64,000 nucleotides of DNA from Rebecca billardiae RCC1528 (GCA_965240325.2 OZ251228.1:2418001-2482000), one strand, 5' to 3'; numbered from the stretch's first letter, positions 1-64,000 are shown. Numbers and translations: made by a program. The notes: generated from the letters alone by a model not told the origin.

Positions 1-2610
1 CCGCGGCGGGCATGCGCATCTTGAGCGAGGCCCGCAGGAAGCCGAAGCGGCGCACCGCCTCCGGCGCGCGCGGCATCCTCGCGCGGCCGCGCCGCTCGAA
101 GATGGGCGGGCGGTGCAGCGGCTGCGCGGCCGAGTGCACCTTCTCGTACGACAGCTCGCGCGCCTCCTCGACCGTCAGGATGTCCGTCTCGAACATGGAG
201 GCGATCACGGCGTTCCAGAGCAGTGCCCACTTGCGCTCGATGATCGGGTGCATCGTCGGGTACAGCAGCGCGCGCATCGGCTGCGGCCGCGCCTTGCCGT
301 CCGTCGGGAACACCTGCGCGACGAACGCGGCCGGCAGGTCCGCCATCCGGCGCAGCGGCACCTGCGACGCCGACTTGCGCGGCCCCTGGAAGTACAGGAT
401 GCTCAGCCCGCGGAGCGTGCCGAAGATGACGCAGCCGACGATGTACCAGTGGTACGTGGACGAGAGGTAGACGAGCATGCCCGAGATCCACACGACCAGC
501 TGCTGCATCGAGCGCGTGAGCAGCTCGGGCGCGGCGGCGAGCTGCGGCGGCAGCGTTGGGTCGTTGCTGATCCGTCCGAGCAGCCCGTGCAGGTCGAGCC
601 GCAGCGTGGCGATCGCCACGCCGCGGATCACGACGACGAGCTCGACCATGCCCTTCAGCCCGAAGACGACGAGCCAGAAGAGGACGACCGCGACCCCCGC
701 ATACTGCGGCATGTACACGTTGTTGTCGAACTCCCTCGCCCTGCGCATGAAGGTGCCCGGGTTGAAGGTGGTGCGCAGCACGACCGCGGCCGAGTGCACG
801 ACAAACAGCGTGCGCACCGTCTCGTTCCTCGGGTACGCGAGGAAGACGGCGAAGAGGCCGAGCTGCAGCAGGTACGGCAGCGCCTTGTCCGGCTGCAGCA
901 GCGTCTGCCAGATCGTCGCGCCCGGCTTGAGCCGCATCTTCGCGCCGTCCGCGACGATCTGCACGAGGCCGGGCGCGAGCAGGCCCGCAAAGATGGGCGC
1001 GTTGTCGGTCGGCTTCATCCACTCGCCGTCCGGCACGTACAGCTGGAGCGCGACGAGCAGCAGCATGTAGAAGGAGGCGACGTGGTACGTGATGATGCGC
1101 GCAAAGCCGCCGAGCAGGTTCCACCACGCGTGGATCTCGTTGTGCCGCTTGCACCCGGCGAGCGAGGCCTTCCAGTCGACGTGGCGCAGCGCCTCCCACC
1201 GCTCCTCCTTGGGCAGCTGGATGATGGCGCGCCCGTCGTGCGTCACGATCTTGTTGATGCGCTCGTGCGTCCAGAACTGCTCGTTCCAGTCGTCGTAGTT
1301 GACGCGTGTCTCGGTGTTCCTGAGCGGCCGCTCTATCGGCGCGCCCCTCGCAGAGAGCCCCTTGAAGTTGTACGAGAAGAAGTACTCGTACAGCGGGCGG
1401 ATGTACGCGCGCAAGTAGCGAGACTCGGGCCCCGGCCCAGCGTCCGCCGCCGCCTTCGCCGCCTTCGTCGAGTGGCGCTTCGAGAGCCCCGCCTTGGGCG
1501 TCAGGATGGGCGTCGGCTCGAGCGGGCCCTTCCGCTGGCCCATCCAAGCGTCGTCGAACGGCTGCGACTCCTCGTCCTCCTCCTCCTCATCTTCCGACTC
1601 GAGGATGGACTCGCCGCCCCACGACGGCCGCGCCGAGCGCTCGCCGCCCATCGAGGGGCGCGCAACGCGGTACGCGTTGGTGTGCGCGCGCAGCGTGGCG
1701 AGCGACTGCGCCTCGAGCGTATTCGCCGCGACCGAGCGGCGCGCCGAGGCCGGCCCAGACTGCCCGACCGACAGGCGGCCCGCGTGCGGCGTCTGAGCGC
1801 GGGAGGAGCGGCCGCTGGTGTTGCGTGTCCCCAGCGGGCCGCCGGGCGAGTGCGCGGGCTGGCTCGGCGAGGGCTGGCTCAGCTGAGCGTGCTGCCCGCG
1901 CGTCGACCACCTCTGCTGCTCGCCCTCCGCTGGGCGACCCTCGCGGAGTGTGGGTGTGGGCGGCGCGATGACCGGCGGCGGCCGTGAGACGGACGCCCAC
2001 GTGCTCGTGCCCGCGTCTGCGACGGCGAGCAGCGGCCCGCTCGGCGAGGGGGGGGCGGCGGCCACGGCGTCCTCGGCCGCCCTCGCCTGCGCGGCCGCAT
2101 ACGCCGCCTCCTCCGCCTTCACCGCCAGCTCCTCCGCGCTCGGCGGCGGCGGCACGTACTGGCGCGCGCACTCGAAGAAAAAGCAGAGAATCTCGGGGCA
2201 GAAGCGGATGTTGCCCGCCTCGCCCCACAGGCAGAGGTAGAGCGCGAGCTCGCGCAGCCGCTGCGCGTGGTTGGGCACGCGGTACTTGATGAACACGATG
2301 TGCCGCCGCCGCTCGAATGAGTGCAGCCCCGAGCTCACGTCCAGCCAGCGCTCGAACGACTCGAAGGTGAGGTCGTGCAGCTTCTTCGCGCCGATCAGCT
2401 CGTCCTGGTACGCCGCCGTGGTCGCCGCCCACATCTGCGTGAGGTGCACGTGCTGGTTGGCCACCGAGTCCGGGTCGAAGCCGTAGATGTGCTCCAGCTC
2501 GATGAACATCTTCGCGAGGTCGTCGATCGCCTCGCCGGAGAGGTTTGTCGCGGGCGTGTTGCCCGAGATGAGCGCGGACTCGGGCGCGCGCCGCGGCGCT
2601 TGAGCCTGCG

Positions 2611-2656
<46 letters not shown>

Positions 2657-5436
2657 CGCCAGGTCGCCGTGCGGCGCGCCCGCCGCGCCCGCGCCCGCCG
2701 CGCCCGCGCCCAGCGCGGCGCTCGCGCCGCCTTCGCCGGCCCCGGCGGGCTCCAAGTCCTCCTTCGAGGACGAGACGAACCCCCTGCGCAGGCCCTTCCC
2801 GTGCGGGCTGTCAGCGCCCGCGCGCACTGGCACGAGTCGGTCCAGCCCGGCCTTGTCGCGCGGGCGGCGAGAGTAGCCGCGGGTCATGCGCGCACGCGCG
2901 CGGAGCTTCGCCCTCGAGCTCAAGCGCCGCGCCTTCGCCGCCGCCGCCGCGGCCAGCTCGCTCGCCCGCTCGCGCATCAGCGGGTGCGCGAGCGGGACGA
3001 GCACGCACGCCCAGCAGCACGCGACCACAGCCATCACCCAGAGCCACCACGGCTCGGGCGGGCGCTGCCAGCAGTAGCCCATCTTGCCGAGCAGCGCGCA
3101 GCACTCCGCGCCGCCGTGCACCTCCTCCGCCCACGCGCGCAGCACGTGGTTCGCGCGCTGCCGAATCGAGCAGCCGCGGTACTTGCCGCCGGGCATCACG
3201 TTGAGGCACGCCTCGATGCCGGCGCTCGCGTTCACGCGCGTGTGCGTCTCGTTCATCGCGCGGTCGCACTGCAGCGCGATGATCTCCTCGAGGTCCTCGT
3301 ACTTGTCGAAGGGGAGCGCCGTGCAGATCGGCTCCGCGCGCGGGACCGCCGCGAAGTCGTGGTCCGACAGGTTGCGGCACGTCTTCCCCCAGCCCACGCT
3401 GCGCGCACGGCAGAGCGGCCCGCACCAGTCCTGCTCGCAGATGCAGATGTGCGAGTCTGTCTCCGTGCAGTTGGCGTCCCACGAGGCGCACTGCACCTTG
3501 GTGCACGTGCCGTGCGGCCCGCAGTAGGCGGGATCGGTCAGGTTGCACTCCCGCCCGCCGTACACGATCTCCTTGTAGTACTCCTCCTCGAGGTACGGCG
3601 TGTAGAAGACGCGGTGCTCGTGGATGAACTCGTGCGTCGGCAGGTGCGGCGGGTCGCACGTGAGCTGCTCCTTGCCCTCCTCCTGGTAGAGGCGGATGTG
3701 CTCGATCTCGTACCGCGCGGGCAGCTCGGCGCACAGCTCGCCCAGCCACTCCCGGTTGTTCAGGTACTCGCCCGTCTGGTCGTCGTAGATGATGCACGTC
3801 GTGCACACGGAGCGCTTGCAGTCGACGCAGCAGTCGCACGCGTACTCGGGGCACCAGCGCCAGCCCCAGCGCGGCGCCATGTCGATGTTGAGGATGAAGT
3901 ACATGGCCTCGCGCGGCATCTCGCGCGGGAGCATGGTGCCCGACATGTCGGACGTGTACGGGCTCCCGGCCACGTCCTTGAACGTCATCGGCCGCTCCTT
4001 CGCAACCGACCACGCCGGCACGTGGAACTGCTTGTTGTCGTCGAGCGTGAAGAAGGTGAAGCCGTCAGGGCCCGTCTTCCACTGCGCCTGCCACGTGTGC
4101 TGCTCGGAGAAGTGGGTCTCCCTGAGCATCGTGCACGCGGAGAAGGCGTCGGTGTGCATCAGCTTGCCGTGCGGGTAGTACTCGTCGCCCTGCGCGCACG
4201 CGCAGCACGGTGGGAGCAGGCGACGCGGATCGCGTGAGAGAGCGCGCGCGCGCGGGCGCGTGCGCGCTCGCGCGCGCTCGCGACACGCACCCAAAACTCG
4301 TAGTTGATCGCGACGTCGTAGTACGTGCCGTACGGCTGGTACGGGCCGTCGGGGGTGGTCGAGTTCACGTCGTTCAGCCCGTACCTGTCCGCCCACGGGT
4401 ACAGCTCCTCGTAGTACTGCAGCTTGACGGTGCCGTCCACGTCCGTGTAATTCTCGGGCACGCAGCCGAGCACCGGCCGCTCGAGCGCGTACTTGTGCTG
4501 CCCCGGCCCGGCCTGCACGGAGGTGCACACGAAGGGCTGCTTCGTGCGGATGCGGCGGAGCATGTCGGCCGGCTGTGGCCCGCAGATCCCGCCGTCGACC
4601 TTGCTCTGGTAGTCGTACAGGTAGTTTCCAGGCATCGTCTCGATGATGTCAATCTCGGGCGCGCCTCGGCCCACGCCGTAGTCGCACTTGTGCAGCTTCT
4701 GCGAGCCGAACTGGTTGGCCTCGTAGTCCTTCTCATCAGGGCACTGGTCGAAGTTGAACGGCCAGACATTGTCCGTGCTGTCCTTGAACGTCGCGCGCCC
4801 CAGGTTGCCCATCAGCCAGAAGGCGGGCCACAGCCCGCCGACGTCGTGCCGCGCGGGCATCTGCGCCTTTAACTCCATGAAGCCCTCGGTGAAGCAGAAC
4901 TTGTTCCTGCGAGGAGGCGGGGCGGGGCGGGGCGGCGGGCTGGCGGGTCGGCGGCGAGCGTGCGACGCGCACGCGCGCGCGCGCGCGCACGCGCGCGATC
5001 CGCACCATGTCTGCATCATGGGCGTCTGATAGTAGCGCATCAGGTCCGGGTCGTACGGAGAGTACCAGTTCTCGTTGTTTGCGACGAGGACGAGCTTGCC
5101 GCCTTCGGTCCACGCGAGCGACGAGTTGTAGTAGTTGTACTGGTAGTTACTGTAGACCGGCGCGTTGAGCCCCGTCCACAGCGGGTCGTCGCCGTCGTTG
5201 AACGTGCGGTTGTCCATCTCGAACTCGTCCGAGTACACGAGCTTGTACCGGATGCCGCGCCTGGTGATCCAGCGGGCCTCCATCGGCGTTTCCGGGTCGA
5301 CGTACTCGGTCCACTCCACGTCATCCTCTGCGGCCACCCCAGGCGCCACGGCAGGCAGCAGGAGCGCGAGCAACGCCACCGCGAGGCGGCGCCGTGCCAA
5401 AGCCGCGCCAAGGGGTGCGTGTCGCGCGACACCCAT
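1..5436 (-). CDS. KRE6/SKN1-like GH16 beta-glucan transglycosylase fused to FKS1/callose-synthase-type 1,3-beta-glucan synthase (GT48); 3' partial. Exons 5436-5006, 4906-4291, 4189-<1
   Basis: ATG 5436, signal-peptide-like LAVALLALLLPAVAPGVAA. KRE6 motifs YKLVYSDEF, MMQTW|NKFCFTEG (intron 4907-5005), GLWPAFWLMGNLGRA, RGAPEIDIIE (ExDxxE). After intron 4190-4290 a stop-free frame of 1396 codons runs to base 2: TM WWLWVMAVVACCWACVLV (~3050-2995), FKS1_dom1 motif LALYLCLWGEAGNIRFCPEILCFFF (~2250-2175), NYDDWNEQFW, several TM helices, WNAVIASM and PEAVRRFGFLRASLKMRMP at the start of the synthase catalytic region. Confidence 0.9.
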
Positions 5437-5583
5437 CGTCGATCGCTCGTTGGCCGGCGCGCCTTGCCTCGCCGTCCGCCGTTCCGGTTCCGGTAATCCG
5501 GTCGGGTCGAAGAGGAGACGAACACACGCCGAGCACAACGGTCTCGCCGAGCGCACTCCTCGAGCTCGGGGGAGCGATCGAAA
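5437..5583. promoter_or_regulatory. Probable compact bidirectional promoter
   Basis: Only 147 bp separate the divergent ATGs at 5436 (-) and 5584 (+). Confidence 0.55.
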
Positions 5584-8371
5584 ATGCAGCTCGCCACCGC
5601 CGCCGACAGCGTGCTCGTGTGGGACGCGTCGTCGCTGGTGGAGCCACAGCTTGAGTACCGCGAGCACGGCGACGCGCAAGTCTACTGCGCCCGATGGAAC
5701 CACAACGTACGGCCGCGTGCGACCGGCGTGCGCCGCGCGCGCGCCGCGCGGCGGCGAGGATGGAGGGCGGCGCGTCACCCTGCCCTCTCCCGCGGGCGCT
5801 CCCGCGCGCGCTCCCGCGCGCGCCTGCCCCGTGCGCGCCCCGTGGCTGCAGAATCGGGTGATCGCCTCGTCCGGCGATGACGGCAGCATCCTCCTGCACA
5901 GCGATGCCGGCACGCGCGATCTGATGGGCGCGGAGCCGGGCGCGCACTCGCCCGCGCTCGCGCTCGCCTTCAGCGGCGGCTCGCGCTTCCTATGCGCGGG
6001 CGGGGCGGACTCGGTGATCAGGCTGTGGGATCTGAGGCAGCAGGCGAGCGCGGCCCGCCCGCGCCGGATCCACGCGCACGGCTCGGCCGTCACGTGCGTG
6101 TGCTGGGCGCCCGAGCGCGCGGCCGACTCGGCGCGCATGCTGCTCACCGCCGGCTCGGAGCTCGGCGAGGTGACGACGCACGCCGTGCGCGCGCCGGACG
6201 ACGAGCCGGCGTGTGTCTCGCGGCTGATGCTCGGCGACGGCCAGCTCGACCTGGCGTGCACCGCCGTGCAGTACTCGCCCATCCGGCGCACGACGCTCGC
6301 GAGCGCCGACTCGTCCGGCGCGGTGCGGCTGTGGGACATTGCCGCGGCGTCGCGCGACGGCGCGGACGGCGGCGCGCCGACGCACGAGTTCGCCGAGCAC
6401 TCGCTGCCGTGCGCGGGGCTGGCGTGGTCCGCCGTGAACCAGCTGCTCCTCGCCTCCGTCGGCGCGGACGGCACCATCGTCTTCTACGACACGGCGCAGC
6501 GCAAGGCGGTGAAGCGCGTGCAGCTGGACAGCGGGCTCACGTGCGCCGCCTTCTTCGGCGACGGCGTGACGATCGCGGTGGGCACCGACGAGGGCGCCGT
6601 GCACCTCTTCGACCTGCGCAAGAGCCTCACGCCGCTGCAGAGCGCCGTCGCCTCGGCGAGCGGCTCGCCCGTCGCGGACATCATGTTCCAGCACGTGCTC
6701 GCGCCGCCCGCCACCGCGCCCTCGCCCTCGCCCTCGCCCTCGGCCGCGGACGCGGACGCGGACGCACGCGAGCGCACGCCGGGCAGCGGCGAGCGCCCAG
6801 CCGCAGCCGGCGCGGCCGACGAGCCAGCGCCCACCCGCCAGCACGGGCGGGCCGAGCGCGTCTCGCCCGAGCTGCGCGAGCAGTACCCGCCCGTCGCCGA
6901 GCTGCAGCGCGGCGTGCGCCGAGGCTCGGAGGACAAGCTGAGCGCGCGCGCGCCGCCGCCGCCGCCGCCGCACAAGCACGCCCCTGCCGCCGACGGCGCG
7001 CATGGGCACTCACGCCACGCGTCCGACCCGGAGGACGACTCCGGAGCCCGTGCGCCCCTGAGCGCGCTCGAGAACACCAAGCCCACGCGCTCGGGCACCG
7101 CGCAGCCGGAGGCGCCCTCGGCCAGCGGCGATGGCGCGCCAAGCCTGCGGCGCGCGCCCGCCCAGCCGCCGTCAGCAGCCGGCGCGGAGGTGCGCACCCC
7201 CAGCGCCGAGTCGGGCGCCGGCTCGCGCGCGCGCGCCACGGCCGCCGAGGAGGGGCGTGGCAGCGGCGACGCGCGCAGCGGGCCGACGGGCGCGCACGCA
7301 CGCGCCCCCCGCGCCGCGCCTGAGGCCACGCCGTGGCTGGGCGGCACGGCGCAGGCCGAGCGCGGCGGCGGCAGGCACGCGGCCGCACTGCTCTCGCCGG
7401 AGGGCCCGGCAGGCTCTGGCGCGCCCATCCCACAGCCGGTCTTCAGCGACGTGGGCTCGGAGGCGCGCAGCGGCAGCGGGGCGGCCTCGTCACGCAGCGG
7501 GCGCGGGGACGGGCCGGACGCTGCGGCGGCGCGCGCGCCTGAGCTGCGCGCGCCGACGCCCGCCTCGACCTCGCCTGCCGCGGCCAGCGGGGGCGAGCGG
7601 GCGGGCGCTGCGCACGCGCGCCACGCGCATCGCGCGTCGAGTGTGTCGGTCAGCTCGGCGAGCACTGTCGCCTGCAGCACAGGCTACGAGGTGCGCGCGC
7701 GCGCAGCCGTGCGCGCGTACGCACCACCGCAGCGCCGCGCGCTCGGCGGCGTGGCCGGTTTGGAGGGCGTGCTGCGTGCGGCTGCGACCCCCTCGGCGCC
7801 GTACTCACGCCCACCCGCCCAACCCCCGCCCCCCCCCCCGCCCCGACCCCCTCGCCGCTCTAGGCGGTGGCGTGCGCCACCGGCGCTGCGGCAGCGCCCG
7901 CCCCGTTGGCCACCACCTTCGCAGCGGAGCTGGCCGCGAGCTCCACCCAGCTGGGCGCAAAGCTGGAGGAGGCGCTGCAGGACACGCGCGAGGCGCTGCA
8001 CGCCGACATTCGGGACCTGCACGTCGAGCTGCTGCGCCAGTTCCAGCTGTGCACGGTGCGCCGCGGTCGGGCCGCGCGGGCTGCGCGCACGGCCGAGCGT
8101 GCGCTGCGCTGGGCAGGCTGTGCACGGCAGTGGCGCGCGCGCGCGAGTCCACAAGAGCGTGCGGCACCGTCGCGCTCGAGAGGTGCGCGAGCGCTCACAT
8201 GCCCCGCGCGCGCCGACGCCGCCTGTTCGCCAGGCACACTTTGAGCGGCAGCTCGAGCGCAACAACGAGCAGGTGCGGGCGCTCAGTGCCGAGGTGGGCG
8301 ACTTGCGCGCGCAGAACGCGTCGCTCGCAGCTCAGCTGCAGGACCGTGACGGAGTTCATCCCGCCGACTAG
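5584..8371 (+). CDS. NEDD1: NEDD1/GCP-WD, gamma-tubulin ring complex targeting WD40 protein; exons 5584-5706, 5852-7690, 7864-8055, 8234-8371
   Basis: N-terminal WD40 repeats (ARWNHN|NRVIASSGDDG, LCAGGADSVIRLWDL, LASVGADGTIVFYD), low-complexity linker, C-terminal coiled coil LHADIRDLHVELLRQF typical of NEDD1. Three GT-AG introns restore one frame. Confidence 0.85.
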
Positions 8372-8461
8372 CGCGTTCGGCTCGCAGGCCCATCATGGAT
8401 TCACGGCATTCACGCGCCGGCGGGATCAGCGCACTGTTAGCAGCAGCGCAATATCATCAAT

Positions 8462-8788
8462 AATATATATATATTAATATATATATTAATATATATAGAT
8501 AGATAGATATATACTATATAGAGAGATAGAGATAGAGATAGATCAGATAGCCGTCCTGGAAGGGCCTGCGCCATCCAGATGCAGCGAGGAGGCGAGGCAC
8601 ACGCCGGGCAGGGCGAAGCCACGCGGCGAGATACCAGACTCTATACATATTGAATATGGGATTTTTGTTCCTCGGAAACATCAAAGACAAAGTGCGAGCG
8701 GCAGCCGCTCAGGCCCGGAGCGCGCTACACCGGACTGGCCGCTCGACCGCGGGCTCGACGCCGACAGACGCGCGGTGTGAATATACAC

Positions 8789-8879
<91 letters not shown>

Positions 8880-9281
8880 TGTGGGGTTATTGGCACAATA
8901 ACTGATTGTCTAAGAGGACGGTGGGAGCGCAATGCGTTGTACCAACACCTGCCTGCCATTCGGCCTGAGCCAGGCGGCCGAGCTCAGGTCCGGCTGCCAT
9001 CTCGGCCACCCTCTTCTCGTTCCACGAGGGCTTTCGAGCCTGCTCTGTGCGCACGCACGACGGCCTAGAACGGCTTACTCGCTGCTCTGCTCCTGGGCCT
9101 TAGGCTAATAGGCGAGGTTGGCATGATGGCGGTCAGGACGGCCAATATCATAAAGTCTGGCATCTCGCCGCGTGGCTCCGCCCTGTCCGGCGTGTGCCTC
9201 GCCTCCTCGCTGCATCTATATCTATATCTATATCTATATCTATATCTATATCTATATCTATATCTATATCTATATCTATAT

Positions 9282-9356
<75 letters not shown>

Positions 9357-9430
9357 CGCGTCAGCGCGCGCGCGCCGGACGATAAATTAAATATCATGTA
9401 TGCTGCATTATACTTAATATATATATATAT
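8462..9430. repeat. Microsatellite cluster, (TA)n, (CA)n 8793-8866, (ATCTAT)n 9214-9280, (TG)n 9298-9343, with a 64-bp inverted repeat 8577-8640 / 9154-9217
   Basis: Read directly; the IR arms differ at 3 positions. Confidence 0.9.
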
Positions 9431-9720
9431 CATCTTCACCATGACCAATGTCCAATCCGCCTGATCGTCCAACGGCAGCGGCGGCGCGCGGAACTTCCGT
9501 TAGTAGTGACAGTGGCCGCGCGCCGACTCCGGGCGGCGGCCCTCCGTGGCTCCGATCATCCGAATCGTAGTTACCGTGTCCGCCTGTTCCGGATGGAGGC
9601 GTTCTTGGAGCACCGCCTCGATTCGGGGCACTTGGCTCGGACGGTTGGCACCGACGGCAGCCAGGCCGCCGCAGCCGAGACAGACATCGACGGGGTGGCT
9701 GGGAACACGCTGACAACGGC

Positions 9721-10314
9721 TTAGTCGGTCGCAGCGTCGGTCGCAGCATCGCGCAAACAGGCAAGCTCAATGTACAACTTGGCAAGGTCCCGAAAGTGAG
9801 CACCGTATGAGTGAGCGTCAGAGACGCTCGTCCCAAGCCTGAAGTGAGCATCACTCCAGTCAATGACAGAATGGAGTACCTGCAGCGGGGAAGAGCGCGG
9901 AGGCACCCACCTTGCGCCCCTGCAGTGGACTGTGCGCGACTGGAGGTCGTACGCGATGCGCTTGTAGCCACCCATGTCGGGATGGTTCTCACGGAGGCCG
10001 TAGTAGGACATTTGGGCATACGCAAGCGCGTCCAGCAGCTGCTCGTCCGTAGGACAAGTGGGCACACCACCGCGCGGCGGCGTGAAGTCCACAGACCGCC
10101 TGCGGACTTCACGCCGATATACGCGCAACTCGCAGGCGAGGGAGCCAGCATACTTCAAGTCGAAGCCAACTCCGCAGGGTCCAGGCGCCACAAGAACCGA
10201 GCGATCGCGTGCCACGTTGCACCAACGCCGGCATGCGCGGTTTTCCGTTTCAGTCATGACGTTCTCCTCGGAATCATAGCCCACATCGAGCGCAAACTGG
10301 GGATCAGGGTCCAT
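9721..10314 (-). CDS. Hypothetical protein (~197 aa), possibly repeat-derived
   Basis: Intronless ORF MDPDPQFALDVGYDSEE... with balanced, globular-looking composition and lower GC than neighbouring genes; no recognised motif. Confidence 0.3.
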   Translation of the reverse strand: MDPDPQFALDVGYDSEENVMTETENRACRRWCNVARDRSVLVAPGPCGVGFDLKYAGSLACELRVYRREVRRRSVDFTPPRGGVPTCPTDEQLLDALAYAQMSYYGLRENHPDMGGYKRIAYDLQSRTVHCRGARWVPPRSSPLQVLHSVIDWSDAHFRLGTSVSDAHSYGAHFRDLAKLYIELACLRDAATDAATD

Positions 10315-10763
10315 GAGGCCGTGCGAGAGCGTACGCCTCGTGCCGAGAGCGCGATGAAGTCGTGCCACGAGCCGGCCCAAATGCGTCACCACCGTCCTTC
10401 CACGGACCAAGGGGGTTCGACGGACCATCTAAACCCCAGCCTTCCGGACTCCACGACGCAGCGCGGCGCTGCGCCGCTAGTTTGTCAAGTTACCCGCGGC
10501 GCGTGGCGCGCTTTCCCATTGGCCGTGGTCGGTGACCGCCACATGCCTGCAGAACTACTTTATTACTCATTCGGATGCAAGCATAGTAGCAGTACCCCCA
10601 TATAGGGGTATTGTACTGCTTACAAGACGCGAGAGGATCTTGGACCACCACACGAAAACCGGGGATGGGCCGCGCGGGTGGGCGCATCGTCGCGTGAACG
10701 AGCTGGTGCAAGAGCTTCGTGCGCGGCACCCTGCCGTTCGGACAGCGCGATCACAGCGCCGCC

Positions 10764-12190
10764 ATGCGTGTCTCGCTCGTCGCATCAGCTGTGCTCGCGG
10801 TGCTCTGTGACCTGAGGTGCAGCGCAGCTGCTGATGCGCGGCACGGCCCAGCTTCGGCCGAGCCGTGGTCGTTCGCACCGTTTGATCCCAAGTGGACGGC
10901 GCCGAACTGGGGCAAGCTTGATCGGGACGGCTACGTGTACATCCGCAACTTTGTCACCGGGAATGTGCAGCAGTGGAGCCGCCGGACGACCGCCACCTGG
11001 GAGAAGAATGTGGTCAAATTCCCTGGCCCAGGCAGCCGCGCGAGAGACGGCCCGGAGGCCGTACGGCTGCGAAAGGCGGTCCGGATGCTCATGAGCAATA
11101 TCACGCACTCGCAGAAGACGTCTCTGAGCGTCGACTACATCAAAGACTCGATCCACTGCGACGACGGTGCCACCACCTCGTACTACTTCTCCTCGGGCAC
11201 ACCGGCCAACAAGCAAGCGGCTGACGAGCTCAACAAGGTGATGGGCAACATCTTGTCGTTCGCCAAGGGGCTGGACTGGCACACGGATATGTCGTTCATC
11301 TGGGACCCGGACCACGAGGCATCTCACGAGTGGCTGGTACGCGTCGCCTGCGTGCTCGTGCGCTCGTCGTCCGCTTGTTGTGAGCTGCGTGCAGGCTGCC
11401 GGCTCTGGGCACTGCACCACTGAGCGGCTCCCCGGCCCCCCGTGTGCACGTGCGTCCCCGTCCCCCGCGCTCGCTCGAACTAACATCCACACGCGCGCCG
11501 TATGCATCATCGTGTGCAGAACTTCTACATTCCCGTCTTCAAGGTGCGCATCTGGCGCGCCCAGGCTGCATCCGCCGTACTCACTCAGCATGCGAGCCGG
11601 CACTCGCTCACTGATCCCTCGCCCCTGCCGCGCGCCGCGTCGTTTGCGATGCTGCACAGCGGCGCCGGGACGACGCCAACCTCGAGTTTCTCCCGTTCTC
11701 GGCCATCCCTGACCTGCGCGACATGCTCGAGGGCTCGTGTTCTAAGGGTTACATGCTGGCGCCGCGCAATTCTCCGGCTGGTGGCAAGCCGGTGGCAGGC
11801 AAAAAGGGCAAAGGGCAGAACGGGAAAGGCGGGCACAGCGGAGCGAGCCGCAGCAAGAACGCGACGAGCGGCATGAAGGTCGTTGAGCACGACCTGATGG
11901 GCTGTGCATCCACGCGCTCGTTTGAGGGCTCAATCCTGGACAAGGCGATCGCACCCAAGCTCGCCGAGGGGGACCTGCTCATCCTGCGCGGCGACGTCAT
12001 TCACAGGACGGGCAAGCGCAGCCACCTGCCATTCCGCCTCGCCCTGTCTCTGCGCGCGCTCAAGACGCCCACTGAGGAGTCCATGGCCCGCCAGTGCATC
12101 CTCCGCCGCGCGGCGCGCACGGCCACCGACGTGAGTCGATCGAGGTACAACCAGCTGCTGTGCGACCCGGCGAAGAGGCGCTCGCAGTGA
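10764..12190 (+). CDS. Phytanoyl-CoA-dioxygenase-like (PhyH) 2OG-Fe(II) oxygenase with N-terminal signal peptide; exons 10764-11336, 11520-11543, 11660-12190
   Basis: DGYVYIRNF, WHTD (HxD), spliced WL|NFYIPVFK|RRRDDANLEFLPFS, GDLLILRGDVIHRT (distal His), RLALSLR (2OG-binding R-x-x-x-S-like). GT-AG introns keep the frame. Confidence 0.75.
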
Positions 12191-12563
12191 GGCGCGGCTC
12201 ATGACGTCAGCCTGTCATTGACCGCCGTGAGTTGGACCGTCGCCGGGTGACCATCGCAGGGCCCAGGCTGCTGGAGTTGCGCAACTCACTGGGTGGCAAG
12301 AGCATGACTACGCACGAGAGAGCCGATCGCCGCCACTGAAGGACTGCGGCTCACAGGTGAGTCGAGTCGAGCTCCTGCTAGAGTTCTGCAGACTACGTAG
12401 CAGGGCGAGCATCATGCGCAACCGGCCGGAGCCAGAGGGTGCCGCCTGTGCAGCTTGCATCCGGACTCGGAACGTCTGAAGCCCTGACAACGGTGAAGAG
12501 TGAAGACAGTCCGAAACTTGAAACCGCCCGCCCAAATTTTGACGCGCTTTGGCTGCTGCTGCC

Positions 12564-12998
12564 ATGGCGGCACCGACTGTTGAGCAGCGCGCCTCGTCGC
12601 CGCGACCTCGAGCCGAGGGCGGGGCGCGCGCGGGGCTGGTGCGCCGCCCGGGTGGGCAGAACCGCCCGATCACACCACCGGCTCGGCCTTCGCCCAGCCT
12701 CTCCACGGCGAGCGCCCCGTCGGCACCCGCGCCCGCCGCGGGCGCAGCGCGCCCGGCCACGGGCAAGACGCCGCCGTCCGCGCCGAGCGCCAAGCGCGTC
12801 GTGCGCCCGCTCGAGGCCGGCGCGACGGACGGCGCGGCGGGTGGCGCGACCAGCGGCACGACGCCGCGCGCGCTCGACCCGGCCGCGCCGGGCACGATCG
12901 CCACGCCGCGCGCGTACGTGACCGAGGGCGCGCACTTTGACCACGAGCCGCACCAGAGGCGGCCGCCGTCGCCGCCGGCCGAGAGCGGCAGCGGCGGG

Positions 12999-13039
<41 letters not shown>

Positions 13040-14949
13040 GGCGCGGCGCGAGGCGTGGGGCGCGGCGCCGCCGCGCGGCGCCAACCGCGCCTCCCCGACC
13101 CACCGCCCGCCGCCGCCGCTGCCCGGGACCGTGCAGCAGCAGCAGGCGCAGCAGCGCGAGGCGCAGCACGCGCAGGCGCACAGGCTGGAGCGCGCGCTGC
13201 ACACGATCCAGCAGCTGGAGGCGCAGCTGGCGGAGGCGCGCGGGGAGCGGACGGAGATCTGGGAGCGCGCGCGCTCCGACGCGCAGGCGATGGCCACCGT
13301 CGCCCGCTCGATCGAGGGCAACCAGGGCGCACTCGCCACCGCGGTGGAGACGCTGCAGGCGCAGCTCGGCGCGGCCAAGGCCGACGCGGCGCGCGTGTGG
13401 GAGCAGAACCGCGCGGACAAGCGCGTGTTCGAGCGGATGGCGCGCGAGCTCGAGCGGCAGGTAAAGGAGCTCGAGCGCGTGCGCGACGGCGCGATCGCGC
13501 AGGCGCGCGAGGCCTCCGCGCGGCTCAAGGAGGCCACGCACCACATCGGCGCGCTGCAGGCCGAGCTGGCGCAGGCGCGCGCGGGCGCGGAGCGGCAGGC
13601 GCGCGCGGACGCGGCCGGCGCCGCGCGCGAGCTGCGCGGCCTGAAGGAGTGGGTGCGCGCGGCGCGCGAGCGGGACACGGTGGAGCGCGCGCTGTACTGC
13701 GACGAGCTCGCCGCGCTCGAGGCCGCCGCGCCGAGCGGCCCAGCGCACGCGCCCACCGCCGGCGGCGCGTCCGCCCACTCACCCAGGCTGAGCACGGCCG
13801 AGCGCGCCGCGGCCGGCGCGCGCGCGCCGGACGGCGACGCCGCCGCGTCGAGGCGCGTGCACCACGCGCTCGCCGCGCAGCTCGAGCTGCTGCAGGCCTC
13901 CGTGCGCGACTCCGCCGACCGCGAGCGCGCCGCCGAGGCGACCACCGCCGCGCTGCGCGAGAGCCTGCGCGCCGCGCACGCCGAGTCCGCCTCGGCGCGC
14001 GCCGAGCGCGCCCGGCTGGCGCAGCAGCTGGCGGACACGCGCGCGCACATCGAGCTGCTCGACGCGTCCGCTGGGTCGGGCGGCGCGGGTGGCGCGGGGG
14101 CGGGCGGCTCGGAGGCGACGGCGCGCGTGCGCGCGCTCGTGAGCGAGAAGCGCGCGCTCGCGGCCGAGCTCGAGCGCGCGAGGGAGGAGGCAGCGGAGGC
14201 GCGCGCGCGCGCGGAGCGCGCAGAGGCGAGTGGCGCGCGCGAGGCGGAGGCGGCGGCGCGCCGCGCGCGCGCGCTCGAGGAGGACAAGTCGGAGCTGCGC
14301 GCGCGCGCGGCGGCCGAGGCGGAGCGCGCGCAGGGCGTGCGCGCGCAGCTCGGCCAGTTCGCCGCCGATCGGGTGCGCGCCGTGCTGCGTGCGAGCCCGC
14401 CTCCGCCGCGGGCAGCCGCGCGCGCGCGCGCGCGCGCGCGCGGCGTGGCGCGCCTGCCACCGCCGCGCCCGCTGCGCCGCGGAGGGAGCGGACGCGCCAC
14501 GCCGAGTGGCGGCCCGCGGCCGACCCTCTGCTCACCGCACCCCGCCCCACGCGCGCGTGGCCGTGCTGCCGCAGGAGTTCTGCCTCGAGGCGCTGCAGCA
14601 GCTCAAGCGGCAGGTGGCGTCGCTGAGCTCCGAGCGAGACGCGCTGCGCGGCCGACTGAGCGAGGTGCGGCCACGCGCAGCGCGCGACGCGCGTGGCGCG
14701 CGCCTCTTGCCCGCTGCGCAAGCGGCTGCGAGGGAGGGGTTGCAGCGCGTGGGACGGGGCGCCCACGTGCGTGCGCGCCGCTCATGGCTGAGCCGCGCCC
14801 GGCGCTCTCGCGTCCCTCGCCCAACCGCGCGCCCACGCCGCCCACCTGCGCCGGCGCAGGCGAGCAGCGAGGCGGAGCAGCCGCGCGCCACTGTCAACGG
14901 CTCCGGCCGTCGACGACGGGGCAGCGGCGGCGGCGGCAGCGGCAGCTAG
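12564..14949 (+). CDS. Coiled-coil protein of unknown function; exons 12564-14372, 14575-14664, 14860-14949
   Basis: Long heptad-rich A/E/R/Q helices (LERALHTIQQLEAQLAE, FERMARELERQVKELER). Two GTGCG..CAG introns join in frame to stop 14949. Confidence 0.7.
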
Positions 14950-15603
14950 CCACTACAGTCTATTGCTACTCCGTCTGACTGACGACCGTGACCGTCTCTG
15001 ACCGCAGACCGCTCTCCGATGATATTATTAAATTAAGTTATTCAGCGCTGCGCGGCTACGGACACGGTAATCGGTCTTATTTATCGGAGTCCCGGCGGAG
15101 TCACTGTCACTGATGCTGCTGACGGACAGCAATATTTTATTAAATAATTTTACGACGTTATTAAAGAATGACTCCATCACATGTAAATTGACTCGGACTG
15201 CTTGAGAGTTGAGACTCTTGAGAGTGCTAGTAGTTACTAGTTAGTGTCTCTCAGACTCAAAAGCAAATAGTCCGATTCAGTCATTCAGCAAGCAGCGGGC
15301 ATATAAGCCACTGGCCGTCATTAGGCCCGCGGCGCCAGCGCCGAGCGCGGCATCTCGTCATCGGCATCAATATATGACTCTGCCGAGCCGGGCCCGCCGC
15401 CATCTGTAGTCAATCATAATGTCACATCTTGATACAGCTTGACTCGTGACACTAGTCAGACACCGTGTAGTGCGGCGACGGCTTACCCGCTTACCCGCCA
15501 GTCCCGCCTGGGCTGCCGTGGGCACCGGGGTAGTCTCTGGCATGCAATGCTACTTGTGCCTGGTAGCACGTGGTGGGCTTGGCGGCGAGGAGGAGTGCCG
15601 GTT

Positions 15604-15912
15604 TCAGTTGCGCTTCTTCTCCTCGATGGGCGCCGCACGCCTGCTGCCGGCCGTTTGTGCGGCCTCGCGTCGCGCCGCGCGGTCGTTTGCCCATCGCGAG
15701 AGCTGCTTGATCGGGAAGATCACCGCCGGCACGACCACGTCAAAGAGCAGCGCAAGGACCACGAGCACGACGAACATGGAGACAAAGGGGTGCGCCTCGA
15801 CAAGCGCTTGTACGCCTGTGGGGGTCCGCCCCGTGATCGCGCACACAACTTCGAGCAGCGCGGTCAGCGCTCGTATTAGCAGCTCCTCGGCGGGCGAGGT
15901 GGCCGGCGCCAT
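15604..15912 (-). CDS. Small single-pass membrane protein (~102 aa)
   Basis: MAPATSPAEELL..., hydrophobic FVSMFVVLVVLALLFDVVVPAVIF followed by a basic tail; GC-rich island within AT-richer flanks. Confidence 0.55.
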   Translation of the reverse strand: MAPATSPAEELLIRALTALLEVVCAITGRTPTGVQALVEAHPFVSMFVVLVVLALLFDVVVPAVIFPIKQLSRWANDRAARREAAQTAGSRRAAPIEEKKRN

Positions 15913-16900
15913 GCTGCCTTCCAGCCTGCTGAAAAGCGCCGCGCTGCGCAAGCTGCAGAAGCCGCCGACTTTTGAATTCTTTTTTTCAATAAAACACCGA
16001 TGGCAGGATGTGCTTGCGCATGCGCACGTCGACTGTCTCCGCGAGTACTGACCGGCTCATACTTCATAGCTTCATCTGTCAGTCAGGTCACAACTCACAT
16101 GTCACAAGTAGTGTCAGACAGTCAGACAATCAGGCGCATCGTAGAGTGCTAATACGGCTCTCGCACTCACTCAGAGTAAAGAGTCAAAGACGCGGAGGCA
16201 TTGTCAACGTCGTACGGTCGTAATGCTAAATCGTTTAATAGCTTACGGACACGGTAATAACGGCTTGAGCTTCGTTCGGAGCCATCAATCACTGATGCGC
16301 GCTCGCTCAATCGCTGCCCGAGTGAGTCGCCGCCGAGTTTAAGTGACTACTACTAGTAGTTACTACTAGTATACTAGCAGTGATCGTAGTCTGCTTACTT
16401 AGCCTACGACTGTACTTAGTTCGAGCGCACCGCGGCTCGGACAGCGCGCGCGGCCCCGTCCTGCCTGGCCGCCAGGACGCCAGATGTCCAGACGGCGCCT
16501 GTGAGTAGTGTGAGTGTGATGACCCGCGGTCGCGCCCGCGGCCGCGGCCGCGGCCGCGGGCGGCCCGCGGCAGGCCCCGCCGCGCCGCGCGCAGTGGCCG
16601 CGCCCGGGCTTGGTCCGCGACAGGCGACCGGGCGACCGCCGCGCGGCCGTACCTGTCGTCGCAGCAGCAGTCAGTAGTGGCTCACAATTGACGCGCGATC
16701 GATCGACATACTACGCGGCGGTGTGTTCGTAGCAGTCCGAGACGGTAGTGGCTCACAGTTGACGCGATCGACACGGACATACTTATAAGTTAAGTACTAC
16801 GGTGTGTCCCTAGCAGACCCGCAGTCACCAGGTAGCCGTAAACCGTGACGGTGACACTCGTCAGCATGATTCTAAGTGACGACAGCAGTACGTACCGTTG

Positions 16901-18496
16901 TCAGTACAGCTCGACGAGGGAGCCCGCGCCCCACTCAAGGTCGCGCGCCGAGCGAGGCGGCTGCAGGTTGTCGTCCAGCTGGCCGCGCAGCACGGAGAGC
17001 GGCAGCGGGCCCACGCCCTCCGGCCCCGCGCCGTCGCCGCGCGAGCCGCGCCCCGAGTCCGCGCCTTTCCCCCCGCGCCAGCCCCCGTACCCCAGCCCGC
17101 GCCCGCCGTGCGGCCACAGTGCCGCGCCCGGCAGGTTTGGCCCCCAGCGTGCGCGCGGCAGCCACTCGTGCCGCGTGGCGACGCTCTGCAGCGGCGGGAG
17201 CGGCGAGCCGAGGAGCAGCGTGCGCGCGCACATGGCGAGCAGGCAGAAGCACAGCACCACCGCCACCACCAGCCCGAGCAGCTCGAGCTGCTCCAGCACC
17301 TCCGCGTTCGCCTCCCGATTCGAGTGCGCATCGCCCACGTGGCTGTGGTGCCACCGGCCGTGCGCGGCGTCGCGCAAGTCCGGGAGCAGCCGGTGCTCCT
17401 CGGTGGCGGCGGGCGGGGAGGGCGGCGGGTGCGAGTGGGAGAACTCGATCTCGGGCTCCCGCCGCCAGTCCACCGCCGTGTGCCTCTGGATGAGCACGAG
17501 CACCGCGACGATCGCCGCGAGCAGCAGCAGTGCGCGCAGCACCCGCTCCCACAGCCGGGTGCCCCACACCGAGCGCGGCAGCCGCGTCCACACGACCGCG
17601 TCGATGGCGACGAGGAGGAGGAAGAGCGCGAGCACGGCGTAGCAGGCCCAGTCGATCGGCACGCGCGGCAGCCACGCGGCGAGGCCCGTCGCCTCGCCCG
17701 GCGGCGGCGGCGGCGCGGGCGGCGGCGCGGGCGGCGAGGGCGGCGCGGGCGGCGACGACGGCGGATGCGGCGGCCACGGCGGCGTCGGCGGCGGCGTCGG
17801 CGGCGGCGGCGAGGAGCGCGGCGGCGCGGCGGCCGCGTGCGAGCCCCGCGCGCCGGCCCCTGGCGGCGGGCTCGGCGACGGCGCGGGCGAGGGCGGCGCG
17901 GGCGGCGGGCTCGGCGACGCGGGCGGCGGGCTCGGCGACGGGCTCGGCGGCGGCGGCGAGTGCGGCGGCGGCGCGCTCGGCGGCGCGTGCGGCGGCGGCG
18001 AGGGGCTGGGCGGCGGCTGGGGCATGGGCGGCGGGGGCGAGCGCACGCACTGCGCCTCGACGAACGCTGGGTGGTCCGTCACCGCCACCGCGCCGTCGAG
18101 CAGCTGCGTGCGCTCGCCGTGCACGCCCTGGAGCACCGCGCCCTCCAGTAGCACCTCGCACGACGGGCGGTGGTGCTCGGCGAGGCTCGAGAGGAGGCGC
18201 GAGCCGTCGGAGGCGATGGCAGAGACCGAGATGATCCGCGCGTGCGCGAGCATCTGCTCCGTCGCCCACTCCACGCGGTCGAGGTGCATCGTGCGCAGCT
18301 CGGCGCACGTCGCGAACGCGCGCGCGTCGCCGTTCGATCCGCCGCACGTGCGTCGTGCGAGGTCGAGCGTGTAGTCGGCGATGGAGAACGGGAGGCCCGT
18401 TCGTCTGAGCTCCGCCGCGGGCAGCGCACGCGGCGGCGAGCGCGCGCTCGCCACGGCGAGCGCGAGGATGACGGTGGCGCCCCGATGTAGGCGCAT
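16901..18496 (-). CDS. Membrane protein with signal peptide, extensin-like Ser/Pro stalk and about 3 TM helices
   Basis: MRLHRGATVILALAVASA signal, (SPPP/PPSP)n region ~17700-18040, hydrophobic segments YAVLALFLLLVAIDAVVW, ALLLLAAIVAVLVLI, LLGLVVAVVLCFCLLAM. Confidence 0.7.
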   Translation of the reverse strand: MRLHRGATVILALAVASARSPPRALPAAELRRTGLPFSIADYTLDLARRTCGGSNGDARAFATCAELRTMHLDRVEWATEQMLAHARIISVSAIASDGSRLLSSLAEHHRPSCEVLLEGAVLQGVHGERTQLLDGAVAVTDHPAFVEAQCVRSPPPPMPQPPPSPSPPPHAPPSAPPPHSPPPPSPSPSPPPASPSPPPAPPSPAPSPSPPPGAGARGSHAAAAPPRSSPPPPTPPPTPPWPPHPPSSPPAPPSPPAPPPAPPPPPGEATGLAAWLPRVPIDWACYAVLALFLLLVAIDAVVWTRLPRSVWGTRLWERVLRALLLLAAIVAVLVLIQRHTAVDWRREPEIEFSHSHPPPSPPAATEEHRLLPDLRDAAHGRWHHSHVGDAHSNREANAEVLEQLELLGLVVAVVLCFCLLAMCARTLLLGSPLPPLQSVATRHEWLPRARWGPNLPGAALWPHGGRGLGYGGWRGGKGADSGRGSRGDGAGPEGVGPLPLSVLRGQLDDNLQPPRSARDLEWGAGSLVELY

Positions 18497-18714
18497 GCTG
18501 CTGCAGGGCGGCATGACACTTGGCCGACGAGCAGCAGGCAGCAAGGCGGCAAGCAAGCTTCACAGATCGGCGGTTTGACTGTTTGAAGCCGCCGGTTGTT
18601 TCTCTTCCCATCAACTCTTCCTGCCGGCGGGCCAAATTTGGGCTGTTTGGCCAAAGTCTTTTGGCGGCCGAGGCTGCATCGGGTGGCCGCCTGGCCGGTG
18701 CACTGTGCAGCCTG

Positions 18715-19845
18715 GCCCGGGCCAAGGGGAGTCAGGGTACAGCACGTCCAGTTGGGCTGCAGCTGGAGCTTGGGTACAAAAGCTTCCCGCGGCGCAGCGG
18801 CACTCGCCGCCGCCGCCGCCGTCGAGGGACGGTTGTGGCGCGCACGGCGTGAGCCGCTGCGGGCGCTGAGGTGCGCGCGACGGCGGCGCGCCCGGCGGCG
18901 CTGCTGTAGGAGGCCACTGCCCTCCTCTCTGCCCCGCGCGCTTCGCTCGTCGTCGCCGTCTCCGCGCCTGCGACTCAGCGCGCACGCGAGCGCGGCACCG
19001 CCCGGCAGCCGGGGCAATCTCTGCCGTGACTGCGCATGTGCGTCGCGACCTGGTCGGCCCAGCGCGCGAGGCGCGTGCGGGCGAGGTAGGGCCAGTATGG
19101 GCGCGCGCCATGCCGCCTCAAGTAATCCCATCAGAGCGTACAACAGGGAACTGAGCACGTGTGTCTGGTTGGCCGCTTGGACTGTGTTCAAGCAATGTAC
19201 GGGCCATCGTCGAGGCGATCTCGAGGCACTCAGTCAAAACGTCAGTTCAGCGCGCAGACGACCTGGGCGAGAGTCACTGACAATGTATGACTCGCATGAT
19301 CACAAAAAGCTCTGCAACTATCGCGTCTGTACGCCTACTGCCTCGATCGTGCACACTGACGTCTGCGCTTGGGTGCCGCATTGTTTGTCAACGTTGTCGA
19401 CAGAGGTGCAAGGCCCGCGACATGCCCACCGGCGCAAGGTCGAGGCGGCATGGCGCGCGCCCATACTGGCCCTACCTCGCCCGCACGCGCCTCGCGCGCT
19501 GGGCCGACCAGGTCGCGACGCACATGCGCAGTCACGGCAGAGATTGCCCCGGCTGCCGGGCGGTGCCGCGCTCGCGTGCGCGCTGAGTCGCAGGCGCGAA
19601 GACGGCGACGACGAGCGAAGCGCGCGGGGCAGAGAGGAGGGCAGTGGCCTCCTACAGCAGCGCCGCCGGGCGCGCCGCCGTCGCGCGCACCTCAGCGCCC
19701 GCAGCGGCTCACGCCGTGCGCGCCACAACCGCCCCTCGACGGCGGCGGCGGCGGCGAGTGCCGCTGCGCCGCGGGAAGCTTTTGTACCCAAGCTCCAGCT
19801 GCAGCCCAACTGGACGTGCTGTACCCTGACTCCCCTTGCCCGGGC
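18715..19845. repeat. Long near-perfect inverted repeat: arms 18715-19119 and 19442-19845, 322-bp spacer
   Basis: Arms are reverse complements over ~405 bp; I saw only 2 substitutions and one 1-bp indel. Confidence 0.95.
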
Positions 19846-19923
19846 GGTGGCGGTGGCGCCCGCGCGCGCGGTGTCGACTGTCGAGCTGAGCTGGCACCGG
19901 ACTTTTGTCAAGATCCGGCAGCA

Positions 19924-20464
19924 ATGGAGGACGGCGACGACAACACGCTGGCGGATGCGCTCCGCGCGAGCGTCGAGAGGTGGGCGGCGCCTCTGCGCGT
20001 GCGCCGCGCGCGCGGCTCGCGCGCTCGGCGCTCATCCCCCCCCTGCCCTCCCGCGCGCCGCCCGCGCGGCCCCGGCCAGCCTGCGCACGCACGCGCGCGC
20101 GCTCGCTGACGCGCAGGGGTATCAGCGCGAGCTCGAGCGTCGGATCCAGGGCCTGTGCAGCTCGGTGTGGTTCGTGCAGAAGCACGAGTACGCGCTCGCG
20201 GGCAAGTGTGGCTGCGGCTCCGACGTGCAGTACGTGCACCACCACGAGACCGCTGCGATCCGCGCCGAGACGATGGAGGCGCTCGTGAGCGCGATGCGAC
20301 AGCACCTGCTCGCCGCGCGCGGCCCGACCGCCAGCGCGCTCTTCCGCGTGGCGCAGGCGGAGTTCGAGCTGTTCGCGCGGGTGGAGCGGCACGTGCTCGT
20401 CGCCCACCCCGAGCCACCGCCGCACCAGGTGCTCGCGCTCGCCGCCGAGCTCGTCGACTGCCTG

Positions 20465-20496
<32 letters not shown>

Positions 20497-21490
20497 GCCG
20501 GACGAGCTGATGGCGCCCGTGCTGCGCCGGCTGGTGCTGCTGCTGGGCTCGCGGCTGCTTCACGCGCGCTCGCCGCCGCCGGACCTCCCGGCCGCCGTGG
20601 CGAGCACGCTGCTGCGGCGCGGCCGCGGCCACTGCGCGTGGGCAGCGTGCGTGCTGCAGCCGGAGGTGGCGGACGCGGAGCGGTCCCGCTGGCTCTGGGC
20701 GGTGCTCGTCGACGCGCCGGCGGAGCTGGGCGCGCTGCCGCCCGCGCAGGACCTCCTCGCCGTGCTGCGCCAGCTCCCACTCGCGCCCGCCGCGCTGCGC
20801 CGCGGCGCGGACGGCCTGTCAGACGAGCAGCTGAGCCGCGCGCTGCTGCAGCCGATCGCGAGGGCGGCGCGGCGCGCGGCTGAGGATGGCGGCGCGCACG
20901 GCGGCGCGCACGGCGGCGCGGCGGGGCACGGCGGCGTGCTCGAGCGGCTCGCGCTCGTGTGCGCCGCCGTCGGCGTCGTCCGCCCCGCGCTCTGCGCCGA
21001 GGCCGCCGCCGCGGCGAGCGCGGCCGGCGCGGGCGCCGCGGCCGCGGCCGCGGCCGCGCTCGCGCTGCTGCCAATCGAAGGCGCGCCGCTCGGCGCTGCG
21101 GCGCTGTGGCGCGGCGTGGCGGCGCTGTGCGGGCTGCCCGCGCTGCGGCCGGAGGACTGCCTCGCGCAGTCCGCGCCCGCGCGGCGCGCGCAGGCCGCCG
21201 CCCTCGCCCTCGCCCTCGCGCGCGCGCGCCCCGCCGTGCGCCGCGCGTACGAGGCCGCGCCCGCGCTCGCCTCCATCAACGATCTCACTGGCTACCCTCT
21301 ACTCACGTTACTCAGGCGGCTGGCGCTCGCGGCGCGCGCGCGCGAGGCGGCGGGCGAGGAGGGCGGCGAGGCGGCGAGCGTGGCGGCGTGCGTCGCGCAG
21401 CTGCTCGCCGGCGTCGCCGCCGCCGCCTCCTCCGCCGCGCTGTCGGACGCGGACGCGGCGGGAGCGGCGGGCGGCGGCGAGGGCGGCGAC

Positions 21491-21528
<38 letters not shown>

Positions 21529-21915
21529 GGCCGCGGCGGGCGCAGATGGCGATTGGGCGCGCGGCGCGAGCGTGGGCGGCGCGGAGCTGGGCGCGCTGCG
21601 CGCCGGCGCGAGCGACGCGCTGCGCCGGCTGTGCACCGCGCTGCCCGCCGTCCTCGGCCCCGCCCTGCTCGCCATCCACGTCGCCGTGAGCGCGCCCCCG
21701 CCTCCGCGCCCGCCGCCGCCGCCGCAGCCGCCGGGGCGCGCCGGCCCGGCCGCCGCCGCGCTCAGCGAGGGCGATGGCGGCGCGGCGCGCGCGCGCGTGC
21801 TCGAGGTGGTGGCCGAGCTGCCGCTGGCGGAGTGGCAGCTGCGCCGGCCGGACGTGCTCACGCTGCTCCGCCTCCTCCGCTTCCCGCCTGCGCTCGGCGA
21901 GGCGCCCGCCGCCCT

Positions 21916-21960
<45 letters not shown>

Positions 21961-22750
21961 GGAGGGCGCGCCGCGCGCGTGGCTCGACGCGGCGCTGGGC
22001 GCGAGCGGCGGCGGCGCGGGCGCGCGCGACGAGCTGAGCGTGCGCGTGGGCATGGCCGTCTTCGAGCGCATCACGCCCGAGCAGGTCGCGCCGGACGCGC
22101 GCAGCCTCGCGCTGTGTGCGCTGCTGCACGCGCGCGCTGTGACGCCTGCGGCTTGGTGGTGGCGGCAGCTGGCGGGCGCGGCGGGCGCGGCGCTCACGGC
22201 GGAGGGCGTGGACGAGGGCGTGCGCGCGCGGCTGCACGAGTGCACGCCGGCCGAGGGCGCGCCGCCGCCGCGCGGCGCGCTCAGCGCCGTCCAGTGCCTC
22301 GCCGCGCTCGCCGAGGCGGAGGTGGCCGCGGCCGCGGCCGCGCGCGGCCGCGCGGCCGCGGCCGGCGCGGGCGAGGCCGACCTTGGGGCGTCGACGGCGG
22401 AGGGCGCGGCGCGCGTCGTGCTGGTGCGCACGGCGTTCTGGCGGCGGCTGCGCGAGCTGCGCGCCGCGGCCGCCGCCGCCGCCGCCGCCTCGAGCGGCGC
22501 CGCCGCCGCGCTCTCGGGCGCCGCCGCCACGGCGACGGCGATCGCGGCGGCGGCGAGCGGCGCGCGCGCCGGCGGCGGCGGCGCGGCCGAGCGCGCGAGG
22601 GCGGTGCGCTCGGCCTTGTTGGCGCACGGCGGCGGCGGCGGCGTGGGCGAAGCGGAGGGCCCGCCGCCGCCGGTCAGCCGCGTCATCTTCGAGCGGCTGC
22701 TCACGCTCCTCGCCTCGCACTTTGTGTACGCGGGCGGAGGCGAAGGCGAA

Positions 22751-22781
<31 letters not shown>

Positions 22782-25700
22782 TGGCGGGCGGCGCGGCGGC
22801 AGCGCATGCGCTGCCGCCCGAGCTGGCGGGCGCGCTGCGCGGCTGGCTTGCGGAGGACGGCTCGCAGCCGGGGCGCGCCGAGGCGGAGGTGCGCGCGCTC
22901 ATGCTGCACACCCTCGCCACCACGCCGCTCGACGAGCAGGGCAGCGCGGCCGCGGCCGCGGCCGAGGCGGACGCGGCCGCCGCCGCGTCCGCCGACGGCG
23001 GCGCCGCGTGCGAACACGCGCCCTCGGCGGCGTGGGAGCACGTGTGGTGCGCGGCGCTCGCGCCGGCGGCGGCGGAGGGCAGCGCGGCGGCGGCGGGCCT
23101 GCTGAACACGCTGCTCCACGGCCGCTTCGCCCGCGCGCCGCCGCAGCCCCTCCGCGCCTCGCCGCTCGCGCACACGCTCCGCGCCGCGCTGGCCAACGCG
23201 CCGCGCCGCGCGCCGCTCAGCTGGGCGGCGCAGGCGCTGCCCTTCCTCGCGGTGGCGGCGGCGGAGGTGGAGGCGCCGCGGCTGCCGACGGAGGTGGCGG
23301 GCGCGGCGCGCGAGCAGCTCGACGCGGTGCGCGCGGTGCGCGCCGCGCGCTCCGCGCGCGCCGGCGCCGGCGCCGCCTCGCTTGCCGCCGCGGCTGTGGG
23401 CGGCGTGCGCGCGGCGGTGGACTCGGCGGTGGCGGGCGCGCGCGCGGGCGCGGGCGGCGGCGGCGGCGGCGGCGGGCGGGGCTACGGCGCGCTGGGCGGG
23501 GGCGCGGACAGCAAGCGCGCGGGCCTGCTCAGCCACGAGGTGGGCGGCGGCAGCGCGCCCTCCGCCCGTCCGCACGAGCCCACCGACCTCGAGCGAGCCT
23601 CGGCCTCAGATCGAGTGCCGCTCGCGGCCGCAGACAGCGCGGCCGCGGAGCACGCCGAGGCGGCGATGGGCGACTCGTCGGAGGAGGAGGAGGAGGAGGA
23701 GGGCGTGCCCACCGAGCCGGTGGTGCAGGGCGGCGCGCCGCAGCGCGGCGCGGAGGACGGCGCCGACGCCGCGCCGTGGCGCGACGAGCCCGCGGCGGGC
23801 GGCGGCGGCGCGGGCGGCGCGGCGTGGGCGGAGGAGGAGGCTGCGGCCGCCGCCGCGGCGCGCGCGCCTGGCTCGGTGGTCTGCTCGCGCGCCGAGCTGA
23901 GCGCGTGCGGGCTGGGCACGCTGCTCGACGTGGCGCAGGCGCTGGGCAGCACGCCCGCCGCGCTGCTCGGCTGGGAAGCGTTTTGGGTCCGCTACTTTGA
24001 GGCAGAGGCGGCGGCGCCCGGGTTCCTGCCGCCGGCACTCAAAGCGGGTGTGTGCGCGTGTGTGCGCGTGTGTGCGTGTGCGTGTGTGCGTGTGTGCGCG
24101 TGTGTGCGTGTGCGTGTGTGTGCGCGTGTGCGCTCGCGGCGCGCGAGCGCGGCCGCGGGGCGCAGCCGCGGCCGGAGCGCGCCGCGCGCCGCGCGCGCAG
24201 TGCCGCGGCGTCGGTGCGCCGCTGCGCCGCCCACACCTTCCTCGCCCTCCCCGCCCCCTGCCCCGCCCCGCGCAGAGCTCTCGTCACACTTCCACCAGCT
24301 CGCGCTCGCGCACGACGGCGGCGGGCCCACGCCACAGCGCGCGCTCTTCATGCTGTACAACGCGTGCACGACGTGGGCGCAGCAGGTGCTGCCGGGGGGC
24401 GGCGCGTTCCTCAGGGTGGGCGGCGGCGGGCGCGCGGCGGACGCGCCGCGCGCCCGCCGCGCCCACTCGCCATTCGGCGCGTGGCTGCTCGGCCAGCTGC
24501 CGCCGCCGTACGCGCCGCTCGGCGCGGACGGCGGCGGCGCCGCCGCGTCAGGCGGTGCGAGCGCCGCCGCGCCGCCGCCGCCGCCCGACGCCGCCGCGCT
24601 CGCCGCCGAGCGCGCGTCTCGGCAGCGGGACGCGCGCGCGGCCGCGGTCGCCGCCGCGGTCGCCGAGGGCGGCGTGAGCGAGGAGGACGCGGCGGCGATC
24701 GCCGCGGCGCTCGAGGAGGCGGAGGCGGAGGCGGAGGCGGAGGCGGAGGCGGAGGCGGAGGCGGAGGCGGAGGCGGAGGCGGAGGCGGAGGCGGAGGCGG
24801 AGGCGGAGGAGGGCGGCGCGTCCGAGCAGCGGAGGCGGCAGCAGCATGGAGCGCGCACGGCCAGCAGCGGCGGCGGCGGCGGCGGCGCGGAGGGCTGGGC
24901 GCACGCGGACGCGGAGGCGTGCCTGGCCGAGCTTCTGCCGCCGCCGCTCCCGCCGCCGGAGCCGCACGAGCTGGCGATGGGGCCGGGGCAGCAGGAGGCG
25001 TGGGAGGCGCGCCCGCGGCGGATGGCGCGGCTGTGCGCGCTCGTTCGGCGGCGCGCCGCGAGGCGCGCGGCGGCGCGCGGCGCGCGCGGCCGCGGCGGCG
25101 CGGCGCTGATCGAGCTCGGAGGCGGCGGGGAGAACCTAGGCGGGGAGAGCGCGGCGCGCGAGGCGTCGATGGGCGACACAGACGAGGAGGAGGAGGAGGA
25201 GGAGGACGACGACGACGACGACGACAATGACGACGACGACGACGACGAGGAGGAGGAGGAGGAGGAGGAGGAGGGCGATGAGGGCGCCTCTGCGCCCGCC
25301 TCCGCGCGCGCCCGCCGCTCCCCGTGGTCCGGCCTCCGCGCGGACGGCGCCGAGTTTGCGGACGCGTGCGCTCTGATCGAGGCGCTGGACGCGCAGTACC
25401 TGCGGCTCGTGCGCCGCCTCAACCTGAACCGCACCGAGGCGCAGCCCGCGCGCGTGGCGGTGCGGCGCACCGACGGGCTGTGCTGCGAGCAGCCCGTCAC
25501 GTTTGTGGTGCCGCGCACGGCCATCGTGCCAGGCCCTGAGCACGTGCGGCACGCGCTGCAGGCGAACCGCGCGCTGTTCGCGTCTGCGCACAGCCGGCTG
25601 CACGGCAGCACGCGCGCGCTCGCGCTCTCGGCCGCGCTGCTCGCCGAGGCGCCGAGGGCGCTGCGCGCACCCGACGCCGACGGCGCCGCCGACGGCGCCG

Positions 25701-26419
25701 CCGTCGACGGCGGCGGCGCGGCCGGCGGCGGCGGCGGCGCGGCCGGCGGCGGCGCCATCTCGGAGGCGGAGGGCGCGGAGCTCTTCTTCGAGCTGCTGCC
25801 GCTGGCGCTCTCCCACGACCTGCCGCCCTCCGTGGCCGGGCTGGCGCAGGGCGTGCGCGAGCTGCTCTCGTCGCTCGGCAGGCGGCACGTGGCGGGGCGG
25901 GCGCGGCTGCAGCCGAGGCTGCTTCGTGCGCTGCTGCGCGCGCGCGCCGTGCCGCCGCCCGCCGAGCGCGCGGCGCACGCGGGGCGGCTGCTAGCGGCGG
26001 AGGCGGCGGAGGAGGCGGAGGCGGCCGCGCGCGCGCGACCGTGGCACATGCCGCCCGCGGACGCGCACCTCGGCGCGCCGCCGCCGCCCGCGCCGACGCC
26101 GTCGGCCGCGCTCGCGCCGCCGCCGCCCGCCGCGCCGACGCCCGCCGACGCCGCCGCGGCCGCGGCCGCGGCCGCGCGCGGCGGCGCGTGCGGCGGCGCG
26201 ACGGGCGCGGCCGACGGCGCGCCGGCGTGCGGCGCGCGCGCCTCGGCGCGCGCGCCTGCGCCTCGGCGCTCGGGCGAGCTCGGCGCCTCGCTGCTCGAGG
26301 CGGGCGGCGAGGAGGGCCATCCGGCGCGCGCGGGCGCGGGCGCGAGCGCGTCGGGCTGCCCCCGTCTGGCGCGCACCCGCCTCAGCAGCCGCAGCCGCCG
26401 CAGCAGCAGCCGCAGCCGC

Positions 26420-26452
<33 letters not shown>

Positions 26453-26959
26453 TCGTCGCGCGGCAGGAGACGCACTGCCTCTGCCCGCGCTGCAGCGCGC
26501 GGCTGCTCGTGCCCGGTGGCGCGGCGCGCGTGCAGTGCCCGCAGTGCCGCACGGTGATGCAGGTGGGCGCGCCCGGCGGCGGCCATGCTGCGCCGCAGCC
26601 GCAGCCCTTCCAGGCGGCCTGCCCCGAGTGCGCGGCGAAGCTGCTCGTGCCGGCGGGCGCGCCGCGCGTGCAGTGCCCGCGCTGCCGCGCCGTGCTGCAC
26701 GCGCGGCCGGCCGAGCGCGCGCTCTCGCGCGAGCCGCCGCCCGCGCCGCCGCCGCAGCCGCCGGCGTCCGCGTTTGGCGGCGGCGCGCCCGCGCCGGGCG
26801 GCGCGCAGCCGGCGGGCTACGCGCCGCCGCTCCCGCCGCTGCCCGCCGCGCCGTCGGCAGCCGGCGGCGCCGCCGCCTCCGGTGCGGAGGGCGAGGGCGG
26901 GCGCCTGGGGCTCGACTGGCTGCGAGGCACACTCAGCCCGGCGCTGCTGCTGCGCGCAC

Positions 26960-26991
<32 letters not shown>

Positions 26992-27985
26992 AGCGGCACA
27001 GCGGGCGGCGGCACGCGCGCGGGGCTGTTGCGCTACCTGCGGCTGCTGCGCGCGTTCGCGCGCGCGCCGCTCGAGCACCTGACGCGCGCCGACCTCGAGC
27101 TGCTCCTCTCCTCGTTTGCGACGGACGCGCTGCCGGCGGCGCTGCCCGCGCGGCCGGGCGACGCGCGGCGCGAGCTGGCGGCGGACGGAGGCGCGCTTGA
27201 GGGCGCGCTGGGCGGCGCGCTGAGCGCGCTCGGCGCGCAGCCCGCGCTCACGCCCGCGTGCGAGCGGCTGTGCACGATGCTGGCCCGCCGCGCGTTCCCC
27301 GACTACGTGCGCGTCGTCCTGCGCGCCGCGCTCGACGGCGCGCGGCTCGCGGCCGCCGCCGAGCGCGAGCGCGCGGACGCGGCGCGCGCCGGCGGCGCGG
27401 AGGGCGCGGGCGCGGCGGCGGCGCGCGAGCCGGCGCGCGCGGCGTGGGACGAAGTGTACTGCAAGAGCGTGCCGTACGAGCAGCTGAGCGCGGCGCACGC
27501 GAGCGCGCTGCTGCACGACGTGGCGGCCGCCCTGCCGCTGCCGGGCGCGCACGCCGCGGCCGCCGTGCGCGTGTGCAGCCGCCTGCTCCTCGACTCGCCC
27601 GCGGCGCTCGCGGAGCTGCGCGCGGTGGCGCGCGGCGCCGAGGCGGCGGTGGCGCGCGGCGGGGCGGAGGCCGAGGAGGGCGAGGCGGACGCGCGGAGCG
27701 AGGGCTCTGGCGGCCTCGCCGCCGAGGCCGACGACGCCGCCAACGCCAACAACACCAACCACGAGCACGATGCGGGCGCGGGCGCGGACGCGGGCGCCGC
27801 CAGCGCCAGTGCCACCGCGCCCGCTCCTCCGCCTGAGCTCGGGGGCGGCGCCAAGGGCAGCGCACAGGGCGCGGAGGCGTCCGAGGGCGTGTGGGCCGAG
27901 TTCGTCGCGCTCTTCCTCGCCGCGCTCGCGCCGCTCCCCGCACGTGCGCACGCGCCCGCCGCGTCCGAGCCCGGCGGCGGGAGCG

Positions 27986-28026
<41 letters not shown>

Positions 28027-29129
28027 CCGAGCGGGTGCGGCTCCGTGAGTGCTGTGCTGCCTCCGCTGCTCACGCTGCTGCGCTCGCTCGTGCGCGAGTG
28101 CGGCGAGGGGCTGATGGACAGCGTGTGGTACCTGGCGGCGGAGATGCTCGCGCCGAGGGCGGCGGTCGAGCTGCGCGCCGCGCCGCGCGCGCGCGCGCTC
28201 ATCTCCGCCGAGCTGTGCGCGCTGCCCTGGCACGCGCTTAGCGCGCACCGCGGCCGCGACGGCGCGTTCTGCGCAGGGCTGCGCGCGCTGCTGGAGCCGT
28301 TCCCTGCGCTGGCAGCGGAGGTCTTCGCGCGGCTGGCGTGGCGCCCGTTCTTCGAGGGCGTGGCGCAGGGGCGCGTGGACGGGTGCTGCCTCGCCGAGCT
28401 CCTCCCCGTCGCGCTCTCCGCGCACATCGGCGCGGCGGGCGCGCTGGGCGCTCCATCGCTGCAGCTGCTGTTTGGGACAGCCGCCGCCGAGTTTGGCGCG
28501 GCCGCGGCCGCGGGCGGCGGCGCCGACGCGCGCGGCGGCGGCGGCGAAGGCGGTGTGCAGGCTGGCGGCGCGGAGGCGGGGGCGGGGCTCTCGGCCTCGG
28601 CGCTCGTCGAGCTGCACGCCGCCGCCTTCGCCCGCCTCCCCGCCGCCGCCCTCGGCCGCGCCTTCGACGGGCGCACGCTCTTCCGAGCGCTCGCGCGCGC
28701 GCGCGGCGCGGACGAGCCGAGCGCGCGCGTGCTCGCGTGCGCGCGGCTGCTGTCGCGCGTGGCGGAGTCGCTCGGCGCGGCGGGCGTGGCGGCGGTGGTC
28801 GCGCAGGAGGTGGCCTCGCTGCTGTGGACCACGCTCTCCGCGCACGGACGCAGCTACCACCTGCCCGCGCACGCGCACGTCGAGCTGCTCGCGCGCTGCC
28901 TTGTGCCCGCGGTCCGAGCGGGCACGGCCGCGGCCGCGGCGCGCGCCGCCGCGGCCGGCGGCGGCGCGGCCGCGAGCGCGCCGCCCGGCGCCGAGGGCGC
29001 GGCCGGCGCGGAGGGCGCGGCGGCGGAGGACGACGGCCCTGCGCACGCGGTGCTGCTGCAGTGCCTCCTGGCGTGCGCGCACCCCACGCCCGCCCTCTGC
29101 CTCGTCGAGGGCCAGCTCGAGTTTGGATG

Positions 29130-29164
<35 letters not shown>

Positions 29165-30959
29165 GCGGCGGCCGAGCGGTGCTGCCGACGGCGGCGGCGA
29201 CGGCGGCGCCCGCTGAGCCCGGCGCGGCGGAGGCGGAGGCGGAGGCGGCGCGCGCCGCGGCGTACAGCCAGCTCGCGAGCAAGTGCGCCGGCATCGTCGC
29301 GCAGTGCGTGAGCGGCGGCTCCGCCACGCTCGCCCTCGGCGTGCTGCGGTGCGCGCCGCTGTCTCTGAGCTCTGAGCGCGCAAGCTGTGCGCTGTGCGAG
29401 GCGGCACTCCAGGTGTGCGTGCGTGTGCGCGCGTGTGCGCGTGTGCGTGCGGTGCACGCCGACCCGCCGTGCGTGCGCCCCGCCGTCGCGTGCGCCCGCG
29501 CGCACACGCGCACGCACGTGCGCGCGGCGTGCACTGCACGCGCTGCGTACACACGCCGCTGCTGGCACGCACACGCACGCACGCACGCACAAACGCACAC
29601 ACGCACGCGCGCACACACGCACGCGCGCCGCCCCCGCGCGCGGCACGCGCCGCCGCAGGCGTATCTCACGCACACCGCCATCGAGATGGCCGCGCACGCG
29701 CCAGCCGGCGCGTCCGCGCCCGCCGACCGCGCCGCCGACCGCGCGGCGCTGCTCGAGCCGCCGCTGCGTGCGATCGGCGCGCTCTCGCAGAGCGCGGTGC
29801 GCGCGCGCGCCGCCGAGCGTGCCGCGCGCGCGTGCCGCGCGCGCGGCGCCGCGCGCGCGTGCGCCGTGGGCCGGCCGTGCGCGTGCGCGTGCGCACGGCG
29901 GGGCAGCGCGGGCGGCGCGCCCCGCCGCGCGCGCGCGCTCGCTCGCTCACGCGCGCTCGCCCCCGCGCCCCCGGCGTGCCACGTTGCGCTCGGCGCCGCG
30001 CTTCGCCCCGGCCGTGCTGCGTGCCGCCGCCGCCGGTGCCGCCGCCGCCGCCGCTGCGGGGCCGCGGCTGCGGGGCGCGCAGGCGGACCGACTGGTGCTG
30101 GCGTGCGTCGAGCAAGGCACACCGCTCACCTTCTGGCTGCTGATGGCGCGGCAGGTGTGCGCAGCGGCGGCACGCGCGCGCGCGCGGCCGCGCGCCGCGG
30201 GCGTCGCCGACACCGCGGCGCGCGCGCGCTCACGCGCTGCCGCCGCCGCTGCTGCTGCTGCGCGCGCCGCGCGCCCAGGCGCGCGCCCTCGGCCGCGCGG
30301 ACTCCGCGCGCGCCATGGCCGTGGCCGCGGCGTCCGTGCGCGCGGCCGCGCGGCTGCAGCCGCCCGCCGCGCGCCCCTTCGATGTGCTGCCCGCCTGGTT
30401 CGCCGCCCTCGAGTTGATCGGCGCGGAGGGCTGGGCGGCGGGCGCGCCCGCCGCCAAGCAGTGCGCGGCAGCGCTCGCGAGGCACGTGCGCGCGGCCGCG
30501 CGGCTCGCGGCGGACGGGACTGGGAGCGGCGGCCGCGGGGCCGGTGGCGGCGGAGGCGGCGGCGGCGGCGGGCTGAGCGCGCTATGGGAGGCCACCGCCG
30601 CCGCGGCCGACGCCGGCGGCGGCGGTGGCGGCGGCGGCGGCGGCGCGCAGCCGTCCGCCCCGCTCCGTCTGGCGGCGCGCGTGCTGCTGCTGCTGCTCGC
30701 CCAGCTGAGCGAGGACGCGGAGAAGGGCGTGCGCGGCGGCGCGGGGCGGCCCTTCGTGCTGGCGAGCGGCGGCGCGGAGGCCAGGGCGCAGGCGCACGCG
30801 CTCGTCGGCTGCGCGCGCGCAGACGCGTACAGGCACGCGCCGCGCCCCTTCTTCAGCCCGCTCGAGGCGATGATTGCGCGGCCGTGCACGCTCGCCGAGT
30901 GGCGCGCGCACGCGCTCGGCACGCTCTTCCCGATGGCGCTCTACCTGCCGCTCCTCTGA
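19924..30959 (+). CDS. EPG5: EPG5-like autophagosome-lysosome tethering protein with two inserted LSD1-type zinc fingers; introns 19999-20116, 24048-24275, 29413-29658, 29797-30082, 30155-30278; unresolved frame change near 26350
   Basis: Very long helical protein. VWFVQKHEYALAGKCGCGSDVQYVHHHE and ALDAQYLRLVRRLNLNRTE..CCEQPVTF..HALQANR resemble conserved EPG5 blocks as I recall them, and WEAFWVRYF lies in the expected order. Canonical GT-AG introns preserve the frame. The gene itself is well supported; the EPG5 label is from motif memory. Confidence 0.65.
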
Positions 30960-31403
30960 GCGAGTAGCATGCAGCGCGAGGCGGCGGCCGAGGCTTGAGG
31001 GCTCGCGCACCCGGCTACTTGGGCAGCACCGAGCACGCTGCACGTGCGTGACCGCCGTGGCCGCGGGCCCAGTGCGGTCATGCGCACGGCCTCAGCCTGG
31101 CAACGGAGCTGGCGCACCGAACCGGCCGTCGGCCGATGACCGCGATGCTGAGTGATCATCATCAGCAGCAGCAGCATCAAGCATCATGGCAGTGCCATTC
31201 ATGGCCGGTCGCCTGCGTCAGTCAGGCGTCAGGTCCCGGCGCGCAGAATCATGAGTATTATTATAAATAGCTGTGATGCGTATTTATTTAATTAGTTATA
31301 ATAATTATTGTTATATATATATATATACCCGAGCTACTAGTCGTCCATCCCTACATACGTACGATGACTCTTTTCGGCGGTCCATGAGCGCCTATACTAA
31401 TAT

Positions 31404-31404
<1 letters not shown>

Positions 31405-31463
<59 letters not shown>
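31405..31463. repeat. (GA)n microsatellite
   Basis: Read directly. Confidence 0.95.
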
Positions 31464-31466
<3 letters not shown>

Positions 31467-31750
31467 ACTGTTAAAGTGTCCGGCGTCGCGACTGACGTAC
31501 AGGCCCTGCGTGCTTTCTGTCTGACGGCGGAACCTTAGCTTATCAGCGGGCTAAGGCTCGGCCCAATAATCTCCAACACGACAGCGTAGTTATAATATTC
31601 CCTTTGGAAGGCACTGATGGACGAGTGTTATATATATAATACATGTGTTGCTTTCCGAGTGCGATGCCGATGGGCGGGCTGTCCACAGTGGAGTGGTGTC
31701 AGGGCACTATGTGTGTCGGTCAGTGGTTTGAGGTTGGGTGGGGGTGGTGG

Positions 31751-32022
31751 TTGGTTGGGGGCTGGCCAGGGTAGGGCTGGAGGCTTCGGCCGCCAGTCTG
31801 ATCACCCGGAGCCCGTTATTATAAAGGGGAATTTATTAGTCGCCAAAGTCGCAGAGACGCAAACAGCTGTAGGCTCTCTGAAGTAGGGCATTCATGATGA
31901 ACGAATCAATGCTGGGTGGGGGTGAGGGTTGGTACTTGGTTGGGGGCTGGCCAGGGTAGGGCTGGAGGCTTCGGCCACCAGTCTGATCATCACCCGGAGC
32001 CCGTTATAAAGGGGAATTTGTT
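31751..32022 (+). repeat. Local direct repeat of ~85 bp (31751-31838 and 31937-32022)
   Basis: TGGTTGGGGGCTGGCCAGGGTAGGGCTGGAGGCTTCGGCC..CACCCGGAGCCCGTTAT..AAAGGGGAATTT occurs twice. Confidence 0.85.
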
Positions 32023-32206
32023 AAAGGTGCATCTAATCTCCCGTAACGGGTGCGAGGGGTGCTCGACCGTGTCGCAGAGCGACCCGCCGGCCGCTACAGG
32101 GCCATTAGAAGGCGGTGCAATCAATGTGTAATCAAGATAAGGGGTTAAGCCACTATAACTGTCAGGCAGCGCCATCGTGCCGGCGTGCCCACGGCCCACG
32201 TGCGCG

Positions 32207-32351
32207 AATTTGTGCGACATTCACAGCGACGAGGTCGCGGTCCCCGGCCGCTCCGACGCGCTCTTGACTTCCGCGTGGGACGTGCGGAGGTCAAGAACCC
32301 ATCCTACTCGTCGACGGTGCCGACCTCGCCGCCCTGAATGTCGCACAAATT
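32207..32351. other. Nested 145-nt stem-loop (structured RNA or miniature inverted-repeat element)
   Basis: Perfect 17-bp IR AATTTGTGCGACATTCA / TGAATGTCGCACAAATT enclosing GCGACGAGGTCG/CGACCTCGCCGC and TCTTGACTTCCGC/GCGGAGGTCAAGA stems. Confidence 0.6.
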
Positions 32352-33599
32352 TGAGATTGGCACCTCGCGCGTGCAGGCCGCGACACGCATGCCAGGTCCG
32401 CGCGGCGCTCTGTGGGCAAGCGAGCCAAGGGGCGCAGCGAGTCCGGTGCGGCTGTCGTACGGGTCGAGCGCGAGCGCCGAGTCGCAGCCGCGCGCGCGCC
32501 GCGCCGCTGGCGCCGGGTCGCCCGGGGGAGAAGGCGCAGCTGCAGTGCTCCTCTGCCATCACGCGATCCGCCGGCAGAAAGACCAGACTTTGCGCCCAGT
32601 TTTGACCAAAACGATGGGGTTTTATCTCCGCGCGATCTGGGTAACCTGACAGTTATAGTGGCTCGGCCCTTTACTGCTGATGAAAACCAAGTGCTTCGAT
32701 CCCAGTAAGGTCTGGCGTTTGCCACTGGCGACTGCACACGGCAACAGGGGCGTTTGCGCCCTGTTGTCGTGTGCACACTGGGGCGCAAAAGGGGTCACCC
32801 TCAGGGGGTTTCGCACTGCTGTTGCCGTGTGCACCGGCCCGCTGTGGCCGTGCACACGGCAACAGGGCGCAAACGGCCCTGTTGCCGTGTGCAGGCGTGC
32901 ATGGCTTGCGATGGCAGCCAGCCGTCAGCAGGGCGCCACGCCCACTGTTCGTTGGTAGGCTGGCCCGATGGCGTCGCGGAGCTCACGCGTACGGGGGAGG
33001 AGGGCATCGACGAGGAGACGACCAAGGGCGAGAAGCAGCAGGGGGCACGCAGCACGGGGCTCGGAGCATGCCGCGAGCACGCGTGCCTCCACACCGTCGC
33101 ACATCAACCTTGCTCGTAGCTGTGCGCTGTGCTGCCACTCATCTCACCATCGCCCATGCTACGGGCGCGGCCGGGTGGTGGGCATCTACCTGTCGGCGCA
33201 GCACTGGCACCGGTGGTCGCCAGACACTCCTCGACTTGCTCTGCGCGTCACAGCAAGGAGACGGCAGCGGCACAGCTGTGTGAGCTCGCAGATGAAGTGC
33301 TCCTCTGCTTTGCGAGGCTGAGAGGCTGAGCACGCGTGGCGAGCGCTGGCATTCCCCCGCATTCATGAGACCAACAGGTACATAGCCGTGCCCAGGAGCG
33401 CAGGACCAACCGCCGGGTGCTGCTTCAAACACCTGCGCCCCACTCTGCCGGCAGGCTGAGGGGCGCTCTACTCTATGCTGCACGCAGCAGCAGCAGCTGG
33501 GCCGCTGGGATGGTCCTGCACGGATGACGGCGGTCGCCGCGGCTGACAGCTTGGTGTCACTGGTTCGAAGGGCCTGGACGACGGACGCGCCGAGCGTGG

Positions 33600-35070
33600 T
33601 GACGCTGCTCGATGCGCCCACGGCACTGCCAAGCGCGCTGGAGCCGCTGCCTCGAGCACTACTGTGCCCGCGCCCAGCTTGGGCAGCAGCGGCTGCGCTC
33701 AACTCCGCGCCGCGTGCCGTGGCAGCAGCAGGGATGGTGCCACGGCGGCCGGCGGCGGTCGACGGAGCTGTCGGCTCGGCGGTGCACGCCCGAGGGGCCT
33801 GGGCGCTGGGCGCACCGAACGCGGTGCCGCTGCTCGCCTCGCCCATGGCGCTGGAGCCGCTGCCATCCGACGCTGCTGCGCCCGCGCCAAGCTTGGGCAG
33901 CAGCGGCTGCGCTCGACTCCGCGCAGAGTGCGGCGGCAGCAGCAGGGATGGTGCTACGGTGGGCGACGACGGTCGCTAGAGCTGAAAGCTCGGCGGTGCG
34001 CGCCTGAGGGGCCTGTGCGGTGGGCGCACCGAACGCGGTGCCGCTGCTCGCCTCGCCCATGGCGCTCGAGCCGCTGCCATCCGACGCTGCTGCGCCCGCG
34101 CCAAGCTTGGGCAGCAGCGGCTGCGCTCGACTCCGCGCAGAGTGCGGCGGCAGCACCAGGGATGGTGCCACGGCGGGCGGCGGCGGTCGACGGAGCTGTC
34201 AGCTCGGCGGTGCACGCCCGAGGGGCCTGGGCGCTGGGCGCACCGAACGCGGTGCCGCTGCTCGCCTCGCCCATGGCGCTGGAGCCGCTGCCATCCGACG
34301 CTGCTGCGCCCGCGCCAAGCTTGGGCAGCAGCGGCTGCGCTCGACTCCGCGCCGCGTGGGGCGGCAGCACCAGGGATGGTGCCACGGCGGGCGACGACGG
34401 TCGCTAGAGCTGAAAGCTCGGCGGTGCGCGCCTGAGGGGCCTGGGCGGTGGGCGCACCGAACGCGGTGCCGCTGCTCGCCTCGCCCATGGCGCTCGAGCC
34501 GCTGCCATCCGACGCTGCTGCGCCCGCGCCAAGCTTGGGCAGCAGCGGCTGCGCTCGACTCCGCGCAGAGTGCGGCGGCAGCACCAGGGATGGTGCTACG
34601 GTGGGCGACGACGGTCGCTAGAGCTGAAAGCTCGGCGGTGCGCGCCTGAGGGGCCTGGGCGGTGGGCGCACCGAACGCGGTGCCGCTGCTCGCCTCGCCC
34701 ATGGCGCTCGAGCCGCTGCCATCCGACGCTGCTGCGCCCGCGCCAAGCTTGGGCAGCAGCGGCTGCGCTCGACTCCGCGCAGAGTGCGGCGGCAGCAGCA
34801 GGGATGGTGCTACGGTGGGCGACGACGGTCGCTAGAGCTGAAAGCTCGGCGGTGTGCGCCTGAGGGGCCTGGGCGGTGGGTGCATTGAGCGCGCTGACGC
34901 CTCTCGCCTCGCCCGGCGCGCTGGAGCCGCTGCCATCCGATGCTGCCGCGCCCGCGCCCTGTCGCGCCGAGTGCGGCTGCAGCATCAGGGATGGCGCCAC
35001 GGCGGGCGGGCGGCGGTGCATGCAGCTAGCAGCTCGGTGCTGCACGCGCGAGGGGCCTGGGCGGCAGACG
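33600..35070 (+). repeat. Tandem array of 214-bp units (~7 copies)
   Basis: Unit ...GGGCGCACCGAACGCGGTGCCGCTGCTCGCCTCGCCCATGGCGCT... recurs every 214 bp (near-identical ORFs at 34142 and 34570 are 428 bp apart). Confidence 0.9.
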
Positions 35071-35939
35071 CGCGCAATGCAGTGACGCTGATGCACGCGT
35101 CAGGCGCGCTGGCCAGCCCCCGGAGCTGTTGCTACGACACTTCTTCTGTCCTGCTGCGAGCCGAGCCGCCAGCAGGTTCCGGGGCGGGCAATGCCGGTCA
35201 GCTCATATTCATAAGGCCGGTGGCGCAGACCAGTCGTAGCCCGGCAGGTAGGCGATGCAGAAGTTATCAGCAGCATCATGCATCGTCATCACTACATCAG
35301 CATCTGCCTAGACGAGTACGTAAGAACTCTTTAAATTATCCACGCGTACTACGGCACCGAGCATATATCTCGAATCATCGTCAATCTCCGACTAGCCGTT
35401 CAGAGCGGTACTCCGACTACGACGATGCATCAGCCAGCTCCGGGGCGGCGGCTGCATGTCCGACACTCTGCCGTCATGTGCGTATATATAAGTGACTCTT
35501 ACTCCACCTAGCGGTCTATCCGGATCGGTACCCTGGCGGCGGTGTTGTCGTCTGTCCGCCGTCACAGCCTGACTGCTCGCGTAGTCCTAGTTGCCACTTA
35601 TCAGTGATGTGTCATGTGATGGTCTCGTCGTCCGCGTCCGGACTGTCGCGACGACAAGTCGTGCTGGGCCTGGCGGCTCACAGTGTAAGTTAGTAGAAGC
35701 TAACTCATCAATGTAAGAGCATCAGTAGTGAGCAGCAGCAGTAGCAGCTCGACTGCTGGCGTCATCACCGTGCTACACTCCGGCGCGACACGGTCACGGT
35801 CAGCTGGTCAGCAGTCTATATATATATACTCTTACGCCGGGACCGCGTAGTACTGTAGTAGAGTACGTATACGTATAGTTTTATAACGACGACGACCGGT
35901 CGGCGCGCGTGCCAAGCAGCACTCAGCACCGCCCGACCA

Positions 35940-38250
35940 CCGCCGCCGGCTTGGCCGTGGCACCTCCCTGCTGCTACCACCGCATGCGGCGCGAAGCCTC
36001 CGGAGCGCAGCTGCTGCCAGGCCTGCCAGCTGCAGCCGTGCAGCGGCGCCGGGGCGCGGGCGCAGCGGCATCGGATGGCAGAGGCTCGAGCGCGCTACTA
36101 CGGAACGAGGCGAGCGGCTACACCGCGCTCGGTGCGTCCAGCGCCCACGCCTCTCGGGTGGGCACTGCCAAGCTTTCAGCTGCTGCGGCCGCCCGCCGTG
36201 GCACCATCCCTGCTGCTGCTGCCGCACGCGGCGCGGAGTCGAGCGCTGCTGCTGCTGCCCTGGCCGGGCGCGGGCGCAGCAGCACCGGATGGCAGCGGCT
36301 CCAGCGCTATGGGCGAGGCGAGCAGCGGCACCGCGCTCGGTGCGCCCACCGCCCAGGCCCCTCGGGCGTGCACCGCCGAGCTGCCGGCTGCAGCAACCAC
36401 CGCCGCCCGCCGTGCCACCATCCCTGCTGCTGCTGCCGCACGCGGTGCGGAGTCGAGCGCAGCCGCTGCTGCCCAAGCTGGGCGCGGGCGCAGCAGCGTC
36501 GGATGGCAGCGGCTCGAGCGCCATGGGCGAGGCGAGCAGCGGCACCGCGTTCGGTGCGCCCAGCGCCCAGGCCCCTCGGGCGTGCGCTGCCGAGCTTCCA
36601 GCTGCGTCGACCGCCGCCGGCCGCCGTGGCACCATCCCTGCTGCTGCCGCCGCACGCGGCGCGGAGTCAGGCGCGGCTGCTGCTGCCCAAGCTGGGCGCT
36701 GGTGCAGCAGCATCGGATGGCAGCGGCTCCAGCGCGCTGCGGGAGGCGAGCGACGATGGCGCGCTCAGCGCGTCCGCAGCACAGGTCCCTCGGGCGTGCG
36801 CCGCCGAGCTTTCAGCTGCGTCGACCGCCGCCACCCGCCGTGGCACCATCCCTGCTGCTGCCGCCGCACGCGGCGCGGAGTCAGGCGCGGCTGCTGCTGC
36901 CCAAGCTGGGCGCTGGTGCAGCAGCATCGGATGGCAGCGGCTCGAGCGCGCTGCGGGAGGCCAGCGGGGACACCGCGCTCGGTGCGTCCACCGCCCAGGC
37001 CCCTCGGGCGCACACCGCCGAGCTTTCAGCTCCGTCGACCGCCGCCGCCCGCCGTGGCACCATCCCTGCTGCTGCCGCCGCACGCGGCGCGGAGTCGAGC
37101 GCAGCTGCTGCTGCCCAAGCTGGGCGCAAGCGCAGCAGCGTCGGATGGCAGGGCTCCAGCGCGCTGCGGGAGGCGAGCGGCGATGGCGCGCTCAGCGCGT
37201 CTGCAGCTCAGGCCCCTCGGGCGTGCGCCGCCGAGCTGCCGGCTGCAGCAACCGCCGCCGCCCACAGTGGCACCATCCCTGCTGCTGCTGCCGCACGCGG
37301 CGCGGAGTCGAGCGCCGCTGCTGCTGCTGCCCCAGCTGGGCGTGGGCGCACCAGCACCGGATGGCAGCGGCTCGAGCGCCATGGGCGAGGCGAGCAGCGG
37401 CACCGCGCTCGGTGCGTCCAGCGCCCACGCCCCTCGTGCGCACACCGCCGAGCTTTCAGCTCCAGCGACCCACGCCGCCCGCCGTGGCACCATCCCTGCT
37501 GCTGCCGCCGCACTCGGCGCGGAGTCGAGCGCAGCCGCTGCTGCCCAAGCTTGGCGCGGGCGCAGCAGCGTCGGATGGCAGCGGCTCGAGCGCCATGGGC
37601 GAGGCGAGCAGCGGCACCGCGCTCGGTGCGCCCACCGCCCAGGCCCCTCGGGCGCGCACAGCCGAGTTTTCAGCTCCAGCGACCGCCGCCGCCCACCGTG
37701 CCACCATCCCTGCTGCTGCTGCCGCACGCGGCGCGGAGTCTAGCGCAGCCGCTGCTGCCCAAGCTGGGCGCGGGCGCAGCAGCGTCGGATGGCAGCGGCT
37801 CCAGCGCGCTGCGGGAGGCGAGCAGTGACACCGCGCTCGGTGCATCCAATGCCCGGGCCCCTCGGGCGCGCACCGCCGAGCTGACAGCTGCGCCGACCCA
37901 CGCCGCCCGCCGTGGCACCATCCCTGCTGCTGCAGCCAATGCGGCGCGGAGTCAAGTGCAGCTGCAGCTGGGCCCCAGCTGGGCGCGGGCACAGCAGCAC
38001 CAGATGGCAGCGGCTCCAGCGCGCTGGGCAGTGCCGTGGTCGTGTGGAGCAACGTCACGGCGCTCGGCGCGTCCATCGACGAGGCCCCTCGAGCGAGCGA
38101 CACCGAGCTGTCATCTGCGGCGAAAGCCGTCATCCGCCGCGGGACCATTCCAGCAGCTGCTGCCGCATGCAGTGCAGACTCGAGCGTGGCTGCCGCTGGT
38201 GTTGGCGGCCCGGATGGGCGCGGGTGCAGCATCATCAGGTGCCAGCGACC
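35940..38250 (-). repeat. Tandem array of the same 214-bp unit, inverted (~11 copies, more diverged)
   Basis: CCGTGGCACCATCCCTGCTGCTG recurs at about 213-216 bp spacing; reverse complement of the left array. Confidence 0.9.
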
Positions 38251-39875
38251 CCATCGCGGCGGGCGCGATGGGCCAGGTCGCTGCGTTTGGCGCGCTATTG
38301 CCCAGGCCGTTCAAGCGAGCACCACCGAGCTGTTAGTTGGAGCAACTGCTGCCGCCCGTCATTATACTGAACGTGCTGCTGCTGCAGCATCAACAGCGCC
38401 GCTGTTACCAGCAGCGCTGCGCTCGTGTATCCGAAGCAGCGCCGCATTGATGGTCCTGCGGTCTGAGTAGGGGAGTATGCCAGTAGCTCGCATGCACCTG
38501 GAGAGCAGTCCATGCCTGTACTGCCTCGCCGAGTACTACTAGAGTAGTAGGACCTCATGTGCTCACGCAGCTGCGCCGTTGCCGTCTCCTTGCTGTGACG
38601 CGCAGAGCAAGTCGAGGAGTGTCTGGCGACCACCGGTGCCAGTGCTGCGCCGACAGGTAGATGCCCACCACCGGGCCCCGCCCGTAGCATGGGCGATGGT
38701 GAGATGAGTGGCAGCACAGCGCACAGCTACGAGCAAGGTTGATGTGCGACGGTATGGAGGCACGCGTGCTCGCTGCATGCTCCGAGCCCCGTGCTGCGTG
38801 CCCCCTGCTGCTTCTCGCCCTTGGTCGTCTCCTCGTCGATGCCCTCCTCCCCCGTACGCGTGAGCTCCGCGACGCCATCGGGCCAGCCTACCAACGAACA
38901 GTGGGCGTGGCGCCCTGCTGACGGCTGGCTGCCATCGCAAGCCATGCACGCCTGCACACGGCAACAGGGCCGTTTGCGCCCTGTTGCCGTGTGCACGGCC
39001 ACAGCGGGCCGGTGCACACGGCAACAGCAGTGCGAAACCCCCTGAGGGTGACCCCTTTTGCGCCCCAGTGTGCACACGACAACAGGGCGCAAACGCCCCT
39101 GTTGCCGTGTGCAGTCGCCAGTGGCAAACGCCAAACCTGGCTGTCGATCCAGCCGCAAGTACCCCCAACTACACCCGCCTTGATGGCGTTCTACTTCAAT
39201 TCTGCGGGTGTGGCAGCCTACGACCGTACCCGTACCAGTCTGCCTCGGCTCAACATCAATGAAGCGATTCCACCAGAAGATGTCCAGCGAAAGTTCGCCC
39301 TGCGTTGTTGTTCCCCTCCACGCAGAGTCATCATCATGAAGACGAATGTGACTAATATGATGCTGCTTCCTACTCATCATACAACAATTACTGGTGCGGA
39401 CGAGGTATGAAAGCTTTTGAAAGGTTGGCTGCTATCTATCGTTCCCTATCGTTCCGCCATCGTGTTTCAGCAACTTTGTACTATATATTGGCATTGATCA
39501 GCCCAGCGCAATTGATGATGAGGGGTGTCTGAGAGCTGTGTGCGTTGCTTTTTCATAGTAAGTTGTACGTAGCTTCATTTTTCAACTTTTTTTTCGGGGT
39601 ATCGGGGTATCGCCAAAAACGATTGACGATGATGGGCACAGGGCAGCAGGCATCCACGCCCACCACCGTCGTCGTCGCCCACGGACGTCCCATTCCGAAC
39701 CCATAGTCGCCTCACGAATTCCTCGTCGGCTCAAGGCACAACGGGCGCCTCCGGCATGCAAGGGCGCCCTCATCCGCGTCCTAGCCTTGCATCCGCCGCG
39801 TCGTTGAACATAGCACAGCACGGCCTCGGATACACTCGCAGCCCCAATGACCTCCGTAATAATCTGGTCACGACG

Positions 39876-40832
39876 ATGTGGATGGCTGAGGCATCGAGAT
39901 GGCCGCGCAATGCTGTGAACGCTTCGAATGGCCTCACCACGTCGGCATCACCGTCGGAGACCGAGGCGGAGGCCACAGCACAGGGCGTGTGGCGCGGCGA
40001 CGACGCTGACATTGCCCTCGAGTCTGCTCTCGATGACAGCGTCATGCTCGACGCAGCAGTCGTTGCTGAGCTGGATCGACTGCTGGTGTGCAACGCGAGC
40101 GCGCACGCGTCAACTGGCGATGTTGACGATCGTTTGACGAGGATGTCGCCTGGCGTCGTCGAGTTTGTCCGGCGCGCGCTCTACGACGAGTCCGCGCCGG
40201 CATCCACCGATCCACCGCTACCGCCCACGCGCCCGTTGTCTCCCCTCTCGGGCGTGGCGGCACTTACGCAGCATCATCATCGCCATCATCCATGTGAGAT
40301 GATGACCGCGGAGGCGCTGGTGGATGCCTGCATTGATGCCTTGCCGTGCGCGCCTGTGCTGCCGCAGAGCGTCGACCCGTGGCGACCGCCCACGCTGGCC
40401 CCACCGGCCACACCTACGCCTCGAGACGCTTTGTTCGACGGCCACATCGCCTTCGGGGAGTCGGTGCCACTGGCGACTGCTGTGGGCCATCGTGAGCTCG
40501 GGGTCCTGGGCGTGATGCCAGCTTTGCCCCCGCTTCCGCCGACGCTGCCGGGCATCATCGAGCCGCCCGTGCCCCGGACACAGCGAGTGTACATCGGGGT
40601 GCGCTGCCGCCGGCCCGCGCACGGCAGCGAGAAGCGTGCCAAGCCGTACCACGGCCGCGTGCGCTTCAAGGGGAGAGAGTACTACACGAAATTCTTCTCG
40701 TCGCCGGAGAGCGCCGCACGCGCACGCGACGCGCTCATCGTCCGGCTCGGGCTCCATCACACACGCAGGCTCAACTTTCCGCCGGGCATGATGCACGATT
40801 CCAGGCGTATGGGACGGCAAGATCCTTCATGA
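39876..40832 (+). CDS. AP2/ERF-domain DNA-binding protein (C-terminal AP2 domain ~40587-40781)
   Basis: YIGVR...KPYHGRVRFKGREYYTKFFSSPESAARARDALIVRLGLHHTRRLNFP follows the AP2 pattern YxGVR..F.s.E.AA.A.D...LNFP; acidic and Pro-rich N-terminus. Start codon uncertain (39756 or 39876). Confidence 0.75.
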   Translation: MWMAEASRWPRNAVNASNGLTTSASPSETEAEATAQGVWRGDDADIALESALDDSVMLDAAVVAELDRLLVCNASAHASTGDVDDRLTRMSPGVVEFVRRALYDESAPASTDPPLPPTRPLSPLSGVAALTQHHHRHHPCEMMTAEALVDACIDALPCAPVLPQSVDPWRPPTLAPPATPTPRDALFDGHIAFGESVPLATAVGHRELGVLGVMPALPPLPPTLPGIIEPPVPRTQRVYIGVRCRRPAHGSEKRAKPYHGRVRFKGREYYTKFFSSPESAARARDALIVRLGLHHTRRLNFPPGMMHDSRRMGRQDPS

Positions 40833-41170
40833 AAAGTCCGCTTGGGCGTGCACAGCAGCGCATCGCCTGGCGTACACCATCACCCTGTCGGCTGGCACGC
40901 ACGCTCCTCAGTAGTGAACGGTCCGTACTCTGTAGCGATATATTGATTGATTTTAAGATTCAAGTCACGAAACGTCAATCGTGCACGGTCGTGCTGCGCA
41001 CCGCGCTGTAGCTAGTCGGCAGCGGTCGGCGGTGGGTACAGTCAGCACAGGCGACGCGATGACGCAGTAGTGCAGGTGACCATGCCGCGTCGCATGAAAG
41101 TCGCGAGGCGCGCTAATGACGCTGCTGCTGCATCTGACCGGGCTGCGCTGACGACTGCATATTATATATA

Positions 41171-42713
41171 AACTGTGCCCTGGCGGGCGGGGGAGTCGGC
41201 GGGCCGTGCCAGTGCTGTCGCAATGTATCCTTTGCGGGTTCGCGTCTTTCCACATTCGCTCGTGGCCGTGGGTTACGGACAGTCGAGTGCAAGGACCAGT
41301 GATGACACGTGAAGTTGGCTCCCCGACGTGTGACACGTCTCAGTCTGTACTCTTATGCGCATCAGCGAGGCCCACACCCACGAGGGAATGTGCAGCGCGC
41401 GGGGCGGGGCGGGTAGCCCGTTGCTCCGCGCGAGCGCGGGTACGCACTGTATGTGCCGCATCTCGACCGCGATGGCGTAATCGAGCGCCTCGCCGCCGAC
41501 GAAGCCGCCAGAGTAGATCATGTGCATGCATGTCCTCCTGCCGCCAGCCGAGAGCGGTCGTCGCGAGGATGCTTGCCGATGTCTGCTCCGGGCATGATGG
41601 GCTCGGCGCAGGTCGCGTTGGCGTCGTGCACGGCTGCCACGCTGAGCACGAGCGCGTTGACGTTCGCGCGGTCGTCGCTCTTCGCCTCGTGCGACAGGTC
41701 TGGCGCCTGCGTGTTCGGCGGCACAAGGAGCTGTTAGTTGTGCGCGCGCGCGCACAGCGACAGCGTGTGCCACTCGCGATCGAGAGCGGGCACGAGCTGC
41801 TCGAGCAAACACACGATTCGCAGCGCATCCGTCACCGGCGTGACGACGTCCGCCTCGTCCCGCAGCGCCTGCGCCATGGACGAGGATGGCGCGGCGATGT
41901 TGCATGCTCGACGTCCCGTCTCTCTGCAGATGGCATCACGGGCTTGTCTGTGTCGCGCTGCGGCGAGGGTCGCCAACTCGCGATGACGCGGTTGCTGCCA
42001 CGGCGACAGACCCGGGAGGTGCGTCCGCTGCGCGTCGTACGCCGTGTGGCGCTGCGCTTCCGTCGCATTGGTCACCGTCGACGCCATGCAGGCCGGACGT
42101 GGGCTTCGTCTGAGGGACCGGACCGCGAGCGAGGACTGAGTCCGGTGCGCGGATTCCGGCGATCGAGTTCAGAAGGCCGCGCCAAATCTTGCGTCGCGTG
42201 CGATGGCGCTTCCCGCCCGCGAGACGCCTCGTGATGAGGGCTTTCTCGCACCGAGCCCGACGCGCGACAGTGGATCGCGCGAGGCGGTCATCGTGCGCAG
42301 CGCATGATGCTATGGCCGGTGCGAGCTTTCGACGTGCACGTCGGGCGAGGATCGCCCCAAGTCGCACGATCGTGTCGACGCGCCGAGCGTACCGCATCAA
42401 ACGGTCCGATTTGGGCCCCGTTCGACCTGCACGCGAGACGACGAGGGCAGCAATCGCGAATCGGGCGAAAACCCGTCTAGGGAATCCTCGCGCGATGTCC
42501 GCGCCGGCGTTGGATTCGGCGCGCGCGGCCCACGCGCTCCGCGCCAGGCGCCATATGGTTTTCGGCCGAGCGTCCCCAGTGGGAGCTGCGAGGGCGCCCG
42601 GTAGTGAGCGAAGCGATTTTCTTTTCTACTTTGCGAGGCGATTTTCTTTTTTCCTTTTATTTTTCTTATCTTTTCCCGGGCACTACAAGGGGCGGACCTA
42701 CGGCCCGCCATAA
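41171..42713 (-). mobile_element. Helentron/DINE-like non-autonomous element, family A copy 1 (3' hairpin missing)
   Basis: ~1.5-kb close match to 60553-62024. 5' end TTATGGCGGGCCGTAGGTCCGCC; 10-bp subTIR GGCGGGCCGT inverted between 42700-42709 and 41198-41207. Confidence 0.65.
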
Positions 42714-43448
42714 CGACGTGGTGCACATGCTCGGACTGCAATGCAAGTGACAGTAGCTGATGACGATGGGATGTGCCGCAGCGGTCGTGCCGCACACAGG
42801 GCAAGTCCACCCTACGTGGATCATCCTGCCGGCGCCCGAACAGCGCCATGGCGGGCTGCGGCGGCACACAGTGAGACACACACACGCGCGCGCGACACGG
42901 CAGCATACAGTACGGCCGCTGCGTGCTATTCGGCGGTGGCAACGCCAACATGCGGACGGACCTCTGCCTTCCTGCACGCGCTGCCTGCAGCGTCACGCAG
43001 CCGCCTGTCGGGTACCGTGCCACGAGCGGTGTTTGTATTGATGGAGGATGAGCCGAGTCGCCCTCGCTGCCTCGCATCGCCCCTGTCAGTGTCACGGATG
43101 TGATGCTTCTCAGACTTCAGAGCAAGTGGGTGGTGCTTTTGTCGCCCTTACTCAGTGCTTTCAATATTTGGTAGTGAGTCAATAGTCATCATACCCGGCT
43201 CTGTCGAAGCGTCGCGTCGCCAATCATCCTCCTCCTCATCTTGCTCTTCATCCATTCCATTACCAGGTATAGTCGCGATGTGCTTGGCACCGTCCCGACG
43301 AAACGCGCACAACGTGTAACAATGATTACGTAGTATTCATTATCTCATCGGTCTGCACGATCAGGTGGCGGCATCGAATCTTCGCAGGTGCATCGAATCT
43401 CCCGTAACGGTTACGGTCGAGCACCCCTCGCTCTGCAAGGGGTGCGGC

Positions 43449-44458
43449 GAAAGGACAGTGGCAACCCGGTCAATCTGGCCCCGCGCCCCTCTCGCGGGCT
43501 CTGGCGCGCGAACGCGTATTCACTACTGGCCGCCGAGCCGTATATTGGCGCTCCGTGCACCGGCAAAGACATCCCCAGCCGCATGTTGCCACTCGACACC
43601 TCGTCTCGCCTCGCGCGGAGCCAACTTGTGTGCGGGAGCCACCCGAAGCACACTGGGCCGTGTAGCGACGCGCGTGGTGGGTCGACAGTGCATCGCGAAG
43701 GCGTCGCACGCGCAATCCCTTGAGTACATACCCATGTCTGTCCCATGGCGCGTCATGCACCGCCGTGCGTTCCGATGCACTCCCGACTCGCGACGCGCTG
43801 CGCGCTGCACAGCCTGTGCAGTGTGCTTCGGGTGCGGCTCTCGCCACTGTCGCACACCACAAGTTGTCTCCGCGGGGCTCTGGCGCGCGAACGCTTATCC
43901 ACTAGTGGCCGCCTAGCCGTAGTTTGGCGATCCATGCACCAACAATGACATCCCCAGCCGCCACTCGACACCTCGTCTCGCTTCGTGCGGAGCCAACTTG
44001 TGGTTTGCCGGAGCCACCCGAAGCACAGGCTGTGCAGCGCGCAGCGCGTCGCGAGTCGGGAGTGCATCGGCACGCACGGCGGTGCATGACGCGCCATGGG
44101 ACAGACATGGGTATATACTCAACGGATTGCGCGTGTGACGCCTTCGCGATGCACTGTCGACACACCACGCGCGCGTTGCTACACGGCCCAGTGTGCTTCG
44201 GGTGGCTCCCGCACACAAGTTGGCTCCGCGCGAGGCGAGACGAGGTGTCGAGTGGCAACATGCGGCTGGGGATGTCTTTGCTGATGGTGCACGGAGCGCC
44301 AATATACGGCTCGGCGGCCAGTAGTGAATACGCGTTCGCGCGCCAGAGCCCGCGAGAGGGGCGCGGGGCCAGATTGACCGGGTTGCCACTGTCCTTTCTG
44401 TTGGCGGTGTCGCAGAGCGACCCGCCGGCCGTTACAGGGCCATTAGAAGGCGGTGGAA
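43449..44458. mobile_element. Palindromic (foldback) repeat, arms ~43449-43819 / ~44022-44398, followed by a conserved 50-bp end motif
   Basis: Arms are reverse complements and the centre is made of partial copies of the same unit. A second copy lies at 54702-55376. Confidence 0.75.
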
Positions 44459-44913
44459 TCTTCGTCTGCAACGACGCCGACTGTCGATCGAGCGCAAGTG
44501 ATTCAGCTCTCCTCCGTCCTCGCGGAGCGAGGGGCGCGACGGAAAGGATATAGGTAGTGCTGGCGCAGCGGTGGTGTTGATGCTTGCTGGTATAGTCCCT
44601 GTTCGTAGATGCCATGCATGGGCAGCCCGGACTGCATCGTATTCGTCATCTGCATTGCTACGCTGATGATGCAGCTCGTCCAGGGCGCACGCACCATCAT
44701 ATTGACCAGCCCACCATCAACCGAATGGATCTCGCCATCTGAGTGATCTGGCGGGCGCCAGCGCTGATGATGCAGCTCTTTACCGTACGATACGGAGCTC
44801 GAGAGTCGAGGGCCTTGACGAAGGACTTTGAACGCGGGCAGTGCCTCCTGGTCGGTGGCTCCGCGCGGGCCGGACCGCGCGCCCGGACGACACTGGTACG
44901 ACGATTATATTGA

Positions 44914-47109
44914 TTATGGCCCGCGGTGCAGGGCGGAGCGCGCAGCGTGGAGCCCGCTCCGCGGGCACTAAGCACGTTTCAAACAGATCTTTGATCAAAG
45001 AAAAAAGGGACGGGGGACGATTTTCAGGGCTGGAGGAGACCGAGTTTCGAATTTTGAGACGGCACAGGGGTATCCATTGCAGCGAGAAAAGGACGCGTCC
45101 GCTCTTTTGATAGTCAGAGGCATCAACGAAACCCACGTCCAAGTGTGCGAGGGTGGGTAATTGTGGGTAGACTGTGACCATAGTAAAAAGCACATGACCA
45201 TAGTAAAACAAGCATAGTCAGTAATTAGTGTGAAGTAGGACGGTTACAAGTCCAATACAAGCGTCAGCTTCTTTGAGGCTATTTTTACACATTGTTAGCG
45301 GCAAAATCTTCGTCGCGGGGTCGTATATCAGTTCGCTGGAGAACATTTACAGCGCTTCGTATCCATTATTATTATATCGCCCTGAGGCGGCCGCGGCGCG
45401 GCGGGCGACGATTAGTTATTTGAGACGAAGTTGCCACGAGCCCGCCCGAGCCGCTTGAGCGAGCGAGCTTTGCTCGCCGAGTGGCAGCGCCCACCCCGAC
45501 CAGGTGACGTCGCCGCAGTGACGCCGCGTGGCGGTGGCGGGGGCCGGCCGGCCGCTGGTCTCGCCCTCGCGCTCTGCTCTCCCCGAGCGCGCCTGTCGCC
45601 TCGCAGGCCGCGCGTCTCGCCCTCTCGCTCCGCTCTCCCCGAGGCTGAGCTCGCCCGCCTGTCACCTCGCAGGCGCCGCGCCGCAGACACGGAGCGCGCG
45701 CACCAGTTGCGTCGCGCTGCGCACGGAGCATGCGCGACGAGATCGCGGCGGGGGCGGCGAGATCGCGGCGGGGGCGACGGGAAACAACCTGCCCGCGGGC
45801 GCGTTCGTCACTCGAGGAGCAGCGCGCAAGGGCGAGCCGAGTCCGGAGCACGCGAGCTCGTCGCTCGCCGACCGGAGCAGAGCGCGCCGCCGCGAGCGAG
45901 CGGCGCGGCAGAGCTGATGAGCCGGATGCGCCCGGAGCTCGCGCGGCTGAAGGGCGAGCTCGAGCACGCGAGCTCGCGCCTCGACGCCGAGCGCGAGCTC
46001 CTCCTCAACTCGGTCGACGGCGGCGCGGAGGTGCAGCAGCGTGAGGACGAGCAGGAGCATCAGTGAAACGCGCGCCGGTTCCGGGGACCTCGCCCAGCGG
46101 CGCCCAGCTGCCTGCACGCGAGCGGCGGCCACGTGGCGCGAGGAGCTGCGTGGGGAAATCGCCGCGCGCGTCGACGCGGCGATCACCGGGCTGCAGGCCT
46201 CGGCAATCGACGCGGTGCGCACCCTCGCCGCCAGCCGCGACGACTCCGCCGTCGAGCTGCAGCAGCTGCGCGCGCAGATGCCAGAAGTGCCGATGGATGG
46301 GCGGCGGCGTATCAGCAGGCTGACGTGCACGAGCACGTGACACGCGGAGGCGCTAGGCGCCAAGCTGGCGAAGTGCGGCGCCGAGCTCGACGAGCTGAGC
46401 GACGCGGCAACGGACGCGCTGGGCGCCCGCGCCGCCATCGTCGCGGCGCCCTCCAGCAGCTCGAGCAGCTGTGGATAGTTGGCCGTCGAGGCGACCGCGG
46501 GTGTGACTCACAGTGTGAGTGAGCGCGCGCGGCTCAGCCTGCCGCTGGCAGCCGCCGTCTTCAAGGCCGACGCGGCGGAGGAGGCGGCGGGCGAGCACGG
46601 CGGCGCGGTGGAGCAGGCGCGCACGCGCGGCGGCAGGCGCGACGCGCCGCTCGCCTCGTTCCACCGCCCCGAGCTCCGCTCGGTTGGTCTCGGTGCGCGG
46701 CTGCGCAGCCGGCAGGCCGGGGCCAGCAGTGGCGCGCGCTCTCGCTCTGCCGGCACGAGGCGCGCCGGCTGAGCGACCAGCGGCCCGTCGTCGAGCGCAT
46801 GGCGCAGGGCGAGTACCTCAAGCAGGTGCGCCCGCTCGCGCGCACGCGCCGGCTCGCGCCGCGCCAGCGCCTCTCGCCCTGCCTGCGCGCGCGCGCCGGC
46901 CGCTAGTCCCCGCGGCGGCCCGCGGCGACAGTCCTCGGCCCGCCCGGGCCCGGTGGGCGGCAGTGACTGAGTTGGCGGTGGCCGCTCAGGCGAACTGTTA
47001 CACATGTCAGACTACTGATGAGACAGCAGCCGACGGAGGGTGCACCGCGGGCCCCGAACTACGTTCGTTCCGCTACGGGAAAAGACCGCGGAACGCGGTC
47101 ATTCTACAG
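44914..47109 (+). mobile_element. Helentron/DINE-like non-autonomous element, family B copy 1
   Basis: 5' TTAT plus 13-bp subTIR GGCCCGCGGTGCA (44918-44930); exact inverted copy TGCACCGCGGGCC at 47041-47053; perfect hairpin GACCGCG-GAA-CGCGGTC at 47084-47100. Both ends recur in copies 2 and 3. Confidence 0.7.
45740..46830 (+). pseudogene. Decayed coiled-coil gene fragment carried inside family B copy 1
   Basis: Host-like codon usage pieces (ELMSRMRPELARLKGELEHASSRLDAERELLL; WREELRGEIAARVDAAITGLQ; AKLAKCGAELDELSDAA) broken by stops and frame changes. Confidence 0.5.
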
Positions 47110-48552
47110 TCCTCTCAACAATTGATTACCCTATGGAGAGCACACCTGCACATCACACCTTCTCCTGGCCGCCTAGGCTTGCATGGCGGGCACCTGCGGC
47201 CCCAGCACTCTCCATAGTCTCCATTCGGTCGAGCTGCACCCATCACCCATCATGACTTCAGCCCGGGTGGGTGACAATTGGAGGACTCCTCTGGGCAGCA
47301 CGTGAAGCCGGCCAGCTCGGACGTGACCGTGGCCGACAGGCTCTCTGCTGGCTCCCACACCTCTTGAGTCTTTCAGCCTAGCTTGTAGCACAGCGCGCCG
47401 CTGATTTTCGGCGGAGCCTCGTGTGCTGTACTACAGGGCATACCCAATCAGCAGGTGGGCCGCTGGCAGGCTAGGTGCATCTGGTGCACTGTGGTGGCCA
47501 TTCCCCGACCACCCGACCCGCAGAGACGTGGCCTGCGCACTGAAACCGCACTGCTCACGCCAGACTGTACTCAGTACTGCTATAGGCTGGCTGCGCTAGG
47601 CAGTATCAAAGGCCATCCAGCTGCTAAGCGCCAGGGCCCACTATACAGCTGCTACACTCCCAGCCAGCCAGCCCACAGCCTGCTCAGGGGGTGAATTTCC
47701 ATCCCTGACTGCCCTCGTGGTGGTCCAGCACGGTCCCCTCGCAGCACCTGTCAGCCAGTTGTGCACCTCCACCCGTCCCAGAAAGCCCTTGAGCCCGTCT
47801 TATTCGGCTCAGCGGGCTCAAACCCCGTACCGACGGTAGGTTTTGAGCTCAGTGACTATGAAATGGACTGGCAACGAATAGCTGCGGGTATTTTCAATAC
47901 CAGGGGCGGCCTTGATGTAGGGGGCTGGGACGACGGGTGGCATTCAATTTATCTGACTGACTCAGCCCACACACCCGCCCAGCTCATACAGTTTACTATG
48001 ATTTAACGTGCACACTTGGTTAAGGGCCCGTTAAGGCGTGAAATTGACGCCATCCAACACTGCACAAAGTGACAAAGACACCGCCACAAAACAGACCGGC
48101 GCAGGCAGGTGAGGGGCGCGTTGCCGCACCTCATCGAGGCGGCCATTGCAGCAAGCGGCCGCCCCGCGCTCGGAGGCACAGTACCCACCTGGTCTGTGAG
48201 GGCTATAGATGCAGTAACGATGACAGATAGCATGCAGCAGTGGGCCTCAAACAGTGACTGACGAGCTGGTATAGACAGCCAAACACAAGGGTAACCAATT
48301 GTTGAGGGGACTGATCTCGCCCGCCTGAGCTGTGTGCGTCTCTTATTCTTACAGTTTACTATGATTTAACGTAGTGCACACTTGGTTAAGGCGTGATTAG
48401 TAGCTAAACTGTAATGGCCGCCTCGATGAGGTGCCCACGGCAACGCGCCCCTCCGGACCCCTGCCCGTGCCCTGCCTGCGCCGGTCTGTTTTTTTCCACG
48501 ACTGCTTGCTTTAATATGGCTGGCGGCCTGAAGTTATTTGGCGCGGGCAAGG

Positions 48553-49935
48553 ATGGCAGCGGGCGCCGGGCACCAGTACATGAGCCACCTCGGGGACGCC
48601 GCCTCGTCGCACGGCGAGTGCGTCGTCTGCCTCGAGCGGCAGGCGCTCCGCCTCGCCGTACTCTGCGCGCCGAGCGGCCAGCGCGTCTGCCGCCACTTCG
48701 TGTGCTGGGACTGCGCGACGCAGCTGCCGGAGCCAATGCTCTGCCCGATCTGCCGCGCGCACGCCGCGCGCGCTGCGCTGCTGCCCGCGCCGCACCGCGA
48801 CCCGCGCACGCTCTTCGCCCTGGTGAACACGTCCGCCTCGCGCTACCTCAGCCGGCGCGACCTGCTCGACTACTGCGTCGCCGCCTCGGGGCTGCCGGCG
48901 CGCGCGGTGCGCGAGGAGGTGCACCGCCACTGGAGCAGCTGGGACGACGACGGCGACGGCGCGATCAGCTACACGGAGTTCGCGCGCGAGGTGTGCCCGA
49001 TGCTCGAGCGGTTCTACCTGCGCGAGGTCAAGGCGCTGCGCCGCCAGTCCGAGCCGCCGCCCGTCCCGCGCGACACCGAGGCCGCGCGCCGCTGGTTTGA
49101 CTTCTTCGACGAGGACGGCTCGGGCACGCTGGAGCGCGGCGAGGTGCTGCGCGCGCTGCGCAAGACGTTCCGCGGCATGGGCTCGGAGGAGCTCGGGCAG
49201 ATCCTCGCGGCGATCTGCCCGACGGACGAGCTCGACTTCCAGAGCTTCCGCTCCGGCCTGTACGAGTACCTGCAGGCGTACCTCCCGGCGGCGCTGCCGG
49301 GCGCGCGCTCCCCGCGGTCGGGCGAGGCGGCGGCCGAGGCGGAGGCCGGGGCGAGTGCGCGACACGGCCGCGGGCCGCCGCCGCCGGGCGCGGGCAGATC
49401 CGCAGAGGCGGCGGCGTACGGCGCCGAGCACGTGGCGGCCGACGACTCCGCGCCGCCGCTCACGAGCCCGCTCCCGCCGACGGCGCACGCCGCGGCCGCG
49501 GCCGACATGCCCGCGTTTGCGCGCGCGCAGGAGGCGCTCGGCGCGCACAAGCGCTCGTTCGAGCAGCTGGTGGACAACATCAACCACGGGCTGTACGAGG
49601 GGGTGCGCGAGGTGCTCGCCGTCGACGCGGGCGTGCTCTCGCGCAAGCGCGCGCAGCTCGCGCAGCTGCAGCGTCGCGTGGACAAGCACCGCGACGCTCT
49701 GCGCCGGCTGGACGACGAGCGCGACCGCATCGATTTGAGCGAGCTCGACAGCCACCCAGAGCTGCGCGAGCCGCTCAGGCAGCGCCGGCGCGTCTTCTGC
49801 GACGTCGCGGGCGTGCTGGCGGAGCGGCTCGAGCGGGACAAGGTGCTAGTCGAGGGGGTCGACGAGCTCCTGCGCCGCGCCGCGGAGCCCGTCGATCTGG
49901 GCGGACTGATGCGTCGTGTGCAGACCGATCGTTGA
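48553..49935 (+). CDS. RING-HC finger plus EF-hand protein with C-terminal helical (possibly BAG-like) domain
   Basis: CVVC..CRHFVCWDC..CPICR (C3HC4); EF loops DDDGDGAISYTE and DEDGSGTLERGE; intronless. Alternative start 48580. Confidence 0.85.
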   Translation: MAAGAGHQYMSHLGDAASSHGECVVCLERQALRLAVLCAPSGQRVCRHFVCWDCATQLPEPMLCPICRAHAARAALLPAPHRDPRTLFALVNTSASRYLSRRDLLDYCVAASGLPARAVREEVHRHWSSWDDDGDGAISYTEFAREVCPMLERFYLREVKALRRQSEPPPVPRDTEAARRWFDFFDEDGSGTLERGEVLRALRKTFRGMGSEELGQILAAICPTDELDFQSFRSGLYEYLQAYLPAALPGARSPRSGEAAAEAEAGASARHGRGPPPPGAGRSAEAAAYGAEHVAADDSAPPLTSPLPPTAHAAAAADMPAFARAQEALGAHKRSFEQLVDNINHGLYEGVREVLAVDAGVLSRKRAQLAQLQRRVDKHRDALRRLDDERDRIDLSELDSHPELREPLRQRRRVFCDVAGVLAERLERDKVLVEGVDELLRRAAEPVDLGGLMRRVQTDR

Positions 49936-51235
49936 CGTGCGGCTGACACTGACAGTTTCAGCTGACACGCAACACTAACTACGGCTACGCCGAAAGGCCC
50001 GATAACGCGTCGCCGCCTCGACGGGCCCGGTGCCCGGTCGGCCGGTACGGCCGATCGGGCGGAATTGATGACGAATATATTATATAGTACTTAGTAGGAC
50101 CGCGCGTTCCGCGGTCCTTTTCTGCATATATAGAACCATCATCGTCAACGCAGTTGGCGCCTGCGAGCGCGCCTGCACGTGCCTGTGCCTCCGGACCCGC
50201 CTCCCGCTTGCTGCTCACGCAGTCAGCTGCGACCGTGGCGCATGATCGCAGAAGCAGTGCCGGCAGTACGGCCTGCATCAGCTAGTGCCGCGCCGTCGTG
50301 GCGCGCGCGGTAGTTGCGTTTCGGTTTGCAGCGCTCACGCGCTCGGCGCCAGCACGCGCGTGCGGCTCAGGTGTGTCAAATGCGGTCTCGTCGGCGCGTT
50401 TTCGCCTGCCACCTCGTGCACCCGTGCCGCCAGCTTCATCGTCTTTATGAGGACTGCTGCTGCTGTCGCCATCCGCTCTCCATCACCCGAGTCGCGCGGC
50501 GCCGCGCGGTAGCCTTTTTCCATTTAGCAGCTGCGTGCACACGGCACAGTGTCACCACAGCGGCTTCCCAGCAGTCGTCGACAATTGCGTCGTCAGAATC
50601 CTCCTCGTCGTCGGCTTCCACGGACTCCTTCAGTACTCCGACTAGTCCGCGAGCTCTGCGGCACGACTCACTCGGCACGATCGCGGACAGGTCGCCCGGA
50701 TCCGAGCTGATTGATCAGCCAGTTGGACATTTGGCAGCTAGTTGTCAGACGGACGTCCGATTTGACCGGTGCGGTCTCAGGTCCGCTGCTGTGATTAGAG
50801 TCTCGCGCTGCTGTGAAGTGTTCGAGTAGTGAGTGAGTCTCGCTCGAAGTCGCAGGCAGGCGACGGTCGGACTGCAGAACCGCGTACTTCAACTGCTGGC
50901 GAACTGGCCACGGGGGAGAGTGACGCGATGGCACTCGGCCACCGCGGGTCCCCAACACTAAAGTCGTAGTAGCCTAGTTAACTCAATATATATATATATA
51001 TATAATATACTACCCGTGCGCAGCGTAATAACGGTCTCCGACGGCGTAGTACTGAACCGTGAGGCGTGACGGCTCGCACTGCTCGTTATAGTCGTCGTGC
51101 GATCGTACATTCTTAGGCGCGTTCAACAATCAACCGCGCTCGCGCGGACGAGCGACGCGCGTCTCGCCGCCTCGTCATCTGAAAAGTGCAAGCTCTTAAA
51201 TCTGAAACTAGGCTAGCCGTGCGAACGCAGCGTGG

Positions 51236-52582
51236 CTACTCCACCCCACGGCGCGATGGCTCGGCGGCCGCCGCAGCGGCGCCGGCCATCGCTGGTGCGC
51301 CCGCGCCCGCCACAGCTGCGTCCGCCGCAAGCTTGCGCAGCGGGTCCTCGCGCGCCGCGCTCTCGCCGACGACGACGGGGCACGCGGCGGGCGCGGCCGC
51401 GTGCGGGCTCGCCGCGAGCCGCTCGTGCATGCACAGCTCGCGCCCCTTGGCGCGCAGCCACTCCACAGCGTGCTCGAGCGGCGCGGGCTCGGCGCCGCCC
51501 GCCTGCGCCGCGCCGTCCGCGTCGGTCGGCGCCGCGCCGTCCGCCACCGCGCCGTGCACGCGCGAGCCGTGGAAGACCATCAGCGCGAGCGCCACCGGCA
51601 GGTGCAGCAGCGAGCCGAGGAAGAGCCGCCGCGCCGAGCCCTGCGACTTGCGCTGCCAGAAGCGCGCGGCGAGCGCGAGGAGCGCGCCGTTGAAGAGGAG
51701 CGACTCGACGGCGTACATGGGCGAGGTGACGCCGGCGGCCGAGGTCGCGACCGGCACCGCCGCGAGCGCGAGCGCGTACCCCAGGCAGTGCGCCGCCGTG
51801 CGCGTGCCGGCCGCGTCAAACAGCGGCAGCATGCGGTAACCGCCCGCGGCGTAGTCGACGCGGTGGAGCCACGCGAGCGCGTAGAAGTGGGGCATCTGCC
51901 AGAGGAAGAGGGTCGCGCCGAGCGCGAGGGGCTCGGCGCCGCAGAGCGAGCCCGTCGCCGCGGTCCAGCCCATCAGCGGCGGCAGCGCGCCCACCACCGC
52001 GCCCACCGCCGTGTTGGCGGGCGTGAGCACCTTGAGTGGCGTGTACACGCCCGCGTACAGCGCAATGTTGGCCGCGCCGAGCGCGGCGGTGAGCGGGTTC
52101 GCGCACGCGTAGAGCATCGTGACGCCGACCGTGCCCGACGTCGCGGCGAACGCGAGCGCGTGCGCCGGCGAGATCTTGCCCGACGGCAGCGGGCGGCGCG
52201 CGGTGCGCTTCATCCGCGCGTCGCGCGCCTTCTCGTACGTCTGGTTGAGCGTGTTGGCGCACGCGGAGGCGAGGAAGGTGCCCGCGAGCGTGGGCGCGAG
52301 GACGGTGGCGTCGAAGGGCGGGCCGGCCATGGCGTACCCCGCGGAGGTCGTGAGCACGACCAGACCGCTCAGCCGGTACTTGGCCAGCTCGAGGTAGATC
52401 GACGGCCACTCGGCGAGGCCGACCGCCGGCGGGCTGTCGGCGGACGATGGACCGGCGAGCGCGGATTTGTCCGCGGCGCCCGCGGTCGTGGTGCTCAAGG
52501 GCGCTGCCGATGCGCGCAGGCGGCACGGCAGGCCCACCGCGCACCGCGCGGCTCGCGCCGAGCACGCGCGGCGAGCGAGCAT
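51236..52582 (-). CDS. COX10: Protoheme IX farnesyltransferase (heme O synthase), mitochondrial
   Basis: Arg-rich presequence MLARRACSARAAR; YLELAKYRLSGLVVLT, NTLNQTYEKARDARMKRTARRPLPSG, LYAGVYTPLK, VGAVVGALPPLMGW, LWQMPHFYAL, DYAAGGYRMLP. Confidence 0.95.
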   Translation of the reverse strand: MLARRACSARAARCAVGLPCRLRASAAPLSTTTAGAADKSALAGPSSADSPPAVGLAEWPSIYLELAKYRLSGLVVLTTSAGYAMAGPPFDATVLAPTLAGTFLASACANTLNQTYEKARDARMKRTARRPLPSGKISPAHALAFAATSGTVGVTMLYACANPLTAALGAANIALYAGVYTPLKVLTPANTAVGAVVGALPPLMGWTAATGSLCGAEPLALGATLFLWQMPHFYALAWLHRVDYAAGGYRMLPLFDAAGTRTAAHCLGYALALAAVPVATSAAGVTSPMYAVESLLFNGALLALAARFWQRKSQGSARRLFLGSLLHLPVALALMVFHGSRVHGAVADGAAPTDADGAAQAGGAEPAPLEHAVEWLRAKGRELCMHERLAASPHAAAPAACPVVVGESAAREDPLRKLAADAAVAGAGAPAMAGAAAAAAEPSRRGVE

Positions 52583-52721
52583 CAAGCCCGCCGCGAACGA
52601 GCAACACCACGGGCCCGTAATCGCACCTTCAGCTTCGACAGCGCGCTCGAAAGGCCAGGTCGACGAGCTCAGTTTCGGTGCGCAGCTCGGTTTCGTCACT
52701 CCTCGTCCTGTCAAGTCGGCC

Positions 52722-54500
52722 ATGGCGGCGGCGCGATTGCTCGGGGTGCTCGTGGCATTCGGTGGCGGCACCTCCCACGCACTGGACGGCGTGCCGCGTC
52801 CACTCGCGGCGCGCGCCGACGAGGCGATGCTTGGACGCGCCATTCTACACGCCAATGCGGCGGACCCCGGCTGGCAACGGCTGTTTGCGCGCCTGTCCTC
52901 GGGCCTGCCGATCAGCGCGCTCGCGCTCGGCTCGTCGGTCACAGGGACGACCGGCGGCTGCACGCACTCCGTCGTGCCGTGGTGCGAGCAGTGCTGCGGC
53001 TCGCGCGACTACGGGAGCCACGCACGCCCCGGGAGTGGCTGGCTGCGCATCCCCTTCGACTGGCTGAACAGCACGTGGCCGCACCGCGACCACCGGCTGT
53101 ACAACGCTGGCAAGCCCGCGACGCCCATCGGCGCCTACGCCGAGTGCATGCGCGCGTGGATGCCCGCGCCTGTCGACCTGTGGATCCTTGAGGTGGGCGC
53201 CGCGCCCAGCAAGCCCGCCGACCTCGAGCGCATCGTGCGCGTCGCGCGCTCGCTCCCCGGCACAGACGGCACCGGCCCGCCGGCGATTCTTCTCGTGGTG
53301 CTCGCGGACTGGTGCCTGGACAATGGGCACAAGCACGTGCGCGGCTGTCCGCTGCCCAAGCAGCGTCAATCGGACGACTTGCTCACCGTGCGCAACGGCT
53401 TCTTGGCGCAAGGCAGGGCGCACACGTCCATCGAGGACCTCGTCGCGCTGCTCTCGCGCTACTACGGCCTGCGCGCGGTGTCGCTGCACGACGCGTGGTG
53501 GCCGGGGCTGTGGCGCCTCACCTCGCCGGGCGGCGGCGCCACGGGGACCTGGCTGGGGGAGCTCACCGCGGACGGCATTCACCCGGCGCCGGCGGGCATC
53601 GAGATGCTCGGCGACGTGGTGCGCGACGCGCTGTGGCAGGCGTACCGCCTGTCTCGATGGCACGCGCCCACGCCACGCCCCGGCCCATCCACCGCGGCAG
53701 CTCAGCCGCACGAGACGACGGCTCACGCGCAGGGCGCCGCGCGTCTGCCGCCACCACTCCATACCTCTGCCAACCTGCGCGCGCGCGCGTCGATGGTGTG
53801 CTACGGCTTTGACGCCAACCTCGGGGAGCGCGCGCGGGGCCGCCGTGGCCGTGTGTCCCGCTCGGTACTGCACGCCATCAGCGCGGAGGGCGGCACGCTG
53901 GTCGCGCAGCTGCTGCCGAGCACAGGCGGCGCGCCCGCCGGCGCGGCGCGCGCGCCGGCCGCGGCGCCAGGCTGGCAGTTCATCGAGTACGAGAAGGGCT
54001 CGCGGACGCAGCTCAAGCCGGGGCTGCGGGCGGAGACGCCGGGCGCAGTCGCGCGCATCCAGCTGCTGCCCGTCACGCGGCGCGCGTTCACGGCGTACAG
54101 CGCCTCGCGCGAGGCGCACAATGGCACCGCGGCGCTCAGCCCCGTCAGCAGCTCGCTGCTCGGCGGAGCCGATCCCTCCGGCGCACAGCTGAGGCGGCCG
54201 TACGTGCTCGTGCGCTACCTCAAGTCGTACGAGGGCATGGGCATCGCACGTGCCACGTGCGAGGGCGCGTGCGCGTGCGCCCCGGCGGAGATGGACGGCC
54301 ACCTCTCGCAAAAGTACTCCGTGGTCGGCACCGAGGCGCTGCGAGACGTGCGGCTCGACGCGAGCGCGCTGCGGACGGGCGCGCCGTGCGTGCTGCGCGT
54401 CGAAGTGCTCCAGCGTTCCAGCTCGCCCACGCGTGGCCACCGATGCAAGCTTGTGCAGATTGTCGTGGGCGACGAGGACGACGAGGCGCACCGCCAGTAG
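52722..54500 (+). CDS. Secreted SGNH-hydrolase-like protein
   Basis: Signal-like MAAARLLGVLVAFGGG; block I ALGSSVT, NAG, DLWILE, block V DGIHP (DxxH); C-terminal beta-rich region (YLKSYEGMG..C..C). Divergent from COX10 with a 139-bp gap. Confidence 0.75.
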   Translation: MAAARLLGVLVAFGGGTSHALDGVPRPLAARADEAMLGRAILHANAADPGWQRLFARLSSGLPISALALGSSVTGTTGGCTHSVVPWCEQCCGSRDYGSHARPGSGWLRIPFDWLNSTWPHRDHRLYNAGKPATPIGAYAECMRAWMPAPVDLWILEVGAAPSKPADLERIVRVARSLPGTDGTGPPAILLVVLADWCLDNGHKHVRGCPLPKQRQSDDLLTVRNGFLAQGRAHTSIEDLVALLSRYYGLRAVSLHDAWWPGLWRLTSPGGGATGTWLGELTADGIHPAPAGIEMLGDVVRDALWQAYRLSRWHAPTPRPGPSTAAAQPHETTAHAQGAARLPPPLHTSANLRARASMVCYGFDANLGERARGRRGRVSRSVLHAISAEGGTLVAQLLPSTGGAPAGAARAPAAAPGWQFIEYEKGSRTQLKPGLRAETPGAVARIQLLPVTRRAFTAYSASREAHNGTAALSPVSSSLLGGADPSGAQLRRPYVLVRYLKSYEGMGIARATCEGACACAPAEMDGHLSQKYSVVGTEALRDVRLDASALRTGAPCVLRVEVLQRSSSPTRGHRCKLVQIVVGDEDDEAHRQ

Positions 54501-54701
54501 CTCCGCTCATTGGGCTCCGCTCCGCCGCGGTTCGCCTGCGATACTGACGCCTGCCCGTTGTGGTTCGGCAGCATGCCACTGCTGTGCCACTGGCAGGCCA
54601 CGAGTCACGATACGACGACCGGGCGTCGTCGTTATTAATTACGTATATATATATATTTATAGTATATATAAGCATGTATATTATTAATACTATAGCTTAC
54701 C

Positions 54702-55376
54702 GGCCACCCGAAGCACACTCGGGTGACTGGGCCGTGTACTCAGTGTAGCGACGCGCGTGGTGGGTCGATAGTGCATATAGCGAAGGCGTCGCACGCGCAA
54801 TCCGTTGAGTACATACGATCATGTCTGTCCCATGGCACGTAATGCACCGCCGTGTCACCGACACCTCGTCTCGCTTGACGCTTCGCGCAGAGCTGGCCAA
54901 CTTGTGGTGTGCGGGACGGCTACCCGAAGCACAGGCTGTGCTGCGCGCGGTGCGTCGCGAGTCGGGAGTGCATCGGAACACACGGCGGTGCATGACGCGC
55001 CATGGGACAGACATGAGTATGTACTCAACGGATTGCGCGTGCGACGCCGTCGCGATGCATTGTATTTGTTGACCCGCCACGCGCGTCGCTACACGACCCA
55101 GTGTGCTTCGGGTGGCTCCCGCACACCACAAGTTGGCTCCGCGCGAGGCGAGACGAGGTGTCGAGTGGCAACATGCGGCTGGGGATGTCTTTGTTGGTGC
55201 ACGGAGCGCCAATCTACGGCTCGGCTGCCACTAGTGGATAAGCGTTCACGCGCCAGAGCCCGCGAGAGGGGCGCGGGGCCAGATTGACCAGGGTCAGGGT
55301 GCCACTGTCCAGTTTCTGTTGGCGGTGTCGCAGAGCGACCCGCCGGCCGTTACAGGGCCATTAGAAGGCGGTGCAT
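54702..55376. mobile_element. Second, left-truncated copy of the 43449-44458 palindromic element
   Basis: Internal palindrome ~54702-55116 and the same right end GTGTCGCAGAGCGACCCGCCGGCCGTTACAGGGCCATTAGAAGGCGGTG. Confidence 0.75.
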
Positions 55377-55411
55377 TCAACCGGTCATCGTCAACTCAGC
55401 TGTCTGACTCA

Positions 55412-55532
<121 letters not shown>

Positions 55533-55556
55533 TCACATTGCTACTGTCATCGTTAC

Positions 55557-57195
55557 GACCGCGTTCCGCGGTCCTTTTCCGTAGAACGAACGTAGTTCGG
55601 GGCCCGCGGTGGCGGTGCACCCTCCGTCGCAGTCGTCCCGTACGTAACTAGACTCCATCCAGCGGCGCGCCGCCCAGCGCCGCGCCGCCGCCGGCCCGGC
55701 CGGCCGGCCGGGCGCGGGCGCGTCGGCGGCTGGCGTGCGCCGAGTGTGGATGTCGGTCGTCGGCCGAGCTGCCCTCATCACAGACGGCCCTTACCTGACC
55801 CCCTGCGCGTGCGCGACGGCCGACAGGCGGATGCGACTCGGCGTGATCGACGCACGAGCGCGACTCTTGCACGCCAGGCCACCGGCGGAGCTGACTGACA
55901 GCCAGGGAGCCGACGGTGCGGGACCGCTCATTCGACCGTTCGTTCGGGCCTGCCGCTGACCGTCGTCGCCGCGACGCCAGCAGCGCAGGAGTAGATGATC
56001 TGCAGGTCAGTAGGGTTCGACCTGCGCGCCTGCGCGACGGCCGACAGGCGGGCGCGAGGCGTGAGCGACGCATGAGCGCGACTCTACGTGCACACCAGGC
56101 GACACGCGGCCTGAGCTGACTGACCGAGCCAGGGAGCACGGTGCGAGCAGCCATGCAGCACCGGTGCTTGCGCGCGCCGCGCGTGCACGGGGTGACACAC
56201 CTCGGTCAGGCTCGGCACGCGTCGCAGAGGCACGGCCAGCTCTGGGCACGCCAGGCGCCCAGGCCACGCGGAGCTGACAGCCACGGGGAGCCGACGGCGC
56301 CGGGGCCGCGGCCAGTTCGACTTGCGCCTGCTCTGAAGAAGAGTTCTGGGAGACCCTGGCGGAGAGGCATGGCAAGGGGGGCGTGTGGTGAAGTCGGAGA
56401 CTCAGAGATCGATCAGTCCGGCATCATGCGCCGCTGCCCCCGAGCTTGCGAGAGCCCGAACACAGGGCGGCGGCTGCGGCGGCGGCGGCGCGGCCGCGCG
56501 GCCGGCCGCGCAGGCATCGACAGGGCGCGGCAGGGGCGTGCGGAGTGACTAGTGAGCGGGCACGAACGCGATGTCGACGGCCGTCGGGACCCGCCGCAGA
56601 CGCGCGCTCCAGGCGCCACTCGGCACTCGCCACGCGCACCTGCCCATCGGCATCGAGCGCCCCCTTGGAGGCTTGGACCAAGAGTCGTCGCGGCTCGCTC
56701 GCCACCCCCGAAGGAACCTGCGCACGTGCTTGCGACGGCGGCAGATTTTGAGCTCGCCAGCTCGGTAAGTCAGTGACTATGGAATGGGCTGGCAACGAAT
56801 AGCTGCGCGGGTATTTTCAATAAGGCTTGCGGGGTTTAGACTCTAGATACCAACCGCCGCGAAGCCAAGTTCATATTCATCAAGGCGGAGGCAAACTATC
56901 ACACTACATGAACGAGAGTCTACCCACAAAATTTACCCAGCCTGGCACACTTGGGCGTGGGTTTCGTTGATGATTCCTCTGCATGTTCACTATTCAAGAC
57001 GGCGGCCGCGTCCTTTTTCGACGCTAATGCACCTGTCGTAAGGGAGTCTCAAAATCGAAACTCGGTCTCCTCCAGCCCTAAAAAATCGCCCCCCGTCCCT
57101 TTTTTCTTGATCAAAGATCTTTTTGAAACGTGGTTCGGGCCCGCTGGTGCGGGCTCCACGCTGCGCGCTCCGCCGCCCTGCACCGCGGGCCATAA
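55557..57195 (-). mobile_element. Helentron/DINE-like element, family B copy 2 (1.64 kb)
   Basis: 5' subTIR at 57179-57191 plus ATAA; 3' subTIR (with a 6-bp duplication) at 55601-55619; hairpin 55557-55573. Confidence 0.7.
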
Positions 57196-57275
57196 ATATA
57201 TATATAATCGACTTACTGTGAGTTACATTAACCGGCTACGCCGCGCCTGAGTGCGCCGTCACGTCGTCTAATTCC

Positions 57276-57276
<1 letters not shown>

Positions 57277-57364
<88 letters not shown>
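57277..57364. repeat. (TA)n microsatellite
   Basis: Read directly. Confidence 0.95.
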
Positions 57365-57370
<6 letters not shown>

Positions 57371-59899
57371 ATAATAACCGGATGAAGGCTCTGTAAGGAT
57401 GACCGCGTTCCGCGGTCCTTTTCCGTAGAACGAACGTAGTTCGGGGCCCGCGGTGGCGGTGCACCCTCCGTCGCAGTCGTCCCGTACACGTGTAACTAGA
57501 CTCCATCCAGCGGCGCGCCGCCCCAGCGCCGCGCCGCCGCCGGCGTGCGCCGAGTGTGGATGTCCGGGTCGTCGGCCGAGCTGCCCTCATCACAGACGGC
57601 CGCCTTGACCTGACCCCCTGCGCGTGCGCGACGGCCGACAGGCGGATGCGACTCGGCGTGATCGACGCACGAGCGCGACTCTTGCACGCCAGGCCACCGG
57701 CGGAGCTGACTGACAGCCAGGGAGCCGGACGGCGCGGGACCGCGCGGATTCGACCGTTCGTTCGGGCCTGCCGCTGACCGTCGTCGCCGCGACGCCAGCA
57801 GCGCAGGAGTAGATGATCTGCAGGTCAGTAGGGTTCGACCTGCGCGCCTGCGCGACGGCCGACAGGCGGGCGCGAGGCGTGAGCGACGCATGAGCGCGAC
57901 TCTACGTGCACACCAGGCACCACGCGGCCGAGCTGACTGACCGCGAGCCAGGGAGCACGGTGCGAGCAGCCATGCAGCACCGGTGCTTGCGCGCGCCGCG
58001 CGTGCACGGGGTGACACACCTCGGTCAGGCTCGGCACGCGTCGCAGAGGCACGGCCAGCTCTGGGCACGCCAGGCGCCCAGGCCACGCGGAGCTGACAGC
58101 CACGGGGAGCCGACGGCGGCGCGCGGGGCCGCGGCCAGTTCCGAGTTCGACTCTTGCGCCTGCCGCTCTGAAGAAGAGTTCTGGGAGACCCTGGCGGAGA
58201 GGCATGGCAAGGGGGGCGTGTGGTGAAGTCGGAGACTCAGAGATCGATCAGTCCGGCATCATGCGCCGCTGCCCCCGAGCTTGCGAGAGCCCGAACACAG
58301 GGCGGCGGCTGCGGCGGCGCGGCGGCGCGGCCGCGCGGCCGGCCGCGCAGGCATCGACAGGGCGCGGCAGGGGCGTGCGGAGTGACTAGTGAGCGGGCAC
58401 GAACGCGATGTCGACGGCCGTCGGGACCCGCCGCAGACGCGCGCTCCAGGCGCCACTCGGCACTCGCCACAGCGCACCTGCCCATCGAGCGCCCCCTTGC
58501 GGACCAACCGAAGAGTCGTCGCGGCTCGCTCGCCACCCCAGAAGAAACCTGCACACGTCGTCCTTCACTCACTAGTAGGTGGGTCCCTCCCAACTGGGGC
58601 GATATTCTGGCGCACTCAGAATGACGTCCTAGATTTTGTCTCTCACCCAGAATCGACGCTATAAATGCGTCCCATCGGGGCGGAGCAAAAGTTTCGACCT
58701 CAAAACCTACTCCGCGTGCCGTCGCGCGGCCGAGCGCGCGCGCGCCGCGCCAGTAGTGTCACATAGAGATTTTGCGAAGCGTTACTTCATGGTTATGGTG
58801 GCTAGATGGCGACATGCGATCGGAATTACTTATTGACAACCGTTGACACCCGACCGAACCATTTTATGAAGCAAAGAGTGGGGCTCTATGCTGTGCGCTG
58901 ATACCTCCAACAAACTACAGCAAGATCGAGCATCTTACCCACTTCATATATAGCCACTTACCCGTATATAGTATGGGAGTTACCCACTTTATATTGACCG
59001 TGGATGCGGTTCACTATATATTCAAATTCGTTCCGATATGTGGGTACGTTTGTTGGGTCATCGAATAGGCGCCGAGCGACGCGAACACAGGCAACCCGGG
59101 CCGCAACCGGACTGCCTGCGAGTGGCAGCAGTGTTTGTGGCGGGCTGCGTGCCGAGGCACACACCATCGCCCGCCACCGAGCATGCCACCGTCGTCACAC
59201 GGGAGCCCTCCGCCGTCGAGGCTGGACTATCAGCCAACGCCACCGCCGGAGCTTGCCGCGTTTGGCGGCTTCCGTGCTCGTACTCCGCGTGTCACCGGTC
59301 GTCGTATGCCCACCCGCGTGAGGCCGCCACCAGTCCATGACTACCGCAGCTGCAGCCCATGCCGCCGACGATGCCTCCTACCATCTTCTCGCCAGGCAGC
59401 AATACGATAGGTTCACCGACGCTGCTGCTAGGCTGAGAGCACTCAGCCAGTTGGCCGGCGAGACGTCAGATGGTTGAGAGCTGCTGGCCTAGCCATCACG
59501 TTGCGGCTTCCGCTCGCTCAAGTACACCCAACGTGACGACGAGAACGTGCCGGGCAATCATCAGACATGCGTCTGAGGGGTCTACTACGCCTAGCCGTAG
59601 AGTTGCTGAGTACGAGTCTTCGCAGACCACAAGCGGAACGAGTGGGACCACCCAATGGCAGGAGCAACAGCGTGGGGTGGCACCCGCGCCTGTCAACGCG
59701 ACCGCGTTCTGTCAAGAATGGACCCATATCCTGCGACCACCCTCGAGCACCGCATACTATGCCCACACTCGGCATAGGGAAGGATCGCTGAGCGCCTGCT
59801 GCCGCTGTCAAAGGCCCTGCTGATCTTCCTGGCGCTGGATCGTGCACACGGATGGCAAGTCGGCGTGCTCGCCGCACATCGCGGCGGCTTCTCAGCATC

Positions 59900-60100
59900 C
59901 CAAGTCCTCAGTGCACCCATCCTAGGCCTGCTGGTCGATGATTGGTACCAACCCCCACCAAACACGCCCTCTCGGAAGTCGCCAATCGCTTACATGGCTC
60001 CCCGAGAGCCCGGGGCTGGCTGTCGTGCGTTCTCACGAGCAGCTTGCGCACAGCCCAAATGTCACCTTCACGGTGCGTTGAGCTGCTCAAGATGGCGGGA
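59900..60100 (+). pseudogene. Possible decayed hAT-transposase dimerization-domain fragment
   Basis: Frame-broken peptides LLVDDWY / HALSEVANRLHGSPRA / CRAFSRAA / CVLTSSLRTAQMSPSRCVELL resemble the hATC pattern W..L...A.rll..P.....ER.FS....l...R..ls...e.l. Confidence 0.3.
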
Positions 60101-60527
60101 GCGTCAAGAGCATGCCCGTGCACGACACTGACCCATGCCTCCCGTCGCCTGACCCGCATGTGGCAAAAACTGACCCTGCTCGAAGGCACGGGTCGAACAC
60201 CCGCCGATCGATTCAAGTTGTCTGTACGCGTCTAGCCGGGCGAGAGTCAAACATGCGGGCACGTGCCAGGCGGGGGATGTGTGACCACGGATCCCATCCG
60301 TGAGCACGCGCAAAGCGCTGGAGCGCGCGATAGGTGTTGGCTGTGGTCTACCCGACACACGGCGGCTCGGTCGCGCTGGAGAGGCGCTCCGACATCGTCG
60401 GGAGCGTTCAGATCGGGACCTCGGCCGGCGGCCCGGCGATTTTCCCGAGCCGCGCCCGCGCGAAAAGAAATCAGGCCAGAAAACCCGGCGTACAGTTTAC
60501 TAAGAATAAGAGACGCACACAGCTCAG

Positions 60528-62024
60528 GCAGGCGAGATTGACGCCCGCAAAAAACTGTGCCCTGGCGGGCGGGGGGGTCGGCGGGCCGTGCCAGTGCTGT
60601 CGCAATGTATCCTTTGCGGGTTGCCCCCGCCGGGTTCGCGTCTTTTCACATTCGCTCGTGGCCGTGGGTGACGGACCGAGTCGAGTGCAAGGACCAGTGA
60701 CACGTGAAGTTGGCTCCCCGACGTGATGTACACACGTTTCACGGTCTGTACTCTTAGAGTATTGTATGCGCATCAGCGAGGCCCACACCCACGAGGGAAT
60801 GTGCAGCACGCGGGGCGGGGCGGGTAGCCCGTTGCTCCGCGCGAGCGCGGGTACGCGTTGTATGTGCCGCATATCGACCGCGATGGCGTAATCGAGCGCC
60901 TCGCCGCCGTGGGCTCGGCGCAGGTCGCGTTGACGTCGTACACGGCCACCACGCTGAGCACGAGCGCGTTGACGTTCACGCGGTCGTCGCTCTTCGCATC
61001 TTCGACAGGTCTGGCGCTCGCGTGCTCGGCGGCACGAGGAGCTGTTGGTTGTGCGCGCGCGCGCGCACAGCGACAGCGTGTGCACTCGCGATCGAGAGTG
61101 GGCAAGCGCTGCTCACGCGAGCACACGAATCGCAGCGCATCCGTCACCGGCGTGACGACTTCCGCCTCGTCCCGCAGCGCCTGCGCCATGGACGAGGCCA
61201 TGGCGCGGCGATGTTGCATGCTCGACGTTTCATCTCTCTGCGGATGGCATCACGGGCTTGTCTGTGTCGCGCTGCGGCGAGGGTCGCCAACTCGCGACGA
61301 CGCGGTTGCTGCCACGGCGACAGACCCGGGAGGTGCGTCCGCTGCGCGTCGTACGCCGTTGGCGCTGCGCTTCCGTCGCATTGGTCACCGTCGACGCCAT
61401 GCAGGCCGGACGTGGGCTTCGGCTGAGGGACCGGACCGCGAGCACTGACTGAGTCCGGTGCGCGGATTCCGGCGATCGAGTTCAGAAGGCCGCGCCAAAT
61501 CTTGCGTCGCGTGCGATGGCGCTTCCCGCCCGCGAGACGCCTCGTGATGAGGGCTTTCTCGCACCGAGCCCGACGCGCGACGGTGGATCGCGCGAGGCGG
61601 TCATCGTGCGCAGCGCATGATGCTATGGCCGGTGCGAGCTTTCGACGTGCACGTCGGGCGAGGATCGCCCCAGGTCGCGCGATCGTGTCGACGCGCCGAG
61701 CGTACCGCTCCAAACGTGTCGATTTAGCCCCCGTTCGACCTGCACGCGAGACGACGAGGGCAGCAAACGCGAATCGGGCGAAAACCCGTCTAGGGAATCC
61801 TCGCGCAATGTCCACGCCGGCGTTGGATTTGGCGCGCGCCGCCCATGCGCTCCGCGCCATGGGCGAACCACTTTTCGGCCCAGCGTCCCCAGTGGGAGCT
61901 GCGAGGGCGCCCGGTAGTGAGCGAGGCGATTTTCTTTTCACTGCGAGGCGATTTTCTTTTTTCCTTTTGTTTTTCTTATCTTTTTCCCGGGCACTACAAG
62001 GGGCGGACCTACGGCCCGCCATAA
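60528..62024 (-). mobile_element. Helentron/DINE-like element, family A copy 2 (complete), nested in family B copy 3
   Basis: 5' TTATGGCGGGCCGT (62011-62024), inverted subTIR 60580-60589, 3' hairpin GCGGGCG-TCAATCT-CGCCTGC at 60528-60548. Confidence 0.65.
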
Positions 62025-62709
62025 TGTTAAAAGACCGCTGGAAAATCGCCAGGGACCCACCTAGTCCTTGCGACGGCGGCAGGTTTTGAGCTCGCCAGCT
62101 CGGTAAGTCAGTGACTATGGAATGGGCTGGCAACGAATAGCTGCGCGGGTATTTTCAATAAGGCTTGCGGGTTTTAGACTCTAGATACCAACCGCCGCGA
62201 AGCCAAGTTCATATTCATCAAGGCGGAGGCAAACTACGAGACGGAAAGATCGCTCGTACCGAGATAATATTGAGATGTTCGCGGCTCGGCGGCTCCTCTG
62301 CCTTCGCGAAGCCTATCCCTTGCCTTGCCGTTTTTATCGGTTGGCGGTTGGCGGCAATCTCATACTTAAAATCGCGCTCGTAACGAACCGTTACACTAAT
62401 GTCACGTCCAGCTGACGTCCAGATCGCACTTTACTTAAGGGAATCAGCTGGGCGCGCTTTTTTTCGGCCTAATAGACCTCTCTATGCGATCTCAAAAACT
62501 CGAAACTCGGTCTCCGCCAGCCCTAAAAATCGCCCCCCGTCCCTTTTTTCTTGATCAAAGATCTTTTTGAAACGTGGTTCGGGCCCGCTGGTGCGGGCTC
62601 CACGCTGCGCGCTCCGCCCTGCACCGCGGGCCATAACTACAATCACGGCGCGTTGCCAGTGATACCGTGTTACCGCGAAGCGCGCGGCGCACCTCATCTG
62701 GGCCTGGCT

Positions 62710-64000
62710 CTATGGGCCATGCAGGCTCCTCAGCTGCGGCAGGTTGGAGGTGCCGACTGAGCTGACGACGGGCGGGCTGCTGGAGGCCGCCGCGCCGCCG
62801 TAGTGCTTCACGGGGCGCTCCCACGGCGCCGTGCCGTCCGCGGCGCCATGCCCCGCCGTGCGCAGGCTGCGCGCCCGCTCCTGCGCCCCGCCTGCACGGC
62901 CGCCGTGCCCCGCGCCACTGGGCGAGCTGTTCCGTGGCGGGCTCTGGCCGCGCAAGACGCGCAGCCGCGCGCGCTCGCGCAGCTCGCGCGGCGACGGCAG
63001 CGCGCCGTAGCTGATGGGCACGTCGTGCAGGGCGGGCTCGAAGGTGAGCGCGCTGGCCGTGAGCTTGGCCCTCAAGGCCTGCTTCGTCGGCATGATGGGC
63101 GGCAGCGAGCTCGAGCCGCTCGGGCTGGCCGCCGGGGCGCGCGTGTTGGATCGGCTGGGGGCGCCACCACCGCCTCCCGGCCTCGCGCCCGGCCCGCCCG
63201 CGGCCTCGCGCTGCGCCGCGCGCATCTGCTGCTGCGCGCGCCGGCGCTCGCGCGACCAGTGCGTCGCGGGGAAGCGCTCGGGCGCGTTCCTCTTCTCCGC
63301 GTGCTGCCGCCGGATCTTGGCGAGCTTCTCGCTGCGGCGCTCGTTCTCGCGGAGCGACTTGAGGTACAGCTGCCGCCGCTCGAGCGCGCTGTCCGACATG
63401 ACGGTGCGGAGCAGCCCGGAGCGCCTGTACGCGGAGGAGAGCAGCGAGAACGGGATCACCGTCTCGGGCTTGTGCCGCACCGCCGCCACCGACGTCGGGC
63501 CGGACATCGCCGCGACGAACTCCTCGAAGCTGACCTCGCCCGAGCCGTCCGCGTCGACCGCGCGCACCATCTGCTGCAGCTCGGAGCGCGGGAGCTCCAG
63601 GCCGAGCTCTCGCAGCGCGGTGAGCAGCTCGGCGGTGGAGATCGTGCCCGAGCCGTCCGCGTCCATCAGCTGGAAGCAGTCCCACAGCATGATCTGGTCG
63701 TCTTCGGACAGCTGCGTGCGCACGGTGCGGCCGGTCGAGGCCATCCACGCGCGCGCCTGCAGGTCGCGCACCTGCTCGGCCGCGGAGGAGTGGCGCGTCT
63801 TGACGCGCGAGGAGCGGCCGGAGCGGTGCGAGCGTAGGGGAGCGAGCGCCTGCTCCAGCTCCAGCGGCGGGTTTGGCAGCGGCTCGTCCTCGAGCACGTC
63901 GCCAAAGTCCAGCTCGGACACGTGCACGCGCATCATGGCATCAATGGACACGGCCTGCTCGCCCCTCGGGGGCGGGGTCGCGCCGTCTGCCGCGGGGCTG
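62710..64000 (-). CDS. EF-hand (centrin/calmodulin-like pair) protein, probably 5' partial
   Basis: CFQLMDADGSGTISTAEL and VDADGSGEVSFEEF; the frame stays open to the window end. Confidence 0.85.
   Translation of the reverse strand, partial: SPAADGATPPPRGEQAVSIDAMMRVHVSELDFGDVLEDEPLPNPPLELEQALAPLRSHRSGRSSRVKTRHSSAAEQVRDLQARAWMASTGRTVRTQLSEDDQIMLWDCFQLMDADGSGTISTAELLTALRELGLELPRSELQQMVRAVDADGSGEVSFEEFVAAMSGPTSVAAVRHKPETVIPFSLLSSAYRRSGLLRTVMSDSALERRQLYLKSLRENERRSEKLAKIRRQHAEKRNAPERFPATHWSRERRRAQQQMRAAQREAAGGPGARPGGGGGAPSRSNTRAPAASPSGSSSLPPIMPTKQALRAKLTASALTFEPALHDVPISYGALPSPRELRERARLRVLRGQSPPRNSSPSGAGHGGRAGGAQERARSLRTAGHGAADGTAPWERPVKHYGGAAASSSPPVVSSVGTSNLPQLRSLHGP

Follow-up and report, generated by a model that had tools for sequence, protein, structure and literature searches.

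A probable single-chain fusion of a Kre6/Skn1-type GH16 domain with an FKS-type glucan synthase in Rebecca billardiae RCC1528

The closest described architecture is found in some oomycetes, which, according to PMC13612389 (Willet et al., 2026, with Judelson, 2017 and Morris, 2009 as its sources), carry a β-1,3-glucan synthase and a GH16 domain in one polypeptide; the same paper calls this architecture oomycete-restricted. Diatoms and the haptophyte Pleurochrysis haptonemofera as a rule make TGS and BGS as separate proteins (PMC2173943, PMC10543733). The algal TGS (diatom TGS1/2, Pleurochrysis PhTGS) consists of a signal peptide, an SKN1 domain, a TM helix and a cytosolic tail (PMC10543733, PMC2173943). 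In S. pombe, the GH16 protein Ghs2 is an obligate partner of the synthase Bgs3, and branched β-1,3-glucan requires both of them (PMC13612389). Yeast Kre6 is described as a type II protein with a cytosolic N-terminus (PMC10543733), and in a chytrid an SKN1 domain occurs in a chitin synthase (ORY39038; PMC7341943).

The locus studied here lies at the start of a stretch of 64,000 nucleotides from R. billardiae RCC1528 (GCA_965240325.2 OZ251228.1:2418001-2482000), referred to below as the window. It probably represents the 5' two-thirds of one real minus-strand gene, whose product runs from a GH16 ectodomain through a TM helix and a linker into an FKS/GT48 synthase, and it is a new member of an already recorded architecture. 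The initial annotation had thought that the architecture might be undescribed, a suggestion that has to be dropped in view of the oomycete fusions cited above and of Pythium insidiosum GLD91630.1 (2587 aa), which has the same order as the window, with an N-terminal SKN1_KRE6 domain, FKS1_dom1 and then the GT48 Glucan_synthase domain. The Pythium protein nevertheless differs from the window type in having no EGF match, and in that some five hydrophobic segments (aa 452-650) separate its GH16 from its FKS part, where the window has one helix and a disordered linker. The stand-alone algal TGS layout corresponds to the N-terminal module of the window, and BGS belongs to the same synthase family (GT48); however, TGS and BGS are two proteins from two genes, whereas in the window the TGS-like cytosolic tail is continuous with the N-terminus of the synthase. 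Kre6 is type II, whereas here GH16 comes first and the anchor after it (type I). The chytrid protein joins SKN1 to a GT2 chitin synthase, while in the window an SKN1-type GH16 is joined to GT48.

Removal of two introns (5005-4907 and 4290-4190) from the minus strand between 5436 and 1 leaves three pieces (5436-5006, 4906-4291 and 4189-1), which join to give 1745 aa that are stop-free and continue past base 1, as the initial annotation had proposed. Both introns are GT..AG, with the pattern GTGCG...GCAG, and with either of them taken out the homologues align without gaps at the junction (...QTW/NKFCF... and ...EFWG/DEYY..., the slash marking the junction). A stop-free minus-strand frame extends from 4648 to 2. 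The start ATG coincides with the N-termini of homologues, and codon periodicity is absent in 5437-5850, upstream of it. The head-to-head neighbour is a plus-strand WD40 gene. The features are as follows.

5006..5436, minus strand: exon 1, with the start ATG at 5436-5434; aa 1-35 resemble a signal peptide, and GH16 begins after them
4907..5005, minus strand: intron 1, 99 nt, in frame and stop-free
4291..4906, minus strand: exon 2, the GH16 core
4639..4656, minus strand: GH16 catalytic motif EIDIIE (aa 228-233), E-x-D-x-x-E intact
4190..4290, minus strand: intron 2, 101 nt, inside which codon periodicity disappears
1..4189, minus strand: exon 3, a single stop-free frame of 1396 codons that leaves the window at base 1
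3410..3559, minus strand: EGF-like Cys module (aa ~560-609), aligned with EGF matches in homologues
3089..3379, minus strand: second Cys-rich module (aa ~620-716), adjoining the membrane, predicted helical
2981..3043, minus strand: single TM anchor (aa 732-752)
2552..2980, minus strand: disordered linker rich in Ala, Gly and Arg (aa 753-895), predicted to be cytosolic
2135..2551, minus strand: FKS N-terminal cytosolic domain part 1 (FGF.PDS motif to CFFFECAR), start of FKS1_dom1
1433..2134, minus strand: low-complexity insertion of 234 aa, interrupting FKS1_dom1
1112..1432, minus strand: FKS N-terminal domain part 2 (NYDDWNE.FW motif), continuing FKS1_dom1
377..1111, minus strand: predicted first TM bundle of FKS (aa 1376-1620), from hydropathy peaks
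2..376, minus strand: cytosolic segment entering GT48

A stop-free frame is weak evidence here, because DNA of 70-80% GC yields long chance ORFs, and the same window holds other, spurious ones of 2653, 1901 and 1458 aa. Openness of the frame alone proves little; the decisive evidence is collinear homology. GC3 lies between 0.85 and 1.00, in one phase, throughout exon 3 (4189 to 1), including the linker; for the linker it is 0.94, in the phase shared with both flanks, a level that 31% of the GC-rich stretches in the window also reach.

The Pfam family SKN1_KRE6_Sbg1 (PF03935) matches all three exons (1.5e-15, 4.8e-24 and 3.6e-12, or 57.1, 85.1 and 45.9 bits, against a curated cut-off of 30 bits), covering profile positions 95-479 of 501. 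FKS1_dom1 (PF14288) is found in exon 3 (6.1e-19, 68.8 bits, the cut-off being 27), where the insertion divides the match into two stretches. Exon 3 carries both the end of SKN1_KRE6 and FKS1_dom1 in one uninterrupted reading frame, which also encodes the Cys-rich modules, TM anchor and linker as well as the rest of the FKS moiety, and the initial annotation was right that 1-4190 holds no in-frame stop. Within the FKS part, 1112-1432 also resembles residues 347-490 of yeast Fks1, and GSC2, among PDB sequences (E 2.6e-23). Pfam, hydropathy and alignment together bear out the order that had been proposed: signal-like N-terminus, GH16, Cys-rich modules, TM helix, linker, FKS1_dom1, TM bundle and start of GT48.

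The catalytic motif of the GH16 domain is intact, as had been claimed. Across the homologue alignment it reads EID[IV][IVL]E, and five full-length fusions agree without exception at both Glu residues and at the Asp. It is nonetheless worth considering that the fusion is real and its GH16 domain does not branch glucan, serving instead as a hydrolase that trims or releases chains, or assisting the synthase non-catalytically, by chaperoning or localising it in the manner proposed for Sbg1 with Bgs1. The solved structures nearest by sequence to the homologue P0001 are GH16 laminarinases, which are endo-β-1,3-glucanases; the Pfam family includes Sbg1, presented as a regulator of Bgs1 localisation in fission yeast (PMC5127554); and the biochemical activity of the Kre6 family is unsettled (PMC10543733), its catalytic role being a matter of debate. 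We nevertheless regard a non-branching role as unlikely, since the invariance of Glu, Asp and Glu across divergent full-length fusions argues for catalysis, while solid-state NMR on Ghs2/Bgs3 ties the GH16 partner to branched glucan (PMC13612389), and RNAi against the haptophyte TGS is reported to lead to less β-glucan.

Between the GH16 domain and the membrane there are two Cys-rich modules. The first aligns with Pfam EGF_2/EGF_Teneurin matches in the homologues P0003 and P0009, and Foldseek relates its AF2 model weakly to EGF domains (probability at most 0.91, E 0.19). The second bears the conserved motifs CS.RQRANHVL and CC.LL; a structural search with it returned no match, and a match to X8/CBM43 was also absent. 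All conserved Cys are retained in the window copy. The TM anchor has the strongest Kyte-Doolittle peak of the protein (2.40), and P0001 and P0155 also have a hydropathy peak at the aligned position. The hydrophobic N-terminus, the 33 Cys and 9 N-glycosylation sequons (N-x-S/T) before the TM helix, and the Arg-rich stretch immediately after it, together with a linker in which there are no stops, Cys or sequons, are in keeping with the topology that the initial annotation had reasoned out, with GH16 predicted to be extracytosolic and the linker cytosolic.

An internal promoter, alternative polyadenylation or an undetected alternative 3' exon in the linker could in principle give a solo TGS-like GH16 and a solo FKS from one locus, the read-through being translated rarely or never. 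In-frame Met codons (aa ~784 and 910), the low complexity of the linker, and the poor conservation of TM helix plus linker (22-30% identity to relatives) would suit such an arrangement, as would the separate proteins that are usual in diatoms and Pleurochrysis. However, a separate GH16 gene is disfavoured because it needs a stop codon, and none is present before base 1. Met910 lies inside a conserved block that reaches upstream of it, and the final ~25 residues of the linker (ESAL..G..AP...) are kept in P0001 and P0003. The only in-frame intron candidate in the linker is weak, and the fusion persists when it is removed. In relatives, moreover, a single unbroken ORF encodes the fusion, and one such ORF belongs to a transcript marked as complete. 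We consider two products from this locus to be improbable, and a single transcript would then span the GH16 and FKS parts.

Within the FKS moiety, part 1 of the N-terminal domain has 57% identity to P0001, and the TM bundle 41-42% identity to P0001 and P0155, and its Kyte-Doolittle peaks that reach 1.5 or more number three, compared with five for P0001. The 234-aa insertion is missing in nine of nine aligned relatives. It has a GC3 of 0.93 and is in phase, no in-frame intron candidates of the form GTG[CA]G...CAG were found within it, and a related DNA contig from run X1 diverges at 1445, near its downstream edge. The only run holding such related sequence gave sparse, DNA-like contigs, and these do not cover the linker. 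The insertion, being unique to the window copy, is evidence against the single-gene reading, and together with the repeat-rich nature of the window DNA it could suggest an assembly chimera or a decaying, non-functional paralogue. This would be hard to reconcile with the 1745 intact codons and their GC3, with a catalytic motif still in place and no conserved Cys lost, or with the collinearity of both linker flanks with independent relatives, and we give it very little weight.

A single gene remains the preferred reading. Model residue 1745 aligns with P0001 residue 1451, and the Glucan_synthase domain of P0001 begins at 1427, so the last ~24 aa (window 2-73, ...EAVRRFGFL.ASL..RMP) are homologous to the start of GT48, the remainder lying beyond base 1. 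Pfam gives no Glucan_synthase (PF02364) match on this short C-terminal tail. All full-length relatives have the GT48 domain, and it is expected to follow the FKS N-terminus here too, to the left of base 1, giving a full product of about 2700-3000 aa.

A search for the same architecture found 38 sequences from other organisms in which one chain combines GH16 with the N-terminal part of FKS, forming at least 16 clusters at 50% identity. Complete fusions of SKN1_KRE6, FKS1_dom1 and Glucan_synthase are 2381-2721 aa long (P0001, P0155, P0157, P0013 and P0010). P0001 (JGI 3300016822; 2381 aa) has 51% identity to the window in the ectodomain and 57% in the FKS N-terminus, and P0155 (2721 aa) is an MMETSP transcript of type:complete. 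The contigs L001 and L002 (7.5-8 kb) are nearly filled by a single fusion ORF. In the closest relative, P0002/L005, the Cys-rich module and TM helix can be read upstream of the called start, and we therefore take it to be a fusion fragment too. Carriers outside the oomycetes thus include P0009 (a single-cell fragment from Picozoa sp. SAG22), the MMETSP transcript and marine metagenome contigs, whose clusters have up to 67 member sequences.

The marine protist fusions (P0001, P0155, P0009 and the metagenome ORFs P0157/P0166/P0171) agree with the window in every module, from the signal-like N-terminus and a GH16 bearing EID..E, by way of the EGF-like and helical Cys modules, the single TM helix and the linker, to the FKS N-terminus, the TM bundle and GT48. 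Identity of P0001 and P0155 to the window is 40-57% by region. They differ in lacking the insertion and in the length and sequence of the linker, and they are unannotated. The GH16 tree places the window together with P0155/P0001 (98% support), and the oomycete pair is distant and long-branched; fused and apparently solo rows are interleaved, though many of the latter may be fragments and taxon labels are lacking for most rows. Since at least 16 divergent clusters, including Picozoa, MMETSP and marine metagenome sequences, carry GH16-FKS, the design is not confined to oomycetes. More tentatively, the fusion type may be old and widespread in non-oomycete marine protists, possibly with an origin separate from that in oomycetes, and may be the main one-step enzyme for branched β-1,3/1,6 storage glucan, with some six paralogues here; we see this as possible, though on balance doubtful.

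The arrangement suggests a mechanism. Behind a signal peptide, the Kre6/Skn1-type GH16 would lie outside the cytosol, followed by the EGF-like module, the helical Cys module and the TM helix, and a disordered cytosolic linker of ~140 aa would lead from there into the N-terminal region of a synthase of the Fks/callose-synthase type (GT48). The GT48 domain would convert cytosolic UDP-glucose to β-1,3-glucan and extrude it via its own membrane bundle. The tethered GH16, held beside the exit on the far side of the membrane, could then cut and re-join the nascent chain, producing β-1,6 branches or cross-links. Such an enzyme, with a GH16 that may be lumenal, would synthesise, extrude and branch; its product may be a vacuolar storage glucan, perhaps of the chrysolaminarin type as the initial annotation suggested, or a glucan of the cell surface. 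The fungal Ags1/Mok1 protein, an α-1,3-glucan synthase, similarly has a polysaccharide synthase and an extracytosolic remodelling domain in one chain. The comparison with it made in the initial annotation is a fair analogy of design, but not one of homology: the Ags1 domains are unrelated and their product is α-glucan, and Pfam on the window model gives SKN1_KRE6 and FKS1_dom1 only, with no Ags1-homologous domain. The Ghs2-Bgs3 pair of fission yeast follows the logic proposed here, in that a Kre6-family GH16 membrane protein sits beside an FKS-type extrusion pore; that pair is a non-covalent complex whereas the window encodes one covalent chain, and the fusion would be its covalent counterpart.

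How β-1,6 branches enter β-1,3-glucans has long been debated, in fungal walls as well as in marine algal storage glucans. The 2026 work in fission yeast argues that a Kre6-family GH16 must adjoin an Fks-type synthase (PMC13612389). A natural covalent GH16-FKS fusion provides independent support for this model, and the gene offers a one-gene system for expression, EIDIIE mutagenesis and linkage analysis. If the fusion type is indeed old and widespread outside the oomycetes, the published restriction to oomycetes would be overturned, and there would be a natural single-chain model for the coupling of synthesis and branching. Marine protists may commonly make branched storage glucan by way of such GH16-GT48 fusions.

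Joining three minus-strand exons gives a single stop-free frame of 1745 codons, and on the same strand one frame is open from 4648 to 2. The two canonical introns read by the initial annotation hold up, each removed piece starting with GTGCG and ending with GCAG and there being no gap at either junction in the MAFFT alignment. Pfam finds both SKN1_KRE6_Sbg1 (cut-off 30 bits) and FKS1_dom1 (cut-off 27 bits) in the product, and as both are placed in exon 3, which has 1396 uninterrupted codons, a single exon encodes both the last portion of GH16 and the beginning of the FKS moiety.

Features of the fusion gene in the window
5436-5006, minus strand: exon 1, with SKN1_KRE6_Sbg1 (Pfam, 57 bits)
4906-4291, minus strand: exon 2, with SKN1_KRE6_Sbg1 (Pfam, 85 bits)
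4189-1, minus strand: exon 3, with SKN1_KRE6_Sbg1 (Pfam, 46 bits) and FKS1_dom1 (Pfam, 69 bits)
2980-2552, minus strand: linker between the GH16 and FKS parts (aa 753-895)
2134-1433, minus strand: low-complexity insertion inside FKS1_dom1

An open frame was rejected as proof of a gene here, because the GC content of the region is 65-80% and other ORFs in the same window reach 2653, 1901 and 1458 aa; openness alone is therefore no evidence. These ORFs, which served as the control for open-frame length, overlap on both strands of a GC-rich stretch (18596-30417); they could be genes of repeat arrays, or frames that are open by chance. Elsewhere in the window, the ORFs at 48538-49932 (+) and 62713-63951 (-) each encode an EF-hand pair, at matching positions in the two proteins (residues about 91-150), and may be paralogous copies; the former also has a RING finger.

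Codon usage is supportive only. GC3 is 0.85-1.00 in one phase from 4189 down to 1, with values of 0.94 in the linker and 0.93 in the insertion and the phase unchanged, and the signal is lost in intron 2 and in the 5' intergenic stretch 5437-5850. Elsewhere in the window, 31% of the GC-rich stretches of 427 nt reach these values too, and intron 1 (99 nt) shows periodicity that is due to chance, so that GC3 was set aside as a test of the linker's significance.

The starts of the homologues coincide with the N-terminus of the window's protein. Upstream of 5436 no further coding signal was found on the same strand, and a plus-strand gene is arranged head-to-head with this one, from which it follows that ATG 5436 is the start. 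This neighbour (5165-8371, +) encodes a WD40-repeat protein, and the roughly 400 nt at 5437-5850, which have no codon periodicity, probably serve both genes as bidirectional promoter and 5' UTR.

The decisive evidence for the fusion is homology. When 1.84 billion representative proteins were scanned in full by HMMER, a 1200-residue query spanning both parts returned P0001 (2381 aa, 764 bits, 46% identical), P0013 (2563 aa) and P0010 (1972 aa), together with shorter pieces matching both sides of the linker. According to Pfam these three homologues all contain SKN1_KRE6, FKS1_dom1 and Glucan_synthase, and the fragments P0003, P0008 and P0009 contain the first two. Further searches added P0155, an MMETSP transcript of 2721 aa marked complete; four marine metagenome ORFs (P0157, P0166, P0163 and P0171, the last in a cluster of 67 members); and P0164 and Pythium insidiosum GLD91630.1. 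Among the proteins fetched, 38 match the window's protein in its GH16 part as well as in its FKS N-terminal part; clustering at 50% identity divides them into at least 16 groups. The MAFFT alignment is collinear over all 1745 residues, with conserved blocks abutting both ends of the linker, and the ectodomain is 51% identical to that of P0001, the FKS N-terminal halves 57% and 53%, and the membrane bundle 42%. P0002, which at 49% identity is the closest relative, has its called start at an internal Met; the frame stays open as far as the contig start and encodes a conserved CS.RQRANHVL...ECC.LL module and a TM helix, so that P0002 is likewise a fusion fragment. Two contigs carrying relatives (L001 and L002, 7.5-8.0 kb) are each nearly filled by one ORF, with short flanks. 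We conclude with high confidence that the GH16-FKS fusion in the window is real.

The best match among the 1.84 billion representative proteins is only 46-49% identical, which implies that the proteins of this genome are absent from the collections searched. A word-based search with the FKS part returned three proteins, and a search of the ESM Atlas only generic SKN1 clusters, with scores of 0.6. In the P0171 cluster, OUW50022.1 is a eukaryotic GH16-FKS fusion protein of 2094 aa that NCBI assigns to a metagenome-assembled genome of Synechococcus sp. TMED187; the contig almost certainly comes from a picoeukaryote and was mis-binned. P0163 (ENA metagenome), which at 4377 aa is much longer, has SKN1_KRE6, Glucan_synthase and, in place of FKS1_dom1, PF26113, and could represent another variation on this domain plan.

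The protein begins with a hydrophobic, signal-like N-terminus, followed by an ectodomain (aa 36-731) with 33 Cys and nine N-x-S/T sequons, in which the GH16 motif EIDIIE is intact (aa 228-233), as first read. C-terminal to GH16 is an EGF-like module, to which Pfam EGF matches in the relatives align; EGF domains are also weak Foldseek matches of the AF2 model, the mean pLDDT of which is 70.5 over the whole modelled segment. The second Cys-rich module is helical in this model, with moderate confidence, and found no structural match in Foldseek; no support was seen for an X8/CBM43 identity, which was set aside. The chain then passes through a single strong hydrophobic helix (aa 732-752) into an Arg-rich linker of about 140 residues that has neither Cys nor sequon. 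The FKS part begins about 150 residues past the helix, at a conserved FGF.PDS block, and matches PDB entries for yeast Fks1 (residues 347-490) and GSC2. Its FKS1_dom1 is split by the 234-aa low-complexity insertion, which is absent from all nine aligned relatives and keeps codon phase; a hidden intron was rejected as its source, there being no in-frame GTG[CA]G...CAG candidate. By the edge of the window the frame has covered 24 residues of the region aligned with the Glucan_synthase start of P0001; the catalytic domain of this copy falls beyond base 1, where the relatives extend 930-1250 residues further. Pfam gave no match to the start of this catalytic domain (GT48) in the last 100 aa, the piece being too short.

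A search restricted to RNA runs returned none for this gene, and one over runs of any type returned a single low-depth run, X1 (2024). Its matching contigs, of 151-242 nt, cover only 353-1445, 2267-2417 and 4075-4707, miss the linker, and appear to be DNA from a related sequence. They are 94-100% identical to the gene and diverge at 1300, at 1445 (close to the insertion's downstream end) and at 4250 inside intron 2, which suggests that their source is a related strain or paralogue with a different insertion and intron.

The initial annotation had considered that the fusion might be undescribed. The architecture is in fact already known: a passage in PMC13612389 (citing Judelson 2017 and Morris 2009) places beta-1,3-glucan synthase and GH16 in one polypeptide in certain oomycetes, and describes the design as restricted to them, and the Pythium protein has the same domain order as ours. 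The main text of Morris 2009 makes no mention of the oomycete fusion, so the statement rests on PMC13612389 and the Pythium protein. Unlike the oomycete type, the window's protein has the EGF-like and helical Cys modules, and it has one helix and a disordered linker in place of the roughly five hydrophobic segments seen in the oomycete protein. In a GH16 tree it groups with P0155 and P0001 in a well-supported clade separate from the oomycete type. Well outside the oomycetes, the fusion occurs in a Picozoa single-cell assembly, an MMETSP transcript and marine metagenome contigs, and its distribution is wider than published. Our literature searches found no description of such a fusion in algae. 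A comparable pairing is seen in a chytrid chitin synthase that carries SKN1.

In algal TGS proteins that stand alone, a signal peptide is followed by an SKN1 domain, a TM helix and a cytosolic tail (PMC10543733; PMC2173943), which is exactly the layout of the N-terminal module here. The fusion would then be a TGS tail continuing into a synthase N-terminus, which the single helix after an extracytosolic GH16 would place in the cytosol. Bgs3, an Fks-type synthase of fission yeast, has the Kre6-family protein Ghs2 as an obligate partner; Ghs2 is modelled close to the extrusion pore, and branched beta-1,3-glucan requires the two proteins together (PMC13612389). Trimming or a non-catalytic role for the GH16 part remains a rival to branching, since laminarinases are the closest solved structures, by sequence, to P0001. 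By analogy with Ghs2-Bgs3, GT48 would here make beta-1,3-glucan and extrude it across the membrane, where the tethered GH16 would introduce branches or cross-links. Such a synthesise-extrude-branch function is plausible, though inferred, for the window's protein.
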